In this document: positions 1 to 64,000 of the stretch, piece after piece
How positions within the stretch are numbered: position 1 is the first letter of the stretch
How the letters are laid out: the number at the start of each line of letters is the position of its first letter
Assembly (NCBI GenBank): GCA_016790075.1
Contig: JAEUPP010000061.1
Coordinates: 8,225 to 72,224 of the forward strand
DNA: 64,000 nt
Direction of reading: 5' to 3'
Source: Rhodanobacteraceae bacterium
GTDB lineage: Bacteria > Pseudomonadota > Gammaproteobacteria > Xanthomonadales > Rhodanobacteraceae
Translations under genes and position numbers: made by a program
Notes under the pieces: model-generated
Seen by the model: only the letters and a program-made list of their open reading frames with translations
Database searches by the model: none
Told to the model about the DNA's origin: nothing

Positions 1-935
1 CCGGTGAAGCGGCTGGACAGGTCCACCGGGTCCCAGATCGCCTTGCCGTAGATCACCACCGTCGCCGAGGTCACGATGACCGACATCAGCGCGAGCAGGG
101 CCATCGGCAGCGGCAGGCCCAGGCTCTGGCCTATGGCCTGGTCACGCTGCGAGCGCGCGAACCGCGTGAAGTCGGGGATGTTCAGCGCCAGCGTCGCCCA
201 GAAGCCGACCATCGCGGTCAGCGAGGGCCAGAACACGACCCAGAACTGGCCGGCTTTTTCACCGCCCTCCACGAACTTCGACGGCATGGCCATCATGCTG
301 CCGAAGCCGCCCGCATGGGTCAGTGCCCAGCCAACGAGGAACAGGCACATCACGATCTTGATCGGCGCCGATACGGTTTCCAGCCAGCGGATCGACTCGG
401 TGCCGTGCACGACGAAGTAGAGCTGCAGCGCCCAGAACGCGAGGAAACACACAAGCTGCCCGGCGTTGATGCCGAGCAGCGGGATAGGATCGGCCTGCAA
501 CGCGTTGCCGGTGAGGATATTCAGCAGCGTGTACATGGCCAGCCCGCCGAACCAGGTCTGGATGCCGTACCAGCCGCAGGCGACGATGGCGCGCAACATG
601 GCAGGCAGCTTGGCTCCCTGCGTACCGAACGAGGAACGCACCAGCACTGCATACGGAATGCCGTATTTCGCACCGGCATGGCCGATCAGCAGCATGGGCA
701 ACAGCACGATTGCATTGCCCAGCAGCACCGTGGTGACCGCCTGCCACGGCGACATGCCCTGATCAATCAATCCCGCCGCCAGCGTATAGGACGGAATGCA
801 CATGACCATGCCGACCCAGAGCGCCGCAAAGTGATACCAGGCCCAGGTGCGCTGCGCCGCCGTCGTCGGTGCGAGGTCGGCGTTATAGAGCTCACCTTGC
901 GGGACGGCGGTATCGTGGTTGGACGTGGCGGTCAT
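1..935 (-). CDS. NCS1-family nucleobase:cation symporter (uracil/allantoin/hydantoin permease), 3' end runs off the left edge
   Basis: Manual translation (absent from the ORF track): MTATSNHDTAVPQGELYNADLAPTTAAQRTWAWYHFAALWVGMVMCIPSYTLAAGLIDQGMSPWQAV...GAKYGIPYAVLVRSSFG; AGGAG RBS upstream of ATG 935. Confidence 0.9.
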   Translation of the reverse strand, partial: MTATSNHDTAVPQGELYNADLAPTTAAQRTWAWYHFAALWVGMVMCIPSYTLAAGLIDQGMSPWQAVTTVLLGNAIVLLPMLLIGHAGAKYGIPYAVLVRSSFGTQGAKLPAMLRAIVACGWYGIQTWFGGLAMYTLLNILTGNALQADPIPLLGINAGQLVCFLAFWALQLYFVVHGTESIRWLETVSAPIKIVMCLFLVGWALTHAGGFGSMMAMPSKFVEGGEKAGQFWVVFWPSLTAMVGFWATLALNIPDFTRFARSQRDQAIGQSLGLPLPMALLALMSVIVTSATVVIYGKAIWDPVDLSSRFT

Positions 936-994
936 CGGCAGCTCCTGGCCATGAGGATGTATACGAATTCACGCGGCCAACCTGCGGAGCCTTT

Positions 995-1123
995 GTAGGG
1001 TGGGCTTTAGCCCACCATCGCACCCTATCCATCGCTGCGGATGGAAATCCAAGCGCAGCACAAGACAGCAATCACTGGCGCAGCAGATTGACCTTCATGA
1101 CGGTGGGCCAAGGCCCACCCTAC
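995..1123. repeat. GTAG-type REP doublet (REPIN-like)
   Basis: GTAGGGTGGGCTTTAGCCCACC at 995-1016 and inverted copy GGTGGGCCAAGGCCCACCCTAC at 1102-1123; each is a GTAG tetranucleotide plus an imperfect palindrome. Confidence 0.85.
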
Positions 1124-1127
1124 GCTT

Positions 1128-2399
1128 CTATACGCTTTCCACGACCCGCGCGGGATTGTTCGGATGCGTGGTCCAGTTCGCGTACCCGCCCTCGTCCACG
1201 CGCTGCATCGTGATGCAGTTGTCGACCGGGCATACGTGCATGCAAAGGTTGCAGCCCACGCATTCGCCATCGACGACCTCAAAGTGCCGTTTGCCGTCCT
1301 TCTCCTTGAGTATGGCCTGGTGCGCCGTGTCTTCACAGGCAATGTGGCATAAGCCACATTTGATACATTTATCCTGATCGATGCGCGCCTTGATGTCGTA
1401 CTTGAGGTTCAGGAATTTCCAGTCGGTCACATTGGGCACGGCCAACCCGCGGAAATCCTCCAGCGTGCGGTAACCCTTCTGGTCCATCCAGTTGGCCAGT
1501 CCGGCAATCATGTCATCGACGATACGGAAGCCGTAATGCATGGCCGCCGTGCAGACCTGCACATTGCCGGCACCGAGTGCCATGAATTCAGCCGCATCCC
1601 GCCAGGTGCCAATGCCGCCTATCGCCGAGATCGGCAGGTTCGGTGTCTCCCTGTCGCGCGCGATCTCGGCCACCATGTTCAGGGCGATGGGCTTGACCGC
1701 CGGCCCGCAGTAGCCACCATGCGTGCCCTTGCCGTCGACGGTCGGTGTCGGCGCCATCAGATCCAGATCGACGGAGACGATGGAATTGATGGTATTGATC
1801 AGCGACACCGCATCCGCACCGCCACGGAACGCCGCGCGTGCCGAATGCCGGATATCGGTGATGTTCGGCGTGAGCTTGACGATGCAGGGCAGGCGCGAAT
1901 GCTGCTTGACCCAGCGCGCGACCTGCTCGACGTATTCGGGCACCTGCCCCACGGCCGACCCCATGCCGCGCTCGGACATGCCGTGCGGGCAGCCGAAGTT
2001 CAGCTCGACCGCATCACAACCCGTGTCTTCGACCATGGGCAGTATCGTTTTCCACGACTGCTCATCACAGGGCACCATCAGCGACACGACCATGGCGCGG
2101 TCCGGCCAGTCGCGCTTGATCTGGCGGATTTCGTCGAGATTGACCTGCAACGGCCGATCCGTAATGAGCTCGATGTTGTTGAGGCCTGCAATGCGCTGGC
2201 CGTTCCATTGCACCGCGCCATAACGCGAGCTCACATTGACCACGTGTGGATCAAGACCCAATGTCTTCCACACCACGCCACCCCAACCCGCTTCAAATGC
2301 CCGGTTGACGTTGTAGGCCTTGTCAGTCGGCGGAGCGGAGGCCAGCCAGAACGGATTCGGCGAACGTACGCCGACGAAGTTGTTGCGCAGGTCTGCCAT
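1128..2399 (-). CDS. preA: NAD-dependent dihydropyrimidine dehydrogenase subunit PreA
   Basis: SPNPFWLASAPPT, ELNFGCPHGMSERGMG, GGYCGPAVKP and a C-terminal 2x[4Fe-4S] motif (CIKCGLC...CVGCNLC); start at MADLRNN. Confidence 0.95.
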   Translation of the reverse strand: MADLRNNFVGVRSPNPFWLASAPPTDKAYNVNRAFEAGWGGVVWKTLGLDPHVVNVSSRYGAVQWNGQRIAGLNNIELITDRPLQVNLDEIRQIKRDWPDRAMVVSLMVPCDEQSWKTILPMVEDTGCDAVELNFGCPHGMSERGMGSAVGQVPEYVEQVARWVKQHSRLPCIVKLTPNITDIRHSARAAFRGGADAVSLINTINSIVSVDLDLMAPTPTVDGKGTHGGYCGPAVKPIALNMVAEIARDRETPNLPISAIGGIGTWRDAAEFMALGAGNVQVCTAAMHYGFRIVDDMIAGLANWMDQKGYRTLEDFRGLAVPNVTDWKFLNLKYDIKARIDQDKCIKCGLCHIACEDTAHQAILKEKDGKRHFEVVDGECVGCNLCMHVCPVDNCITMQRVDEGGYANWTTHPNNPARVVESV

Positions 2400-2400
2400 C

Positions 2401-3768
2401 TCAGTTCTCCGATTTGCCGTTGCTGAGCAGGCGCGCATGGATGGAGCGCGCGGCGCGTTTGCCGTCCTCGACCGCCTGCACGGTCAGATCGACCTTGCCG
2501 CCTACGCAGTCGCCGCCGGCCCAGACGCCGGGGACCGAGGTCTCAAACTCGGCATTGACGACGATGCGGCCGTTGCGGGTTTCGATCAGGTTGCTGCCAT
2601 CACCGTCCGCGCGAGGCGCGAGCAAGCTCTGGCCTATGGCCTTGAGCACGCTGTCGGCCGCGAGCGTGAAGTAGTCGCCACTACCGAGCAGACGGCCGGT
2701 CTCGTCGAGCTGGGTGTATTCAAATTCGATGGCGCTGACCGCGCCCTCTCCCAATATGCGGCGCGGCTGCGCCCATTCGATCACGGCAACACCCTGGGTC
2801 TTGGCGAACTCCTGCTCGGCCCAGGTGGCGCTCATGCTCGCACTGCCGCGGCGGTACACCAGGGTGACGGATTCAGCACCGAGCTTCTTGCTCTGCACCG
2901 CTGCATCAATCGCGGTATTGCCGCCACCGATCACGACGACGCGGCGCCCCACCGGCAGCTGCGCGAAGTCATCGCATTGCCGCAGCTCAGCGATGAAGTC
3001 GACGGCATTGCGTACGCCGGCCAAGGTTTCGCCGGCAATACCGAGGGCGTTGACGCCGCCAAGGCCCAAGCCCAGAAACACCGCGTCGTAGTCCCGGCGC
3101 AGTTCTGCGAGATCCAGGTTTTCGCCGAGTACACGCTGACCTTCCCAACGCATGCCGCCCAGCGACAGCAGCCAGGCAATTTCGCGTGCGGCAAATTCAA
3201 GCACCTTGTACTCGGCGATGCCGTATTCGTTGAGCCCGCCGGGTTTGGGCCGCGCATCGAAGATAACGACCTCATGCCCCGCACGCGCCAGCGCATGGGC
3301 ACAGGACAGGCCGGCAGGGCCGGCGCCGACTACCGCAACGCGCTTGCCGGTCGCCGGGGCACGCTCGAACAACGTGGTGTCAGTCTCGAACACCCAGTCG
3401 GTCGCATAACGCTGCAGCGCACCGATCTGCACCGGCTGCGACTCGGCCGTATTGCGCACGCAACTGCCTTCACAAAGGATCTCAGTAGGACATACACGGG
3501 CACACATGCCGCCGAGCACGTTGGCCCCGAGTATGTCCAGTGCCGCGCCACGCAGATTGTCGGTCGTGATGCGGCGGATAAAGCTCGGGATATCGATGCC
3601 GGTCGGACAGGCCTGTATGCAGGGCGCGTCGTAGCAGTAGTAGCAGCGCTGTGCCGCGATCAGGGCGCTCTGACGGTCCAGCGGCGGCGCAACATCATCG
3701 AAATTCCGCGCGAGTTGCCCGGAGGACAGGCGTCCTGCGGCAATGTCAGCGTGTTCTTTGCGGCTCAT
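2401..3768 (-). CDS. preT: Dihydropyrimidine dehydrogenase subunit PreT (GltD-like FAD/Fe-S oxidoreductase)
   Basis: RCYYCYDAPCIQACPTGIDIP, VAVVGAGPAGLSCA, VVVIGGGNTAID; adjacent to preA; start MSRKEH after CAGGAG. Confidence 0.92.
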   Translation of the reverse strand: MSRKEHADIAAGRLSSGQLARNFDDVAPPLDRQSALIAAQRCYYCYDAPCIQACPTGIDIPSFIRRITTDNLRGAALDILGANVLGGMCARVCPTEILCEGSCVRNTAESQPVQIGALQRYATDWVFETDTTLFERAPATGKRVAVVGAGPAGLSCAHALARAGHEVVIFDARPKPGGLNEYGIAEYKVLEFAAREIAWLLSLGGMRWEGQRVLGENLDLAELRRDYDAVFLGLGLGGVNALGIAGETLAGVRNAVDFIAELRQCDDFAQLPVGRRVVVIGGGNTAIDAAVQSKKLGAESVTLVYRRGSASMSATWAEQEFAKTQGVAVIEWAQPRRILGEGAVSAIEFEYTQLDETGRLLGSGDYFTLAADSVLKAIGQSLLAPRADGDGSNLIETRNGRIVVNAEFETSVPGVWAGGDCVGGKVDLTVQAVEDGKRAARSIHARLLSNGKSEN

Positions 3769-4062
3769 TCGTACTCCTGGGGGCGCCTGGGAGGAAATCA
3801 GGATGGGGCACGCCCGCCGCCACGAGGGACGAACGAAAGGCGTGCGCTGGCGGTGCAAGGGTTGGGACGGAACCTGCAGGCGGCCCTTGCACCTGCGCAA
3901 CGCGCCCGAACGAGCGGGCTCACATCCCACCTGCTTTTTGTAGACGGATTGGGGCGTGGGTGCAAGCGGGGCTGCACTAGTACGCGACGCGCGTCGTAGC
4001 CCGTTGCCCCATGCGCAGCGACCGGCCGGATGCAGATACCAACGCCCGCACCTGCGGCATTT

Positions 4063-4596
4063 CTAGAGAGCCGGACAGTTCGCGAGATGAGTTGCCTCGT
4101 ATCGCACGCAGGACCGGTCCAGATGCGGCCGGTACTCGTCGAGCAGATGGGATTCGGCAAAGATCTTGTAAAAGGCACTGTCCACACTTTGCAGCACCAC
4201 GCTGCAGTGCGCGGCGAGGTACTCATCACGTCGTGCATGAGCGTAGTAGTTCTGCAACCAGGCTCGTGCATCCGTGACCGGCTGGCGCAAGCCAAACAAC
4301 GATGCCCAATCGCTCGAAACCCAGCCGGCCTGATCAGGGAAAAAAGCTGCATCGACGACATAGCCAAATTCATGTACGCCGTTCCAGCTACGCTCCTCGA
4401 CCGGGCGAACCAAGCTTTCAAACGTGGCGATACGCGCGACAACGACAGGATCATCGTCAGCGCAATCATCGAGCCATTCAAACGGATACCTGAAGCTGCT
4501 TGGCAACGCGAGCCAAGTCAGATCAGCCAAGTGCGCGAATACCGGCGCGAACACCTCCGCGAACCGCTGCGGTGAATAGATGCGGAAGCCTTGCAT
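4063..4596 (-). CDS. Hypothetical protein (177 aa) inside the pyrimidine operon
   Basis: Co-oriented ORF filling the gap between the amidohydrolase and preT; protein-like aromatic/acidic composition; no motif recognised. Confidence 0.65.
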   Translation of the reverse strand: MQGFRIYSPQRFAEVFAPVFAHLADLTWLALPSSFRYPFEWLDDCADDDPVVVARIATFESLVRPVEERSWNGVHEFGYVVDAAFFPDQAGWVSSDWASLFGLRQPVTDARAWLQNYYAHARRDEYLAAHCSVVLQSVDSAFYKIFAESHLLDEYRPHLDRSCVRYEATHLANCPAL

Positions 4597-4638
4597 GAAG
4601 TTTCGCCCTGCCCGCCAAACAACGTCAGTTCGGACGGT

Positions 4639-5898
4639 CTAACCCGCCCGCTCCAGCATCGCCTGCAACAATACATTCGCCCCTGCTTCTATCCACTCCG
4701 GCGTCGCGTCTTCGATTTCGTTGTGGCTGATGCCGCCGATGCAGGGCACGAAGACCATGGCGGTCGGCGCGACCTGAGCCAGATAACAGGCATCGTGGCC
4801 GGCGCCGGAAACGATATCGCGATGTGAATACCCCAGGCGTTCGGCTGCGGCGCGTACCGAGTTCACGCAGTCGGCATCAAACGCCACCGGGGAGTAGTAG
4901 AAGATCTGTTCCAGCTTGGCTACCTCGACCTTGGCTTCGTTCGCTGCAGCGGCGATACCAGCACGCAGCTCGGCATCCATCTGTGCCAGCACGGCGTCTT
5001 CGGGGTGGCGCAGATCTACCGTAAAGAACACACGGCCCGGGATCACGTTGCGAGAGTTCGGATGCACCTGCAGCATGCCTACCGTCGCACAGGCATAGGG
5101 CGCGTACTTATGGCCGATCGCGTTGACCAGCTGTATCACCTTGGCCGCTCCCAGCAGCGCATCCCGGCGCCGCGGCATCGGCGTGGGGCCGGCATGGGAT
5201 TCCTGTCCGGTCAGCACGACTTCGTACCAGCGCTGGCCCTGCGCCGCATGCACCACGCCTATGGTCGTGGCTTCGGTTTCGAGTATCGGCCCCTGTTCGA
5301 TATGCAGCTCGAACGCCGCGTGGATGGGACGGCCGCCGACCGGAAGATCTCCTGCATAACCAATGCGCTCGAGTTCCTCGCCCATGGTCTTGCCATCGAC
5401 ATCCGCGCGCGAGAGACCGTATTCCAGCGAGAACACGCCGGCAAATACGCCGGAGGACACCATGGCCGGCGCGAAGCGTGAGCCTTCTTCGTTGGTCCAG
5501 ATCACGACCTCGATAGCCCGGCGCGTGACGATGCCGTGATCGTTGAGTGTACGTATGACTTCAAGCCCGCCGAGCACACCGTAGATGCCGTCGAACCTGC
5601 CGCCGGTGGGCTGCGAGTCCGCATGCGAGCCGGTGATCACCGGCGCCAGGCTGTCGTCGCTGCCGGCGCGGCGCGCGAATACATTGCCCATCCTGTCGAC
5701 GCTGATCGTGCAGCCGGCTTCCTTGGCCCAGCGCACGAACAGATCGCGGCCCTGCTTGTCGAGATCGGTCAACGCGAGGCGGCAGACGCCGCCCTTGGGT
5801 GTCGCACCGATCTGGGCCATTTCCATCAGGCTGTCCCAGAGGCGGCGGCCATTGATGCGGGCTACAGCGGCAGCTTCAGGCTTGAGAACGGCACTCAT
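4639..5898 (-). CDS. Zn-dependent M20 amidohydrolase (N-carbamoyl-beta-alanine amidohydrolase / beta-ureidopropionase, HyuC/AmaB-like)
   Basis: GSHADSQPTGGRFDG, WTNEEGSRF, ELHIEQGP, SGAGHDA, SHNEIE motifs; operon context. Confidence 0.92.
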   Translation of the reverse strand: MSAVLKPEAAAVARINGRRLWDSLMEMAQIGATPKGGVCRLALTDLDKQGRDLFVRWAKEAGCTISVDRMGNVFARRAGSDDSLAPVITGSHADSQPTGGRFDGIYGVLGGLEVIRTLNDHGIVTRRAIEVVIWTNEEGSRFAPAMVSSGVFAGVFSLEYGLSRADVDGKTMGEELERIGYAGDLPVGGRPIHAAFELHIEQGPILETEATTIGVVHAAQGQRWYEVVLTGQESHAGPTPMPRRRDALLGAAKVIQLVNAIGHKYAPYACATVGMLQVHPNSRNVIPGRVFFTVDLRHPEDAVLAQMDAELRAGIAAAANEAKVEVAKLEQIFYYSPVAFDADCVNSVRAAAERLGYSHRDIVSGAGHDACYLAQVAPTAMVFVPCIGGISHNEIEDATPEWIEAGANVLLQAMLERAG

Positions 5899-5982
5899 GG
5901 CGGACTCCAGTTACCAATAGGCAAATGACTTCAGACACTTTTAACAAATAAACAAAATTCAAGAACCACACGAACTGTCTTC

Positions 5983-7485
5983 TCAGGTGTGCGGCATGAC
6001 GAATTGTGCACCGGCACGGATACTGGTCGGCCAGCGTGTGGTCACGGTCTTGAGCCGCGTGTAGAAGCGCACACCTTCCGGACCGTAGACATGGTGATCG
6101 CCGAACAGCGAGGCTTTCCAGCCGCCGAAGCTGTGGAAGGCCATGGGCACCGGAATCGGCACATTGATGCCGACCATGCCGATCTGCACGCGCTGGGTGA
6201 AATCACGCGCCGCATCGCCGTCACGCGTGAACAGCGCAACACCGTTGCCGTATTCGTGGGCGTTGACCAGCGCCAGGGCTTCGTCATAGCTCGCTACGCG
6301 CATCAGCGACAGCACGGGGCCGAAGATTTCCTCGCGATAGATGCGCATCTCGGGGCGCACGTGGTCGAACAGGCAACCGCCGAGGAAGAAACCCTCTTCG
6401 CAGCCCTCGACGCGGTGGCCGCGGCCGTCGACCCGCAGTTCGGCGCCTTCGCGCACACCGATATCGACATAGTCCTTGACCTTGTCGCGGTGCTGGCGCG
6501 TGATCAATGGCCCCATATCCATGCCCGGCTCATCGCCACGGCCAATCTTGAGCGCGGCTACCCGTGGCGCGAGTTTCGCGATCAGCTTGTCCGCCGTGTC
6601 ATCACCGACAGCGACCGCGACCGAGATCGCCATGCAGCGTTCGCCGGCCGAGCCATAACCCGCGCCAAGCAGCGCGTCGGCGGCCTGGTCGAGATCCGCG
6701 TCGGGCAGTATGACCATGTGGTTCTTGGCCCCACCCAGGGCCTGCACGCGCTTGCCCGCCGCACAGCCGGTCGCATAGATATAGCGCGCAATCGCTGTGG
6801 AGCCGACGAAGCTCACCGCGGCAATGTCCGGATGGGCGAGGATCGCATCGACCGCGACCTTGTCACCTTGCACCACGTTGAACACACCGGCCGGCAAACC
6901 GGCCTCGGCCAGCCAGTCCGCCAGCAGCAGTGAAGGCGAGGGATCGCGCTCGGAGGGTTTCAAGACGAAACAGTTGCCGCAGGCAATCGCGAGGGGAAAC
7001 ATCCATAGCGGCACCATGGCCGGGAAATTGAACGGCGTAATGCCGGCGACGACGCCGAGCGGCTGGCGCAGGCTGTGCGAATCGACCGCGGCGCCGACGT
7101 TCTCGGTGACCTCACCCTTGAGCAGCTGTGGAATGCCACAGGCGAACTCGACGACTTCGATGCCGCGCTGCACTTCGCCCAGCGCGTCACTGTGCGTTTT
7201 GCCATGCTCAGCGGTGATCGCTGCCGCGAGCTCATCGGCGCGTTGCTCGATGATCTCGCGCAGCTTGAACAGTACGCGCGCGCGCTTGAGCGGCGGTGTC
7301 TGCGACCAGGCCGGAAAAGCCGCCTTGGCCGCCTGCACCGCGGCATCGACCTCCTGCGGTGTGGCCAGCGGCAGGCGGCCGGTCTGTTCGCCCGTGGCCG
7401 GGTTGTACACCGGACTCGTGCGCGCCTCGTCAGCGCTGCAGCGCTGTCCGGCGATGTAGTGCGGAATGATGACGGGGGCCAACAT
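5983..7485 (-). CDS. mmsA: CoA-acylating (methyl)malonate-semialdehyde dehydrogenase
   Basis: [54 protein letters not shown]; AAGGAG RBS. Confidence 0.95.
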
Positions 7486-7517
7486 GATGTTCTCCTTGCG
7501 GCACGCGGACGCGCTAG

Positions 7518-8873
7518 TCAGGCCACCGCGCGTATGCACGCGCGCACGCCTTCGATCATTTGTTCGAGCTCCGTGTCGGTCGTGATGACCGGCGGCGCCA
7601 TGGCAATCGTATCGCCGGTGAAGCGCAGCAGCAGGCCGCGCTTCAGCCCTTCCTCGAACAGGCGCAGGCCGCGCAGTCCGACCTGGCCCTGCAAGGGCGA
7701 CAGTTCAACCGCGGCCGCAGCGCCGCAGTTGCGGATATCGATAACGTTAGGCTCGCCCTTGAGGCTGTGCACGGCGTCTTCGATCTTGCGGCCAAGCTCG
7801 GCGAAACGCTGCGGCACGGCGTCGGCGTGCAGGATATCGAGCGTCGCATGCGCAGCGGCGACCGCCAGCGCATGCGCGGAATAGGTGTAACCGTGGAATA
7901 GTTCCACCATGTAGTCCGGGCCCTGCATGAAGGCCGCATAGACCGCGTCGGTAGCGATCACCCCGCCCATGGGCACAGTGCCGTTGTTGACACATTTGGC
8001 GAAGGTGATCAGATCCGGCGTCGCGCCGAACGCCTGCGCGCCAAACCATTCGCCCATACGGCCGAAACCGCAGATGACTTCATCGAAAATGAGCAGGATG
8101 CCATGCTTGGTGCAGATCTCGCGCAGGCGCGTGAGATAACCCAGCGGCGGCACGACCACGCCGACCGAGCCCTGCATGGGTTCGACGATGACCGCCGCGA
8201 TCGTCGAGGCATCGTGCAGTGCCACCAGGCGTTCAAGCTCGTCGGCGAGGTGCGCGCCCCAGCTTGGCTGACCGCGCGAGAACGCCATTTCCTTGAGATT
8301 GTGCGTATGCGGCAGATGGTCGACGCCAGGCAACATCAGCGGCGCGAACATCTTGCGGTTGGCGACCATGCCGCCGGCAGAAATGCCCGCGATGCCGACG
8401 CCGTGATAACCCTTCTCGCGGCCGATGATGCGCGTACGCGAAGCCTCGCCGCGCAGCCGGTGATAGGCAATCGCGATCTTGACCGCGGTATCGACGGCTT
8501 CAGAGCCCGAATTGGTGAAGAACACGCGGTTGAGATCGCCCGGCGCCACCTCGGCGATGCGTTCGGCGAGGCGGAAGGTATCGGGGCTGGCGACCTGGAA
8601 CGCGGGGATATAGTCGGCGCGGTCGAGCTGGGCCTTGACCGCCTCGACGATACGCGGGTCGCGATGGCCCAGTGAAGAGCACCAGAGACCGGACAGACAA
8701 TCGAACAGACGCTGACCTTCAACGGTGGTGTAGTAGGCGCCTTCCGCGCCGACGAGCAGGCGGTCCAGCGGCCTGTGCTGCTTGAAATAACGGTTGTGCG
8801 TGAACGGCATCCAGTACGGATCGAGGTTCAACGCAGACTCGGAGGCTGCCGTTGCGGTCGCGGCGAAATTCAT
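7518..8873 (-). CDS. Class III PLP aminotransferase (beta-alanine:pyruvate / omega-amino acid transaminase)
   Basis: [61 protein letters not shown]; start MNFAAT. Confidence 0.92.
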
Positions 8874-8908
8874 GCGGATTCGGTCCTGAGTTCGTGCGGG
8901 CGAGCCGG

Positions 8909-8929
8909 ATGGTGCCTCATCGGCACCAT
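8909..8929. promoter_or_regulatory. Inverted repeat upstream of the pyrimidine operon (possible operator)
   Basis: ATGGTGCC-tcatc-GGCACCAT; function is inferred from position only. Confidence 0.3.
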
Positions 8930-9228
8930 TTCCGTCTGCGCACCGTCGTTTTACGTGTATACCTTGCCGCAAGAAACGGTAACGCGGTTCCTGCGGCGGC
9001 CGCATCGGACCAGGAGGCCGCGCGGGGAAAACCTGATGCACTGCGGACTGCCTGCCACAGCGCAGCCGGCGAGACCGTTTCGCCGACCGGACGGCGAGGG
9101 TTGCACTACGCGTGGCCGGATGCAAGCGGCGACGCAGCGCCCGGCCGCGCATCTGCCGGCACCGGGCGGTGTCCTCCAACGGCCCGACTTCGCGCTTACC
9201 GGATCCAGTACAACGCGAAAGGAACGAA

Positions 9229-10740
9229 ATCGAGCATATTCTGCTCGCACTGCTGCTGTATGTCGTCGGCGCGCTGATCCCTGCTGCAGCCATCGCTGAG
9301 GACGTAGTCCGTGACCCGCAGTTCCACGCTGGCCATTTTCTGGTCGACACGTTTGGCGGCGGTATCGGCCAGTTCGACCGCGGCCAGCGCCTGCTCGAGC
9401 TGCCCGGCGGCGACCTGGTAGTTGCCGCTGTGGTTCGGCATCCGGACTCCGGCAGGTACACCGTCGGCCTGGCGCGCTATGCAGCCGATGGCTCGCCGCG
9501 CGAATGGCTTGTGCCCAGTCATCCGTTTGGAGCCGGCAAGTCGTACGTCATCCACACGTCACCGAGCAGAGATCGCTACGACGTGAAATACATCCGCGAC
9601 TTCAAGTTGTGGAAAGACGTGCTGTACCTGCTGATCAGCGCAGACATCAAGCCGCGGCTGCCCCGCGGAGCGCCCGAACCGTTCGAGAAGGCCGACCAGG
9701 TGTACGTGCTCGCGTTCGAGGTCAGCGGCAAGTTCCTGCAGGAGAACCCGATCCGCGGCGTCCCAGCCGACCCCTACGCCCCCGCGCTGTTCGCGGCCGG
9801 CGGGATCGCGCTCTACACGCCCGACCTGACCTCACTTTCCCCGGCGCTGCACCTGGCCTATAGCGGCACGGCGTACGCCGGCCAGGCGCGCGCCGAGTAC
9901 GCTCGCTACGCCGTGGATAGCACCGGCACCCTGAGCGAGATCGTCGCGCCGACAGCCGTCGATCCGGCCGGCCTCTGTGGCGCCCCGACAGACTGCGAGT
10001 TCCGTGCTATCGGACTGGGCGGCCGGCCGTCGCCAGACCAGCCGCCACGCATCTATCTCGGCGGCTGGCTCAAGCCGGCTGGCGACACCGCAGACTTCCT
10101 TGCAGTGCAGGTGGACGCGGACGGCGTCCCGGCACCCAGCTTCGGCAGCGGTGGCGCGACCATCGTGGACTTTCCGGCTTCGCCGCTGCCGGAAGAGTTT
10201 GGCCGGCTGCTGACAGTCGTCGCCGGCAGTGGCAAAGCGGAGCCTGAAACCATCTATCTTGCCGGAGAGATCAACGGCACCTGCGCCCGCGGGGCAGGCA
10301 TCGTGAAGCTGTCCGCCGACGGCTCCGTTGATCCGCTGTTCGGCGTCGACGGCCGGGGCCGTTGGTTTTCCCCCGACGCCTCGTCGCCGGATGGACCCGA
10401 ATGCCTGGGGTCCGGCAACCTGATCCGGCTGCGTGGCGGCGTAGTGCTGGACGGCGATCGCCTGGTATTCGCCGGGTTGCGCGAACGCGGCGTTACCTGG
10501 CCCGCCACAGGCGTCGAGTCGGACGCGCTGCTGACATCGATCGACCGGCGCAGCGGCGAGGTCAAGGCCAAGGGGCTGGTGTCTTACGAGGCTGGCGCCA
10601 GGACACGCGACTCCGGATTGACGGACCTGATCACCACCAGGCAAGGCGCCTACATCGCCACCGGTTCCATCCGTGTTCCCCTGTGGTCGATCCCGGCAGG
10701 GACCTCTCAAGTCGCCACGGTGGCCCTCAAGATGAACTGA
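9229..10740 (+). CDS. Secreted beta-rich protein with delta-60-like repeats (start codon uncertain)
   Basis: Hydrophobic leader HILLALLLYVVGALIPAAAIA; repeated ...DADGVPAPSFGSGG... and ...KLSADGSVDPLFGVDG... segments. Confidence 0.7.
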   Translation: MEHILLALLLYVVGALIPAAAIAEDVVRDPQFHAGHFLVDTFGGGIGQFDRGQRLLELPGGDLVVAAVVRHPDSGRYTVGLARYAADGSPREWLVPSHPFGAGKSYVIHTSPSRDRYDVKYIRDFKLWKDVLYLLISADIKPRLPRGAPEPFEKADQVYVLAFEVSGKFLQENPIRGVPADPYAPALFAAGGIALYTPDLTSLSPALHLAYSGTAYAGQARAEYARYAVDSTGTLSEIVAPTAVDPAGLCGAPTDCEFRAIGLGGRPSPDQPPRIYLGGWLKPAGDTADFLAVQVDADGVPAPSFGSGGATIVDFPASPLPEEFGRLLTVVAGSGKAEPETIYLAGEINGTCARGAGIVKLSADGSVDPLFGVDGRGRWFSPDASSPDGPECLGSGNLIRLRGGVVLDGDRLVFAGLRERGVTWPATGVESDALLTSIDRRSGEVKAKGLVSYEAGARTRDSGLTDLITTRQGAYIATGSIRVPLWSIPAGTSQVATVALKMN

Positions 10741-10808
10741 GCCAGGACCTGCGCCGCCAGAAGGCCTGCATGGTACGGTTTGCGCCCGTTTCCGATACCG
10801 GCCTCGCC

Positions 10809-12116
10809 ATGGATCTGATCCTGCGCCACGCGAACCTGCCCGATGGACGCCGCAACCAGGACATCGCGATCCGCGACGGCCGCATCGCTGATGTCGCCCC
10901 GAACCTTCCGGCAACGGCGCTCCAGGAAATCGAAGTCGGCGGACACCTGGTCTCGCCGCCGTTCGTCGACGCGCATTTTCATCTCGATGCGACACTGTCG
11001 CTGGGCCTGCCTAGGCTCAACCGCTCCGGCACCTTGCTCGAAGGCATTGCGCTCTGGGGCGAACTCAAGCCGGAACTCACCCAGGAGGCCCTGGTCGAGC
11101 GTGCGCTGGCTTACTGCGACATGGCCGCGAGCCAGGGCCTGCTCGCGATCCGCAGCCATGTCGATATCTGCGACGACCGCCTGCTCGCAGTCGACGCGCT
11201 GCTTGAGGTCAGACGCCGCGTCGCCCCGTACCTGGACCTGCAGCTCGTCGCGTTTCCGCAGGACGGCCTGCTGCGTAGCGCCACGGCGCACGAGAATCTG
11301 TTGCGCGCGCTCGACCGCGGCGTCGACGTGGTCGGCGGCATCCCGCATTTCGAGCGCACCATGGCCGACGGTGCCGAATCGGTCCGCCGGCTGTGCGGTA
11401 TCGCCGCCGACCGCGGCCTGCTCGTCGACATGCACTGTGACGAATCCGACGACCCGCTGTCGCGACACATCGAGACGCTGGCCGCCGAAACCCATCGCCT
11501 GGGCCTGCATGGCCGCGTGACCGGCTCGCACCTGACCTCGATGCACTCCATGGACAATTACTACGTGTCCAAGCTGTTGCCGCTGATGGCAGAAAGCGGC
11601 GTCGCCGCAGTGGCCAATCCTCTGATCAATATCACGCTGCAAGGCCGCCACGACACCTACCCGAAGCGGCGCGGCATGACACGTGTCCCGGAACTGCTGG
11701 CGGCCGGCGTCAACGTCGCCTTCGGCCACGACTGCGTCATGGACCCGTGGTATTCGTTTGGCAGCGCAGACATGCTCGAAGTCGCCCACATGGGCATCCA
11801 CGTCGCGCAGATGACTTCACAGGATGCGATCCGCCAAGCTTTCGATGCAGTTACCGTCAACGCGGCCCGCATCCTGCAACTCGATGGCTATGGTCTGGAG
11901 CCGGGCTGCCGCGCCGACCTCGTGGTGCTGCAGGCGGCCGATCCGTTCGAAGCGATACGCCTCAAGGCGGCGCGGTTGTACGTACTGCGCGCCGGCCGTG
12001 TCGTTGCACGCAGCCCGGCACGCTACAGCGAACTTGACCTGCCCGGCCGGCCGCGCGAGCTGACGCTGGAATTTGCGCCGAGCAGGCTGCCGCCAGCGCA
12101 AACAGCTTCCGAATAG
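10809..12116 (+). CDS. codA: Cytosine deaminase-like amidohydrolase
   Basis: FVDAHFHLD, VAFPQDG, MHCDESDDP, VTGSHLTSMHS, FGHDCVMDPWY. Confidence 0.88.
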   Translation: MDLILRHANLPDGRRNQDIAIRDGRIADVAPNLPATALQEIEVGGHLVSPPFVDAHFHLDATLSLGLPRLNRSGTLLEGIALWGELKPELTQEALVERALAYCDMAASQGLLAIRSHVDICDDRLLAVDALLEVRRRVAPYLDLQLVAFPQDGLLRSATAHENLLRALDRGVDVVGGIPHFERTMADGAESVRRLCGIAADRGLLVDMHCDESDDPLSRHIETLAAETHRLGLHGRVTGSHLTSMHSMDNYYVSKLLPLMAESGVAAVANPLINITLQGRHDTYPKRRGMTRVPELLAAGVNVAFGHDCVMDPWYSFGSADMLEVAHMGIHVAQMTSQDAIRQAFDAVTVNAARILQLDGYGLEPGCRADLVVLQAADPFEAIRLKAARLYVLRAGRVVARSPARYSELDLPGRPRELTLEFAPSRLPPAQTASE

Positions 12117-12449
12117 TCCCGGACCGGCTTCTACGTGAAGCGGCTTCGGATCATCGCGTGAGTCGAACCATCGGCCCGCGGCATTGGCCTGAGTCGCTAC
12201 TCCTGGGCAAGCCGCTGCAGGTACGCATCGTTGCTGAGCTTTTCCAGTATTTGTACGCCGTCGCGCTTCAGGTCCCGCAGATACTCGATCAATGTCGATT
12301 GGGGGCGCGGGAACCGACGGAAGTTGGCCTGCCGAAGTTGAACACGAGAGCGGACTGGATCCGAGACAAGCACTCGGTTGTGTTCTCCGCACGCGACTGG
12401 GGATAAGCCGCGGGCAACTTCGTCATAGCGAACCTGCCGTGGGGCCCTT

Positions 12450-13793
12450 TCAGCCGCGCCGCTCCGGCTCGGCGAGGAAACGGCGGCGGAATTCCAGCAT
12501 GCCCTCGCAAACAGCGTTGTAGAGGTACAGCGGAAAATCATCCGGAAGCCTTGCGCCGACGGCCTCAAGAACGGCTGGTGTGCGCTCGGCAAGGCCGCCA
12601 ATGAGCTCGGCTGCCTCCGGCAGGCCCAGCCGCCGTCCCATGTCGACCCAATGCCAGCGATGGATGTCCTGAAGCCGCTGAAGCCGGTAGTGGCGATTGG
12701 CTCCCTCAACGGCCATGGCCAACTTCAAGCGGCGCGGATCCAGCTGATTGTTTCTGCGGCCGGTGATTGGATGTACCGAAACGACGTCATACAGCGGCGT
12801 CATCCGGTAGCACCCCCGCGGCCCTATCGTCAGGCTGAAGTTCTTGGCGTGCCCATCCGTCGCCGCCATCAGCCAGAACAGAAACTGTGCAGAAAAGAAC
12901 GTCCTGCGGTCCTGCTGCGCAGATTCAGAACTGCGCAGTATCTGCATGATGCGGGCCATGCCAGGACCGCCTTCTGCTTCGTATTTCCGCGTCGGCGGTA
13001 AACCGGCGACCTGGCAGAAGTCTTCCTGTGGAATCCGCATCCACCATTTCCTGTCCGGCGCGAGACGGCGATCGAAGCGCTCGATGATCAGGACTTTCTG
13101 GTTCTCAAATCGACCGATCTGCGCCTGCGCGACAGGCAGACCGAACTCACGCAGGATCTCAAGGCTAAGCCACTCCAGCTCGGCCGAATCGCACATGTCG
13201 GCCTGGACATTGGCCACCAGCCCGAGTGGCAATTTGAAGATGTGCGTGCTCGGCGTCGCTCCTCGTGGCCGGCACCAGCGCTTGCGGTGCCACAGCAACG
13301 CGGTCTTTTCCTGCGTACCGGCGATCGACAACCGAAACCCGTCCTTGCTCTCCAAGCCCAACGGGTCGGCACGTACGGTATTGCGCAGCAGCGCCGCGAC
13401 CTGGGCTTCAGTCAGCGTTTCGGCTTCGATTCGACGGTGTTCGTCCGGCCTCTCACCTTCAGGCAGAAGCTGAACGGCGCCGGCGCAATCTCTCCCGAGC
13501 TCGGCCAGCAGATCGAAGGCTCTCGTCGAGCGGAGCCGGTGGCGCTCCTGCAGACGGCGCAGGATCTGCTCGTTATCGGGAATCAGATTGTCGAAATAGG
13601 CGGCTACGGTGGCGCCGCGCAATGCTGCGCCGCCGCCGAAGGGCAAGGACAGGGACAACGGGCGCCCCTGTTCGTCCGCCATCCATTCGGATGCATAGAC
13701 GAGCACGGCCCGTCCGCCGGCGCTGCGCCGCCATTGGCCGACGAACAGGCCGTTCATCCAGATGTCCAACGCCGCTGCACGCCGCGTTGCCAT
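12450..13793 (-). CDS. hipA: HipA-family Ser/Thr kinase toxin
   Basis: LSLSLP, SIAGTQEKTAL, HIFKLP, IERFDR, QEDFCQ, ATDGHAKNFS, MTPLYDVVS. Confidence 0.95.
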   Translation of the reverse strand: MATRRAAALDIWMNGLFVGQWRRSAGGRAVLVYASEWMADEQGRPLSLSLPFGGGAALRGATVAAYFDNLIPDNEQILRRLQERHRLRSTRAFDLLAELGRDCAGAVQLLPEGERPDEHRRIEAETLTEAQVAALLRNTVRADPLGLESKDGFRLSIAGTQEKTALLWHRKRWCRPRGATPSTHIFKLPLGLVANVQADMCDSAELEWLSLEILREFGLPVAQAQIGRFENQKVLIIERFDRRLAPDRKWWMRIPQEDFCQVAGLPPTRKYEAEGGPGMARIMQILRSSESAQQDRRTFFSAQFLFWLMAATDGHAKNFSLTIGPRGCYRMTPLYDVVSVHPITGRRNNQLDPRRLKLAMAVEGANRHYRLQRLQDIHRWHWVDMGRRLGLPEAAELIGGLAERTPAVLEAVGARLPDDFPLYLYNAVCEGMLEFRRRFLAEPERRG

Positions 13794-13795
13794 GA

Positions 13796-14044
13796 CTACC
13801 AGCCGCCCTCGGACGAGTTCGGCGATGTACGGCTGCGCAGGAACATTTCCAGACCTAGCACCTGGCACAGCTGATGGATTCGCTCGAAGGAAACGCGGCT
13901 GGCATCCCGCTCCAGTTTCGACAGCGCCTGGGCGCTGATGCCCAACTGTGCACCTACCTGCGCCTGGGTCAGTTTCTTGCTGATCCTTTCGGAGCGCAGC
14001 AAGGAACCGAGCTGCGCCGGAATACGTATGGCTTCGTCTCGCAT
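13796..14044 (-). CDS. hipB: HipB-like XRE-family HTH antitoxin
   Basis: LGSLLRSERISKKLTQAQVGAQLGISAQALSKLE; immediately upstream of hipA. Confidence 0.9.
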   Translation of the reverse strand: MRDEAIRIPAQLGSLLRSERISKKLTQAQVGAQLGISAQALSKLERDASRVSFERIHQLCQVLGLEMFLRSRTSPNSSEGGW

Positions 14045-14125
14045 GCAACCGATCTCCAGGAGAACGAGGCACGAATTTTTCGCAGAATCCGCCGCAGATT
14101 CGGCTAGGGGCATCATGAACCGCCA

Positions 14126-14227
14126 GATTCATTCCGCACGGTGAATCCTTCGATTCAAGCTATGCGATGAATTAACGGAATTCAACCTACACGATGAATT
14201 AGTGGAATTCAGCCTGCGCGATGAATT
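14126..14227. promoter_or_regulatory. Four tandem palindromic operators (ATTCA-N10-TGAAT) upstream of hipBA
   Basis: Sites at 14126-14147, 14152-14173, 14179-14200 and 14206-14227, spaced 26-27 bp. Confidence 0.8.
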
Positions 14228-14319
14228 GATGTCCGTTCAATTCTTGAACACAAAGCCTCTTTGTCGGCGCGGAAAAACGAGCTGACAAAGTCCTTTTTCC
14301 CGGAAAATTTCTCCGCAAC

Positions 14320-14347
14320 AAAAAGCCCCGCATCGCTGCGAGGCTTT
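14320..14347 (-). terminator. Rho-independent terminator of groEL
   Basis: Minus strand AAGCCTCGCA-GCGA-TGCGGGGCTT followed by TTT. Confidence 0.8.
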
Positions 14348-14408
14348 CGAGTAGCGCAGATCCGCCGCGCGGCGCGCGGCGGATCGCTGGCGACGGTGTA
14401 GCGGACAA

Positions 14409-16100
<1,692 letters not shown>

Positions 16101-16166
16101 TCAGAGAAAGCGACCCGGCGGGCTGCGACGTGGCAGTGCTGCCATCGCGCCCAACCTGGTGCGATC

Positions 16167-16457
16167 TCAGGCTTCGATAACGGCCAGCAGATCTTCTTCG
16201 CGCATGACGAGCAGTTCTTCGCCGTCGATCTTCACTTCGGTGCCGCTGTACTTGCCGAACAGGACCTTGTCACCGGCCTTGACAGCGATCGGGCGGACCT
16301 TGCCGTCTTCAAGGATTTTGCCGCTACCGGCTGCGATGACTTCGCCACGGACGGGCTTCTCGGTGGCGCTGTCGGGGATGACGATGCCGCCAGCGGATTT
16401 GGTTTCGGCTTCCAGGCGCTTGATGATGACGCGGTCGTGCAGGGGACGAAGCTTCAT
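16167..16457 (-). CDS. groES: Co-chaperonin GroES
   Basis: [14 protein letters not shown]...[13 protein letters not shown]...[11 protein letters not shown]; GAGGGAG RBS. Confidence 0.99.
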
Positions 16458-16513
16458 GTGTGCTCCCTCAGGGGTTGTCAAGGAATTGATTGATAAAGGG
16501 TTCGGTCGACTTG

Positions 16514-16540
16514 TTAGCACTCGCCGCCGGTGAGTGCTAA
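16514..16540. promoter_or_regulatory. CIRCE element (HrcA operator)
   Basis: Exact TTAGCACTC-N9-GAGTGCTAA. Confidence 0.97.
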
Positions 16541-16602
16541 TTCTAGCGGCTGATGCTGACAAGGCAATGCCCCAGCGCGGGCCGAACGATCAGGTGGCCG
16601 AC

Positions 16603-16630
16603 ATATGGGGAGCATGGCGACGCTTTCAAG
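16603..16630 (-). promoter_or_regulatory. sigma32 (RpoH) promoter of groESL
   Basis: Minus strand CTTGAAA-N13-CCCCATAT. Confidence 0.9.
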
Positions 16631-16717
16631 GGCTCCTGACACTGGGCCTGAGCCGAATGGATGCGCCCGCTTGCTGCGCACTCCTGGGTAGCTGCGGCCG
16701 GGTCGGCGCTGATCAAC

Positions 16718-16787
16718 GGGTGTCCTTGGCTGGGTGTCCTTGGCTGGGTGTCCTTGGCTGGGTGTCCTTGGCTGGGTGTCCTTGGCT
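16718..16787. repeat. Five exact tandem copies of 14-bp GGGTGTCCTTGGCT
   Basis: Units start at 16718, 16732, 16746, 16760 and 16774. Confidence 0.95.
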
Positions 16788-16901
16788 GTCCGCCGCGGTC
16801 GCTTGGGTCCCGAGTGACGGGATGCATTCGCTTGTTGTCCCCATGGGCGCGCGCGGCGGCTCGCGCTATCGTGCGCGACCCTGACCGCCGCGGCTGCGAC
16901 C

Positions 16902-17225
16902 ATGTCCGTTCTGACCGTGTATTGCTGCGTACCTGATATAGAGGTCGCCGACCGCATCGCGCGGGCGCTGGTGCAGGAAGGCCTGGCCGCCTGTGTGAAC
17001 CGGCTGCCAGGTGTCGTGTCGACTTATCGCTGGAACGGTGAAATCCGTGCTGACACTGAACTGCTACTGCTGGTCAAGACCACGCGGGCACGCTTTGAGG
17101 CACTGCGAGCACGTATCGTTACGCTGCATCCGTATGAACTACCAGAGATCATCGCGGTCGATGTGACCCTGGGGCATGAGCCATATCTGGCCTGGGTAGC
17201 CGAGGCCACCGCATTCAAGCACTGA
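16902..17225 (+). CDS. cutA: Divalent-cation tolerance protein CutA
   Basis: LAACVN, STYRWNGEI, HPYELPEII; precedes dsbD. Confidence 0.95.
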   Translation: MSVLTVYCCVPDIEVADRIARALVQEGLAACVNRLPGVVSTYRWNGEIRADTELLLLVKTTRARFEALRARIVTLHPYELPEIIAVDVTLGHEPYLAWVAEATAFKH

Positions 17226-17303
17226 CCGCTCGACCGTAAGCGGTCGCGAGAACCGCCAGAAGCCGGCGGTCCGTTTAACCATCACCTTGCTGCTGGAGCT
17301 GCA

Positions 17304-19610
17304 ATGAGTCGTTTTGCCTGCTGTGCCCTGCTCGTCGCAAGTCTGGCCGGCCCCAGTCCGGTCCTCGCGCAAACGGAGACGGAGTTGCTCCGGGTCGAGG
17401 AAGCATTCGCCCTGACGACTACTGTCGACGACCGCAGCAGCGTCAAGCTCGAGTGGAAGATTGCGGACGGCTATTACCTGTATCGCTCCCGCATCAAGAC
17501 CGGCAAGCCGGCCGAGGGCGTCACCCTGGGCGAGCTGCAGCTGCCGCCGGGCGAGGCCAAACACGATGAGTTTCTCGGCGACGTCGAGGTCTATCACCAC
17601 AACGCCGTTGCGACGCAGTTGCTGACGGCCAGCAGCGACACCGCCGAGTTCAGCCTCAGCTTTCAGGGCTGCCACGAGCGCGAACCCAAGATCTGCTACC
17701 CCCCGCATACCACCAGGGTCAGCGTAGCGCTGCCGAAGGCAGCGGCAACTGCCACGCCGGCCGCGGCGACTTCAGCCCCCGCTTCGGGCGACCTCAAGTC
17801 CGCACTCAATCGGCTCGGCAAGCCCGCGAATGAAGCCCCCATGGACACCGCGACAGTCGATTCCGCCGCAACGGAAAAACTGCCGCTACCGCCTGAGCAG
17901 GCCTTCGTATTCGAGACCATCGCAACCGGCCCTACCCAATTGCTGGCGCGCTGGACCATGCCCAAGGGCTACTACCTCTATCGCGACAAGACCGTATTCA
18001 CGTTGCCGGCCGGCGGTGTCGCACTGGGCAAGCCAGCCTGGCCGGCAGGTGTGCTGCACAAGGACGAGCACTTCGGCGAAGTCACCGTCTATTTCGATCA
18101 GGTCGAACTGCCGATAGCACTGCTGCGCGAGCGCGGCGAGGCGCAGAAGCTGAGTCTCAGCGCCGAGTTCCAGGGCTGCGAGGACAACGGCATCTGTTAT
18201 CCGGTCATGACACGCCGTGTCGACATCGACCTGCCAGCCGCGACAGAAGCTGAACTCAAGCTGGGTGCCGATCTCATCAAGGCACAACAGGGGCAGTCCG
18301 CAACCACCAGCACCAGTGACGATCGCTCCGAGGAGCAAGTGCTGGCCGCAAGCCTCTCGGGTAACCGGCTGCTCGCGCTACTGTCGTTCTTCGGCTTTGG
18401 ACTGCTGCTCGCCTTCACGCCCTGCGTGTTCCCGATGGTTCCGATTCTGTCCGGCATCATTGCCGGAGCCGGTCCCGAGGTATCCACCCGACGCGCATTC
18501 GTGCTCTCCCTGGTCTATGTGCTCGCCTCGTCCGTCGTCTTCACGATTGCCGGCGTCGTCGCCGGCCTGGCCGGCGCCAACCTGCAGGCGGCGTTTCAGC
18601 AACCGTGGATACTGACCGCGTTTGCACTGCTGTTCGTGTTGCTGTCGCTGTCGATGTTCGGCTTCTATGAACTGCAGCTGCCGAGCATGCTGCAGAACCG
18701 CATTGCGAACGTAAGCAACCGCCAGCAGGGTGGGTCACTGACCGGCGTCGCCATCATGGGTGTGCTGTCGGCATTGATCGTCGGCCCCTGCGTCGCCCCT
18801 CCCCTTGCCGCGGCCGTGCTCTATATCAGCCAGACCGGCGACCCCGTGTTTGGCGGTCTGGCTCTATTTGCGCTGTCGCTGGGCATGGGGGCGCCACTGG
18901 TAATCGCCGGCAGCGCAGCAGGCAAATTGCTGCCGCGCGCCGGTGCCTGGATGGACGCGGTAAAAGCCGTATTCGGCGTAAGTTTTCTGGCGCTGGCGAT
19001 CTGGATGCTGTCGCGCTTCCTCGACCCCACCTGGATCATGCTCATGGCCGGCACCCTGGCCCTCACCAGCGGCGTCTACCTCGGTGCGCTGGAAAAGCTG
19101 CCGGACAATGCTTCTGGCTGGCGCACCCTGTGGAAGGCGCTAGGGGTGATCCTGCTGATCGCCGGCGCCGCACAGTGGGTGGGCGCGCTCGCGGGCTCGC
19201 GCGATCTGCTGCAGCCGCTCAAGGGCATCGGCGGCGGCGTTGCGGCAGCCGAAAACAAGCTGCCTTTCCGTGCGATCAAGAGTATCGATGACCTGCAGCG
19301 CAGCCTTGGCGAAGGCAAGCCGGTAATGCTCGACTTCTATGCCGACTGGTGCGTGGCGTGCAAGGAAATGGAGAAATTTACTTTTACCAAACCTGAAGTC
19401 CACACCGCACTCCAGGGACACCTCCTGCTCAAGGCCGACGTCACCGCGAACGACGCCACCGACCAGGCGTTGCTCAAACACTTCGGCCTGTTCGGACCAC
19501 CGGCCACGATCTTCTTCGGAGCCGATGGCAAGGAGCGCCGCGCACAGCGCCTGATCGGCTTTGAGTCGGCCGACAAATTTTCAGCTCGCGCGACCCGGGC
19601 TGGCCGCTGA
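17304..19610 (+). CDS. dsbD: Thiol:disulfide interchange protein DsbD with duplicated N-terminal domain
   Basis: Two DsbD-N domains (YYLYR...FQGC..ICYP), TPCVFPM and GPCVAPP TM cysteines, C-terminal DFYADWCVACK. Confidence 0.95.
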   Translation: MSRFACCALLVASLAGPSPVLAQTETELLRVEEAFALTTTVDDRSSVKLEWKIADGYYLYRSRIKTGKPAEGVTLGELQLPPGEAKHDEFLGDVEVYHHNAVATQLLTASSDTAEFSLSFQGCHEREPKICYPPHTTRVSVALPKAAATATPAAATSAPASGDLKSALNRLGKPANEAPMDTATVDSAATEKLPLPPEQAFVFETIATGPTQLLARWTMPKGYYLYRDKTVFTLPAGGVALGKPAWPAGVLHKDEHFGEVTVYFDQVELPIALLRERGEAQKLSLSAEFQGCEDNGICYPVMTRRVDIDLPAATEAELKLGADLIKAQQGQSATTSTSDDRSEEQVLAASLSGNRLLALLSFFGFGLLLAFTPCVFPMVPILSGIIAGAGPEVSTRRAFVLSLVYVLASSVVFTIAGVVAGLAGANLQAAFQQPWILTAFALLFVLLSLSMFGFYELQLPSMLQNRIANVSNRQQGGSLTGVAIMGVLSALIVGPCVAPPLAAAVLYISQTGDPVFGGLALFALSLGMGAPLVIAGSAAGKLLPRAGAWMDAVKAVFGVSFLALAIWMLSRFLDPTWIMLMAGTLALTSGVYLGALEKLPDNASGWRTLWKALGVILLIAGAAQWVGALAGSRDLLQPLKGIGGGVAAAENKLPFRAIKSIDDLQRSLGEGKPVMLDFYADWCVACKEMEKFTFTKPEVHTALQGHLLLKADVTANDATDQALLKHFGLFGPPATIFFGADGKERRAQRLIGFESADKFSARATRAGR

Positions 19611-20347
19611 TGAGCTGGAAACACACGGCCGCCGTCGGCGTATTCGCGGTAGCAGCGGGCCTGGCCGGCCTGGTCGTTGGCAGCATAGTCACCGGCAAAG
19701 GGGCGCCGCGTGGAGCCACGGACCTGCTAAGCCGCAGCCCCGCGACCCGCTGGCTGGCCGATGCCTGGATCGCGGCGGCGCAACCGAAAGCCCCGCCCGG
19801 CGTGCGCATCGCGCAGAAAGGCGATCCGGCGCCGACCATTGCGCTGGTCGATCGTAATGGCCAGAAGGCCACACTCGCGCAGTGGCCGCAGCACCTGATC
19901 GTGGTGAATTTCTGGGCGACCTGGTGCACTCCCTGCCGCAAGGAAATGCCCGAGCTCGACCGTTTTCAGCGCAAGCACGCAGCCAACGGCGTGCAAGTCG
20001 TCGGCATTGCCGTTGATGGCCTGGCCGAAGTCGAAGCCTTCCTGAACGACACGCCGGTCAGCTACCCGATACTGCTGAGCCCGAACTTCAACGCAAACCC
20101 GTCGCTGCCGTTTGGCAATACCTATGGTGCATTGCCCTTCAGTGTCCTGCTGGGCCGGGATGGCCGCATTCTCGACACGCGCCTGGGCGAACTCAGCGAG
20201 TCCGCGCTCGAAAACTGGCTCGCACCGCACAGCAAACCGCGCGGAGCCGCCGCGCAGCATCCAACCCCCATCGAAACGGATACCGGCAGCAAGATCACGA
20301 AATTCGGCCCCTGGCGGCAGCCGCCTGCACAAGCCGCGAACGCCTGA
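19610..20347 (+). CDS. TlpA-family thiol-disulfide oxidoreductase
   Basis: VVNFWATWCTPCRKEMPEL; N-terminal membrane anchor. Confidence 0.9.
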   Translation: MSWKHTAAVGVFAVAAGLAGLVVGSIVTGKGAPRGATDLLSRSPATRWLADAWIAAAQPKAPPGVRIAQKGDPAPTIALVDRNGQKATLAQWPQHLIVVNFWATWCTPCRKEMPELDRFQRKHAANGVQVVGIAVDGLAEVEAFLNDTPVSYPILLSPNFNANPSLPFGNTYGALPFSVLLGRDGRILDTRLGELSESALENWLAPHSKPRGAAAQHPTPIETDTGSKITKFGPWRQPPAQAANA

Positions 20348-20464
20348 GCGGGAATCAGGCCGGCAAGTTAAACATCGGCGATCATCGCCGAACTGGACAA
20401 GATTACTCATCAAGTGCAGACTTGCGCGCCCCAGCTGGCACCGTGTCGGCGGTGGAGAGCCAGC

Positions 20465-20902
20465 TTGGCCAGAATCCTGTTGCTGAATGGCCCCAACCTC
20501 AACCTGCTCGGCTTGCGCGAGCCGGAAACCTACGGGCATGCAACGCTGGACAGCATCGTCGGCGATCTGGTCGCAATTGCGCAAGCACATGGGCATGAAC
20601 TCGATCATCTGCAGTCCAATGCCGAGCACCTGCTGATTGACCGCATTCATGCTGCACGCGCCGACGGCAGCCGCTTCATCCTGATCAATCCTGCCGCCTT
20701 TACGCATAGCAGCGTTGCATTGCGCGATGCCCTGCTAGCCGTCAGCCTGCCATTTATCGAGTTACATCTGTCGAACGTGCACGCCCGCGAACCGTTCCGG
20801 CATCAGTCCTATCTGTCCGACGTCGCGGTCGGCGTCATCTGCGGTTTCGGCGCCGACAGCTATCGGCTGGCGCTCGAAGCAGCAATGCGCCGGCTTAGCT
20901 GA
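20465..20902 (+). CDS. aroQ: Type II 3-dehydroquinate dehydratase
   Basis: [49 protein letters not shown]; TTG start after GGAG. Confidence 0.95.
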
Positions 20903-20938
20903 AACGTCTCAACCGTCACCGCTCCTGAGGATCCGTCT

Positions 20939-21430
20939 GTGGACCTGCGCAAAATCAAGAAGCTGATCGACATCCTGGAAGAGTCGAATCTGGCCGAACT
21001 CGAAATCAAGGAAGGCGAGGAAGTCGTCCGCCTTAGCCGCATTCCCAAGGGAATGAGTCTGCCGATGGCGCCCATGCAGGCGGCGCCTGCGCCGGTTACG
21101 CATGTTCACGTGGAACCACAACGGCCCGCGGCAACCAGCGCCGGCCCCGCCGCCGCAGAAGCAGCCGGCGGCGCCGTGAACAAGGCTCTACCTGACGGGC
21201 ATGTGGTCCGCTCCCCCATGGTCGGCACTTACTACGCGTCGCCGAGCCCTGATGCACCGCCATTTGTGAAGCTGGGCCAGCAGGTCAAGCCGGGGGACAC
21301 CCTTGCGATCATCGAAGCAATGAAGATGTTCAACCAGATCGAAGCGGATGTCGGCGGCACCGTACTCGCAATCCTCGCGACCAGCGGCCGACCGATCGAG
21401 TTCGACGAACCGCTGTTTGTCATTGGTTGA
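20939..21430 (+). CDS. accB: Acetyl-CoA carboxylase biotin carboxyl carrier protein
   Basis: [31 protein letters not shown]. Confidence 0.97.
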
Positions 21431-21444
21431 GCGGACACCAAACC

Positions 21445-22812
21445 ATGCTCGATAAAGTCGTTATCGCCAATCGTGGCGAGATCGCCCTGCGCGTACTCCG
21501 CGCCTGCCAGACGCTGGGCATCAAGACGGTTGCTGTGCATTCCACGGTCGATCGCAACCTCAAGCACGTGGGCATGGCAGATGAGTCCGTCTGCATAGGT
21601 CCGGCGCCCGCAGCCGAGTCCTATCTCAACGTTCCGGCCATTATCGCCGCGGCGGAAGTGACGGATGCCCAGGCCATCCACCCGGGCTACGGCTTCTTGT
21701 CGGAGAACGCCGACTTCGCCGAGCGCTGCGAAAAGTCCGGCTTCATCTTCATAGGTCCGACTGCAAACGTAATCCGCCTCATGGGCGACAAGGTCGAAGC
21801 GATCCGGGCGATGAAAGCCGCCGGCGTGCCCTGCGTACCGGGATCGGGTGGACCGCTGGGAGATGACCCGGTCGAGAACGGCCGCATCGCCCGCGAGATC
21901 GGCTATCCGATCATCGTAAAGGCGGCCGGCGGCGGCGGCGGGCGCGGCATGCGCGTCGTGCATACCGAAGCTCATCTGCACAACGCGATCACCATGACGA
22001 AGTCGGAAGCCAAGGCGGCCTTCGGCAACGACATGGTCTACATGGAGAAGTTTCTCGAGAACCCGCGCCATGTGGAAATTCAGGTACTAGCTGACGGCCA
22101 GGGCAGCGCCATCCATCTGGGCGAGCGTGACTGCTCGATGCAGCGCCGCCACCAGAAAGTCGTCGAAGAGGCTCCGGCACCAGGCATTACGCCGGAACTG
22201 CGCGCCGAGATCGGCAAGGTCTGCGTCGAAGCCTGCCTGCGCATCGGTTATCGCGGCGCCGGCACATTCGAGTTTCTTTATGAGAACGGCCGCTTCTATT
22301 TCATAGAGATGAATACGCGTATTCAGGTCGAGCACCCGGTGACCGAACTGATCACCGGGGTTGACCTGGTACGCGAGCAACTGCTGATCGCCGCCGGCGA
22401 GAAGCTCTCGATCCGCCAGGAAGATGTGACCTTCACTGGCCACTCGATCGAATGCCGCATCAACGCAGAGGACCCGGACACCTTCATGCCTTCACCGGGC
22501 ACGATCAAGCGCTTCCTCGGTGCCGGCGGCCCCGGTGTGCGTCTGGACACGCATATCTACGACGGTTACCGCATTCCGCCGAACTACGATTCCATGATCG
22601 GCAAGCTCATCGTGCATGGCCGCGATCGTGCTACAGCAATTGCGCGCATGCGGCTGGCGCTAGCGGAAATGGTTATCGACGGCGTCAAGACCAATATTCC
22701 GCTGCAACAGCGAATCATGAGCGACCTGGGCTTTCAGGCTGGCGGCCAGAACATCCACTACCTGGAAAAGCGTATCGCCGAGCAAAAGGAAAAGGGCATT
22801 GCACTGGGTTGA
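21445..22812 (+). CDS. accC: Acetyl-CoA carboxylase biotin carboxylase subunit
   Basis: [53 protein letters not shown]. Confidence 0.98.
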
Positions 22813-23215
22813 TGCCGGACGCGCAGGCGCCTGGCTAATGCTGGGCGCACTGCTGGCCGGCTGCGCCGCAGACGCCGCGCGCCCTGGCAAGCCCGCTACC
22901 ACCTCGATCGAGGCGGCGACGACGCTGGCCGCACCGCCGACCGCGGTGCCACCGGACGCACTGCCGCCTGATTCGCTCCTGATCGTGATCAGCGCGCGCA
23001 ACGCGTACACGGTGCAGAATGCCACCACGACTTGCCAGGGCCTGCCCGCTCTGCTCCAGCCGTATCGCGAGCAAAATCTCGTCGTCGCCGGCCATGGTGG
23101 TTTTGCTGCGACCATCGCCGACGCACTTTGCATCGCAACCATCGCGAAAGCACGCGGCGGCAAAGCCTACCTGATGCACCCCGAAGGCTTGCGCACCATT
23201 GAAGTTGAAGACTGA
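22799..23215 (+). CDS. Hypothetical lipoprotein (start uncertain)
   Basis: Lipobox LLAGC; fills the accC-prmA gap. Confidence 0.6.
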
Positions 23216-23218
23216 CCC

Positions 23219-24109
23219 ATGGCCTGGATAGAACTCTCGCTGACCATCCACTCGGATCAACAAGAGCGGATCGAACTCGCACTCGAAGATCTGGGCGCCC
23301 TGTCGGTCACGCTGCTCGATGCCGAAGACCACCCGATCTTTGAGCCCGGCCCCGGCGAGACTCCCGTGTGGCCAACCATCAAGCTCGCCGCGCTGTTCGA
23401 TATCGCTGTCGATCGCCCCGGACTGGTGCACGCGTTAACCGATCTGGTGCCAGACATAGCCCCCGACCAGATCGGGTTCCGCGACGTCGCCGATGCGGAT
23501 TGGGTCCGCGCCTGGATGGATACGTTCCAGCCCATGCAATTCGGCCAACGGCTCTGGATCTATCCCTGGACCATAGACCCGCCACAGGAAGCTGATGACG
23601 CCGTCGTCGTGCGTCTGGATCCGGGCCTCGCCTTCGGCACTGGCACACATCCAACAACGGCGTTATGTCTGGAATGGCTGGACAGTCTGCCGTTGCAGGG
23701 TCTTGGCGTGCTCGACTACGGCTGCGGCTCCGGCGTGCTTGCCATCGCGGCGCTGAAGCTCGGCGCCGCACACGTAATCGGCGTGGACCTCGATCCCCAG
23801 GCACTCCAGGCAAGCCGGGACAATGCCGAACGCAACGGCGTAGCGAACCAGCTGGAACTTCAGCTTCCGCAGGACCATGCCCTCGCGCCGCAGGACGTAC
23901 TTGTCGCCAACATCCTGGCCGGGCCGCTAGCCGAGCTCGCCCCGCTGTTCGCTGGCGCGTGCAAGCCGGGAGCACCGTTCGCACTGTCCGGCATTCTGGC
24001 TGGACAGCAGGATGAACTGCTTGTGCGTTATGCCGAGTGGTTCGACGACCTTGCTGTCACCCAGCGCGAGGACTGGGTGCGGATCAGCGGCAAGCGCAGA
24101 ACGGACTGA
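23219..24109 (+). CDS. prmA: Ribosomal protein L11 methyltransferase
   Basis: LDPGLAFGTGTHPTT, VLDYGCGSGVLAI, VANILAGPL, ALSGIL. Confidence 0.97.
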   Translation: MAWIELSLTIHSDQQERIELALEDLGALSVTLLDAEDHPIFEPGPGETPVWPTIKLAALFDIAVDRPGLVHALTDLVPDIAPDQIGFRDVADADWVRAWMDTFQPMQFGQRLWIYPWTIDPPQEADDAVVVRLDPGLAFGTGTHPTTALCLEWLDSLPLQGLGVLDYGCGSGVLAIAALKLGAAHVIGVDLDPQALQASRDNAERNGVANQLELQLPQDHALAPQDVLVANILAGPLAELAPLFAGACKPGAPFALSGILAGQQDELLVRYAEWFDDLAVTQREDWVRISGKRRTD

Positions 24110-24202
24110 GGCCCCTGCCCGCTGCGTCAACCGGACAGCAGCCGCTTGAATCCGCGCGCGCGCAGCGCTCCAATTCCGCATCCCCTCCCGGCAGCCTTTC
24201 GC

Positions 24203-24994
24203 ATGTACACCCAGTGTCCCGAATGCGCGACGGTCTACAGCGCTGACGCCGCAACGATCGCACGCGGCCACGGCATGGTGCGCTGCAGTGACTGCGACGC
24301 ACTGTTCGATGCACTGCGTACGCTGGCCGAACACCTGCCGCCCGAACCGTTCGAGCGGCTGGACACCCATACACCGGATCCGGATCCGCCACGCCTTGGC
24401 GTGCCGGTCTACCGACCGAACCTGCCAGCCGTAACCTATACCTTCGATCCGGACGAGAAGCCGCGCCCCCGCGAATCGCGTCGCCATGCGACGCCGGCCT
24501 TCGCGCGCCATGCACGGCGCGGTGGCGGTCGACGCTGGCCCTGGGTAGTCGGAACCCTGCTATTGGCCCTGACCCTGACCGGCCAGCTCGCCTATGCCGA
24601 GCGTGATCAACTGCTGGACAGCGAACTCGTACGCCCCTGGCTCGACCGCGGCTGCGCGGCGCTGCGCTGCGAGCTGCCGCTGCGTCGTGCAACACAGCAA
24701 CTCGAACTATTGACACGCGACATACGCCCACATCCATCCGTAGCCGGAGCGCTTATCGTGTCGGCGACTGTACGCAACGCCGCTGAGTTCGCACAGGCGT
24801 ATCCGGTGGTAGAAATCACGCTGTCGGATCTCGACGAGAATCGTGTCGCCATGCGCCGCTTCCAGCCACCCGACTATCTCAGCGACACGCGCGTGATGGA
24901 ACGGGGACTTGCAGCTGGTGCAAGCGCGGCACTCGTTTTTGAAGTGCGCGATCCTGGCCGGAACGCTGTCGCGTTTGAATTCAAGTTTCTGTAG
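24203..24994 (+). CDS. Zinc-ribbon + DUF3426 domain membrane protein
   Basis: MYTQCPECAT...VRCSDC, one TM helix, C-terminal domain; conserved position after prmA. Confidence 0.88.
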   Translation: MYTQCPECATVYSADAATIARGHGMVRCSDCDALFDALRTLAEHLPPEPFERLDTHTPDPDPPRLGVPVYRPNLPAVTYTFDPDEKPRPRESRRHATPAFARHARRGGGRRWPWVVGTLLLALTLTGQLAYAERDQLLDSELVRPWLDRGCAALRCELPLRRATQQLELLTRDIRPHPSVAGALIVSATVRNAAEFAQAYPVVEITLSDLDENRVAMRRFQPPDYLSDTRVMERGLAAGASAALVFEVRDPGRNAVAFEFKFL

Positions 24995-25116
24995 GCGAAG
25001 CGGCGGCATGTGCTACGTCACGGGCACGATCTCTGCAGATTGCGACCCTGTGCACTTACCAACGCTTCGTCGGCGCGCTACCATCCCCGCCCCGTCGGTA
25101 TTCGCATCCGGCGGCC

Positions 25117-25425
25117 ATGGAAGAACAGACCAGGTTGCTCGCCGTGAATGCCGTTTCCCTACTGCGCCCAGAACAGACGCCCGACGCTACAGCGGCCCAA
25201 CCCGCGCTGCGCGAGTGCGTTGCGCGCGCCGTGCGTCGTTACCTCATCGACCTTGATACGCACCAGGCTGAAGGCCTGTTCGATTTCGTCATGCATGAAG
25301 TCGAGGCGCCGATGCTGCACGAGGTCATGTCGTGGTATGGCGGCAATCAGAGCAAGGCCGCATTGGCACTCGGCATCAACCGGGCCACGCTACGCAAGAA
25401 GCTGTCGCAGCACGGCCTGCTGTAA
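25117..25425 (+). CDS. fis: Fis-family DNA-binding protein
   Basis: EVEAPML...[22 protein letters not shown]. Confidence 0.9.
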
Positions 25426-25523
25426 CGCTCTGGCGCGTTATGCGCCAGACGCATGAGCACAGCCCGGCGACGGCGGCCACAAGGCTATACTCCGCGGCTC
25501 TGCTTACTACCGGCGACCTTCTC

Positions 25524-27101
25524 ATGTTCAACGCCACGCTAGCGCCGATACGCCGCGCGCTGATCAGCGTTTCCGACAAGACCGGCCTGCTTGATCTCGC
25601 TCGCGGCCTCGACGCGCTTGGCGTAAGCCTGCTGTCCACCGGCGGTACCGCCCGCACGTTGCGCGACGCCGGCCTGCCCGTTACGGACGTCAGCAACATA
25701 ACGGGCTTCCCCGAAATCATGGACGGCCGCGTCAAGACCCTGCATCCGAAAATCCATGGCGGTCTGCTTGGCCGGCGCGGCATGGATGACGCCACGATGG
25801 CGCAACACGGCATCAGCCCCATCGACCTGCTTGTCGTCAATCTCTATCCGTTCGAGAAGGCGACGGCGCGGCTGGACTGCACATTTGACGAAGCCATCGA
25901 AAACATCGACATCGGCGGCCCTGCCATGCTGCGCGCAGCCGCGAAGAATCATGAATACGTTGCCGCTGTCACCGATCCCGGCGACTACGCCGAACTGCTG
26001 CAGTCGCTACACGCAAGCCAAGGCACGACCATCGAACTGCGCCGCCGCCTCGCGGCGAAAGCCTATGCACACACGGCGCGCTACGACGGCCTTATCGCGA
26101 ACTGGCTCGGCGTACGTACCGGTGAACGCGAAGACAACTACCCGCCTAGCCTGCATCTGAGCTACCGCCGCGCGCAGACACTGCGCTACGGCGAAAACCC
26201 GCATCAGTCCGCAGCCCTCTACGTCGAGCACGACCCGCCAGCCGGCATCGTGGCAACGGCCCGCGTACTCGCCGGCAAGGAGCTGTCCTTCAACAACATC
26301 GCCGATGCGGATGCCGCACTTGAATGCGTCAAGGCCTTCGGTAACGCACCGGCCTGCGTCATCGTCAAGCACGCGAACCCCTGTGGCGTAGCCCTGGGCG
26401 ATACGTCGACGCTCGCCTACGAACGCGCCTATGCCTGCGACCCTACTTCGGCCTTCGGCGGCATCATCGCGTTGAATCGTTCGCTCGACGTGGTCACGGC
26501 GCGCGCGATTCTCGAACGCCAGTTCGTCGAGGTCATTATTGCGCCTGAGGTCGACGAGGCTGCATTGGCGGTGTTCTCCAAGAAACCCAATGTACGCATC
26601 CTGGCCTCCGGCCATTGGTCGGACCAGACGGCATATACCACCGATCTCAAACGCATCGCCGGTGGTGTGCTGATGCAGGATGCCGATCGCGACACACTGC
26701 TGCTGTCGGATCTCCAGGTCGTGACCAAGCGTGTGCCGAACGCGGCGGAGCTGCACGACCTGCTGTTCGCATGGCATGTCGCCATGTATGTGAAGTCAAA
26801 CGCCATCGTTTACGCCAAGGACGGCCAGACCATTGGCATAGGGGCTGGCCAGATGAGCCGCGTCGTCAGCGCGCGCATTGCCGCCATGAAGGCAGCGGAA
26901 GTCGGCCTCGAAGTCCGCGGCAGTGTGATGGCATCCGACGCCTTCTTCCCGTTCCGCGACGGTGTCGATGCTGCGGCAAGCGCCGGCATCCGCGCCGTGA
27001 TCCAGCCTGGCGGTTCCGTACGCGACGAAGAAGTCATCGCTGCAGCCGACGAACATGACATGGCGATGGTGTTCACCGGCGTGCGCCATTTCCGGCATTA
27101 A
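25524..27101 (+). CDS. purH: Bifunctional AICAR transformylase/IMP cyclohydrolase
   Basis: [58 protein letters not shown]. Confidence 0.98.
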
Positions 27102-27125
27102 GAAAACCCAGAGTTACAGCAGCAA

Positions 27126-27155
27126 CCCCGTGACGGGCGAACACCCGTCACGGGG
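27126..27155. terminator. 12-bp hairpin between convergent purH and DUF2782 genes
   Basis: CCCCGTGACGGG-cgaaca-CCCGTCACGGGG. Confidence 0.7.
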
Positions 27156-27165
27156 CGCCATTGCT

Positions 27166-27570
27166 TCAATTCCACTCGTATAACTTGTAGTACACCGGCG
27201 CAGCCGGGCCTTCCTTCGGATTGCGCTCGAGCCTGCCGTCCCCGTCGGTGTCGATATAGGTCTGCGTAATGCCGCTCTTGCTGGTAATGCGGATCATGCT
27301 GACCCGGCCACTTGAACGGTACTCCTCGATGGTGTCATCGCCCTGCTTGCGGATTGCGACCTCCGGCTTGTCGGCGTTGCGCGCGTCGGCCTTGGCCTTG
27401 TCGAGATCAGATTGCGCCGGCTTGACCCCGGGATCATTCATGCCGGGCGGCGGCGCGTCGGTGAGGTCGGTGCGCTGCGGCGGCTTGTCCGCGGCGGGTT
27501 CGTCAGCCGCCGCCTGGACCGCAGCGATTCCAGCGGTCAACACAACGGCGAGTAGTGCTATGCGCTTCAT
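27166..27570 (-). CDS. DUF2782-family secreted protein
   Basis: Signal peptide MKRIALLAV...; IEEYRSSGRVSMIRIT; ends YKLYEWN; divergent from polA. Confidence 0.85.
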   Translation of the reverse strand: MKRIALLAVVLTAGIAAVQAAADEPAADKPPQRTDLTDAPPPGMNDPGVKPAQSDLDKAKADARNADKPEVAIRKQGDDTIEEYRSSGRVSMIRITSKSGITQTYIDTDGDGRLERNPKEGPAAPVYYKLYEWN

Positions 27571-27726
27571 ATTGGGCTCCGTGAATGGCTGTCGGCCAGC
27601 ATGCAGACAGCATAGCAAACGGGCCTGAACCGACCGACGGGCACTGACGCGCTGAGCACGCTTTGCTGTCCGCATTGAAAGCATGTTCACGCTGGGCCAA
27701 GCTCCGCGTCTGCAAGGGAGAACATC

Positions 27727-30474
27727 ATGCCGACTCTGGTGCTGATCGATGGGTCCAGCTATCTCTATCGCGCGTTTCATGCGTTGCCGCCGTTGAGCAA
27801 CGCAGCCGGTGAACCTACCGGTGCGCTGTTCGGCGTCGTCAATATGCTGCGTACGACACTCAAGGCCAAACCCGACTACGCCGCTTTCGTCTGCGATGCG
27901 TCGGGCCCGACATTTCGCGACGAGCTCTATCCCGCCTACAAGGCAAATCGACCGCCGATGCCCGACGAACTGCGTGCGCAGATCGAGCCCATGCTGGAGA
28001 TCGTCAGGGCACTGGGTTTTCCTATCCTGCGGGAAACCGGAGTCGAAGCCGACGATGTCATCGGTACGCTAGCGATTCAGGCCGCAGCACTCGGCATCGA
28101 GGTCATCGTCTCCACGGGCGACAAGGACATGGCCCAACTGGTCGGTCCGCACGTGACCCTGAGCAATACGATGACGAACACGACGCTCAACCCCGCCGGT
28201 GTATACGAAAAATTCGGCGTGCATCCAGCGCAGATCGTCGATTTTCTTGCGCTGATGGGGGATAGCGTCGACAACATTCCGGGAGTGGAGAAATGCGGAC
28301 CGAAAACCGCAGCGAAATGGCTGGCGGAATATCAGACGCTGGACAATCTGATGCAGAACGCCGGCAAGGTCAGCGGCAAGATCGGTGAAAACTTGCGTGC
28401 TGCGCTGCCGCAGCTACCGTTGTCGCGCCTGCTGGCGACCATCAAGACCGACGTCGCGCTGGCGCAAGGTCCTGCACAGCTGGCGCTGCGCGAGCGCGAT
28501 ACGGAAACACTGCGCGCGTTGTATACGCGTTACGGCTTCAATGCGGCACTCAAGGATCTGGACGGCGGCAGCGCGCTGGCGAGCGAAGAGCTGCGTGGCG
28601 CGAATGTACCTGCGCAGTTCCGCAAGCCGCCAGGCACTGACGCGTTGCTGGATCCGGCCCTGTCTGCGCCTGGCCAATACGACTGCATCACCGACATGCA
28701 GCAGTTCCAGCATTGGCTGCAGCGCCTGGAGCTGGCAGATATCGTCTCGTTCGATACGGAGACGACTTCGCTCGATCCGCTGCAGGCCGAAATCGTCGGT
28801 CTGTCGTTCGCCGTGCGGAGCGGCGAAGCAGCCTATGTGCCACTGAGGCACAACTACCCGGGCGCACCGACGCAACTCGACCGGGATACCGTACTCGGCG
28901 CCATGAAGCCGCTGCTTGAGGACGAGAACAAGCCCAAACTCGGCCAGCATGCCAAATACGACATCAACGTGCTGTCGCGCTACGGCATCACCGTGCGCGG
29001 CGTGAAGTTCGATTCCATGCTGGAGTCCTATGTCTGGAACTCGACAGCGACGCGCCACGACATGGACTCGCTCGCAAAACGGTATCTCGGCTACACGCCA
29101 ATTCCGTACGAGAACGTAGCCGGAAAGGGGGCCAAGCAGATTCCGTTCGGCCAGGTCGCGCTCGAACAGGCGACGAACTACGCGGCCGAAGACGCTGACG
29201 TTACCTTGCGCCTGCACCAGGTGCTCTGGAGCAAACTCGGCACCGAACCCAAGCTGCGTGAAGTTTATGAAGCGATAGAAGCACCACTGATTCCGGTACT
29301 TGCACGCATGGAACAGCGCGGCGTGCTTGTCGACATCCAGGCGCTGCGCCGGCAGAGCAACGAGCTTGCCAAACGCATGCACGAAATCCAGCAGCATGCC
29401 TACACCATCGCCGGACGCAGTTTCAGCCTCGACTCGCCCAAGCAACTGCAGGCCATCCTGTTCGACGAGCTGAAATTGCCTATTGTGGTGAAGACGCCGA
29501 CCGGGCAACCGTCGACCAACGAAGAGGCACTCGACGCCATTGCCGACCAGCACGAGCTGCCACGCCTGATCCTCGATTACCGCGGCCTGGCCAAGCTGCG
29601 CTCGACCTATACCGACAAGCTCGCCGACAACGTCAACCCGAATACCGGCCGCGTGCACACGAGTTACGGCCAGGCGATTGCCGCCACCGGGCGCTTGTCT
29701 TCGTCGGACCCCAACCTGCAGAACATCCCTATCCGCACCGAAGAGGGCCGACGCATCCGCCAGGCCTTTGTTGCACCGCCGGGATTTCGCATCCTCGCGG
29801 CCGACTACTCACAGATCGAACTGCGCATCATGGCGCACCTGTCGGGCGACGCAGGCCTGCTAAGCGCCTTCGTCAGCGGCCAGGACGTGCATCGCGCGAC
29901 CGCGGCCGAGGTTTTCGGCCTGCCTCCCGATCAGGTCGATGCCAACCAGCGCCGCGCCGCCAAGGCCATCAACTTCGGGCTGATGTATGGCATGGGTGCG
30001 TTCGGCCTGGCACGCCAGCTCGGCATTGCGCGCAACGAAGCCAACGACTACATCGCGCGGTATTTCGCGCGTTATCCCGGCGTGCGCCAGTTCATGGACG
30101 ATATCCGCGAACAGGCGCACCGGGACGGCTATGTCGAGACCGTGTTCGGACGGCGGCTTTATCTGGACGACATTCGCGCGCGCAATCCGAACCTGCGCGC
30201 AGGTGCCGAGCGTGCGGCGATCAACGCACCGATGCAGGGCACGGCCGCCGATATCATCAAGCGCGCGATGATCGCCGTCGACGCCTGGCTCGGAGACCGC
30301 ACGGACGCACGCATGTTGATGCAGGTGCATGACGAGCTGGTGCTGGAAGTGCGCGAGGAAGTAATAGACGAGGTCAGCACCGGCCTGCGCGGACGCATGA
30401 GCACCGCCGCGGAACTCGCCGTGCCGCTGGTCGTCGATATCGGCACCGGCGCGAACTGGGACGAAGCGCATTGA
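27727..30474 (+). CDS. polA: DNA polymerase I
   Basis: LIDGSSYLYRAFHA, DTETT, GRLSSSDPNLQNIP, ADYSQIELR, KAINFGLMYG, MQVHDELV. Confidence 0.99.
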   Translation: MPTLVLIDGSSYLYRAFHALPPLSNAAGEPTGALFGVVNMLRTTLKAKPDYAAFVCDASGPTFRDELYPAYKANRPPMPDELRAQIEPMLEIVRALGFPILRETGVEADDVIGTLAIQAAALGIEVIVSTGDKDMAQLVGPHVTLSNTMTNTTLNPAGVYEKFGVHPAQIVDFLALMGDSVDNIPGVEKCGPKTAAKWLAEYQTLDNLMQNAGKVSGKIGENLRAALPQLPLSRLLATIKTDVALAQGPAQLALRERDTETLRALYTRYGFNAALKDLDGGSALASEELRGANVPAQFRKPPGTDALLDPALSAPGQYDCITDMQQFQHWLQRLELADIVSFDTETTSLDPLQAEIVGLSFAVRSGEAAYVPLRHNYPGAPTQLDRDTVLGAMKPLLEDENKPKLGQHAKYDINVLSRYGITVRGVKFDSMLESYVWNSTATRHDMDSLAKRYLGYTPIPYENVAGKGAKQIPFGQVALEQATNYAAEDADVTLRLHQVLWSKLGTEPKLREVYEAIEAPLIPVLARMEQRGVLVDIQALRRQSNELAKRMHEIQQHAYTIAGRSFSLDSPKQLQAILFDELKLPIVVKTPTGQPSTNEEALDAIADQHELPRLILDYRGLAKLRSTYTDKLADNVNPNTGRVHTSYGQAIAATGRLSSSDPNLQNIPIRTEEGRRIRQAFVAPPGFRILAADYSQIELRIMAHLSGDAGLLSAFVSGQDVHRATAAEVFGLPPDQVDANQRRAAKAINFGLMYGMGAFGLARQLGIARNEANDYIARYFARYPGVRQFMDDIREQAHRDGYVETVFGRRLYLDDIRARNPNLRAGAERAAINAPMQGTAADIIKRAMIAVDAWLGDRTDARMLMQVHDELVLEVREEVIDEVSTGLRGRMSTAAELAVPLVVDIGTGANWDEAH

Positions 30475-30540
30475 GAAAACCTGCAATTCGTTGATTAAAA
30501 AGGCGATGAACGGTTTCTGAATCGATCTAGGCAAGGCTGC

Positions 30541-30564
30541 GAACCTTTCCTGCTCCAGCCCGTC
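30541..30564 (+). promoter_or_regulatory. Putative ECF-sigma promoter of sRNA copy 1
   Basis: GAAC-N16-CGTC; identical spacing in copy 2 (34285-34308). Confidence 0.5.
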
Positions 30565-30570
30565 TTAGCT

Positions 30571-30702
30571 ATCAGGTGCACGCAACGGCACCTGGTTCAT
30601 TCCCCTCCCTGGATGAGCCGCCGGAATCAGGTTCCTCCCCAGACCTGCTACCGTACCCCAGGCCCCGAAGGTCCTCCCCTGACCTTCGGGGCCTTTCTTT
30701 TT
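30571..30702 (+). ncRNA. Small RNA downstream of polA with three C-rich loops (sX13-like), copy 1
   Basis: Four hairpins; loops TCCCCTCCC, TCCTCCCC and CTCCCCT; last stem GGCCCCGAAGGTC/GACCTTCGGGGCC followed by a T-tract; position matches Xanthomonas sX13. Confidence 0.75.
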
Positions 30703-30860
30703 CGGGCTTGCGACAGCATTGCCCGGCTCCGCACGTGCCGCGGCCGGAAGGTTGGTTCGGACCGGCCCAAGCAGTGACGCTGACCGCGCTCCTGAGCTAT
30801 CGTCATCGCGCCCCGGCGCAGTCCGGTCCAGCGCGGAACCCGACACCCAGAGGAAGTGCC

Positions 30861-31139
30861 ATGCACGATGTCATCGAAGTTGACCTGGATCGGGTGCGGG
30901 CCATCATCACTGGACTCGAAGGTGATCGATTCTCAACCGCCGATGTCATTCGTGGATATTGCGGCGGTTTTTTTTCGAACGTGGCGACACCGGCCTACTA
31001 CTCGCTGAATGCGCAGTTTGGAAAGCTCCTGAGGCGCAACGCCGACTTCCTGCAGATAGCACACGATGAAGCGGATGTGCCGATTGCCGATGACCGCGAC
31101 CACAAGACCCGCTCATCATTCTGGCGGCGCAGAGCCTGA
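30861..31139 (+). CDS. Hypothetical protein (92 aa)
   Basis: AGAGGA RBS; MHDVIEVDLDRVRAIITGLEGDRFSTADVIRGY...NAQFGKLLRRN, helix-rich. Confidence 0.65.
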   Translation: MHDVIEVDLDRVRAIITGLEGDRFSTADVIRGYCGGFFSNVATPAYYSLNAQFGKLLRRNADFLQIAHDEADVPIADDRDHKTRSSFWRRRA

Positions 31140-31229
31140 CCCCGGGCTCGCCGCGGCAGCCTCCAGGCTGCCTCGTGCTGCCCGGACCTGTGCGTCAGAC
31201 TGCGGCTGCACACGTCAATAGGTTGCACC

Positions 31230-31784
31230 ATGCCATTCACCGGCACTCTTGACAGCTGGAACGACGACCGGGGCTTCGGCTTCATTGCTCCGGCGCATGG
31301 TGGCGTTCGAGTATTTGTCCACATCAGCGAATTTCCACGGAGCAGCACTCGCCCCCTCGTCGGAGAAAGGCTTGGCTACGAACTTGGACGCAGCGAGGAC
31401 GGAAGGCCGCGTGCCGTAAGGATTGTCCGCCTGACCGTCGACACGAAACGGCCCGTTAGCGCCTCTGTCACCAGATCGAAGAGAACCGGGCTCCCATGGC
31501 CGGGGATTCTTGTAGCCTTGATGCTCTTGGTCGCCCCCGGCCTCTTGATCTACGAGCACCTTGCTTCATTCTGGCGTCGCCAGTCACTTGCCGCCGAACC
31601 CGCCCCACTGGCCAGCCAGCGCATTCCCGCCCCACCTGCCGCGACATTTCAATGCGATGGAAGAACCCACTGCTCGCAGATGGCGTCCTGCGCGGAGGCA
31701 ACCTGGTTCATCAACAACTGCCCAGGCACCGCGATGGACGGTGATGGCGACGGTGTTCCCTGCGAGCGGCAGTGGTGCGAATAG
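31230..31784 (+). CDS. Cold-shock domain - TM - Excalibur calcium-binding domain protein
   Basis: WNDDRGFGFI...VFVHIS (RNP1/RNP2); TM ILVALMLLVAPGLL; CSQMASCAEA...MDGDGDGVPCE. Confidence 0.88.
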   Translation: MPFTGTLDSWNDDRGFGFIAPAHGGVRVFVHISEFPRSSTRPLVGERLGYELGRSEDGRPRAVRIVRLTVDTKRPVSASVTRSKRTGLPWPGILVALMLLVAPGLLIYEHLASFWRRQSLAAEPAPLASQRIPAPPAATFQCDGRTHCSQMASCAEATWFINNCPGTAMDGDGDGVPCERQWCE

Positions 31785-31804
31785 CCTGGGCGCCAGCGCC
31801 CAGG
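31785..31804. terminator. Hairpin after the CSD-Excalibur gene
   Basis: CCTGGGCGC-ca-GCGCCCAGG; no clear T-tract. Confidence 0.4.
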
Positions 31805-31977
31805 ACCGGTCCGATGGACCATCTTGCCCACCAGTCCCGGAAGCGGCACCAGGCGACGGGGCGGCGGTTGAAATTCCTCCCAGTCGAGGCGGCGCGAAAT
31901 GGCCCGGACGACCCGAAGGGGATGGCCCATCGCATGAAACGCGTCCTGGTCAAATTTGCAGGAAACCTCCAGCGAGG

Positions 31978-33567
31978 TCAGGGAGCCTGAAATCCGTTGG
32001 CGAACAATGCGTCCTGTATTGCCGCATACCAGCCGTCCGGCAGACGGATACGGAAAACATCTCCACGGCCATCGGTAAACCCCCAGTTTCCCGTGGTCCA
32101 GATGTTATGGCCCTGAAAATCCAGCGCCCCTGACCCCTCGGAGCGATAGTCGTAGTAGCGGTTGTAGGTCGAGCCCAACCGTATGATGGATGCGGGACTG
32201 CCCGACGCATCGCGAATCTGGACCAGCAGCCCCTGGTTTTTTCCCCAATGGCTGAAGCTCGTGTCGTAGCTGTTCATGTACAGCCAGCCGCGCTTTGCCC
32301 GATCGTAAACTTTTCCAAAATGCAAACCTATCGACCACGAACCACCATCAAGATCCGCATACGAAATCACCTTCGTACCGCAGGCATAGGAGTTTCCACT
32401 GATAACCTGGCACTGAGCAGTAGCTGCCGAGCGGATATCCACTGCCTCGATCCAATCGTTGCGGTTGTTCTGCGATACAAATAGCTCCTCGCCCGACATC
32501 CCCCAAGCCCATCCGGAATGCGTCTCGTCGGCAGCAATTCTGATCGGATCTGAAAACCCGGGGAGCAATGCCTTGGGCCCGTCGGCGATGGTTCCCAGGT
32601 CCGCATCCCGTTGACCGGGATACACACGGCCATAATGCAGGATCACGCGCGTGCCCAGAGGCGACATTTCGACCATATTCGGTCGCGACAGGTACGGCAG
32701 TGGTGCAGCCGGCGTGTTTGCTTCCACGCAAGGTGCCGGTGTACCGCTGCAGGACCGCTGCAGGCGCCCGGTAATCTGGTTGTTCACCCGGTCATACGTA
32801 ACTATCGCGTAGGGTTTGTAGCCGGAGCTGAGACTGGTATTCATCACCTGCCAGGCCCAGTACCGCGAATCGTTGCTCGAGTCACCTTCAACATCGTTCA
32901 TGATCTGCGCATCGGCAAACCCGGGGAAATCGGCACTGAAATCCCGTATCACGGTTGGGGCTGACTGGGCGCCGCTGACTGGATCAATGTCGACGTAGTA
33001 GAACGTCATGCCTGGATTTTCAGTGCCGACACGTTGCGAAGCAGGAAGCGAGCGGCCGACAAAATAGAGCCGGTATGGGTGTGCGCCGGAATAATCCCAG
33101 CGCAGCTCGTTGATCTCCCCCAGTGCGCGGGAAGCCTGCCCCAGCGATGGCTTGAAGCGCAGCACCGTCAGCATCGCGTTGTTGGATACGCGATAAATCC
33201 AGGCGCTGGTCGAATTTTCTCCATGCACGACAGCCAACTCGCCGGTCGTGTTGGTCGGCGTGAACCGGGAGTACACAATCAGCGACATGCCGCTCTGGGC
33301 AGAACCGTAGTCACCGGTCAGTTCGCTCTTGTCGGCGACACGCACGACCTGAAATCCTGTAACGGGATCGATCGTGACGCTTCCCTTGCCGGGATAAGTT
33401 CCCGGACTCGGTATCGGAATGACACGCCGATCGGTGATGAACTCCGTGGCTTGTGTCGATTCATACCAGCGCACTGGCCGCGCGTGTTGGTCGGCAAAAG
33501 CGGCCGCAGCAGCCAGCGTAGTGAAAATCCCTGCAGCAACCTGGCGCAACATGCATTTGTCGATCAT
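31978..33567 (-). CDS. Secreted beta-propeller-like protein with C-terminal DALFANGFQ motif
   Basis: Signal peptide ...TTLAAAAAFA; DPVTG..VVRVAD and YSRFTPTNTTG segments reminiscent of TolB/oligogalacturonate-lyase-like propellers (inference). Confidence 0.75.
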   Translation of the reverse strand: MIDKCMLRQVAAGIFTTLAAAAAFADQHARPVRWYESTQATEFITDRRVIPIPSPGTYPGKGSVTIDPVTGFQVVRVADKSELTGDYGSAQSGMSLIVYSRFTPTNTTGELAVVHGENSTSAWIYRVSNNAMLTVLRFKPSLGQASRALGEINELRWDYSGAHPYRLYFVGRSLPASQRVGTENPGMTFYYVDIDPVSGAQSAPTVIRDFSADFPGFADAQIMNDVEGDSSNDSRYWAWQVMNTSLSSGYKPYAIVTYDRVNNQITGRLQRSCSGTPAPCVEANTPAAPLPYLSRPNMVEMSPLGTRVILHYGRVYPGQRDADLGTIADGPKALLPGFSDPIRIAADETHSGWAWGMSGEELFVSQNNRNDWIEAVDIRSAATAQCQVISGNSYACGTKVISYADLDGGSWSIGLHFGKVYDRAKRGWLYMNSYDTSFSHWGKNQGLLVQIRDASGSPASIIRLGSTYNRYYDYRSEGSGALDFQGHNIWTTGNWGFTDGRGDVFRIRLPDGWYAAIQDALFANGFQAP

Positions 33568-33900
33568 TCCGGGCGTCCCTTATGTAAGCAACGGGCCAAG
33601 GCTTGTCTGGTGCTGAAACGATTGCTTCGTCACTGAACGGCATCGATGCCGCACTCGGCGCGAGGACACGGCAATCCGCAGCGGAAGGAACAACGGTAGG
33701 CGCTTCGGCCTGATCCTGGCGTGCGCGCTCTCACAAAACATATAAATTGATCATGCCGGAACCGGAACGCCGCTGAGCGGTACACCACTGAGCGACGCAG
33801 CACACGGTGCAACGTGCGCACAAGCCCGAATTCGGCTTTGATTGTTGGAACTCCAGTGAGTCACGGCGGTGACGCATGCCCGCTCTGAACCGCAGGCCCT

Positions 33901-34219
33901 CAGTTCGCGGATGACATCCGTGAACAGACTCGCCGCGACGGCTACGTCGGGACCGTGTTCAGAGGACGGCTTTACCTGGACGGCATTTGCGCACGCAATC
34001 CGGACCACGCGCAGGCGCTGTGCGTGCGGCGATGAATGCGCCGATGTGCGCAGGCTGATGCCGGTGCAAGACATGCTGGCACTGAAAGTACGCGAGGAAG
34101 AGGAAGTGACAGACGAGATCAGCACCGGTCTGTGCAAATGCGTGAGCACCGCCGCGGAACTCGCCGTGCCACTGGTCGTCGATATCCGCCCCGGAGTGAA
34201 CCGGGGCGAGGCGCACAGA
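33901..34219 (+). pseudogene. Degenerate duplicate of the polA 3' end
   Basis: Aligns by eye to 30088-30474 (e.g. GAGCACCGCCGCGGAACTCGCCGTGCC.CTGGTCGTCGATATC); about 70-nt internal deletion, many substitutions, stop TGA changed to AGA. Confidence 0.9.
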
Positions 34220-34314
34220 GAAATCGGCAACCTGTTGATTCAGAATGCGATGAACAGATTCTGAATCGATCCAGACAAGACTGCGAACCTTTCCTGCTCC
34301 AGTCCGTCCTAGCT

Positions 34315-34444
34315 ATCAGGTGCACGCAACGGCACCTGGTTCATTCCCCTCCCTGGATGAGCCACCGGAAACAGGTTCCTCCCCAGACCTGGCTCCGCAC
34401 CCCGACCTCGAAGACCCTCCCCTGGTCTTCGGGGTCTTTCTTCT
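34315..34444 (+). ncRNA. Second copy of the polA-linked C-rich sRNA
   Basis: 5' region nearly identical to 30571 onward; terminator stem GACCTCGAAGACC/GGTCTTCGGGGTC with compensatory changes. Confidence 0.75.
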
Positions 34445-34729
34445 GAGTCTTTAGATCTATCGCGCAGTGAATGCGGCGCTGATTTCGTACGAGGCTTGAG
34501 GGGCACGCACAGGACACAGCGCGACTCGATCGAGGAGATATCCTCGACATGGCGCTGCTCGTTGCAGTGCCATGGACCGGCGTTGCGGGCGCATGCTAGT
34601 TTGCACCGCGAATTTCCTGAACACGGGTAGATAACGGCGCGGTAACGGATGGATAACGCCGCGCAGAGCCGCGCTCTCCTGATCCGTGAACCGGCGTGCG
34701 GCTGCGCTGGCACCGCGCTACTAGCGCGT

Positions 34730-37450
34730 ATGAAAACTGATATCGATTCAGCCGAGCGGCATTCCTATAGCTATCGTTTCGGCAGCGCCGAATTCGACGA
34801 GGCGCGGTTTGAACTGCGCGTAGCCGGCCTGCCGGTTGATGTGGAGCGGCGCGCGCTCGAAGTGCTGGCCTATCTGCTGCGCCATGCCGGCGAGGTGGTA
34901 ACCAAGGAAGAACTGCTGCGCGAGGTCTGGGCCGGCCGCATTACGGTCGACAAGGTACTGCCCAACGCGATCAACAAGCTGCGCCGCGCCCTGGGCGAGG
35001 CCAATGCCGAACGCGTGCAGACCCAGGCGCGCATCGGCTACCGCCTCGACGGCACGATAGAACGTGTCGCCGTGGGGCGGCGGCTAGCCAGCCGGCTTGA
35101 GCTGGCGGCCGGCCAGTCCGTGCCGGCGCGCGATAATTTTCTGTTGCGGCGCCAGCTCGGCAGCAGCCGCGACAACGAGGTCTGGCTGGCCGAGCATGCC
35201 AAGACGCGCGAGAAGCGCGTCTACAAGTTCGGCGTTGATGGCGAGAGGCTACGTTCACTCAAGCGCGAGGCCACCTTGTCGCGCGTGCTGCAGGAAAGCC
35301 TCGACGACCGCCGGCATTTCGTCGACATCATCGACTGGAACTTCGAGAGTTCCCCGTTCTTTCTGGAATGCCAATACGGCGGAGAGAGCCTGCTGGAGTG
35401 GGCCGAACAGCACCTGGCCGCGTTGGGGATCGATGAACGCCTCGTGGTGTTTCTGCAGATCGCCGATGCGGTGGCAGCCGCACATAGCGTCGGCGTGCTG
35501 CACAAGGATCTCAAGCCCGCCAATGTACTGATCGCTGCGACGGAATCGGGCTGGCTGATACGCCTGACCGATTTTGGCAGCGGCCGCCTGCTCGATCCGG
35601 AGCGACTCGAAGCGCTGGGCATTACCCAGCTCGGCCTCACCGTTACGCAGAGCATCGCAACCGATTCGTCGACAGGCACGCCGCTCTATGTGGCGCCTGA
35701 GGTGTTCGCCGGCCATGCGCCGACGGTGCAGAGCGACGTTTTTGCGCTGGGAATATTGCTGTATCAGCTGTTGGCGGGCCGCCTCAACAAGCCTATGGCA
35801 TCGGGCTGGGAGCAGGACATCGCCGACGAACTGCTGCGCGAAGATGTCCGTCTGGCCACCGATGGCAATCCCGAGCGGCGGCTGGCGACTGCGGCGGAAC
35901 TCGCTCTGCGCCTGCGTGACCGTGAACGCCGCCGCCTGCAGATCGATGCGGCACGGCGCGACGAAGAGCAAGCGCGCAGCGCACGTGAAACCCTGGCGCG
36001 CAGCCGCGCGCGCCGGCCGTATCTGGTCGCGCTGATCACTGCCCTGGCCGTCAGCATCGCGGTAGTGCTCGTCCTGTACCGCACCGCAGTGAACGCGCGC
36101 AACACGGCACAACAGGAGCTCGACCGCGCTGCGGCGATCAATCGTTTTCTCAACGAAGACCTGATCGGACGCTCCAACCCGCTGGTCGTCGCCAAGGGAC
36201 AGAGCGCATCGATCAGGGATGTACTGCTTGCGGCGCGCGACCGCGTAGCGCAGCGCTTCAGCGCGCAGCCGCTGACCGAAGCAACGATCCGCACCAGTCT
36301 GACCACGCTGTTCAACATGATTGAACTGCTGCCTGAAGCAGAGGGCGAGGCGCGCCGCGCGCTTGCGCTATACGAAAGCCACGCCGGCGCGGCGAGCCGC
36401 GATGCGCTGAAAGCGCGTTCGCTGCTTGCGCGCCTGCTCACACGCACGGGCAAGATCGAAGAAGCACACAAGGAATTGCAGCGGCTGGATGAACTGACCG
36501 CAGCGATGGACGACCCGTATACGAAGTATTTGCGTGCCCATGCCTGGGGCATCTACTACATGAACCGGGGCGAGTACGCCAAGGGCGTGCCCGAATACCG
36601 CATTGCCATCCCCATATTGCGCGAAGCAGAGCCAGACAACGTCACCTTGCGCGATTCCATGCGCATGGATCTGATCGGAGGGCTGACCCAGGTAGGCGAT
36701 CTGGCTGGAGCGCGCGCCGAAGGTGCCGATCTGATTCGCGAAATCGGCACACGCGGAGACGACAACGGCCTGGTTGTCGCATTCGCAAAAGCGATGGTGG
36801 CGCGCACATATACCCTGGAGGGCGATCTTGCTACTGCCGAGTCGCAGCTTGTCGAGGCGCAGCAGACCATAGTCAACGTGCTCGGTGCCGCTCACACGCG
36901 CAATATCATGGTGCTCAGCGATCTTTTCGACATCGCTGTGCGCCGCGCCGACTGGCCCAGGGCACTAGCTTATGCCCAGCAAGTGCATGAGGGCGCGCTG
37001 GCCAAATTTGGGCCCGAGCACAATATCACTGCAGCAACGGCGATCAATTGGGGACAGGCACTGTTCGAGAGCGGCGATACAAAAACCGCAGAAGACAAGC
37101 TGCGACCATTCCGCGAGTTGCTCGCCGCCAAGCTTGGCCCAGAAAATCCACAAAGCCAGGTTGCCACCTATTGGCTTTGCGCCTTTGCGCTGGAGCAGCG
37201 CAAGGCGGACGAGGCCGCACGGCTTGTTGCGCTGCTGGATCCGGCGGCACTGGAAGGCGCCGGCGCCGATGGATTCTGGAAGCTGCGCGTCGACATGCTG
37301 CGTGGGTTGCTCGCGGCACAGCGCGGTGACGAGGCCGTGGCGGCAGAACTCCTCGCCTCAGCCGTGGATGGGCTGGCCAAGGCCGACGGAGGCCGCAGTC
37401 GCCTCTATGCCAATGCCCAACGCGCGCTGGGCCGTAGCCCCACGCCATGA
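34730..37450 (+). CDS. Winged-helix DNA-binding domain - Hanks-type Ser/Thr kinase - TM - TPR protein
   Basis: YRFGSAEFDE...KEELLREVW...INKLRRALG (OmpR-type wHTH); LHKDLKPANVLI, DFGSG, GTPLYVAPE, SDVFALG; TM helix; helical repeats. Confidence 0.9.
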   Translation: MKTDIDSAERHSYSYRFGSAEFDEARFELRVAGLPVDVERRALEVLAYLLRHAGEVVTKEELLREVWAGRITVDKVLPNAINKLRRALGEANAERVQTQARIGYRLDGTIERVAVGRRLASRLELAAGQSVPARDNFLLRRQLGSSRDNEVWLAEHAKTREKRVYKFGVDGERLRSLKREATLSRVLQESLDDRRHFVDIIDWNFESSPFFLECQYGGESLLEWAEQHLAALGIDERLVVFLQIADAVAAAHSVGVLHKDLKPANVLIAATESGWLIRLTDFGSGRLLDPERLEALGITQLGLTVTQSIATDSSTGTPLYVAPEVFAGHAPTVQSDVFALGILLYQLLAGRLNKPMASGWEQDIADELLREDVRLATDGNPERRLATAAELALRLRDRERRRLQIDAARRDEEQARSARETLARSRARRPYLVALITALAVSIAVVLVLYRTAVNARNTAQQELDRAAAINRFLNEDLIGRSNPLVVAKGQSASIRDVLLAARDRVAQRFSAQPLTEATIRTSLTTLFNMIELLPEAEGEARRALALYESHAGAASRDALKARSLLARLLTRTGKIEEAHKELQRLDELTAAMDDPYTKYLRAHAWGIYYMNRGEYAKGVPEYRIAIPILREAEPDNVTLRDSMRMDLIGGLTQVGDLAGARAEGADLIREIGTRGDDNGLVVAFAKAMVARTYTLEGDLATAESQLVEAQQTIVNVLGAAHTRNIMVLSDLFDIAVRRADWPRALAYAQQVHEGALAKFGPEHNITAATAINWGQALFESGDTKTAEDKLRPFRELLAAKLGPENPQSQVATYWLCAFALEQRKADEAARLVALLDPAALEGAGADGFWKLRVDMLRGLLAAQRGDEAVAAELLASAVDGLAKADGGRSRLYANAQRALGRSPTP

Positions 37451-37579
37451 TCCGGACCAATCGCTGCTACCGGGTGACGAAGCCAGGCCCTGTGCAATGC
37501 CTGCCCAGGCGCCCACAGCGACGCTTATGTACCCACCGCCTGCCGCCGTACCCTCAACAATCCAGAACCAGTTCCCAGC

Positions 37580-38365
37580 TTAATCAGGGCTACCCAGATC
37601 GGTATCGAGTTTCGCCAGCATGCGCTTGAGTGCGAAATGCCGGTAGCTGTGCAGCGCCAGGTTGCGGATTTCCTTCCAGTTCGGTTTGGCACCGACCGCC
37701 AGTGAAATCCAGCCGTTGTGACCCATATACGGCGGTATCGAATAGCGCGCGTCGCCGGCATAGAGCCCTTGCTGATCAACGCCGACCCAGAAGCTGAAGC
37801 TCAGCACCTGGTCGTAGCGATACGCGGTCGCAAACGTGCGCTTGCCAGCCTGCCACGAGGGTGCGCCGAAGCGCGGGTCCTCGACGACTTCGGGCAGGGA
37901 CAGGCAGAACTCGCGCAAGGGCTGGACAAGACGCCGCACAGCAGGCGCTTGCAGCGGGTCACGCTGCTCGGGGCTCATCGCCTCCTTGGGCGGAGCAATC
38001 ACTGGGGTCCTGCCGATTTCTTTGCTCAGGGCAGCAGGTGCAACTTTTTCGTAAGCCTCACGCACCAAGCCGGCGATACGTTTCCAGTCCAGCCCCTTGT
38101 CGAGTTGGACACCCAGCCATCCACGCGGCCCTACGTAGGGCGGTACAAAAAAGTATTCCGGCTCGTCACGCACGCGCTGCTCCTGTGCACCCGGCGGCGC
38201 GCCCAGCCAAAGCGCAACGCGGCCGTCACCGTGGTGATTGACGAGAAAACTCGCGTAGGTCTTGCCGCGCACGCGAAAATTCGGCGAGCCGTGTGACAGA
38301 TATTCCTCGGACTCCGGAAACGACAGGCAGATTTCGCGAACCGCAGCGGGAATGTCTTTGGCCAT
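37580..38365 (-). CDS. MmcQ/YjbR-family protein with two tandem domains
   Basis: SHGSPNFRVRGK, FFVPPYVGPRGWLGV and a second YSIPPYMGHNGWISL. Confidence 0.85.
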   Translation of the reverse strand: MAKDIPAAVREICLSFPESEEYLSHGSPNFRVRGKTYASFLVNHHGDGRVALWLGAPPGAQEQRVRDEPEYFFVPPYVGPRGWLGVQLDKGLDWKRIAGLVREAYEKVAPAALSKEIGRTPVIAPPKEAMSPEQRDPLQAPAVRRLVQPLREFCLSLPEVVEDPRFGAPSWQAGKRTFATAYRYDQVLSFSFWVGVDQQGLYAGDARYSIPPYMGHNGWISLAVGAKPNWKEIRNLALHSYRHFALKRMLAKLDTDLGSPD

Positions 38366-38548
38366 GGCACGGACCGGCTAAGGCGGCGTTGCAGTCTGTT
38401 GCAGCCGCCTGCCATGAGCAAGGCGTGTGTAACGCTGCCCGCGGCGTGTACCCAGCAAATCGGCCAGGCGAGGCGAACCGAGCGGCCGCTAGCGCAACGG
38501 ATCACCGGCTTCGCCGGCGTCAGCCGCATCCGAGCAAACGTTTGCCCG

Positions 38549-40924
38549 CTACGGAACCAGGCGCACCTGATCGACTACCCAGAGTGTCCGGGTATCCGGG
38601 CGCGTGAACACGAAGCAAAGATCTTCGGCCGCCGCACTGCCTTTGCCGCGTGACGGCAGCTCTGCACGCAAGGTTGTGCGCTCGGCATTGCCTAGCGCCG
38701 GCTTCAGCGGCAGCCTGAGCCAGGGTTTCCCGCCGCAGCGGCCGCGCCGTATTTCCAGTTCGCCGCTGGCCGTCGCAGGCTTGCGCAGAACCACGTTCTT
38801 CGCATCTCTCCAGAGTTGAAAATTATACGGAACGCTGCCTACGTCGATTTCCAACGCCGTAGTCGTCGCGAGTTCGGCCTGGGGCCATATCCAGCAGGCA
38901 TCGAAAATGTCCACACTATAGAACGGCCGTTCACCGGTTGTGGGCGCATCATCCTCCAGACGCAATAGCAGACCGTTGTCGCGGCAGGGCTTGAGCTCGC
39001 TGCTGCTACGCCGGCGCAGCGCCGCCCCGTCAGTCGCCACAGCCGTCGATCGGGTCAGCCTCTCGCTCCCTACGAAGGTAGCGACACGCAGCGGTGTTCC
39101 AGTCCGCAGGCGCAAGGCTGTGGTATAGATCGGCGATGTCGCCGCGGGCTCGCTACCGTCCAGCGTATAGCGCAACTCCCCGAAATTGGCCTGATTGGAC
39201 AGCGTGATGTCGACCGAGTCCACCTCCGCCGCCGCAGCGTTCACGCTCGCCCGCGGCAGGAACGCTGACTCGGCATAGGCGAGATCCAGCGCACGATAAC
39301 GGGCGAGCTGCGCCGGCAAGCGGGCGAGAAAACCCGGCCAGTCGCGGCGCTCGCGCGGCGCCCAGTTGACCTCGGCCAGCGCGGCGAGACGCGGAAAGAC
39401 CGCATGCTCCACGCGCGCCGTCGTACGCATATGCTCGACCCAGACATTCGCCTGTGCACCCCGCACATGCTTGGCCTGTTCCGCATCGAGCTCAGCCGGG
39501 GTCGGCTCAAAACGGTACAGCGATTCCAAGGTGACCAGGCTGGGACGACCCGATGGTTCGTCGCCGGCATCGCTCTGCAGGTTGTCGAGATAAAGATCCG
39601 GTGCGGGCGACAGCACGACATCGTGACCAGCACGTGCCGCTTCGATCGCGCCGGCTGTGCCGCGCCAGGACATCACACTGGCACTGGCGGGCAGACGGCC
39701 GCCTTCGAGAATTTCATCCCAGCCTATGAGTTTTCTGCCGTGCTTTTCGAGCAGCGTAGCCAGTCGCGCCACAAACCAGGACTGCAACGCGGCCTCGTCC
39801 GCGAGGCCTAGCTGCCGGCGCCGCGCCTGTACGCGCTTGGACGCCTTCCACCGATCCTTGACCGCTTCATCGCCACCGATGTGGATATACGGCGAAGGAA
39901 ACAGTGTCACGACCTCGTCAAGCACATTTTCTATAAAGGTAAAGGTGCTTTCTTCTACGTTCAGCAAATACGTGTGAATCCCCCAGTCCGTCGACACGCC
40001 TGGCCTTTCGCCGGTACCAAGCTGCGGATACGCAGCAATAGCCGCCTGGGCATGACCCGGCATGTCGATCTCCGGCACGATAGTGATATGCCGCTGCGCC
40101 GCATAAGCGACTATGTCGCGGATCTCGTCCTGCGTGTAGTAGCCGCCGTAACGCCGCGGCTTGCCGGTTTCCGGATCGATATCCTTGGCCGCCGCCGGTC
40201 CGGGCGGCACGCGCCAGGCGCCGATTTCGGTCAGGCGCGGGTATTTCTTGATTTCGATACGCCAGCCCTGGTCGTCGGTCAGATGCCAGTGCAAGGTGTT
40301 GAGCTTGTGCAAGGCCATGGCGTCGATGAGCTTCTTGATGAAGGCCGGCGACTGGTAGTGGCGCGCGGAATCGAGCATGAGGCCGCGCCAGGGGTATCGC
40401 GGCCAGTCGGTGATCTCGCCGGCGGCGACATATACCGCAGACGCATCCCCGGTTTGCGCCGTCAGCAACTGCCACAGCGATACCGCGCCGTAGAACAGGC
40501 CGGAACGGCTGCCCGAATGAATCTCGACCAGGCCGCTATCGGCCTTGAGCCGGTACCAGCCGTCCAGTGCATCGCGGCCTTCATCGAAGACAAGGCGAAT
40601 GCCCGTGGCCGGTTTTTTCTCCGGACACGCAACCGTAAACGCGAAACCGCGTGTGCGCTGCACGAGTTCAACGAAATACTGGGCGACCGCCGTGGCCTCG
40701 TCGCCGCAGGCGTAAAGCCGCGTGGTGGCGTCGATGCGCACAGCGCTGCGCGTGGTTGCGGGCGCCACCTCTGCCGGTGCCGGCACTATCGCCTCCAGCG
40801 CAACAGCGGCGGGCTCCGGCGCGGACTTCGTCGCGCGCGGGGGAGAATGCGCGCAGGCGGCAAGCACACAGGCGAGGCCGACAAGGCTGCCGGCACACAA
40901 TGATTTCGGACGGATCATGGTCAC
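38549..40924 (-). CDS. GH20 beta-N-acetylhexosaminidase, lipoprotein
   Basis: Lipobox VLAAC; PRYPWRGLMLDSARH, HWHLTDDQGWR, PEIDMPGH, catalytic HIGGDEA; C-terminal Fn3-like LRYTLDGSEP. Confidence 0.95.
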   Translation of the reverse strand: MTMIRPKSLCAGSLVGLACVLAACAHSPPRATKSAPEPAAVALEAIVPAPAEVAPATTRSAVRIDATTRLYACGDEATAVAQYFVELVQRTRGFAFTVACPEKKPATGIRLVFDEGRDALDGWYRLKADSGLVEIHSGSRSGLFYGAVSLWQLLTAQTGDASAVYVAAGEITDWPRYPWRGLMLDSARHYQSPAFIKKLIDAMALHKLNTLHWHLTDDQGWRIEIKKYPRLTEIGAWRVPPGPAAAKDIDPETGKPRRYGGYYTQDEIRDIVAYAAQRHITIVPEIDMPGHAQAAIAAYPQLGTGERPGVSTDWGIHTYLLNVEESTFTFIENVLDEVVTLFPSPYIHIGGDEAVKDRWKASKRVQARRRQLGLADEAALQSWFVARLATLLEKHGRKLIGWDEILEGGRLPASASVMSWRGTAGAIEAARAGHDVVLSPAPDLYLDNLQSDAGDEPSGRPSLVTLESLYRFEPTPAELDAEQAKHVRGAQANVWVEHMRTTARVEHAVFPRLAALAEVNWAPRERRDWPGFLARLPAQLARYRALDLAYAESAFLPRASVNAAAAEVDSVDITLSNQANFGELRYTLDGSEPAATSPIYTTALRLRTGTPLRVATFVGSERLTRSTAVATDGAALRRRSSSELKPCRDNGLLLRLEDDAPTTGERPFYSVDIFDACWIWPQAELATTTALEIDVGSVPYNFQLWRDAKNVVLRKPATASGELEIRRGRCGGKPWLRLPLKPALGNAERTTLRAELPSRGKGSAAAEDLCFVFTRPDTRTLWVVDQVRLVP

Positions 40925-41044
40925 CTCGCTGCTCTGCGGGGGTATCGATGCCTGACGTCAAGCAAGCGGAGCCTAAACATCTGCTTACTCAGACCTGTCT
41001 GCAACATGCAAGACATCCGCTCCGCCGACATCCATACCCAGAAT

Positions 41045-41073
41045 AAAAAAGGGCCGGGATCCACACCCGGCCC
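41045..41073 (-). terminator. Rho-independent terminator after the TonB-dependent receptor
   Basis: Minus strand GGGCCGGG-TGTGGAT-CCCGGCCC-TTTTTT. Confidence 0.8.
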
Positions 41074-41156
41074 AAGTCACCACGTTGGAGACGGAACTTG
41101 CACCGAAGGTGCCGGGCGCCGGGCGTGAACAGCGCTCACGTCCGGCGCTGCAGTAC

Positions 41157-43940
41157 CTAGAACTTGAAGCGCGCCGTAAGGTAGTACTGGCGCCCATTGG
41201 AGTAGATCGAGCGCGGCTGATCCTCGTTGAGCGCAAAGTACTTGAGCTTGGGCTCGTTGAGATTCAGACCATCCAGTGACAGCGTGAAGTTGTCGCTGAA
41301 GGTGTAGGACAGGGACGCGGAAAGGTAGCCAGCGCCGGCCTGCGAGAATGCCGTGGCGCGATCAAGACCGCTGTAGAAGCTCGAACGATAGGTATACGAA
41401 ACACGCGCGTTGAAGCTGTCGTTCTCGAAATAGCCGCCGATGGTGTAGGCATTCTTCGAGGTACCCACGAGCGGGCGGTTGCCGACTTCCTTGCCATCGG
41501 TATAGGTGTAGTTCGCCGAGATGCCAAAGTGATCGGTCAACGGCTGCTCATACGCAAGCTCCACCCCTTTAACCTTGCCGCGGCTGTTGACCGGCACCGT
41601 CAGCACATAGGGCACATTCACGCCTTGGGGATTGTTCTGGTCGAACGTGAGGTAGGTTTCGGTGATCCGGCCCAGGCCTATGTAGCTCTTCAGGTCCATG
41701 TAGAACACGCCGGCGGAGAGCAGCGCATTCGGAGCGAAATACCACTCCAGCGAGGCGTCGAAATTGGTCGAACGCACCGGCTTCAGGTTGGGATTGCTGC
41801 CGCTGCCCGAGCCGACGCCACCGGCTACGGCGGGTGGCGACAGGGAGATCGGCGCCGCCAGAGCCGAGTAGTCTGGCCGCGTCATAGTCTTGGACGCGGC
41901 GAAGCGCGCAATCAGATCGTCGGCCACCTCGAACTTGAAGTTGGCGCTGGGCAGCCAGTCCTTGTAGGTGTTGTCGAACGCCCGCGGCACGTACGGACCG
42001 AACGCGGAGGACGTGATTGCTCCCGGCGTCTGCGCGGTCGCATTGACGTTGGCCACCACGTGTTCCTGAGTACGCACATAGCGCAGGCCAAAGTTCGCGC
42101 TCCAGCGGTCACCGGCGAGGTCGCCCTGAATGTAGGCCGCGTCATTGCGCTCCGACAGCGCGTAGTTTGATGTCCAGTTGCTGCGCCCCACCGGGTTGCG
42201 GTTGGTGAAGCGGGCGTTGTAGGCGGCGAGCTGCTCTGGCGTGTAGTACCAGACATTGCGCGGGAACACGCCCCCGAGTTCGCTGCCGAAGTCCCCGGGG
42301 TAGCGCGCGAACCCGGTCGGGTAGTTCGCCGGATTGAACGGCGAGGTCGCCGGATCCGGACAGTTGAACGTGGCCGGATCCCAGTTGAATGCGGCACCGT
42401 CAGAGCAGCGCGGCCCCTGGCCGATCACGCCATCAGACTTGCGGTCGTGATCGCTGCGCCGCACGCCAAAACGTAGCAGCGTGAAGGCGCCGTCATTGAA
42501 TGAATACTCGCCGTCGAGCTGCAGCCACTGCTCGTCGTCGCGCACGTTGATGTTCTGGTCGCCGAAGATCCAGCCCAGCGTATTCGCCGCCGGGCTCGCG
42601 GTGTTTTCGTTGCCCAGCGACCAGCTCGCCGCACGATCAATGCCGTTGATGCGGTACGAGCCGCCGGTGCCGATGCCGGTGTTCCACTCGGCAACGTTCT
42701 GGGTCGGCGTCTTGCCGTGACCGCGCGTCGTACCGACCTTCGACGTAAAGATCAGCGCGTCGGTCGCACGGAACGTCGCGTCGAAGTTGAAGAACATCGA
42801 GTCGGAGCTGGAATCCGGGCGCGAGATCTGGTCGTAGACGCCGTAGGTCGTACCGGCAACGGGACTGAAGTTCGCACTGACCAGAGTGTTGTTGCGCACC
42901 ACGTAGCCCGCGTCCGGCGCCTGGCCGGCACCGCGATTGAGCACGTGAGTGAGCCAGAACATGTAGTTGCGGTTGTAGTTGCTCGCGTCCATCTTCGAGG
43001 TGAACGCGCTGAAATTCAGATCCAGCCGGTCACTCGCACGAATTTCCAGATCAACCAAGCCGCCGCGGCGCTCGCGCTCCTGCTCGAACAACGCCGAACC
43101 GATCAATGTCGGATACCACACGTTCGCAAGACCAGGGTTGGCCGTGGCTACGGCGCTGTCGGGAGCAATCTGCTCGTAGCCGAGAAGCTCCTGGCCGTCG
43201 CGGCGCAGATGACGCTTTTCAGAGAAGGCCTGCACCATGAGACCCATGGTGCCGCCGCTGTTCTTCCAGTTCAGCAGCGCACTGAGCTGCGGCGAGTTCT
43301 TGTCCGGCAGCTCGGCATGCACACCACCGACGGCACCTTCCAGCGTCAGCGGCTCGGCAAAATCCAGCGGACTGCGTGTCTGGATATTGACGTAGCCGGC
43401 AACACCACCTTCGACATCGGAAGCCTGGGCCGTCTTGTGCACGACGACACTACCGACGAGCTGTGAAGGCAGCAGCGAATAGCTGACGCTGCGTCCTACC
43501 GAACCGGTCTGGTTGAGGACGAACCAGTCGCCCGAGGAAACCGGATGGCCATTGATCAGCGTCTGGGTCAGGCTCGGATTGGTTCCGCGCATGCTGACAC
43601 GATCGTTTTCGTCAAAACCGCCTTCGTTGGCGCTGGCTGAGCTGATAGTCACACCGACGACACGCTGCAGCGAATCGGCGACGTTCTTGTCCGGCATCTT
43701 GCCGATGTCCACCGCCGTAATCACGTCCACGTGCGACTCGGCATCGCGCTTGGTGTCCAGCGATTTCTGCAGACTCTGGCGTATGCCCTTGACGACAACT
43801 TCCTCGAGCTCCTGCGTGTCGCCGCTGTCAGCTGCGGCCGCATCGGCAGCGGTCTCGGCGGTAGTCTCAGCGTGCGCAATGCCGTAGAAACCCAGTGCGG
43901 TGACTATGCTCAGGGCGAGCAGATTTCTGCGAATGATCAT
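41157..43940 (-). CDS. TonB-dependent receptor (oligosaccharide type)
   Basis: TonB box EEVVVKGIRQSL, DIGKMPDKNVADSLQRVVGV, C-terminal GRQYYLTARFKF. Confidence 0.95.
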   Translation of the reverse strand: MIIRRNLLALSIVTALGFYGIAHAETTAETAADAAAADSGDTQELEEVVVKGIRQSLQKSLDTKRDAESHVDVITAVDIGKMPDKNVADSLQRVVGVTISSASANEGGFDENDRVSMRGTNPSLTQTLINGHPVSSGDWFVLNQTGSVGRSVSYSLLPSQLVGSVVVHKTAQASDVEGGVAGYVNIQTRSPLDFAEPLTLEGAVGGVHAELPDKNSPQLSALLNWKNSGGTMGLMVQAFSEKRHLRRDGQELLGYEQIAPDSAVATANPGLANVWYPTLIGSALFEQERERRGGLVDLEIRASDRLDLNFSAFTSKMDASNYNRNYMFWLTHVLNRGAGQAPDAGYVVRNNTLVSANFSPVAGTTYGVYDQISRPDSSSDSMFFNFDATFRATDALIFTSKVGTTRGHGKTPTQNVAEWNTGIGTGGSYRINGIDRAASWSLGNENTASPAANTLGWIFGDQNINVRDDEQWLQLDGEYSFNDGAFTLLRFGVRRSDHDRKSDGVIGQGPRCSDGAAFNWDPATFNCPDPATSPFNPANYPTGFARYPGDFGSELGGVFPRNVWYYTPEQLAAYNARFTNRNPVGRSNWTSNYALSERNDAAYIQGDLAGDRWSANFGLRYVRTQEHVVANVNATAQTPGAITSSAFGPYVPRAFDNTYKDWLPSANFKFEVADDLIARFAASKTMTRPDYSALAAPISLSPPAVAGGVGSGSGSNPNLKPVRSTNFDASLEWYFAPNALLSAGVFYMDLKSYIGLGRITETYLTFDQNNPQGVNVPYVLTVPVNSRGKVKGVELAYEQPLTDHFGISANYTYTDGKEVGNRPLVGTSKNAYTIGGYFENDSFNARVSYTYRSSFYSGLDRATAFSQAGAGYLSASLSYTFSDNFTLSLDGLNLNEPKLKYFALNEDQPRSIYSNGRQYYLTARFKF

Positions 43941-44103
43941 GAGATGTTCCCCTTCCCTACGATTTGTTGTTTGCCGCCTGGTGCCGGCTGCGCGCGCAAC
44001 CTCGCCTTACGGGCCTCGGTATCTGGGTCTTGCTGCAACGCGTCCTGTCACATGAACTTCCATAAGGTGACGCCTCGCGCGAGGCGTCGAAACAATGAGG
44101 TGT

Positions 44104-45132
44104 TCAGCCGCTCTCCGCACGCGCGTCAAGCAGCCAGCAAGCAGCCCCGATCACGCCGAGCTGGCCATGATCGATTAGGCTTACTGGAATCCGTTCGAGC
44201 ATGGGCCGCACCACGCCCTTGGCCAGAAAACGGGCGCTGAAATTCGAATGCAGCAGGAATTGCCGTATATGCGGCAGGATGCCCCCAGCCAGATGCACGC
44301 CGCCGCGGGCGCCGCAGCTCAGCGCGAGGTCGCCGACCACGCTGCCCAGCCACGCGCAGAACAGATGCAAGGTTTCGATAGCCAGCGCATCGTGCGCACT
44401 CAACGCGGCCTCGGTAATCGCCGCCGGCGCGCGCAGTGTCGGCTGCACACGGCGTATGCTGCACAACGCGTTGTAGAGCTGGACCAGGCCGGGGCCAGAC
44501 AGAGTGCTTTCATTGCTGACATGACCCGACTGGCGCATCAGCAGGCGCAGGATTTCCACCTCAAGCTCGTTGCCAGGCGCCAGCGCAGCCTGCCCAGCTT
44601 CCGTAGCAAGCACGATGGGCCTATGCCGCCCCGGGATACGTACCGCCGCGCCCAGACCGGTGCCCGGACCAACAATCAGGGTAGGCCCGGCCGCAGCAGC
44701 TTCCGGATCGCCCGGCAGCAGCACGCATTCACTGGCCCGCAGGCAATGCGTGGCGCAGGCGACCGCCTCGAAATCGTTGACCAAGTTCACATCGTCGACG
44801 CCGATCTCGTGGCGGATCTCGGCCAATGACACCGGCCAGGGCAGATTCGCATTGACCAGCACATCACCAACCGCAACACCGGCGCAAGCGATTGCGACCC
44901 GGTTTACTGGCACGTCGCCAATAGTCCGCAGGAACTGATTCAGCAGTACGCCGAGATTCTGAAAATCGGCGCAGACATATTTGTCATAACGCTCGACGGC
45001 GACTGCCGTTGAGCCGGCGGCGAGCTGACGCACGAGTCCGACGCGCGCATGCGTGCCCCCCACATCGGCGGCAACGAACGGCATGGCCTGCGCGCTCACG
45101 ACTTCGGCAATCCGCTGACTCGCTGCTGCCAC
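44104..45132 (-). CDS. Glucokinase-family sugar kinase (likely GlcNAc kinase)
   Basis: ADVGGTHAR, LVNDFEA, GPGTGLG, LSGPGL, GGVHLAGGI; GTG start after GGAGAG. Confidence 0.9.
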   Translation of the reverse strand: MAAASQRIAEVVSAQAMPFVAADVGGTHARVGLVRQLAAGSTAVAVERYDKYVCADFQNLGVLLNQFLRTIGDVPVNRVAIACAGVAVGDVLVNANLPWPVSLAEIRHEIGVDDVNLVNDFEAVACATHCLRASECVLLPGDPEAAAAGPTLIVGPGTGLGAAVRIPGRHRPIVLATEAGQAALAPGNELEVEILRLLMRQSGHVSNESTLSGPGLVQLYNALCSIRRVQPTLRAPAAITEAALSAHDALAIETLHLFCAWLGSVVGDLALSCGARGGVHLAGGILPHIRQFLLHSNFSARFLAKGVVRPMLERIPVSLIDHGQLGVIGAACWLLDARAESG

Positions 45133-45284
45133 GCTGTGCTCTCCGAGGAAGGCCTGAACCAGGACCGTTAGCAAGGCCCCAGCGCCCCACTACCGCTCTC
45201 CGCAACCCATCGGCGCCGCCGTAGCGACACCGTGCAAAGAAACCGCCATGCCGGCGTAACGGGGGCCGAGTCTGGAACCTGTGT

Positions 45285-45298
45285 GACAACGTTGTCAA
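45285..45298. promoter_or_regulatory. LacI-type operator TGACAACGTTGTCA
   Basis: Perfect 14-bp palindrome between divergent sugar genes; weaker copy TGACAACGTTACTA at 45516-45529. Confidence 0.75.
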
Positions 45299-45619
45299 TA
45301 GGTCGGAAGAAATCACTTGTCCGGACCGCATCAGCGCCGGCATCCGGCTGGCACCGTGGCCCTTAATTGGTCTACTGATCGCTACATAACAATATGTTTT
45401 TCATTGGTATTTATTAAGCATCTGAGTTGCCGCAGCGCCGCACTGACAGCACACAGAGGGCATTGCAGCGCAGCATTTTCGGGAGATGCATTTGCACACA
45501 GCACGAGGCAAGATATGACAACGTTACTAGTCCCGCGTCTCGCCCGCTCCGGGCGGCGCGGTTTCGCAGCCGGCACGGCCGGCATCGCGCAGCGCATCAG
45601 GCAGACGGGGAACCAAGGC

Positions 45620-46930
45620 ATGTCCAGCACGACCTATACAGGAAGTCCGGCGCAATACCGCAGCTCTATCGCCATCATCGGCACTCTGTTTTTTATTTTT
45701 GGCTTTGTAACCTGGATCAACGGTCCGCTGATCGGCTTCGTCAAGCTCGCGTTCGATCTCGATACCGACGCCAAGGCGTTTCTCGTCACCTTCGCGTTTT
45801 ACATGGCTTACTTCTTCCTTGCCCTGCCGTCATCGCTGATTCTCGAGCGCACCGGAATGAAGAAAGGCATGGCGCTAGGGCTCGGCGTCATGGCTGTAGG
45901 CACTGTATTATTTGGAACTTATGCAACAATGCGCAATTATTCGGCCTGTCTCGCCGGCTTGTTCGTGATCGGCTCCGGCCTGTCGCTGCTGCAGACTGCA
46001 TCGAACCCCTACATCAGCATACTTGGCCCCATTGAAAGCGCTGCCGCGCGCATCAGCATCATGGGCATCTGCAACAAGGTCGCCGGCATTCTTAGCCCCA
46101 TCGTCATGGGCGTACTGGTGATGAAGGACGTAGGCCATTTCGAGGCCCAGGTCGCCGCCGCAGCCACACCCGAGATTCGCCAGGCGCTGCTCGGCGAATT
46201 CGCCGCAAAAATCTATTGGCCGTATATGGTCATGGCTGCCGTTCTGGCCGCGCTCGCGGTCTGGATCGTGCGCTCACCCCTGCCCGAACTGGAAGCTGCC
46301 AAAGCAAATGCGAGCGACAGCGGCGCCGGTGAGCCACGCCGCAGCGTGCTGCAATTCCCGCATCTTCTACTCGGCGTGCTCTGCATCTTCTTTTACGTTG
46401 GCGTCGAAGTGCTGGCCGCGGACGCCATCGGCACCTATGGCAAGAGCTTCGGCATTCCCAGCGAAGAGACCACCTACTTCACCGCGTTCACCCTTGCGGC
46501 GATGCTGCTGGGCTATCTGATTGGCCTCGCGACGATTCCGAAATACCTGTCGCAGCAGCGCGGCCTCGCGATCTCGGCCGTGCTAGGTGTGATCTTCAGC
46601 CTGGCCGCCTATCTGACCAAGGGCTATGTATCGGTTGGCTTCGTTGCCGCGCTGGGCCTGGCGAATGCCCTGATGTGGCCCGCGATCTTCCCGCTGGCTA
46701 TCGCCGGCCTTGGCCGATTCACGGAAAAAGGCTCGGCCCTGCTGATCATGGGCATTGCCGGCGGCGCCATCCTGCCGCGTTTCTACGCGATCTACAAAGA
46801 CGTCTACGACTTCCAGCTCGTCTTCCTTGCGATCGCAGCACCGTGCTACTTGTATATTCTCTTTTATTCGCTGAAGGGCTACTCGGTAGGTCGCAGCACC
46901 GCACCAGCGCTGGTCGCGGCGCGCAGCTGA
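45620..46930 (+). CDS. MFS sugar:H+ symporter, FucP/GluP family (NagP-like)
   Basis: FFIFGFVTWING, LLQTASNPY, YVGVEV, GLANALMWPAIFPL, IAGGAILP. Confidence 0.92.
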   Translation: MSSTTYTGSPAQYRSSIAIIGTLFFIFGFVTWINGPLIGFVKLAFDLDTDAKAFLVTFAFYMAYFFLALPSSLILERTGMKKGMALGLGVMAVGTVLFGTYATMRNYSACLAGLFVIGSGLSLLQTASNPYISILGPIESAAARISIMGICNKVAGILSPIVMGVLVMKDVGHFEAQVAAAATPEIRQALLGEFAAKIYWPYMVMAAVLAALAVWIVRSPLPELEAAKANASDSGAGEPRRSVLQFPHLLLGVLCIFFYVGVEVLAADAIGTYGKSFGIPSEETTYFTAFTLAAMLLGYLIGLATIPKYLSQQRGLAISAVLGVIFSLAAYLTKGYVSVGFVAALGLANALMWPAIFPLAIAGLGRFTEKGSALLIMGIAGGAILPRFYAIYKDVYDFQLVFLAIAAPCYLYILFYSLKGYSVGRSTAPALVAARS

Positions 46931-47133
46931 CATCCTCACACGAGCCGGGCGGGCTCCCGGGCCTGCCCGTTGCGGGGCCCACACTCAGACGCCGCGGAAC
47001 GCGGCGCCGTACTGGCGCCGCCTCGCATCCTGAAGCGTTTGTGGTCACAATCGCACCCTATCCCGATCAGGCCGGTAAGCCCCGAACCGGCTGTCTGGCA
47101 TAAGACCCACGCCTTACCCTGCAAGGCCCGCCG

Positions 47134-48180
47134 ATGCGCAGTCCGACGATCAAAGACGTCGCCGAACGTTCCCAGGTTTCCCTAAAAACCGTCTCTCGCG
47201 TCATCAACAACGAAGCGACCGTACGCGAAGGCACGCGCAACAAGGTGCTGCGCGTCATCGCCGAGCTGGGCTATCAGCCCGACCTGTCCGCACGCAGCCT
47301 GCGCAGTGCACGCTCCTATGCACTCGGCCTGGTCTACGACAACCCCAACCCCTACTACGTCATTGCAGTGCAGAGCGGCGTACTCTCGGTCTGCCGTGAG
47401 TCCGGCTATGGCCTGCAGATCCATCCCTGCGATTCCAGCGCGCCCAACCTCGCCGATGATCTGGTCCATCTGGTACGTCACGCGCGACTGGCCGGTCTGG
47501 TGCTCGCGCCACCCATGTCGGAACGGCTGGAACTGATCCAGCACCTGAAGTCGCATGCCATTCACGTCGTGCGCATCATTTCAGCGGCGGCGGATCCGGA
47601 AGACGGCTTTCCCTGCGTCTATGTCGATGATCGCGACGCGGCCTATGACATCACCAAGCACCTGATCCAGCTCGGCCACCAGCGCATAGGCTTTCTCTGG
47701 GGCGGCGAGGCGCACCGCTCCAGCCCCGAGCGTTATCGCGGCTATGAAAGCGCCCTCAAGGACTATGGCATTGCACTCGACAAGAAACTGATCCTGCACG
47801 GCGACTACAGCTTCGACGACGGGTTTCGCGGCGCGCGCAAGCTGCTCGCGCTCAAGGACAGACCGACTGCGATCTTCGGCTCCAACGACGAGATCGCCGC
47901 TGGCGTGCTTGCCGCAGCCAAATCCTCGGGCCTGGAAGTGCCCTACGACCTGTCCATCGCCGGCTTCGAGGACAGCCCGTTCTCCAAGCAGTCCTGGCCG
48001 GCGCTGACGACAGCCAAGCAACAGACCGAGGAAATCGCGCGACACGCGACACGGCTTTTGATCTCCGAACTAGATCGCGAAGAGAACGATGTGGAAAAAC
48101 TCGTCGTCGTCGGCAACAAGGGCTTCAGCCCTCAGCTGGTGATCCGCGGTTCGACCGGACCGGCGCGCAGCGGCAGCTGA
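47134..48180 (+). CDS. LacI-family transcriptional regulator (NagR-like)
   Basis: PTIKDVAERSQVSLKTVSRVIN, LGYQPDLSARSL, PTAIFGSND, DLSIAGFED. Confidence 0.95.
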   Translation: MRSPTIKDVAERSQVSLKTVSRVINNEATVREGTRNKVLRVIAELGYQPDLSARSLRSARSYALGLVYDNPNPYYVIAVQSGVLSVCRESGYGLQIHPCDSSAPNLADDLVHLVRHARLAGLVLAPPMSERLELIQHLKSHAIHVVRIISAAADPEDGFPCVYVDDRDAAYDITKHLIQLGHQRIGFLWGGEAHRSSPERYRGYESALKDYGIALDKKLILHGDYSFDDGFRGARKLLALKDRPTAIFGSNDEIAAGVLAAAKSSGLEVPYDLSIAGFEDSPFSKQSWPALTTAKQQTEEIARHATRLLISELDREENDVEKLVVVGNKGFSPQLVIRGSTGPARSGS

Positions 48181-48317
48181 AGTCCCGTCGGTAGCGTCTA
48201 TTGCACCGACGCTAACCAGCCGGCGCGGCGGCGAATATTTGCAAGGTGAGAGAACCGCCTCGCTGCCGCCACCCTTGATTCGCTGAGAACGCAGTTGCCA
48301 GCGATCGGGGGAACGGC

Positions 48318-51300
48318 ATGGCCTCGTATTTCGCCGTGCGCCGTAGTGCCGGCTTCAGGCTGGCGGGTTTGATCGTAGCGGGAATGCTCGCCCTCGTATC
48401 GCAACCCGCTGGCGCTGTTGAACAGGGCGGAAAAACTTCAGCTAATACGGAAGCCTGCGCGCTAGCGCTGCTGCAGGCTGCGGAAACACCGACTTTCACG
48501 GTTCCCCCAGACGCGTGCCAAACACTGGTATCGCGAACTAACTGGCAAAAAAAGCCGATAGCCGGCAGCGCGGAATGCAGCACGGGCAACCTCGCGGGCT
48601 GCCTTGAGGCGGCTTTCGATATCGATTCGCCGCGCGAGATCCTTGGTTTTGTGCGGCAGCATTGTTCAGCACTTGTAGAAAACGCTTGGCAACCGCGTTA
48701 TGGCGGCCCGGAGGCCAGCGAGCCTGCGCTGCAGACCTGCCGGCAAGCTCTCAAGCTGCTGGAGCGGCGCGACATTAAAAGCAAATTCGACGGCCGCGCC
48801 GAGCAACGCCGTAGCCGGCTCGTCGGCGAGTGCCTGCTGCCGCTTGAGAACTGCCGCGACCCCGCGACCTGCCGTGACCTGCCGCTATGCGCCGCGGCGC
48901 TTTACGACCTGCCCTGCTCTGGCGAGGCCTGCACACGCTGGTTTGAACGCGACCGGCTAACCGCCGAACGCCAACGCGAGCTTGGGATTCGAGCGGTTAT
49001 GGAACAAATCGAGGACCGTGACCAGCGTAGAACAGAAGTGAAAAAGACCCTGCGCCAACAGGACATAGTTGCCGAAGACGCACGCGATAACGACCAGAAC
49101 ATTGCCTATAAAGCAAGAGCCAGCAACAGCGAGATTGCCGCCGCAGCACGCGCCAACGATCAGGAGATCGCATACGAGGCAAGAATCAGCGACTCGGTAA
49201 TTGCTCAACACGGCCGCGATACCGCAGACCGGATTGCGCGTGAATCACTCGACATGCAGCGCGAAATCGCACAGGGCAACCACGATGCAGCTGGAAAGTT
49301 TTCCACACAAATGAAAGAAAGCCTTGGCGATCTCGCGAGCGCCATTGAAAAGCTGAGTGGCGAAGAGCCATCCAAGACCGAATCCCCGGTTCGCCAGATC
49401 GACCCCAACCAGCCCATAGAAGACCTGTTCCCCGAGGCTGACTCAATCAGCTACGCAATCGCAACCCTGCCCCACCCCGCCGTGCCACGCCACCGGCGCA
49501 GCTACTACGCGGCGACGGATAGCCTCGACAGCGGCATGCATGCCAACGGCTATAACTTTGTCACGTACTACGACCCCTGGACCGAATATCGCGATGCCAA
49601 GAACGACAGCGCACCGGATAGCTGGCAACTCGGCAACTTTGCCAACGATGCCAGCTATGGCATCCGTATCTATCGGCATGAAGGCTGGCGCTGTACCGAT
49701 TCCGAGGAGCCCTGCGACAAAGCCACACGCCTGCGCGTACTGTTTATTGTCGGCGAGACACAGACCTATGGCGTACAGCGCAAGGCGCTGGATGCGGCGT
49801 TATGGCGCTCAGTCGCAGAAGTGCATCGTGAACACGATAGCAATTCCCCCTTGACCATGCTCCTTGAGCGACATGTCGACAAAGACCGCTTCAATGCATC
49901 CGAACTAATTAGGTCCCTTGCGATCGAGGTGTTTCGCGCGGTTACAGACGCGCCGTGTTATGTCTCACCGCGTCGTGCATACCAGCCGTGCCCAACGGTG
50001 CGAATCAATCGTGAGGTATTGGTCCTGGGGCCAACTTTCTCAGGTTCTGTCGATGGACTTTCCCAAGCAGCCAGCACCATTAACGAGCAACTCCAGAAGC
50101 GCATCCTGATACCGCTGAAACTCGTCGCCGAACTCAAGTCGCTGCGCCACGCGCTGGACGACGAAGAAGCGCGCAAGCGCCGGTATTCGATAGCTACCGA
50201 CAGTACGAGCACCACAGACGGCGATCTGACTACCGCGCTGGCCAAGCTTCGGCGCTGCCTCGATGCGCTGGAGCTCCGCTCTACCGATCGCACGGGAAAG
50301 GCATTGATCGCGAATGCGTGCAAATCAGAGAAAGTGAACAAAGCACACGAGGAGAGCAAAGAGAAGGAAGACCACGCGGAGAACTTCTGTCAAGCGCAGA
50401 TAGAAAACACGAATTGTTCCTCCGACCCCGATAAACAGCCCCAGCCGGTCACCATAGACCGCGTCTTTCAGCTGTACGAGCGCGCCTCACAACTCGCGAA
50501 CAAGCTCGGATACGCCGCCATCCTGACTCCGAAAGTCCAGGTCTCGATTCATGCGATCAGCGCAACAGCCACAGCGACTTCCAATAGCAAGATCAACTCC
50601 ACCAATCCCGAGCGCTTCACGCAACAGACGCTGGCCATCAGCGACGAAAGGAAACTCTGCAGCGTTCTTAAAAACATGCAGAAAGTTTACGGGTCAGTAA
50701 CCCACGTCGCCTTGCTGCACGAACCAACGGCGTTCGGCCGCGATGCCTACTTGACGCTACGTCGGCTCGCCAAAGTGTCAAATGAAAAAGAGGAATCCGC
50801 AGGCGCGCAATGCAAACTGCCGTTCACGATTTCTGAAGACAATGTCATCGGCCTCGATTTCCCACCAAATATCTCGGATTTGCGCCAGAAACTGCGCGAC
50901 AGCGACAAGCAGGCGCGCACAGAACTCGATCTGACTGACCTCACGACCAGCGACTCGCATCTGCCCATCGACGAGGGGGTCGAAAACGGCAACGAGTATC
51001 CGAACGGTGCCGGCTCCAAACTCGCCGCGGTCGCCGCTGACCAGCGGCTGCGCCTGCAGCTGGACAAACTCGCCAGTTTCAAGCCTGACCTCATCATTGT
51101 CGTGGCGAGTGATGTACGCGATCGGCTGTATCTGTTTGACCGCTTGTCGCGCACGGCCTCGGATGCTGCCCTGGTGGATCTCGAAGCCGATCTATTGCTG
51201 GGCCATCCCGACTATCTGCATGCGACGCGCGGCATCCGCATGGTGTCGTCAAGCGCACTGTACTCAAGCGCACCGGACCCAGGTGCGCTGAACAGCCAAC

Positions 51301-52445
51301 TGTCCTTGCACTGCACCGAGCAGCCGACAGCAGGTTATCTGCGCCAGTTCGACAGCGATCGCTCAGCACTGCTGCATGAACTCGTACGCTGCAACGGCGT
51401 TCTGTTCAGCGCAACACAGCCTCTGCTTTACCGCATTGGCAAGCACGGGCCTGTGCCGGACCTGCACGGAGCGGAAGCAATCTGGGCCAAAGCAACTTGG
51501 AACTTTCATGGCGGGCTTGCGAGTGGCGCTGCACTTGCGGCTGGCCTGCTCGCGTTTGCCTATTGCCTGGTGCAACTGGTCCAGTCGACCCGCGAGACCC
51601 GCACGACGCAGTTGCCGGGAGCCACACGGGTACTCATGGCCGCCCCCTGGTGGAATTCTCCGATGCTACGGCTGCGCGACGCTCGACGCTTGACCGCGTT
51701 GGTCGCCGTCGGCGTAGTGATCGGCCTGCTCATCATTCCCTCCAGCGAACTACTGTCCACCCAGCCGGGTTTCCGAGCACTGCTGCAACTCACCCTGCTC
51801 GCTGCACTGGCGCAAATACTCTGGTATGTCATCACGCGCCGGCTGCGCGACTGGATGCGCCATATCGAGCTGGCTATTCGTGCAAGCGGCGCAAAAGAGC
51901 TGGTCGACTGGGCGGAACTGCCCGGCCCCAAACCCAACTTCGTCGCTACCCCGGTGCTGGCGGGCAGCTACTGGTTCGTACTCAAGCCCGATATGGCTGC
52001 TGAGCTCTTTCGCAGTCAGCTCACCGCACTCGAATTCGGATTTCAGGATTCGCTGACGCTGCGTCTCGCACTGCGCCAGCTATTGCTGCCTGGGCTGCGC
52101 GCCGTATTCCGCCTGGCCTGCGTAAGCTTTGTGGCCTGCCTCGCTGTCGTGCTGGTCACCCTGTTCTACCCGGTACCACACCGCTCGGTGCCTCTCGTCG
52201 GCGCCTTCCTGCTGCTGCTATCCGGCACCTGGCTGGCCACGGCTCACACCATCGCGTTCGAGCGCAGCGGTCTACTGAGCCGGCTCTACTGCGGCACCGA
52301 GGCCGGACTGAAGATTTCCACGCAACTTATTGCAACGATTGCCGGCCCTCTGACCCTGCTGATCCTCTCGCTGATCCTCGCCGACCAGCCCGGCGTCATG
52401 GATACCGCAGGCGGCCTGCTGAAGTGGCTGGCTACTCTCAAGTAA
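48318..52445 (+). CDS. Large uncharacterised membrane protein (1375 aa)
   Basis: Signal peptide, Cys-rich N-terminus, 11-residue repeats, alpha/beta region (VLFIVGETQTYG, VLGPTFSGS, IIVVASDVRD), about six C-terminal hydrophobic helices. Confidence 0.8.
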   Translation: MASYFAVRRSAGFRLAGLIVAGMLALVSQPAGAVEQGGKTSANTEACALALLQAAETPTFTVPPDACQTLVSRTNWQKKPIAGSAECSTGNLAGCLEAAFDIDSPREILGFVRQHCSALVENAWQPRYGGPEASEPALQTCRQALKLLERRDIKSKFDGRAEQRRSRLVGECLLPLENCRDPATCRDLPLCAAALYDLPCSGEACTRWFERDRLTAERQRELGIRAVMEQIEDRDQRRTEVKKTLRQQDIVAEDARDNDQNIAYKARASNSEIAAAARANDQEIAYEARISDSVIAQHGRDTADRIARESLDMQREIAQGNHDAAGKFSTQMKESLGDLASAIEKLSGEEPSKTESPVRQIDPNQPIEDLFPEADSISYAIATLPHPAVPRHRRSYYAATDSLDSGMHANGYNFVTYYDPWTEYRDAKNDSAPDSWQLGNFANDASYGIRIYRHEGWRCTDSEEPCDKATRLRVLFIVGETQTYGVQRKALDAALWRSVAEVHREHDSNSPLTMLLERHVDKDRFNASELIRSLAIEVFRAVTDAPCYVSPRRAYQPCPTVRINREVLVLGPTFSGSVDGLSQAASTINEQLQKRILIPLKLVAELKSLRHALDDEEARKRRYSIATDSTSTTDGDLTTALAKLRRCLDALELRSTDRTGKALIANACKSEKVNKAHEESKEKEDHAENFCQAQIENTNCSSDPDKQPQPVTIDRVFQLYERASQLANKLGYAAILTPKVQVSIHAISATATATSNSKINSTNPERFTQQTLAISDERKLCSVLKNMQKVYGSVTHVALLHEPTAFGRDAYLTLRRLAKVSNEKEESAGAQCKLPFTISEDNVIGLDFPPNISDLRQKLRDSDKQARTELDLTDLTTSDSHLPIDEGVENGNEYPNGAGSKLAAVAADQRLRLQLDKLASFKPDLIIVVASDVRDRLYLFDRLSRTASDAALVDLEADLLLGHPDYLHATRGIRMVSSSALYSSAPDPGALNSQLSLHCTEQPTAGYLRQFDSDRSALLHELVRCNGVLFSATQPLLYRIGKHGPVPDLHGAEAIWAKATWNFHGGLASGAALAAGLLAFAYCLVQLVQSTRETRTTQLPGATRVLMAAPWWNSPMLRLRDARRLTALVAVGVVIGLLIIPSSELLSTQPGFRALLQLTLLAALAQILWYVITRRLRDWMRHIELAIRASGAKELVDWAELPGPKPNFVATPVLAGSYWFVLKPDMAAELFRSQLTALEFGFQDSLTLRLALRQLLLPGLRAVFRLACVSFVACLAVVLVTLFYPVPHRSVPLVGAFLLLLSGTWLATAHTIAFERSGLLSRLYCGTEAGLKISTQLIATIAGPLTLLILSLILADQPGVMDTAGGLLKWLATLK

Positions 52446-52463
52446 CCGCGGAGGCACCTTGTT

Positions 52464-53135
52464 ATGCGCTACTACACGATAGTCAACGAGGCGGACGTCA
52501 TTGATGACGACGAGCAAAAGGATCCGGTGCGTCTTGCGCTGACGGTTTTCGATAACGATGTAAGGCTATACCTGCGGCGCGACCGCGACCCCAACAATAC
52601 AAATGATGAAGAGGCATTCGCCAAACAGATCGACGGCACACCGCGCGAGCCCTGCACGCTGATCGCCATCGGCAACGGCGCGAAGTTTGCGCTGGATACG
52701 CTCGCACTGGTGGCCAAACGCGCGTCCGCAGCGCTTTCTGCACACAGCTACAGGCCTTTCATTCAGCTGATACTGGTAGCCCCGATCTGTGCTAGCGGCG
52801 AGTTTGTCGAGACGGCGCATCATCTGTCACGCGGCGCGCTGGCTGCCAGTGTGTGTCATCGCGTAGTCGTGCTGCATGCGGACAACGGCGGAGCCAGGCC
52901 GGTGCTGGGCGAACTCGCGGGCACGCTCGGTCTATGGGGCCCCGCAGGAACACCCTTCAGCAACGTGCTGGCGCTTGATGTCTCTGTGCTGCTGCTCACC
53001 CAGCATGTTGGTCTGGGCGCGTATCTGAAAGCGCCCGAAGTGCTAGGTCTGATCGCGCGCGCTGCGGGCGGTGCGAGTGACGAAACGCTGCGCCGGTTCG
53101 CGCGGCGCGGCTGCAGGAGCAAGGCGGAGGACTAG
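52464..53135 (+). CDS. alpha/beta-hydrolase-fold (DUF900-like) protein lacking the catalytic motif
   Basis: TLIAIGNG..ALDTL, QLILVAP, RVVVLHAD, LALDVS, AYLKAPEVL pattern; GAGG RBS 18 bp after the preceding stop. Confidence 0.55.
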   Translation: MRYYTIVNEADVIDDDEQKDPVRLALTVFDNDVRLYLRRDRDPNNTNDEEAFAKQIDGTPREPCTLIAIGNGAKFALDTLALVAKRASAALSAHSYRPFIQLILVAPICASGEFVETAHHLSRGALAASVCHRVVVLHADNGGARPVLGELAGTLGLWGPAGTPFSNVLALDVSVLLLTQHVGLGAYLKAPEVLGLIARAAGGASDETLRRFARRGCRSKAED

Positions 53136-53234
53136 TTCAGCCACCGTGCTTTGGCAGGACAACGGTCTGGCCTTCGTGCCCATACTCCTCAGCGCCGCGC
53201 GAACGACCGCATTCACAGGACTTCTGGCCTGCAC

Positions 53235-53463
53235 GTAAACCCAGCCACCCACGTAAACCCAGCCGTAAACCCAGCCACCCGTAGACCCAGCCACCCAAAA
53301 CTCCAGCGTCGCGTAAACCCAGCCACCCAAAACTCCGAAAATTCCTATGCTCGAGCGAGATCATTTCGCATGCTTCCGCTGCAGTAGCGTAAACCCAGCC
53401 ACCCAAAACTCCGAAAATTCCTATGCTCGAGCGAGATCATTTCGCATGCTTCCGCTGCAGTAG
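53235..53463. repeat. Six GTA(A/G)ACCCAGCC(ACCC) direct repeats, including an exact 76-bp tandem duplication
   Basis: Copies at 53235, 53253, 53265, 53281, 53313 and 53389; 53312-53387 is identical to 53388-53463. Confidence 0.92.
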
Positions 53464-53481
53464 GGGCGGGACAATGCGCTC

Positions 53482-54450
53482 ATGGCCCAGCCCCGCTCCC
53501 AACTGGTCTCTACGGATGAACGCGGCGTATTCCACTGCGTGCAACGCTGTGTGCGCCGGGCCTGGCTGTGTGGTGAGGATAAGTACACCGGCATTTCCTT
53601 TGAGCATCGCAAGCAGTGGGTCACGGACCGAATTGCCCTCGTCGGCCAGTGCTTTGCCGTCGCGATTCATGCCTATGCCGTGATGAGCAATCACCTGCAT
53701 CTGGTGCTGGAAGTTGATCCGCTGGCACCGGCGCACTGGTGTGCTGAAGACATTGCACAACGCTGGGTGCGACTGTTTCCGCCGCGCGAGGCCACCGCGT
53801 CGGCTTTCGAGATGAAATGCCAGTCGGTGATGAATGACCCGATTCGTCTGGGCGTGATCCGCCAGCGTCTAGGCTGTTTGTCCTGGCTGATGAAGTGTCT
53901 GGTTGAACCGATCGCCCGCCGCGCGAACGCGGAAGACCTCTGCAAGGGACGATTCTGGGAAGGCCGTTTCAAGTCGCAGGTATTGAAAGATGAAAAGGCA
54001 TTGCTGGCGGCGATGGCCTATGTGGACTTGAACCCGATCCGGGCGGGCATCGCCAACCGGATGGAAGATCAACAACACACCAGCGTGAGCGAGCGAATTC
54101 AGGAAGCGAACGATCGCCCGCAGTTGCGGGCCTGTGTGATGCAGCCCCGAGTCGCGACCATCACGCCGGCCTTACCGGATATACGACTGCGGGACTATCT
54201 GGAGCTGGTGGAGTGGACCGGCAAGCAGCTACGTGACGGCCAATGTAAAGGTACTTCCGAAACCGCGCCGGCGATTCTCGAACAGATAGAGAAGAACGTC
54301 AGTCGCTGGCCGGTGCGGGTCAAGGCCATCGGTTCGCGTTACTGGCGTGTTGTCGGCGAGGCGCAGGACCTGGTCGACACCGCCAAAGCGCTTGGCCAGC
54401 GCTGGCTGCGTGGTATTGGGTTTGCGAGGTCGCTGGGAAAAATCCGGTGA
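53482..54450 (+). mobile_element. REP-associated tyrosine transposase-like (RAYT, HUH/Y1) gene
   Basis: FHCVQRCVRRAWLCG, HAYAVMSNHLHL (HUH), GRFWEGRFKSQ, AYVDLNPIRAG (catalytic Tyr). Confidence 0.9.
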
Positions 54451-54607
54451 GTCCGAAGACTGGGACGCTTGAAGCGCGCAAGCGAGGATTGACTGCGGGT
54501 GAAGCGAAATTTTCCGCCCGCTGAAACGTTCAGAGAGCCCATCGCCCCACCTTAGAGCAGCGATGGGGCAGTGGGAGCGAAGGTTACGGGGTGCCCGAAG
54601 TTCGCCG

Positions 54608-54696
54608 GAAGTCCAATGGGTGTCCCAGATCAAGTTTCGGAAGTTCGATGGGTGTCCGAGGTCAAGCGGGAAGTTCGATGGGTGTCCGAGGTCAAG
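54608..54696. repeat. Three 27-bp direct repeats with GGGTGTCC core downstream of RAYT
   Basis: GAAGTCCAATGGGTGTCCCAGATCAAG (54608); GAAGTTCGATGGGTGTCCGAGGTCAAG (54640 and 54670). Confidence 0.9.
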
Positions 54697-54850
54697 TTGG
54701 AGGTTAAGTTTCGAGCGCGCCCAGCGCTCAAATTGCCGCCGCTGCTCAGAAGTCAGCTCGACTATGCTTGCCGTACGCATCGCCACCTCCTGACGCCCAG
54801 CATCCTTTTCTGGGGTGGCCGGAAAATCAATACGTTCGAGCAATTACTAG
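54697..54850 (-). pseudogene. IS630-like transposase 5' remnant
   Basis: AGGAGG RBS then MRTASIVELTSEQRRQFERWARS, resembling IS630 N-termini; CTAG about 70 bp upstream; truncated at the repeats. Confidence 0.5.
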
Positions 54851-55139
54851 GCACTGCGCTCGATCCGCCGATCTTTGCTCGATCCAGCAGCGATCCGCGA
54901 GGTCTGGCTTCGCCTGCCCAGCCCGGGGATAGGGATGGACCCGGCCCCCATACTTGCCGCACCGAGTCAAACCCGCGATGCTTGCGCCGCGCTGGCGGGC
55001 GCAGATAGCGCGGATTTCGCTGGAAACCGCAGAAATGCCGATGTTCGGGTTGCGGATTTACAGCTGACTGCAGCAATGCCCTCGGCTTTGCACCTGTCGG
55101 CCCACCAACCGCCAACTCGTTTTTCTCCAAGGCGTTGTC

Positions 55140-55424
55140 GTGCACCACAATAATTTCCGCATTCCGGCCGCTCATCCTTGCCTGGCCGGTCATTTCCCGG
55201 GTAATCCGGTGGTACCCGGCGTGGTCGTGCTCGATGCAGTTGCTGCTGCGCTGAGACAGTGCCATGACCAGCGAATAACCGGTTTTCGCGCGGTCAAGTT
55301 CGTAGCGCCGCTTTTGCCCGAACAGGACGCTGCGCTTGAGCTCGATCTGGCAGGGCAACGCCTGCGTTTCCGCGTAACACGAGGCAGTGACCTGATCGCC
55401 AGCGGCGAGGCCAGCACGGCATGA
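55140..55424 (+). CDS. FabA/FabZ-like hot-dog dehydratase (aryl-polyene-type cluster)
   Basis: HPCLAGHFPGNPVVPGVVVLD, VKFVAPLLP. Confidence 0.85.
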   Translation: MHHNNFRIPAAHPCLAGHFPGNPVVPGVVVLDAVAAALRQCHDQRITGFRAVKFVAPLLPEQDAALELDLAGQRLRFRVTRGSDLIASGEASTA

Positions 55425-56368
55425 GCAATCCGCACTGGACTGATCGCCCCGAGGGCGGCGGCCATTTCGCGATTTGGCTGATTCGTTCGATTGCGCTGTA
55501 CGGCGGCCGCCCATTCGCGCGGCTGTTCCTGTATCCAATCGCCTTGTACTTCTATTTGCGTCGCAGACCTGAGCGCGAGGCCTCGCGCGCGTTCCTTGGC
55601 CGCGTGCTCGGCCAGGCAGCGGGTTCACTGGCTGTGATGCGCCATATCCATCGTTTTGCCGGGGTGATACTCGATCGCGTATTCCTGCTCGCGCGCGACG
55701 ATGCACGTCAGTTTGCGCTGGAGATCCACGGCCTTGACCTGTTACTGGACACCTACCGCCAGGGCCGCGGCATGCTGCTGCTGGGCTCGCACCTGGGCAG
55801 TTTTGAAATTCTGCGTGTCCTCGCACGCGAACGCCCCGAGGTCAAGCTCAAGGTCGTGCTCGACAAGTCACAGACACCAGCGATCACCGAGTTGCTGCAT
55901 GCACTGAATCCCGCCATAGGTGACAGCGTCATCGACGCTTCGGCTGGCGGCACGGCGATCGTGCTGGGCATCAAGGACGCGGTTGAGCAGGGTGCCGTGG
56001 TCGCCCTGCTTGGCGACCGCGCGCGGCCGCAGGAGCCGACACGTCCTGCCATTTTTTTTGGCGAACCCGCGGCCCTGCCGGTTGCGCCCTACCTGATCGC
56101 CTCGGTGCTCGATACGCCGGTACTGCTCTGCTTTGGTCTGTATCGCGGCGGCAATCGCTATTCGCTGCATTTCGAGCATTTCGCCGAGCGCATTGAGATT
56201 CCGCGCAGCGAACGCAACCGACGGCTCGACGAATGGCTTGCGCGCTACGCCTCGCGGCTGGAGCATTATGCGCGCCTGGATCCCTACAACTGGTTCAATT
56301 TCTATGATTTCTGGCACAGTGATCGCGTTGAGCCTGTTGTTGCCACTGGCGAGCCGCGCCGCGCCTGA
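55421..56368 (+). CDS. LpxL-like lysophospholipid acyltransferase (aryl-polyene-type cluster)
   Basis: LLLGSHLGSFE, VALLGDR, DPYNWFNFYDFW. Confidence 0.9.
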   Translation: MSNPHWTDRPEGGGHFAIWLIRSIALYGGRPFARLFLYPIALYFYLRRRPEREASRAFLGRVLGQAAGSLAVMRHIHRFAGVILDRVFLLARDDARQFALEIHGLDLLLDTYRQGRGMLLLGSHLGSFEILRVLARERPEVKLKVVLDKSQTPAITELLHALNPAIGDSVIDASAGGTAIVLGIKDAVEQGAVVALLGDRARPQEPTRPAIFFGEPAALPVAPYLIASVLDTPVLLCFGLYRGGNRYSLHFEHFAERIEIPRSERNRRLDEWLARYASRLEHYARLDPYNWFNFYDFWHSDRVEPVVATGEPRRA

Positions 56369-56966
56369 GGCCGCAGCCTGCGGCAAGGACTGCCCCTCCG
56401 CTGAAACGGTAAAGCGCATCGAGCAGCTCAGGCGGCCGCTGCCGGCGACGACGGGTTATACCGAGGTGCGATTCGTGCAGATGCTTGATGCGCCGCTGAT
56501 CCTGCGAGGCGAGCTGTCCTATTCCAGCGCAAACGAACTTGGCAAGCGCGTGGTCTCGCCGTATCAGGAGACCACGACTATCGCCAACGGCCAGGTCGAG
56601 ATCACCCGCCCCGGCAAGCCGGTCAAGCGCTTCAGTCTCAAGCGCGCGCCGGCACTGGTGGGCTTTCTCGAAAGCTTCAGCGCAACCCTCGCCGGCGACG
56701 CACAACGTCTCGCACGCAGCTATGCGCTCAGCAGCGAAGGCAACGACCTGCAGTGGCAGTTGCAGCTGGTACCGCGTGATGCGGCGCTGGCCAAGCACGT
56801 CAAGCGTGTCGTCATCAGCGGACAGGAAGCAGTACCGCAGTGTTTCGAGATCGAGGAAAGCGGAGGTGACAGCAGTCTGCTGCTGGTCGATGCACTCGCG
56901 GACACACCGCTGCCGGCGGCACCGCAGCGCGATGCGCTGCAGCAGCTTTGCCACCGCACGCTGTGA
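56304..56966 (+). CDS. LolA-related lipoprotein carrier
   Basis: Signal peptide; YTEVRFVQMLDAPLILRGEL, WQLQLVPRD; cluster position. Confidence 0.8.
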   Translation: MISGTVIALSLLLPLASRAAPEAAACGKDCPSAETVKRIEQLRRPLPATTGYTEVRFVQMLDAPLILRGELSYSSANELGKRVVSPYQETTTIANGQVEITRPGKPVKRFSLKRAPALVGFLESFSATLAGDAQRLARSYALSSEGNDLQWQLQLVPRDAALAKHVKRVVISGQEAVPQCFEIEESGGDSSLLLVDALADTPLPAAPQRDALQQLCHRTL

Positions 56967-59296
56967 GCCCGCGCACGCGTTTGGCCCTGCTGCTAGGCTG
57001 GCTCGCGCTGCTAGCGGGTCTGCTCGCTTATGTGCTTGGCACCCTGCGGGTCAGCACCGACCTGCGCAGCTTCATGCCGCCGGCGCGCACGCCCGAGCAG
57101 CGTCTGTTGCTCGACGAAATCGGCGAAGGTCCTGGCTCACGCCTGCTGCTGCTGGCGCTGGACGGTGAAGAGCCGGACGTCCTTGCGGATCTCAGCAAGG
57201 CGCTGGTGCAGAAGATTCGCGCCGATCAGCGTTTCGTTCGTGCCCTGAATGGCGAAGGCGATCTGGGCGCGCTGGCTGAGGACTTGTTGCCCTATCGCTA
57301 TCTGCTGTCGACGACGCTCGACAGCCAGCGTCTCGATACCGCGACCTTGCGCGACGAGCTGCAGCAGCGTGTGCAGGATCTTGGCTCTCCCGCTGCTGCC
57401 TGGCTGAAACCCCTTCTGGCCAGCGATCCCACGCTGGAAACACTTAAGCTCGCGCAGGCCTGGGCGCCGCCGGGCGAACCCGAGCGCTACGCCGATGTCT
57501 GGTTCACCCGCGACGGCGAGACAGCGCTGCTGCTTGCCGAAACCGTGGCCGGCGGCTTCGACCCCGCTGCACAGCGCGCCGCACAGGAAGCCTTGAGCTC
57601 CTATTTCCACGAAGCAGCAAAAGAAACTAACGCAAAAATCACACTGAGCGGACCCGGTGTATTCACCGTGCGAATCAACGCGACAACCAGCGACGAGGCC
57701 AGCCGCATAGGCCTGTTTGATTCGATCGGTTTTGTTGCCTTGCTGCTGCTCGCCTATCGCCGCGTTACCACGGTGCTCGCGGGTGCATTGCCGCTGCTCA
57801 GTGGCGGCCTGGCCGGCATGGCTGCGCTGGCGCTGCTGTTCGGCGGCGCACATGGCATCACCCTGGCATTCGGCTTCACCTTGATCGGTGTTGCACAGGA
57901 CTATCCCATCCACCTGTTCAGTCATCTGCGCCGCGAGCGCACACCGGTCGCGGTCGCCGGTCTGCTCTGGCCTACGCTTGCGACCGGTGTGGCATCGACC
58001 TGTATCGCTTATCTCGCGTTCTTTGCTTCCGGTGTGGACGGTCTTGAGCAACTGGCCGTGTTCACGATAGTCGGGCTTGCAACAGCCGCACTGACCACGC
58101 GTTTCGGCCTGGCCCATCTGCTGGGCAGCCAGCCGCACGATGCGGCACAGTCGGCCTGGCTCGCGGCGCTGTGGCGCTGGCTCGCCAAACTGCCGCGCCC
58201 ACGCTGGCTGGCACCACTGCTGGCCATGACAGCCATCGGCGCCATGATCTGGGCTCCGGGTGCATTCTGGGAAAACAACCTGGCCGCGCTGACACCCGCG
58301 CCGGCCGATCTGGTCGCGCAAGATACGCGGCTGCGCGCCGAGCTGGGCGCGCCCGATGTGCGCTATCTGCTCGTAATCGAGGCCAGCACGGCCGACGCCG
58401 TGCTCGCGGCCAGCGAAAAACTCGAACCCAGGCTCGTGCAGTTGCAGCGCGACGGCGCGATTGGCGGCTATGAGCTGCCGTCACGCTATCTGCCCAGCGC
58501 TGCGACACAGCGCCTGCGCCAGAGCCAGCTTCCCGATGCCGCGACCTTGCGCAACGCACTCGCCAGCGCGCAGCAAGGGCTACCGTTCAAACCTGGCAGC
58601 TTCGATTCATTCCTGCGCGACGTCGATGCCGCACGTGGACTGCCGCCGCTGAGTGCCGAGCGCTATTTTGCCTCGCCCCTGGGCCTGCGCCTGAGAGCCC
58701 AGCTGCAGGCCCGTGATGGTCACTGGATAGGACTGGTCAATCTGTCTGGCGTCGCCGATCGCGAGGCCCTGGTCAGGTTTGCCGCAGCGCCCGACACGAC
58801 GGCGCGCCTGCTGGACCTCAAACATGCCTCGGAATCACTGGTCGCGGCCTATCGTACACGCGTGCTGTATTCACTCGCGGTCGCCTCCGTGCTGCTGGTC
58901 GCGGTCGTGAGCATGGCGCTGCGCCGGCGCAGCCGCGTGCTGCGCGTACTGCTGCCGATGGCAGTGACCACACTGCTGATACTCGCCGTGCTGCGTCTTT
59001 GCGGCGTGTCGCTGTCGCTGTTTCACCTGATCGCACTGGTGCTCGCCGCCGGACTGGGCCTGGACTACGCACTGTTTTTCGAGCACGTCGAAGACGACGA
59101 ACAGGAACAGCGCCTCACCTTGCACGCCATACTTGTCTGCAGCGCCAGCACCTTTTTCGTGTTCTTGCTGCTGGCGTTGTCATCACTGCCAGTACTGCGC
59201 GCAATCGGCACGACCGTAACCCTCGGAGTTGCCTTCAACTTCGTGCTTGCGCTGCTGTTCACACGCCCGCGCCAGGAGATCGTTGGTGCTCGATAA
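56963..59296 (+). CDS. MMPL/RND-family lipid exporter
   Basis: ITLAFGFTLIGVAQDYPIH and LAAGLGLDYALF, two membrane repeats; GTGA coupling to the upstream gene. Confidence 0.9.
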   Translation: MSPRTRLALLLGWLALLAGLLAYVLGTLRVSTDLRSFMPPARTPEQRLLLDEIGEGPGSRLLLLALDGEEPDVLADLSKALVQKIRADQRFVRALNGEGDLGALAEDLLPYRYLLSTTLDSQRLDTATLRDELQQRVQDLGSPAAAWLKPLLASDPTLETLKLAQAWAPPGEPERYADVWFTRDGETALLLAETVAGGFDPAAQRAAQEALSSYFHEAAKETNAKITLSGPGVFTVRINATTSDEASRIGLFDSIGFVALLLLAYRRVTTVLAGALPLLSGGLAGMAALALLFGGAHGITLAFGFTLIGVAQDYPIHLFSHLRRERTPVAVAGLLWPTLATGVASTCIAYLAFFASGVDGLEQLAVFTIVGLATAALTTRFGLAHLLGSQPHDAAQSAWLAALWRWLAKLPRPRWLAPLLAMTAIGAMIWAPGAFWENNLAALTPAPADLVAQDTRLRAELGAPDVRYLLVIEASTADAVLAASEKLEPRLVQLQRDGAIGGYELPSRYLPSAATQRLRQSQLPDAATLRNALASAQQGLPFKPGSFDSFLRDVDAARGLPPLSAERYFASPLGLRLRAQLQARDGHWIGLVNLSGVADREALVRFAAAPDTTARLLDLKHASESLVAAYRTRVLYSLAVASVLLVAVVSMALRRRSRVLRVLLPMAVTTLLILAVLRLCGVSLSLFHLIALVLAAGLGLDYALFFEHVEDDEQEQRLTLHAILVCSASTFFVFLLLALSSLPVLRAIGTTVTLGVAFNFVLALLFTRPRQEIVGAR

Positions 59297-59726
59297 ATCC
59301 CACTGGGGCAAGCTGATCCCGCATCAGGGAGACATGTGCCTGCTCGACACCGTGGTCCACTGGGACGCACACCACATCCATGCGCGCAGCGTCTCGCACA
59401 CGCGTGCAGACCACCCGCTACGCCGCGACGGACGCCTGCATGCGCTGAATCTGTGCGAATACGGCGCCCAGGCCATGGCTGTCCATGGCGGCCTGCTGGC
59501 GGCTGGCAACGGTGACCGCGCTGCGCCAGGCTTTCTCGTATCGCTGCGCGATGTGCAGCTGATGCGCGAATTTGTCGAGGACCTCAGCGGCGAACTCGAT
59601 GTGCACGGCCAACGGCTGCTGGCAGGCGAACAAAGCTGGCAATACGCGTTTCGCATTGAACATCAGGGCGTACTCGTCGCCAGCGGTCGCGCCGCGGTCA
59701 TCGTTCAACCCGGTGCGGCGACATGA
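59286..59726 (+). CDS. 3-hydroxyacyl-ACP dehydratase-like hot-dog protein
   Basis: LIPHQGDMCLLDTV, LCEYGAQAMAVHGGL. Confidence 0.85.
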   Translation: MLDKSHWGKLIPHQGDMCLLDTVVHWDAHHIHARSVSHTRADHPLRRDGRLHALNLCEYGAQAMAVHGGLLAAGNGDRAAPGFLVSLRDVQLMREFVEDLSGELDVHGQRLLAGEQSWQYAFRIEHQGVLVASGRAAVIVQPGAAT

Positions 59727-59837
59727 TGGCGCTTTCGCAGCGGCATCCATTCTTGTTGCACGACCGTAGCAGCGAACAGCGGAACGCAAGCGCCTCGCAG
59801 GCAGCACCTATCCGGAACTTCCCATGACTTCAAAACC

Positions 59838-60569
59838 ATGACTTCAAAACAAGTACGCGCGCTGGTCACCGGCGGCAGTGGCGATCTCGGCAGTGCCATA
59901 TGCACAGTACTCGCAAACCAGGGCATGCACGTGATCGTGCACGCGAACAGCGGGTTTGCCCGGGCAGAGGCCGTAGTCGACGCGATCCGCAGCACCGGCG
60001 GTTCGGCCGAGCCGATTGCGTTCGACCTCTGCGACGCCGACGCAACCCGTGCAGCGCTGGACGGCCTGCTGGCCAGTGAACCGATTTCTGTACTAGTCCA
60101 CAATGCAGGAATACATGACGACACCCCCATGGCCGGCATGAGCGATGAACAGTGGCGCAAGGTCATCGACGTGTCGCTGCACGGGTTTTTCCGTGTAACC
60201 CAGCCCTTGCTGCTGCCTATGGCGCGACAGCGTCGCGGTCGCATCATCGCGATCTCCTCAGTCGCCGCGGTAATCGGCAATCGCGGCCAGACCAACTACG
60301 CCGCGGCCAAGGCCGGCCTGCACGGCGCGGTTAAGTCCCTCGCGCGCGAGATGGCGAGTCGGGGTATCACCGCCAACGTGGTTGCACCCGGCGTCATTGC
60401 CGGAAAACTCAGCGACGCGACGTTTTCACCGGAACAGATTCGCCAGATGGTACCCATGGCACGCGCGGGCAAGCCCGAGGAAGTCGCCGCGCTCGTAGCG
60501 TTCCTCGCCAGCGACGCGGCAGGCTATGTTTCCGGCCAGATCATCGGTGTGAACGGCGGCATGGGTTAG
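59838..60569 (+). CDS. fabG: 3-oxoacyl-ACP reductase
   Basis: LVTGGSGDLG, VHNAGI, ISSV, YAAAK, NVVAPG. Confidence 0.9.
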   Translation: MTSKQVRALVTGGSGDLGSAICTVLANQGMHVIVHANSGFARAEAVVDAIRSTGGSAEPIAFDLCDADATRAALDGLLASEPISVLVHNAGIHDDTPMAGMSDEQWRKVIDVSLHGFFRVTQPLLLPMARQRRGRIIAISSVAAVIGNRGQTNYAAAKAGLHGAVKSLAREMASRGITANVVAPGVIAGKLSDATFSPEQIRQMVPMARAGKPEEVAALVAFLASDAAGYVSGQIIGVNGGMG

Positions 60570-60634
60570 TACAACGCAATACCGGCAGTACGGACCAAAC
60601 TCAGGCCACGACTTTCAACTCACGCAGCCAAGAC

Positions 60635-61081
60635 ATGGACACGATCAATTTCTACCGTACCAGCGACGACTTCGGCGAGTTCTCCAATTTCTCCGCACAT
60701 CCTATCAAGCTGGATGGCGTTCGCTGGCCCACGTCGGAACATTATTTTCAGGCGCAGAAGTTCCACGACGCGGCTTACCGCGAACGGATACGCAATACAC
60801 ATTCGCCCATGGAGGCGGCGAATCTCGGCCGCGATCGCCGGCAGAAGCTGCGCGGCGACTGGGAGTCGGTCAAGGTCGAAGTCATGCGCAAGGCGCTGCG
60901 CGCAAAGTTCACCCAGCATGACGAACTCACGGCTCTGCTGCTGTCGACCGGCGATGCCACGCTCGTCGAACATACGACCAACGACAGCTACTGGGGTGAC
61001 GGTGGCGACGGCCGCGGCAGGAACATGCTCGGCCAGCTGCTGATGCAGCTGCGTGACGAACTGCAGAAGGCCAAGCCATAA
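60635..61081 (+). CDS. NADAR (YbiA/DUF1768) family protein
   Basis: FSNF, WPTSEHYFQAQKF, KFTQH, LLSTG, DSYWGDGGDGRGRNMLGQLLM. Confidence 0.93.
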   Translation: MDTINFYRTSDDFGEFSNFSAHPIKLDGVRWPTSEHYFQAQKFHDAAYRERIRNTHSPMEAANLGRDRRQKLRGDWESVKVEVMRKALRAKFTQHDELTALLLSTGDATLVEHTTNDSYWGDGGDGRGRNMLGQLLMQLRDELQKAKP

Positions 61082-61212
61082 CCACGCTAGCCCCCAAACT
61101 CCTGCGGCATGCCTCACCGATGCGGTGGGGCACGCGCGATAGAGCACTCTGAAAGCGCAACTGTGCTACCGATCGCGTTCTGTTCCGATGGTGGCGCGGC
61201 CACGTTCCGCAA

Positions 61213-62490
61213 TCACGGGAGTTCGAACGAGTTCTGGAACAACCTGTCCACTCGCGCGAGCTTGAGATCCTGATTGGCAAAATCGTAGTAGCTCAGCACC
61301 AGTTGCCCGGACGCATCCTGTTGCAGAGACGTGTGCTGACCCACATCGCTGGCGCTGTCAAGAACATCGATCTCCCAGCTCGGAGAAGCACTCCCACAGC
61401 GGGCAGTGCAGGTAGCCAGTTTCAGATCTCCGCCAGTCGTGCTGTAGTAACTCACGACCGGCTGATTGTTCGCATTCAACTGCAACGACGTAAACCAGCC
61501 CACCGTGCCCGCACTGTCGGCTACTACGATTTGCCAGACAGGGCTGGCGCTGTTGCAGCCAGCACTGCAGGTAGCGACTTTGAGAACTCGATTGGTGTGG
61601 TCGTAATAACTGATCACCGGCTGGCCGGTAGAACCCAGCTGCAGCGAGGTATACCAGCCAGCGGTACCCGCGCTGTCGACAGTGACGATCAACCAGACCG
61701 GACTCGCGCCTGCGCAGTTGGCGGTGCAGGAAGCCAACTTCAGATCGCCGTTGGTTCTGTCGAAGTAGCTGACAACCGGCTGGCCGCTCGCATTGAGTTG
61801 CAGGGACGTGTACCAGCCAACATCGTCAGCGCTGTCGATCGTGACCACTTGCCAGGTCGGATTCGGACCGGTGCAATTGGCGGTGCAGGTAGCGAGCTTG
61901 AGATCACCGTTGGTTCGGTCGTAGTAGCTCACTACCGGCCGGTTGTCCGCATGGAGCTGCAGCGAGGAATGCTGTCCGACTGCTGCGGAACCATCGACTG
62001 AAACGATCTGCCAGACAGGATTGGGGCTCGTACAGGCCGACTTGCAGGTCGCCAGTTTGAGATCGCTGTTGGTCGCATCGTAATAGCTCACTACGGGGCG
62101 ACCGCTGGTGTCCAATTGCAAGGAAGTGTATTCCCCGACAGCGCCCAAACTGTCCACGGTGACGATCTGCCAGGTTGGGCTGGCGGTGTTGCAATTCGCG
62201 GTGCAGCTAGCCAGCCTGAGGTTAATCTCGCTACTGTAGAAGTAGCTGATTACCGGCTGCCCGCTCCCATTCAATTGCAATGAGCTGTACTGCCCGACAC
62301 TGCCGGTGCTGTCGACCGTAACCATCTGGGCATCGGCCAACTTGCCGCCCGCGAGGGCGGCGAACGCCACCATACCGACGCACCAACGGCCAGCCCAGGC
62401 TGAACATCTGTTGCGACGATTGGTCTGTAGGCCTGCAACAGGCTCGTCGGGCCTCGGCAGCCTAAATCCAGCTCCGTTTTTCCTTCCCAT
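61213..62490 (-). CDS. Secreted seven-repeat (53 aa) beta-propeller-like protein ending DRLFQNSFELP
   Basis: Seven copies of WQIVTVDSxGxVGxYTSLQLxxxGxPVVSYYDxTNxDLKLAxCxAxC; start could also be 62373. Confidence 0.85.
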   Translation of the reverse strand: MGRKNGAGFRLPRPDEPVAGLQTNRRNRCSAWAGRWCVGMVAFAALAGGKLADAQMVTVDSTGSVGQYSSLQLNGSGQPVISYFYSSEINLRLASCTANCNTASPTWQIVTVDSLGAVGEYTSLQLDTSGRPVVSYYDATNSDLKLATCKSACTSPNPVWQIVSVDGSAAVGQHSSLQLHADNRPVVSYYDRTNGDLKLATCTANCTGPNPTWQVVTIDSADDVGWYTSLQLNASGQPVVSYFDRTNGDLKLASCTANCAGASPVWLIVTVDSAGTAGWYTSLQLGSTGQPVISYYDHTNRVLKVATCSAGCNSASPVWQIVVADSAGTVGWFTSLQLNANNQPVVSYYSTTGGDLKLATCTARCGSASPSWEIDVLDSASDVGQHTSLQQDASGQLVLSYYDFANQDLKLARVDRLFQNSFELP

Positions 62491-62699
62491 TGCAACGTTT
62501 CTCCGTAGCGCAAAGCGAGGCAATCTGGAGCGGGCATCTGACTGCTCGTCTGCCTTTCCGGAATGCCGATGGCCTGAAGCAGCCGCGGATCTTAACCAAT
62601 GGCAAAGCTGACGGACATCGTCGCTGCGCCGTGGCGAGGACTGAACACTTCGCCGGAACGGCACATCCACGCACCGCCGCGGAGCGCCTCAGCTGTTTG

Positions 62700-63242
62700 C
62701 TAGGGTTTTCCCGCCACCCCTACACGCTGCAAGAGTGTCCTGTAGAACAAGCCGTCGTCGGCTTCGATATCAACCCGGATGTCGTGAACTGCAGCATCGC
62801 CGAGCGCGTCAAGAACGTGCTCGCGCTGTACGCGTTCGTCAGCAGAGAAATACCAGTCGTGCTGTTGGCGCCAATCGAGCACGGCGATGAGTTCGGCGCG
62901 GCCGCCCAATGTATCGAGCAGCCGCTGCTCACGCGTACTGAGTTCCGTTCGCGCAGCCGCGTCAACTTGCCCGAGATAGGGCACCTCACGTGCCTGTGAC
63001 ACGATCAGCAGACGGCGCTGCGCACCGGGCGGTGCACGGTAGTCGTCGCGAACCTCCCAGGCTATTGGCAGATCGTTGTGCTCCGACTCGGCCCTGATCC
63101 AGCTGCCACGGCGTCTGCCGCCACGCGAAGGATCATCCTGCCCTGCATTCGCCGCCGACTGCGGCGCTACCGGCTCCGATGGTGCGCAACCCGCAAGCAA
63201 CGCGGTCAACACAAGCAACCCCGCGGTACAACGCGCCTTCAT
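62700..63242 (-). CDS. DUF695-like lipoprotein
   Basis: Lipobox LLAGC; AELIAV...DWYFSAD; ATG overlaps the stop of the upstream gene. Confidence 0.65.
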   Translation of the reverse strand: MKARCTAGLLVLTALLAGCAPSEPVAPQSAANAGQDDPSRGGRRRGSWIRAESEHNDLPIAWEVRDDYRAPPGAQRRLLIVSQAREVPYLGQVDAAARTELSTREQRLLDTLGGRAELIAVLDWRQQHDWYFSADERVQREHVLDALGDAAVHDIRVDIEADDGLFYRTLLQRVGVAGKP

Positions 63243-64000
63243 GCAGCGAACTCGAACAACAGCGGCGTCGCCTCCGCGTCGCCAGTGCCGGCAAGTCCTT
63301 CGATCGCCGGACAGTCCTGCTGCGCCTGAGCGACGATGCCGGCCGCAAGATTACGCAACATATCCACATTGCCGCGTATTCTCACCCTGACACTGTTATC
63401 GTCGAGCGGATCATGCAGGGTCGCATTGAGCTCACGGAACCACGGCAGCTCACCCTGATCGAGCATGACTGCCTGGTTAGCCGGTGGATTCAGTGCGGCC
63501 CAGCGACGGAAAAACGCCTGCATGCCGAGATTGAGCTCGCGTACCGATTCAAGCTCGGCGCGCAGATCGGCGAACAGCCGCAGGTCGGTCAGCCGGTTCT
63601 GGAAAACGATCTGACAGAGTACGCCCCAGTAGTAGGCATAGTCCCAGATCACCTTGGTCGACATGACCTCGGCGTCACCGAACAGCGCGTACTGGTCGCG
63701 GTAGAGGCTCATCGTCGATTCGTAGAACGAGAAGTAAAGCTGCTGATAGAACTTGGCGTAGGCGCCCACAGGATCGCCCTTGCGATCATGCTCGATCAGC
63801 GCGCAGATATACGTGTTCGAAATGCCGATGAAATCGTTGCCCGGGGAATAGAACGGATCGAGGAATACACCGGCTTCGCCGGTAATAGCCCAGCGATCGC
63901 CGGAGAAAACCTGCTTGCAGCTGTGGGAAAAGTCCCGCAGGAATTTGAAGTCGAGCAGCTTGTGACGACGGCGATCGCATTCACGCCAGACCAGCGGCTG
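63239..64000 (-). CDS. FAD-dependent halogenase-like oxidoreductase, C-terminal part (5' end outside the window)
   Basis: Open frame from the window edge: ...WAITGEAGVFLDPFYSPGNDF...KVIWDYAYYWG. Confidence 0.8.
   Translation of the reverse strand, partial: QPLVWRECDRRRHKLLDFKFLRDFSHSCKQVFSGDRWAITGEAGVFLDPFYSPGNDFIGISNTYICALIEHDRKGDPVGAYAKFYQQLYFSFYESTMSLYRDQYALFGDAEVMSTKVIWDYAYYWGVLCQIVFQNRLTDLRLFADLRAELESVRELNLGMQAFFRRWAALNPPANQAVMLDQGELPWFRELNATLHDPLDDNSVRVRIRGNVDMLRNLAAGIVAQAQQDCPAIEGLAGTGDAEATPLLFEFAA

Follow-up and report, generated by a model that had tools for sequence, protein, structure and literature searches.

We report that the genome of a Tahibacter sp. (Rhodanobacteraceae) carries two genes for the small RNA sX13, and that the second of them is probably a duplicate held by purifying selection and likely transcribed, lying beside a polA fragment that is drifting. 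Both genes lie in the window, by which we mean the whole 64,000-nucleotide stretch of DNA that was analysed. To judge from their sequences, both RNAs are sX13, a known family of Xanthomonas regulators, and hence the RNA itself is not new; what the locus shows is that sX13 can undergo gene duplication and that the extra copy can persist.

The duplication is visible as a direct repeat. Repeat copy 1 (30088-30702, + strand), which spans polA's final 129 codons, the intergenic region and sX13-1, recurs at 33901-34444 with ∼85% mean identity in a MAFFT pair alignment; the extent given in the preliminary description was confirmed by this alignment and by a repeat search. The collinear blocks, given as copy 1/copy 2, are 30088-30193/33901-34006 (82% identity), 30196-30234/34008-34046 (85%), 30299-30361/34038-34100 (76%), 30355-30478/34100-34223 (85%), 30477-30659/34221-34403 (89%) and 30657-30699/34400-34442 (81%), and homology is limited by 30087/33900 on the left and by a point just past the terminator T-tract (∼30700/34443) on the right. 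Within the polA part, copy 2 has lost 73 nt (30234-30306 of copy 1) and a further single nucleotide (30194), and it has gained a 6-nt GAGGAA tandem (34094-34099); two more single nucleotides are missing from it, one in the intergenic region and the other at the foot of the terminator stem. Aligned segment by segment, as had been suggested, the copies are 81.8% identical in the polA part, 80.0% in the first half of the intergenic region, 92.5% in its second half, which holds the promoter block, and 88.6% in sX13 (91.7% in stem-loops 1-2 and 83.3% in the terminator stem-loop). Thus, the earlier wording that the promoter and RNA are "almost unchanged" overstates the pairwise comparison (92.5% and 88.6%), and it holds for the copy 2 lineage, where only 4 of 167 sites changed.

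The two polA sequences are in very different states. The intact gene (27727-30474, + strand) encodes a DNA polymerase I of 915 aa with Pfam DNA_pol_A, 5'-3' exonuclease and 3'-5' exonuclease domains, and its product is 87-91% identical to other Tahibacter PolA proteins. The remnant of the last 129 codons (33901-34219, + strand) is a pseudogene fragment: its first part meets a premature stop after a frameshift, the TGA stop codon (30472-30474) has become AGA (34217-34219), and the catalytic motif QVHDE now reads PVQDM. Substitutions in the remnant fall 17/14/25 on the three codon positions, with 29 nonsynonymous and 19 synonymous codon changes, and at 310 sites of the polA part 37 lineage-specific substitutions are found in the copy 2 remnant vs 7 in copy 1. 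The claimed decay of this part, through many substitutions, a deletion of about 70 nt and the loss of the stop codon, is therefore borne out by the 73-nt deletion, the frameshift and the TGA-to-AGA change.

Both RNA genes match the Rfam sX13 family (RF02232, gathering score 50) over the full length of the model, with 51.6 bits for copy 1 (30584-30698) and 52.1 bits for copy 2 (34328-34441). These scores are just 1.6-2.1 bits over the threshold, a low value that is a genus-wide trait and not peculiar to copy 2. With our own covariance model, built from Tahibacter sequences, sX13-1 scores 147.6 bits (30574-30702) and sX13-2 scores 137.2 bits. We annotate sX13-1 at 30574-30698 (+ strand; 5' end predicted), with a 5' hairpin, two C-rich stem-loops and a terminator stem-loop, and sX13-2 at 34318-34441 (+ strand), which both models recover and which stays close to the ancestral sequence (three lineage-specific changes at 124 sites). 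The predicted folds share a four-hairpin architecture and have energies of -61.1 kcal/mol (z = -6.2) for sX13-1 and -59.3 kcal/mol (z = -6.4) for sX13-2; in both, all C-rich loops are kept, the predicted loops being UCCCCUCC, CCUCCCCA and CUCCCCU. The intrinsic terminators (30660-30702 and 34404-34443, both + strand) have stems of 14 bp and 13 bp, respectively, each with the loop CUCCCCU and a T-tract. Stem-loop 2 contains two adjacent non-standard pairs (A.C and A.G) in copy 2 and likewise two non-standard pairs in copy 1, and it is uninterrupted in the single-copy orthologues that were folded (L081 and L084); helix 3 has few non-standard pairs across the alignment. The first sX13 gene starts ∼100 nt past the polA stop codon on the same strand, and the second is equally spaced after the polA fragment; the sequence presents copy 2's linkage to polA as a fossil. 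No RNA run was found to contain this organism, and the matching metatranscriptome contigs belong to related organisms. As a side observation, sX13-like RNAs are found after polA in Rhodanobacteraceae, Steroidobacteraceae, Wenzhouxiangella and Solimonas, and one Solimonas MAG has a tandem pair of sX13-like genes there; the taxonomic range of these RNAs is corrected accordingly.

Each gene is preceded by a promoter-like box, reading CGAACCT, 15 nt, GTCTTA at 30540-30567 and CGAACCT, 15 nt, GTCCTA at 34284-34311 (both + strand), and in both copies this box resembles the sigma-E type (consensus used: -35 GGAACTT, -10 GTC; PMC6648896). Within the box, CTGCGAACCTTT and CGTC are invariant in 11 of 11 Tahibacter sequences, and the box is conserved in the genus and in other genera. 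In copy 2 the -10-like hexamer carries a single T-to-C change, which the single-copy gene of T. amnicola (L095) shares; in the spacer of the promoter, the copies differ at 2 of 25 sites. Further upstream, the genus-conserved blocks TTGATT, ATGAAC and TTCTGAATCGA (30491-30525, + strand), which are invariant or nearly so in the 11-sequence alignment and present in both copies, are possible regulator sites.

Evidence for selection comes from the difference in rate between the parts of copy 2. Ten related Tahibacter loci each have one sX13 after polA, and nine of them were used as outgroups; the two copies form a clade against these nine orthologues with neighbour-joining bootstrap values of 100% for the polA part and 83% for the intergenic region plus sX13. 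Along the copy 2 lineage, 37 of 310 sites changed in the polA remnant vs 3 of 124 in sX13 (Fisher p = 0.0014), so the RNA did not diverge as much as the remnant; equal divergence of the two had been named in advance as fatal to the idea. With the promoter block included, the contrast is 4 of 167 vs 37 of 310 (p = 0.0002), and a version with four outgroups gives 3 of 113 vs 39 of 310 (p = 0.0015); these are small counts, of 3 or 4 events, from one genome or population with the duplication. The copy 1:copy 2 ratio of changes is 7:37 in polA vs 8:3 in sX13 (p = 0.0006), and the 8 changes at 124 sites in copy 1 sX13 do not fall significantly short of the neutral rate (p = 0.12). Between the copies, the first 46 nt of sX13 show no difference, and they are invariant across the nine orthologues as well. 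Over the 3' 79 nt, copy 1 departs from the outgroups at 8 sites and copy 2 has 3 changes, vs a neutral expectation of 9.4 (Poisson p = 0.016). From the contrast between the polA remnant and the promoter block plus sX13, we infer selection on the second copy; this is the part of the earlier claim, that selection keeps a second sRNA paralogue, that these counts support.

Changes in the terminator stem agree with a maintained structure. Between copy 1 and copy 2, pair 30662-30692 is G-C vs A-U, 30671-30683 is G-C vs A-U, 30672-30682 is U-A vs C-G and 30665-30689 is C-G vs U.G; all seven substitutions are transitions that preserve pairing, and the loop CUCCCCU is identical, so that the earlier account of this stem (three double changes, one wobble, an invariant loop) was exact. 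The outgroups place two of these changes in copy 1, namely A-U to G-C at 30662-30692 and U.G to C-G at 30665, and the difference at 30672-30682 went via a U.G intermediate that is still present in relatives. All four terminator-stem changes in copy 1 keep or strengthen pairing. A single double change arose in copy 2, from G-C to A-U at 34414-34426, and it accounts for two of the three copy 2 changes in sX13. Compensatory evolution of the second RNA had been proposed from all of these pairs; it applies to 34414-34426, and the other double changes belong to copy 1 or to the U.G intermediate. Across the alignment of 11 Tahibacter sequences, the covariation analysis with homologues that had been called for supports the structure: pairing holds in 97.7% of cells, and changes on both sides are seen at 9 pairs, vs 2.4 ± 1.2 in shuffled alignments (0 of 500 reach 9).

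The surroundings of the two copies are unalike. Synteny with the ten Tahibacter relatives runs through copy 1 and stops at 30700-30706, where a 3.2-kb inter-copy segment (30703-33900) of lower GC, without synteny to relatives at this position, begins. It contains a CSD-Excalibur gene (Pfam; 31230-31784, + strand) and a 529-aa gene (31978-33567, - strand), GC is 0.576-0.594 at 32-34 kb vs 0.615-0.65 in the flanks, and the sole inter-copy ORF to pass the GC3 filter is one of 93 aa (31649-31930). Even the best homologues of the 529-aa protein do not exceed 74% identity; the named ones in the upper half of the match list are Burkholderiales, and other phyla stand lower. From ∼34554, ∼110 bp after copy 2, the sequence is syntenic with another locus of the relatives, and this synteny continues into a wHTH-Ser/Thr kinase-TPR gene (Pfam; 34649-37450, + strand) whose orthologues are 76-83% identical. 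Copy 2 sits in a 1.08-kb divergent intergenic region with the kinase gene 205 nt downstream on the same strand; in the relatives' loci (L088-L091) the corresponding interval measures 156-236 bp, and a search of these loci found no sX13-like sequence. The SDR-Sacchrp_dh-UPF0114-UvrD genes typical of the genus follow neither copy. An integrative element inserted at an RNA gene's 3' end, with att duplication, was considered and rejected: the ORFs scanned showed no integrase or transposase domain, and in place of the short, near-identical direct repeats that such an element would leave at the end of its target gene, the repeat is 615 bp long, is 85% identical and begins inside polA.

How might this arrangement be explained otherwise? 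Copy 2 could be a dead relic whose RNA part looks conserved through mere chance, a locally low mutation rate or repeated gene conversion from copy 1, for which one might cite the small counts, the identical 5' 46 nt, the two differences in the promoter spacer and the two mismatches in stem-loop 2 of copy 2. We regard this as unlikely. The difference in rate reaches significance (p = 0.0002 to 0.0015), the invariance of the 5' part in all nine orthologues means that constraint explains its identity, and neutral decay does not predict that two of three changes should form a compensatory pair. In the 3' half, moreover, the copies differ at at least 11 sites and it is copy 2, not copy 1, that matches the outgroups, which rules out conversion from copy 1 there. 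A different origin is a possibility that we take more seriously while favouring it less than a local duplication: a polA 3' end, sX13 and the 3.2-kb cargo of a close relative may have entered the region of the resident polA-sX13 as a fragment or circle, through a Campbell-type single crossover or through homology-facilitated illegitimate recombination, in which case part of the divergence, including some of the stem covariation, would predate the event. The layout of repeat, cargo and repeat fits, as do the foreign-looking cargo (lower GC, a single 93-aa ORF past the GC3 filter, a 529-aa gene with its nearest named homologues in Burkholderiales), the missing genus-typical genes after both copies and the kinase-locus synteny that starts ∼110 bp past copy 2. 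Against it, the remnant looks like a pseudogene over essentially its whole branch since the split (37 vs 7 changes, with mild third-position enrichment), so that any donor must have been near-identical at the time; the polA of the window has no mosaic pattern or affinity shift along its length, and a scan of ORFs from the inter-copy segment and from beyond copy 2 turned up no integrase or transposase domain; terminal repeats were not found either. Import concerns origin only, and the rate contrast on the copy 2 lineage stands either way.

A role at the level of DNA or in cis, with copy 2 as a terminator or insulator between the 529-aa and kinase genes or as a 5' leader or promoter of the kinase gene, would suit its position in the divergent region upstream of 34649-37450 on the same strand and its strong, well-kept terminator. 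We consider such a role very improbable: the relatives have just 156-236 bp here and no sX13-like sequence was found in their loci, which indicates that the kinase gene does not need copy 2, and terminator function would not preserve the C-rich loops of stem-loops 1-2, the 5' hairpin and the promoter box, all of which are unchanged. That the polA-sX13 regions of two strains were joined in one metagenomic contig is hardly credible, even for a metagenome-type assembly with low coverage in public runs. The second polA is truncated and frameshifted and has many nonsynonymous changes, so it is not the working polA of another strain, and in independent metagenome runs of a single study the per-run contigs show 100% identity over 30661-30970, 33873-34094 and 34533-34938; the earlier judgement that misassembly was improbable gains from both the junction-spanning contigs and the pseudogene character of the remnant.

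We therefore favour a retained duplicate, for which the following course may be proposed. A 615-bp piece of the Tahibacter chromosome, with the last 129 codons of polA, the sX13 promoter region and sX13 with its terminator, would have been duplicated, and the copies, in direct orientation, are now separated by 3.8 kb and enclose 3.2 kb of foreign-looking DNA. The truncated polA piece, presumably functionless, would have drifted, and purifying selection would have kept the promoter-like box, the four hairpins, the three C-rich loops and the terminator nearly constant, most plausibly because a second sX13 RNA is made from copy 2. If both RNAs act as sX13 does in Xanthomonas, their apical C-rich loops would pair with mRNAs that have G-rich motifs close to the start codon and would repress them without Hfq, and the same targets are expected since the loops are identical in both copies. 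The second copy may raise the dosage of the regulator or supply it under separate control, with copy 1 behind polA and copy 2 behind a divergently transcribed gene. Of all this, the sequence data show the duplication, the membership of the sX13 family, the contrast in rate and the conserved fold; transcription, the mode of target control and a benefit through dosage are inferred. Rather speculatively, the roles could be asymmetric: copy 2 would be the constrained, ancestral "master" and copy 1, evolving ∼2.7 times faster, would be in early sub- or neofunctionalisation, possibly with a sigma-E-type promoter. The changes in copy 1 (8 vs 3 in copy 2) include remodelling of stem-loop 2 and a tightened terminator, and such a divergence, if real, could be dated with the co-duplicated polA fragment as an internal neutral clock. 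A dead polA fragment ∼100 nt away and from the same event is a neutral yardstick of a kind rare for bacterial sRNAs, and with it selection on a non-coding gene becomes measurable without assuming a mutation rate. The practical value is modest, as a test case for the evolution of sRNA paralogues, and the sigma-E-type promoter is a hypothesis that we offer to those working with cultured Tahibacter or Xanthomonas.

Comparison with known systems places the locus. The sX13 of Xanthomonas campestris pv. vesicatoria (Schmidtke et al. 2013) is reported as a single-copy gene "always downstream of polA", highly conserved between variable flanks, with constitutive expression as a discrete RNA of ∼115 nt and with three stem-loops whose apical loops are C-rich (CCCC), the third serving as the terminator; it is a global regulator that represses mRNAs with G-rich motifs through these loops, independently of Hfq (PMC3771888). 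The Tahibacter RNAs resemble it in their covariance-model match, in their position downstream of polA on the same strand and in their three predicted stems with C-rich loops. They differ in occurring twice, with the second gene next to a polA pseudogene fragment at the junction with another locus, in their host, which is outside the genera listed in 2013, and in Rfam scores near the threshold, and they may carry an extra 5' hairpin. Other sRNA genes directly downstream of polA are Escherichia coli Spot 42 (spf) and the alpha-r7 sRNAs (discussed in PMC3771888); Spot 42, unlike sX13, is Hfq-dependent and CRP-controlled, and the two have no sequence similarity. In the literature searched, neither a duplication of Spot 42 or alpha-r7 with a polA fragment nor a duplicated sX13 is reported. 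The CGAACCT, 15 nt, GTCTTA box of Tahibacter resembles the consensus of the sigma-E-dependent MicA, RybB and MicL (PMC6648896, PMC4102768), and the Solimonas box (TTGAACTT, N16, CATCTAA) is likewise near that consensus, as a resemblance only. Sibling sRNAs are well known, for example Qrr1-4 of Vibrio (cited in PMC3771888), the CcsR or "cuckoo" RNAs RSs0680a-d and the multi-copy SmelA075 family (PMC4615179). Like these, the present pair consists of two homologous genes (88.6% identity) that share identical loops and have a promoter-like box and a terminator apiece, and redundant or additive regulation would be expected by analogy; unlike the siblings cited, the origin is visible as a co-duplicated gene fragment, and there are two copies and no tandem array. 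The preliminary description knew of no duplicated polA-linked sRNA, which agrees with the literature searched, and yet its RNA is the known sX13 and sibling sRNAs are familiar. No new mechanism is revealed by this clean but precedented case of sRNA gene duplication: sX13 itself and paralogous sibling sRNAs as a kind are already known, and what is new, for the literature searched, is a duplicated sX13.

The end of polA and the sX13 gene behind it have been duplicated as one segment in the window, and the gene fragment in the second copy has decayed. Positions 30088-30702 (copy 1) recur in the same orientation at 33901-34444 (copy 2), as the preliminary description had noticed; in a repeat search the two copies fall into six collinear blocks that are 76-89% identical, and their mean identity in a MAFFT pair alignment is 85%. 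The repeat begins abruptly, at 30087/33900, and ends immediately past the T-tract of a terminator hairpin. Copy 1 contains the genuine 3' end of the intact polA gene (27727-30474), followed by a spacer of 100 nt and a structured RNA gene. In copy 2, 73 nt (30234-30306 of copy 1) and a single nucleotide (at 30194 of copy 1) are missing, GAGGAA is inserted in tandem at 34094-34099, the stop codon TGA has become AGA (34217-34219), and the catalytic motif QVHDE reads PVQDM. The substituted polA part, the deletion of about 70 nt and the missing stop codon reported earlier are thus confirmed. This remnant has substitutions at all three codon positions (17/14/25), and of its codon differences 29 are nonsynonymous and 19 synonymous, as expected of a fragment that has been dead since the copies split. 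By segment, identity between the copies is 81.8% in polA, 80.0% and 92.5% in the first and second halves of the spacer, 91.7% in stem-loops 1-2 of the RNA and 83.3% in its terminator stem-loop.

Both RNA genes, sX13-1 (30574-30698, + strand) and sX13-2 (34318-34441, + strand), match the full Rfam model RF02232 (51.6 and 52.1 bits; gathering score 50). In Xanthomonas campestris pv. vesicatoria, sX13 is an sRNA of 115 nt whose gene was reported to be 'always located downstream of polA' and to have variable flanks (PMC3771888). The predicted folds are alike (-61.1 and -59.3 kcal/mol, z about -6.3): both copies begin with a 5' hairpin and end with a terminator stem-loop whose loop is CUCCCCU, and between these lie stem-loop 1 (loop UCCCCUCC) and stem-loop 2 (loop CCUCCCCA), the latter with a small internal loop in either copy. 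T-tracts lie behind the terminator-like hairpins. This structure is well supported across the genus Tahibacter: 97.7% of cells in the genus alignment are paired, and nine pairs have changed on both sides vs 2.4 +/- 1.2 in shuffles, while slid controls collapse. A conserved palindrome, AGGTGC..GCACCT in Tahibacter, straddles the 5' end of the Rfam model (30574-30593/34318-34337), and homologous sites in other genera (loci L002, L003 and L019) carry a counterpart, ACAGGCG..CGCCTGT; it may be a DNA operator or, should transcription begin some 10 nt before the Rfam start, a 5' RNA hairpin.

Does the second RNA gene decay along with the fragment beside it? In an alignment of the two copies with nine Tahibacter orthologues as outgroups (A3), changes were polarised for each copy lineage; the two copies form a clade, with neighbor-joining bootstrap values of 100% for the polA part and 83% for spacer plus sX13. 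The copy 2 lineage has accumulated 37 changes over the 310 sites of the polA part, vs only 3 over the 124 sites of sX13 counted from the 5' hairpin (Fisher p = 0.0014) and 4 over the 167 sites of promoter block plus sX13 (p = 0.0002); the corresponding counts on the copy 1 lineage are 7, 8 and 8. Four outgroups give the same picture, and the polA and sX13 partitions differ in how their changes are divided between copy 1 and copy 2 (p = 0.0006). In copy 2, the RNA gene has therefore evolved at about one fifth of the rate of the neutral DNA some 100 nt away, and the unequal divergence of the two parts of copy 2 that the preliminary description had proposed stands when substitution density is counted by segment. 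Gene conversion from copy 1 would also keep copy 2 conserved, and it is rejected for the 3' half of the RNA because, in the 3' 79 nt, copy 1 departs from the outgroups at 8 sites where copy 2 matches them; copy 2 has 3 changes in this stretch vs 9.4 expected (p = 0.016). Constraint acts on the copy 2 RNA gene, its fold, loops and terminator, and its promoter-like box. Since the duplication, the polA-linked copy 1 has changed more in sX13 than the ectopic copy 2 (8 vs 3 polarised changes), a difference that on its own is non-significant (p = 0.23). Three adjacent copy 1 changes, GCU to CUA at 30648-30650, remodel the 3' arm of stem-loop 2, which there resembles the UUA of T. aquaticus.

The terminator stem was described correctly in the earlier account (both partners differ in three pairs, one pair is C-G vs U.G, and the loop CUCCCCU is identical), but its reading as compensatory evolution in copy 2 holds for one pair. 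Pair 30671-30683/34414-34426 is G-C in copy 1 and all outgroups and A-U in copy 2; no other pair underwent a true double change on the copy 2 lineage. The other two double differences arose elsewhere or stepwise: pair 30662-30692/34405-34435 is G-C in copy 1 but A-U in copy 2 and in eight of the nine outgroups, a double change in copy 1, and pair 30672-30682/34415-34425 occurs as U.G, C-G and U-A among relatives, i.e. one step per lineage via the wobble. At pair 30665-30689/34408-34432 U.G is ancestral and C-G arose in copy 1. The remaining, third change of copy 2 lies at 34371, in the 5' arm of stem-loop 2.

Upstream of the RNA, CTGCGAACCTTT and CGTC are invariant in all 11 sequences of A3. 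In copy 1 the promoter-like box consists of CGAACCT and GTCTTA, 15 nt apart; copy 2 keeps the first element and the spacing but has GTCCTA as the second, a T-to-C variant shared by the T. amnicola single-copy gene. By its sequence the box resembles a sigma-E promoter (consensus -35 GGAACTT, -10 GTC; PMC6648896), from which transcription would start at the base of the 5' hairpin, near 30574/34318. In Stenotrophomonas, Lysobacter, Luteimonas and Solimonas, sX13 is likewise preceded by boxes of this kind. Within an otherwise variable spacer, the blocks TTGATT, ATGAAC and TTCTGAATCGA (30491-30525/34235-34269) recur in both copies and nearly all Tahibacter orthologues, and may be regulator binding sites. 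The RNA runs searched and four metatranscriptomes contained sX13 of related organisms alone and yielded no transcript specific to either copy. A 253-nt contig of a related organism, from the bioreactor metatranscriptome run X14, covers an sX13 homologue that aligns to 34304-34441 with 12 mismatches to copy 2, and extends 105 nt upstream through the promoter box; the extension reflects either polA read-through or DNA carry-over, and the contig is therefore unclean evidence for a transcription start.

The window's PolA shares 87-91% identity with Tahibacter proteins, which identifies the host as a Tahibacter sp. (Rhodanobacteraceae). The window DNA is also present in bioreactor metagenomes. In all ten Tahibacter loci obtained via PolA homologues and a DNA pattern, a single sX13 follows polA and precedes a conserved SDR/Sacchrp_dh/UPF0114/UvrD block; a covariance model built from Tahibacter sequences found no second sX13 in these loci, and the nearest PolA (91% identical) comes from a locus with one copy. 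A contig scan with the PolA C-terminus, in which the matches listed were mostly distant taxa, did not reveal the duplication in closer relatives, and a metagenome scan with an invariant 42-mer returned just two single-copy loci, without duplication; the window's own PolA matched no record. Synteny with all Tahibacter relatives stops at 30700-30706, the terminator end of sX13-1, and synteny with another locus of the relatives (wHTH-kinase-TPR, YjbR) begins at about 34554, ~110 bp past sX13-2. Neither blastn nor tblastx found the genus-typical SDR/Sacchrp_dh/UPF0114/UvrD block anywhere in the window, a tblastx comparison of the 33 kb downstream with the relatives' flanks yielded noise alone, and no sX13-like sequence lies upstream of the kinase gene in the relatives' wHTH-kinase loci. 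The sX13 3' end (30700-30706 and 34445-34568) looks like a hot spot for rearrangement or insertion. GC is lower in the 3.2 kb that separates the copies, where a single ORF, of 93 aa, passed the GC3 filter. This segment carries a gene whose product joins a cold-shock domain to an Excalibur calcium-binding domain (31230-31784, + strand) and a 529-aa gene without a Pfam domain (31978-33567, - strand). The latter belongs to a widespread uncharacterised family, some members of which have extra Ig-like or InlB B-repeat domains; its nearest homologues are at most 74% identical, the named matches being Burkholderiales in the top half of the list and other phyla lower.

How did this arrangement arise? 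Misassembly is very unlikely, as the preliminary description had judged, because short contigs of separate metagenome runs match all three junctions at 100% and the truncated polA is a real pseudogene. Insertion of copy 2 into an old intergenic region would follow if the 529-aa gene were the orthologue of the relatives' 538-aa pre-kinase gene, a reading that fell when BLASTP found no homology between them. A mobile-element origin was rejected, as the ORFs scanned in and around the 3.2-kb insert include no integrase or transposase and there are no terminal inverted repeats; the best 529-aa homologue adjoins IS66 in another organism, which says little on this point. A mosaic polA, a sign of import, was likewise rejected, identity to relatives being even along the gene. 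Two origins both fit the data: foreign DNA may have inserted at the terminator end, where synteny breaks, after a 615-bp tandem duplication, or a single crossover or homology-facilitated illegitimate recombination may have brought in the repeat together with its cargo. Because the remnant's branch is pseudogene-like and polA shows no mosaicism, any donor must have been nearly identical.

Copy 2 is inferred to be transcribed and to function as sX13 does. Since the two RNAs have the same three C-rich loops, their targets should be shared, and the gain from a second copy is probably dosage or independent regulation: copy 1, whose upstream spacer has diverged, can take read-through from polA, and copy 2 sits behind a divergent gene.

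The sX13 family itself appears wider than 'exclusively Xanthomonadaceae' (PMC3771888). The Tahibacter-built model gives one match on the polA strand, about 90-950 nt past polA, in ten loci (L001:11152-11278, L004:11069-11198, L006:11259-11392, L008:11726-11847, L009:4088-4207, L015:11727-11846, L030:2045-2164, L052:11061-11183, L056:6290-6405 and L057:11065-11178) from Rhodanobacter, Arenimonas, Denitratimonas, Wenzhouxiangella, Steroidobacteraceae and an uncultured gammaproteobacterium; of L001, L004 and L006, which were scanned with Rfam, none reached the gathering score. A Solimonas sp. MAG (L079) has two tandem sX13-like genes 3' of polA (3597-3715 and 3809-3924; 30.1 and 34.6 bits with covariance model R1; period 212 nt), each headed by TTGAACTT, N16, CATCTAATC, which closely resembles the sigma-E/AlgU promoter consensus. 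Here the polA-linked sRNA has duplicated independently and without a polA fragment. The novelty claimed for such a duplication stands insofar as our literature search found no report of a second sX13 copy, but the RNA family is already known and paralogous sRNAs are common elsewhere, for example the Qrr and cuckoo/CcsR RNAs (PMC3771888, PMC4615179). What distinguishes this locus is its built-in neutral control, the polA remnant.

Follow-up and report, generated by a model that had tools for sequence, protein, structure and literature searches.

The window analysed here is a 64,000-nt stretch of a contig from a Rhodanobacteraceae bacterium, whose genome is a Tahibacter one. Two of its genes, both on the minus strand, encode exported proteins that end in the same short peptide, and the first of them is divergent from a regulatory kinase gene. 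The features considered are as follows.

31978..33567, minus strand: carrier 1, an exported 529-aa protein with a signal peptide at residues 1-25 and a beta-propeller-like fold
31981..32013, minus strand: codons of tail 1, DALFANGFQAP, followed by the stop codon TGA at 31978-31980
34649..37450, plus strand: divergent neighbour of carrier 1, a protein with a Trans_reg_C winged-helix domain, a Ser/Thr kinase domain, one TM helix and a TPR domain
61213..62490, minus strand: carrier 2, an exported protein with seven repeats of ~53 aa, 425 aa long from the ATG at 62490
61216..61248, minus strand: codons of tail 2, DRLFQNSFELP, followed by the stop codon TGA at 61213-61215

The 529-aa ORF at 31978..33567 ends in WYAAIQDALFANGFQAP and the ORF of the repeat protein, 61213..62670, ends in LKLARVDRLFQNSFELP, each directly before its stop codon. 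Both ends conform to D-x-L-F-x-N-x-F-[EQ]-x-P-stop, and the segment 31978-32030, where the earlier note placed the first tail, spans the final 16-17 codons of the 529-aa ORF together with its stop codon. When the whole window is translated in six frames, exactly two copies of the relaxed motif [ILVM]F..[GSNA]F[EQD] appear, both positioned two residues before a stop, with D-x ahead and x-P behind. Similarly, a degenerate DNA pattern for D-x-[ILMF]-F-x-[DN]-x-F-[EQ]-x-P-stop is present twice in the window versus 0.00 expected from 100 dinucleotide-preserving shuffles. The ORF ends, the motif count and the shuffle expectation thus bear out the observation in the earlier note that two proteins of this window share a tail. 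That note also called the carriers unrelated, and BLASTP of one against the other detects no significant similarity (best E = 3.1), yet AlphaFold2 gives beta-propellers for both. Its description of signal-like N-termini without a TM anchor is likewise sound: carrier 1 has a classical signal peptide, MIDKCMLRQVAAGIFTTLAAAAAFA/DQ, carrier 2 has a plausible one, ...WCVGMVAFAALAGGKLADA/Q, when read from the ATG at 62490, and neither contains a hydrophobic segment outside the N-terminus. The mean Kyte-Doolittle hydropathy of the last 19 residues of the two carriers is 0.04 and -0.50.

Carrier 1 matches no family in Pfam or NCBIfam, and among PDB structures it resembles oligogalacturonate lyase (3c5m) most closely; an exact sequence look-up found no record of it. 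The 119 homologues of carrier 1 without the tail end in ...LPxxWYxxLP, and the tail is added beyond that point; even the nearest homologues (≤74% identity) are tail-less, and the few with a source name are Burkholderiales. Carrier 1 is not present in the syntenic PolA region of three other Tahibacter-type genomes or assemblies, and it looks like a recent acquisition in which the tail has been retained. In the AlphaFold2 model the tail lies outside the propeller fold as a helix continuation of moderate confidence, with a pLDDT of ~69 at the last residues. For carrier 2, the likely start is the ATG at 62490, with GGAGA just upstream, while the source gene call begins at the ATG at 62373 and gives 386 aa. 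The protein is modelled with a pLDDT of 94, and the tail abuts the last blade strand (...DLKLAR) directly, with pLDDT falling from 81 to 47 across the tail, which is placed outside the fold at low confidence. A beta-hairpin built on a [DN]-G turn was considered for the tail and rejected on these two models. The tail is found on none of the listed carrier 2 homologues; P0140 and similar proteins end at ...DLKLAR, and several others have an IPTL-CTERM-like anchor in place of the tail. Because the tail-less homologues of both carriers end at the end of the fold, the tail is an appended module of 11-12 residues.

A scan of 185,579 species genomes, with a pattern that required the x-P end and the stop codon, gave at least 119 loci versus ~13 expected under uniform base composition by our own calculation. 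Among the matches listed, 91 of 119 are labelled Lysobacterales (Dokdonella, Tahibacter, Rudaea, Wenzhouxiangella and others) and five are spurious; the taxonomic restriction to Lysobacterales rests on these listed matches. The scan bears out the similar tails that the earlier note ascribed to Dokdonella and Tahibacter, and related genomes contain more than 110 independent instances. The consensus of the tail is D-x-[IL]-F-x-[DN]-G-F-[EQ]-x-P, 11 residues. Position -5, which the pattern left unconstrained, is Gly in 99 of the 115 tails among the matches listed, and it is written with all four codons (GGC/GGT/GGG/GGA, 55/18/15/11); all three stop codons are used across the same tails. The genome-scan loci show no nucleotide conservation flanking the tail codons on either side. 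Since synonymous codons vary and the flanks are unconserved, selection acts on the peptide and not on the DNA. No match to the pattern was present in the viral contigs scanned.

The motif is strongly biased to the C-terminus. The flanks of the listed genome-scan loci contain 28 copies for which no stop codon had been demanded, and 21 of these are no more than 11 aa from the stop; in a metagenome scan without a stop requirement, 63 of 119 copies lie within 8 aa of it and 23 more within 12-17 aa. The ends seen are GFE-stop, GFEx-stop, GFExP-stop and longer forms of up to about eight residues past the motif. In Lysobacterales an x-P end is frequent, although the genome-scan pattern demanded it, and the metagenome scan gives 0-8 residues after GFE. 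Less often the motif is N-terminal or between domains, and the internal copies precede Gly-rich linkers and further domains (L015, for example). The earlier note had proposed a C-terminal signal: the positional bias upholds the C-terminal part, but the spacing is variable and roughly one independent copy in four is internal or directly follows the signal peptide. Given this variable spacing and the internal and N-terminal copies, the signal would be independent of a free C-terminus, and the motif appears to behave as a short, exposed recognition peptide that needs neither the C-terminal carboxylate nor a membrane anchor. Two further forms occur in metagenomes. One is an intermediate, longer tail of 21-23 aa. 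The other, found in other lineages, is a jelly-roll domain of ~200 aa (DLIFADGFESGxLSAWS...LYFDxFESRR) whose first strand is formed by the motif; it has weak hits to PF14099 and CBM_4_9, below the Pfam threshold.

The proteins that carry the tail are predominantly exported. By a lenient heuristic, 70 of 84 carriers among the matches listed have a signal peptide; by a stricter one, the enrichment in signal-peptide proteins that the earlier note asked to be checked is present within the listed loci, at 61% of carriers versus 21% of the other long ORFs (OR 5.6, p = 1e-11). The carriers fall into at least 55 Pfam families, including S8, M14 and M64 peptidases, LPMO_10, cadherin, Big, FG-GAP and beta-helix, which are typical of secreted and surface proteins. 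Hits to the models of rhombosortase- and myxosortase-dependent M36 peptidases cover an internal MAM-like segment only, at 28-77 bits versus cut-offs of 1500-1700, and the proteins concerned are not counted as members of those families. Carriers also include CSLREA/rhombotarget-A-like proteins and choice-of-anchor Q, J, O and X proteins, and the choice-of-anchor Q domain ends 2-7 residues ahead of the tail. In other lineages the choice-of-anchor and rhombotarget-A-like proteins carry tripartite anchors; on these proteins the tail occupies the slot of the known sorting signals.

We infer from these data, with a probability of about 0.5, that the tail on Sec-exported proteins of Tahibacter, Dokdonella and related Lysobacterales is a lineage-specific tag for sorting or retention, to which a putative envelope receptor would bind non-covalently. 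Under such a scheme the tail would extend as an exposed peptide off the last folded domain, without a membrane-spanning segment, and the receptor would read it as a short linear motif and either route the cargo through the outer membrane or keep it on the cell surface. Coupling to type II secretion, with subsequent retention on the surface or in the matrix, would be the likeliest path. In this way the tail would do the work that GlyGly-CTERM, PEP-CTERM, MYXO-CTERM and IPTL-CTERM anchors do for the same protein families elsewhere. Since the motif has no TM segment, an intramembrane sorting protease cannot be its reader in the usual way, and the reader of a tag without a membrane anchor should be a different kind of component. 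A sorting role, binding rather than cleavage, and the destination of the cargo are what we infer for the tail.

The nearest known systems are the tripartite signals (GlyGly-CTERM/rhombosortase, PEP-CTERM/exosortase, MYXO-CTERM/myxosortase, IPTL-CTERM and LPXTG/sortase). Like the tail, each is a lineage-restricted C-terminal signature on many unrelated exported proteins per genome, and a short motif near the C-terminus of many proteins per genome is a feature of that class which the tail shares. The position is also the same, after choice-of-anchor Q and on rhombotarget-A-like proteins. In contrast, the tripartite signals have a hydrophobic helix after the motif, whereas the proteins with the tail stop 0-8 residues later without one, and a C-terminal basic cluster, whereas no Arg/Lys cluster follows the tail motif in the sequences listed, and the 115 tails selected by the genome scan have nothing but x-P after it. 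Clustering of neighbour genes yielded no candidate for a cognate sorting enzyme in the 119 listed loci. The spacing of the tail is not fixed, and it has occasional N-terminal and internal copies. An IPTL-CTERM-like protein coexists with it in Tahibacter soli, so the tail is a separate system.

The outer-membrane step of the favoured scheme has its closest counterpart in type II secretion. In Vibrio, C-terminal information governs the T2SS-dependent surface localisation of VesB (PMC6219818). The PDZ domain of GspC reads graftable secretion information, VesB shows an Ig-fold/PDZ dependence, and the selection of folded proteins for outer-membrane passage is described as poorly understood (PMC12369372). 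T2SS substrates and tail carriers alike are Sec-exported folded cargo (proteases, LPMO/GbpA-like and adhesin-like proteins); in both, C-terminal information would settle whether a protein is secreted or retained at the surface, and this information may be graftable. The information in VesB resides in a folded Ig domain and a tripartite anchor, whereas the tail is an 11-residue linear peptide whose link to T2SS is a candidate one. In a stronger version, which is conceivable but doubtful, an outer-membrane translocation machine, either T2SS (for example through a GspC-type PDZ or HR domain) or a dedicated receptor, would read the tail as a portable linear signal for export or retention. If true, an 11-residue peptide would suffice to bring a folded protein from the periplasm to the outside or to attach it to the cell surface, and, with T2SS or a surface receptor as the reader, it would offer a transplantable handle on the selection or retention of folded proteins. 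Less likely is a variant by donor-strand complementation, in which a jelly-roll surface receptor that lacks its first strand would be completed by the tail.

Peroxisomal PTS1 and the Pex5 TPR domain provide an analogy of mechanism, a short terminal peptide on unrelated cargo with a non-covalent repeat-domain reader, but they belong to another kingdom and compartment and use a free carboxylate at a fixed distance, whereas the tail appears to need neither fixed distance nor carboxylate. The outer-membrane protein beta-signal read by BAM is, like the tail, an aromatic-containing C-terminal peptide in the Gram-negative envelope; it places an aromatic last residue on a beta-barrel, whereas the tail ends in Pro or a variable residue on soluble propellers, peptidases and adhesin-like proteins. 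The TonB-dependent receptor encoded in the window ends in ...ARFKF, an end of the beta-signal type. The T9SS C-terminal domain is a beta-sandwich of 70-100 aa in Bacteroidota, whereas the tail has 9-12 residues and occurs in Gammaproteobacteria. Proteins of the RTX-type T1SS have no N-terminal signal peptide and are secreted in one step, whereas tail carriers have Sec-type signal peptides.

The jelly-roll form of the motif raises an improbable alternative without any sorting role, in which the motif is the first beta-strand of a concanavalin-like jelly roll (CBM4_9/PL-like), or a favourable end of a module, and the tails are remnants of domain loss or shuffling or caps at a domain boundary. 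The first strand of such domains (CBM_4_9, PF02018; Polysacc_lyase, PF14099) shares [IL]-F-x-[DN]-G-F-E(-S-G-x-x-x-x-W) with the tail. The metagenomic domain that opens with the motif, the 21-23-aa intermediate and the internal copies before Gly-rich linkers and domains are all consistent with it. However, the jelly-roll domain spans ~130-210 aa, whereas the proteins of the window and of Lysobacterales stop after 9-11 residues, on other folds, and the full domain is seen only in other metagenomic contigs. Remnants would be expected to decay, whereas here the residues are kept while the codons vary, on at least 55 unrelated families and, among the matches listed, with the short form concentrated in one order. 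In addition, no C-terminal jelly roll that might have disappeared is present in any of the 119 carrier 1 homologues, and the tails are not packed on the folds (pLDDT 69 and 47) and are therefore not caps.

It is a less probable proposition that the tail is a signalling ligand, sensed by the periplasmic TPR domains of the many membrane Ser/Thr kinases of these genomes (with ECF sigma or winged-helix partners), so that exported tail proteins, or their accumulation in the periplasm, would feed back on transcription. Binding of short terminal peptides by TPR domains is classical, as in Pex5-PTS1 and Hop-EEVD. Clustering of ORFs of ≥150 aa and of 70-150 aa across the 119 listed loci returned, as recurrent neighbour genes, only pairs of ECF sigma (PF07638) and Pkinase-TPR genes, which 14 of the 119 hold within the 8-kb locus, mostly beside the carrier. 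In each of the six kinases examined, one TM helix separates the kinase domain from the TPR domain, so that the latter would be periplasmic if the former is cytoplasmic. Carrier 1 itself is divergent from the Trans_reg_C-kinase-TPR gene at 34649..37450, and we link this gene to the tail tentatively. Against this proposal, only ~12% of carriers have a kinase neighbour, the kinases seem abundant (one lies in an unrelated Tahibacter locus), such that part of the adjacency may be chance, and a layout of many kinases and many carriers leaves an invariant motif on ~55 families unexplained.

A similarly small chance attaches to a role in proteolysis or maturation, with the tail marking exported proteins for a periplasmic tail-specific or PDZ protease of the Prc/CtpA/DegP type or a processing peptidase and so setting half-life or activation instead of location. 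PDZ proteases read C-terminal peptides; the tail is short, exposed and rich in aromatic residues, it sits at the C-terminus of proteins that pass through the periplasm, and many carriers are themselves proteases that may need controlled activation. The variable distance to the carboxylate and the internal and N-terminal copies nevertheless fit poorly with recognition of a C-terminus, acidic, Pro-terminated ends are to our knowledge unlike Prc or DegS ligands, and the slot shared with anchoring signals points to localisation. Chance, or a repeated DNA element (a MITE or terminator) supplying a shared reading-frame end, can practically be dismissed: by our own estimate the relaxed 7-residue motif is expected about twice in 128,000 six-frame residues, but the full pattern with its stop codon has a window expectation of 0.00, there is no DNA conservation beyond the constrained codon positions, related genomes supply >110 independent instances, and codon variation with unconserved flanks rules out an origin from a DNA repeat or mobile element.

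Returning to the sorting or retention tag, the tail is probably a new kind of protein-sorting tag. No NCBIfam/TIGRFAM model matched among 60 tails scanned at E ≤ 10, the 21-23-aa extended form is likewise without a curated model match, and no Pfam model of the tail was found; in a local HMM test a single tail gives ≤24 bits (E ≥ 5), and a tandem construct scored lower. Searches of the literature on Dokdonella, Tahibacter, sorting signals, choice-of-anchor proteins and IPTL-CTERM turned up no account of it. Of the undescribed sorting or secretion signal put forward in the earlier note, a conserved module on signal-peptide proteins, with no earlier description found, is supported, while sorting stays at the probability given above. 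C-terminal sorting tags have previously led to sortase, exosortase, rhombosortase, myxosortase and T9SS. The present tag would mark much of the secreted and surface proteome of a soil and wastewater clade, by a rough estimate tens to ~100 per genome, and the motif improves secretome prediction in Lysobacterales. It is also useful for spotting mis-binned MAG contigs, such as a contig of 69.6% GC labelled Saccharimonadia.

The two proteins of the window that carry the shared tail, referred to here as proteins 1 and 2, are encoded as follows:

31978..33567, minus strand: protein 1, a 529-aa ORF with the C-terminal end ...LPDGWYAAIQDALFANGFQAP before the stop
61213..62670, minus strand: protein 2, a repeat protein with the C-terminal end ...DLKLARVDRLFQNSFELP before the stop

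A six-frame search of the window for [ILVM]F..[GSNA]F[EQD] finds exactly two copies, each two residues ahead of a stop codon. Likewise, the degenerate DNA pattern GAYNNNHTSTTCNNNRACNNNTTYSARNNNCCNTRR, which corresponds to D-x-[ILMF]-F-x-[DN]-x-F-[EQ]-x-P-stop, matches only the two tails, with 0.00 matches in 100 dinucleotide-preserving shuffles. Both ends are therefore as the earlier note read them, and its description of the proteins holds as well: they are unrelated, with no significant sequence similarity to each other (best E = 3.1), the signal peptide of protein 1 is textbook, that of protein 2 is plausible when translation starts at ATG 62490 behind a GGAGA box, and neither has a further hydrophobic segment that could be a transmembrane anchor. 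The window's other large candidate for an exported soluble protein (1375 aa, 48318-52445, plus strand), with a signal peptide and no Pfam family, is without the tail.

In AlphaFold2 models both proteins are confident beta-propellers (pLDDT 92 for protein 1, whose top PDB match is the oligogalacturonate lyase 3c5m, and 94 for protein 2). The fold of protein 2 extends to residue 375 and pLDDT falls to 47 in the tail; the last block of protein 1 has a pLDDT of 69. The tail is missing from all 119 homologues retrieved for protein 1, whose sequences stop at the position corresponding to ...LPxxWYxxLP(K). Those of protein 2 end at ...DLKLAR or ...DLKVA, or bear other C-terminal modules, including IPTL-CTERM-like anchors (for example ...AAIPTLSEWSLLMTAFLLVALGGAAMRRRR). 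A single one, P0204, has a related tail of greater length, GIFSDGFESGSTAAWIP. As modelled, the tail is an add-on outside the folds of both proteins.

The closest homologues of the window's PolA (27727..30474) share 87-91% identity with it, and those with a name (87-90%) belong to Tahibacter species, which places the window in a Tahibacter. In three other Tahibacter-type genomes or assemblies (L240, L241 and L242), the PolA-UvrD region has neither protein 1 nor the two small neighbours that lie upstream of it in the window (30576-33567), of which one, at 31230-31784, is a CSD plus Excalibur protein. The nearest relatives of protein 1 reach 74% identity, and the few with a source name are from Burkholderiales. 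Given this absence and its tail-less, Burkholderiales-named relatives, protein 1 looks like a recent, likely horizontal, acquisition bearing a tail that its relatives lack.

A scan of 185,579 species, one genome each, with the stop-containing pattern returns at least 119 loci; we estimate that uniform base composition would yield about 13 across the entire collection. There is no match in viral contigs. By record titles, at least 91 loci are labelled Lysobacterales/Xanthomonadales (Dokdonella, Tahibacter, Rudaea, Chiayiivirga, Aquimonas, Pseudofulvimonas, Wenzhouxiangella(ceae), Rhodanobacteraceae and similar), which bears out the earlier note's mention of such tails in Dokdonella and Tahibacter. 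At least 20 lie in unclassified Proteobacteria MAGs and at least three on high-GC contigs of otherwise labelled MAGs (for example 'Saccharimonadia', 69.6% GC); five of the loci listed are evident noise (ORFs of 14-19 codons, or TGG where the stop is expected). L038, L045 and L008 are tail-bearing contigs with a GC content of 63-70% from MAGs labelled Saccharimonadia, Planctomycetales and Halomonas and are probably binning contaminants; L045 and the Xanthomonadales contig L041 have matching tails. Among the matches listed there is no Xanthomonas, Stenotrophomonas or Lysobacter label and no cultured Rhodanobacter, which is at most suggestive of an absence from these groups. The motif could be used as a lineage marker.

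The tails follow the consensus (P/G/D)-D-x-[IL]-F-[AR]-[DN]-G-F-[EQ]-x-P-COOH. The pattern imposes no residue at two positions that are nonetheless constrained in the 115 tails listed: position -5 is Gly in 99 of them, and position -7 is Ala or Arg in 73. The codons of these tails vary: GGC, GGT, GGG and GGA encode Gly in 55, 18, 15 and 11 cases, GAG and GAA encode Glu in 55 and 44, all four Pro codons are in use, and the stop is TGA, TAG or TAA in 71, 25 and 19. Nucleotide information content is about 0.1 bit both upstream and downstream. Selection acts on the tail at the peptide level, not on a DNA repeat.

The C-terminal location proposed in the earlier note stands as a strong bias, with neither exclusivity nor fixed spacing. 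The flanks of the genome loci hold 28 further strict copies (no stop required), of which 21 have a stop at most 11 residues away (after GFE, GFEx, GFExP and the like) and six are internal or near the N-terminus; an ORF of L055, for example, has a tandem pair 39-48 residues from its start. A metagenome scan for D-x-I-F-x-D-G-F-E, again without a required stop, gives 122 copies, 119 with a determinable distance to the next stop codon: 63 end 0-8 residues past the final Glu, 23 end 12-17 residues past it, in a longer tail, and 33 are internal, several of which open the mature protein directly after the signal peptide. From these counts the motif is strongly, not exclusively, C-terminal, at variable distance from the carboxylate. 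The carrier (tail-bearing protein) of L015, ending at 5076 on the minus strand, has an internal VIFADGFEG, then a GGGGGG linker and a MAM-like domain ahead of its terminal tail; the arrangement suggests that a 'domain plus tail' cassette was joined to an older tail.

An obvious signal peptide is present in 70 of 84 complete carriers by a lenient heuristic. The enrichment that the earlier note had suggested checking is evident within the carrier loci under a stricter rule applied alike to both groups, which 61% of carriers pass and 21% of the remaining ORFs of 250 aa or more (odds ratio 5.6, p = 1e-11). Eighty-six carriers match 55 Pfam families, including S8/P-domain, M14 and M64 peptidases, LPMO_10, cadherin-like, Big, FG-GAP, beta-helix, PQQ-type sugar dehydrogenase (GSDH) and delta-60/DUF5122 propellers. 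NCBIfam adds choice-of-anchor Q (7), J (2), O (1) and X (1), CSLREA_Nterm (4) and rhombotarget-A-like N-termini (3). The choice-of-anchor families are named for alternative C-terminal anchors in different lineages, and in L053 and L074 only 2-7 residues separate the choice-of-anchor Q domain from the tail. Membership of carriers in an M36 'rhombosortase/myxosortase-dependent' family was rejected, the match covering an internal MAM-like segment only, far below cut-off.

The tail is a real, widespread module for which we found no description in the literature. Sixty 36-residue tails searched at E <= 10 match no tail model in NCBIfam (release of June 2026) or Pfam, and the full-length proteins 1 and 2 match no family. 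C-terminal sorting signals in Haft's survey are tripartite, with a motif, a transmembrane helix and an Arg cluster (bioRxiv 10.1101/2023.06.07.544157); the tail has neither helix nor Arg cluster and, with these anchor parts missing, is unlike every described class. A 1581-aa ORF of Tahibacter soli (L078, minus strand) ends in an IPTL-CTERM-like tripartite signal, ...PVPTLGRLAMLLMLLGLVGLAWRRYATR, so classical anchors and the helix-less tail coexist in the genus.

A conserved, exposed peptide of 9-12 residues thus follows folded domains of exported proteins, at the place that known anchors occupy, and is largely confined to a single order. The best-supported reading of these sequence patterns, to which we give a probability of roughly 0.5, is a sorting or retention tag: an envelope receptor would read the tail as a short linear motif, and the tail would set outer-membrane passage or surface retention. 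Cleavage by an intramembrane protease is unlikely because no helix holds the tail in the membrane and only 0-7 linker residues are present. The most attractive concrete model would link the tail to type II secretion, by analogy with VesB, whose graftable information is read by the EpsC PDZ domain (PMC12369372). The gene of the S-layer/nanopod protein NpdA adjoins a gsp (type II secretion) cluster, and its Xanthomonadales orthologues are reported from Chiayiivirga, 'Rhodanobacter denitrificans', Rudaea, Tahibacter, Dokdonella and one Lysobacter (PMC10765051), nearly the same set as the tail-bearing genera, which is a correlation only.

The tail could instead be a structural remnant of the first strand of a jelly-roll. 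About 11 internal metagenome copies precede a domain of about 200 aa (DLIFADGFESGxLSAWS...LYFDxFESRRxxYIGP) with only weak, sub-threshold Pfam matches to the jelly-roll families Polysacc_lyase (PF14099) and CBM_4_9; however, the codon-level evidence of selection and the absence of a lost domain in relatives make such an origin improbable. This C-terminal domain, which opens with the motif (DLIFADGFESGxLSAWSSS..GGDLSVS) and closes with a similar strand (LYFDxFESRRxxYIGP), occurs in L130, L154, L157, L168, L181, L189 (three proteins), L207, L222, L224 and L229. The longer helix-less tail, DxIFxDGFESGDTSAWSxTVP with the stop 12 residues past Glu, is found on 23 contigs of about 66% GC (L128, L143, L172, L174, L178, L183, L184, L200, L205, L209, L211, L230, L231, L234, L235 and others), is shared by the protein 2 homologue P0204 and matches no NCBIfam model.

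Slightly less probable still is a role as ligand for periplasmic TPR sensor kinases. At least 14 of the at least 119 carrier loci have an ECF sigma factor (PF07638) and a Ser/Thr kinase-TM-TPR gene, mostly directly beside the carrier, a correlation only (L003, L052, L063, L072, L075, L077, L080, L083, L085, L087, L089, L097, L110, L118). Kinase-TPR genes seem abundant in these genomes, and their adjacency to carriers may not exceed chance. The window has the same theme at 34649..37450 (plus strand), where a Trans_reg_C winged helix is fused to a Ser/Thr kinase that carries one TM helix and, C-terminally, a TPR region. A proteolysis tag is just as doubtful, and an artefact is excluded by varied codons without flank conservation and by the empty shuffles.

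Elsewhere in the window, the plus strand has at 56948-60569 a succession of three ORFs, for a 782-aa polytopic membrane protein, a product of 165 aa and an SDR/FabG-like protein, which may resemble an aryl-polyene or xanthomonadin-type lipid cluster.
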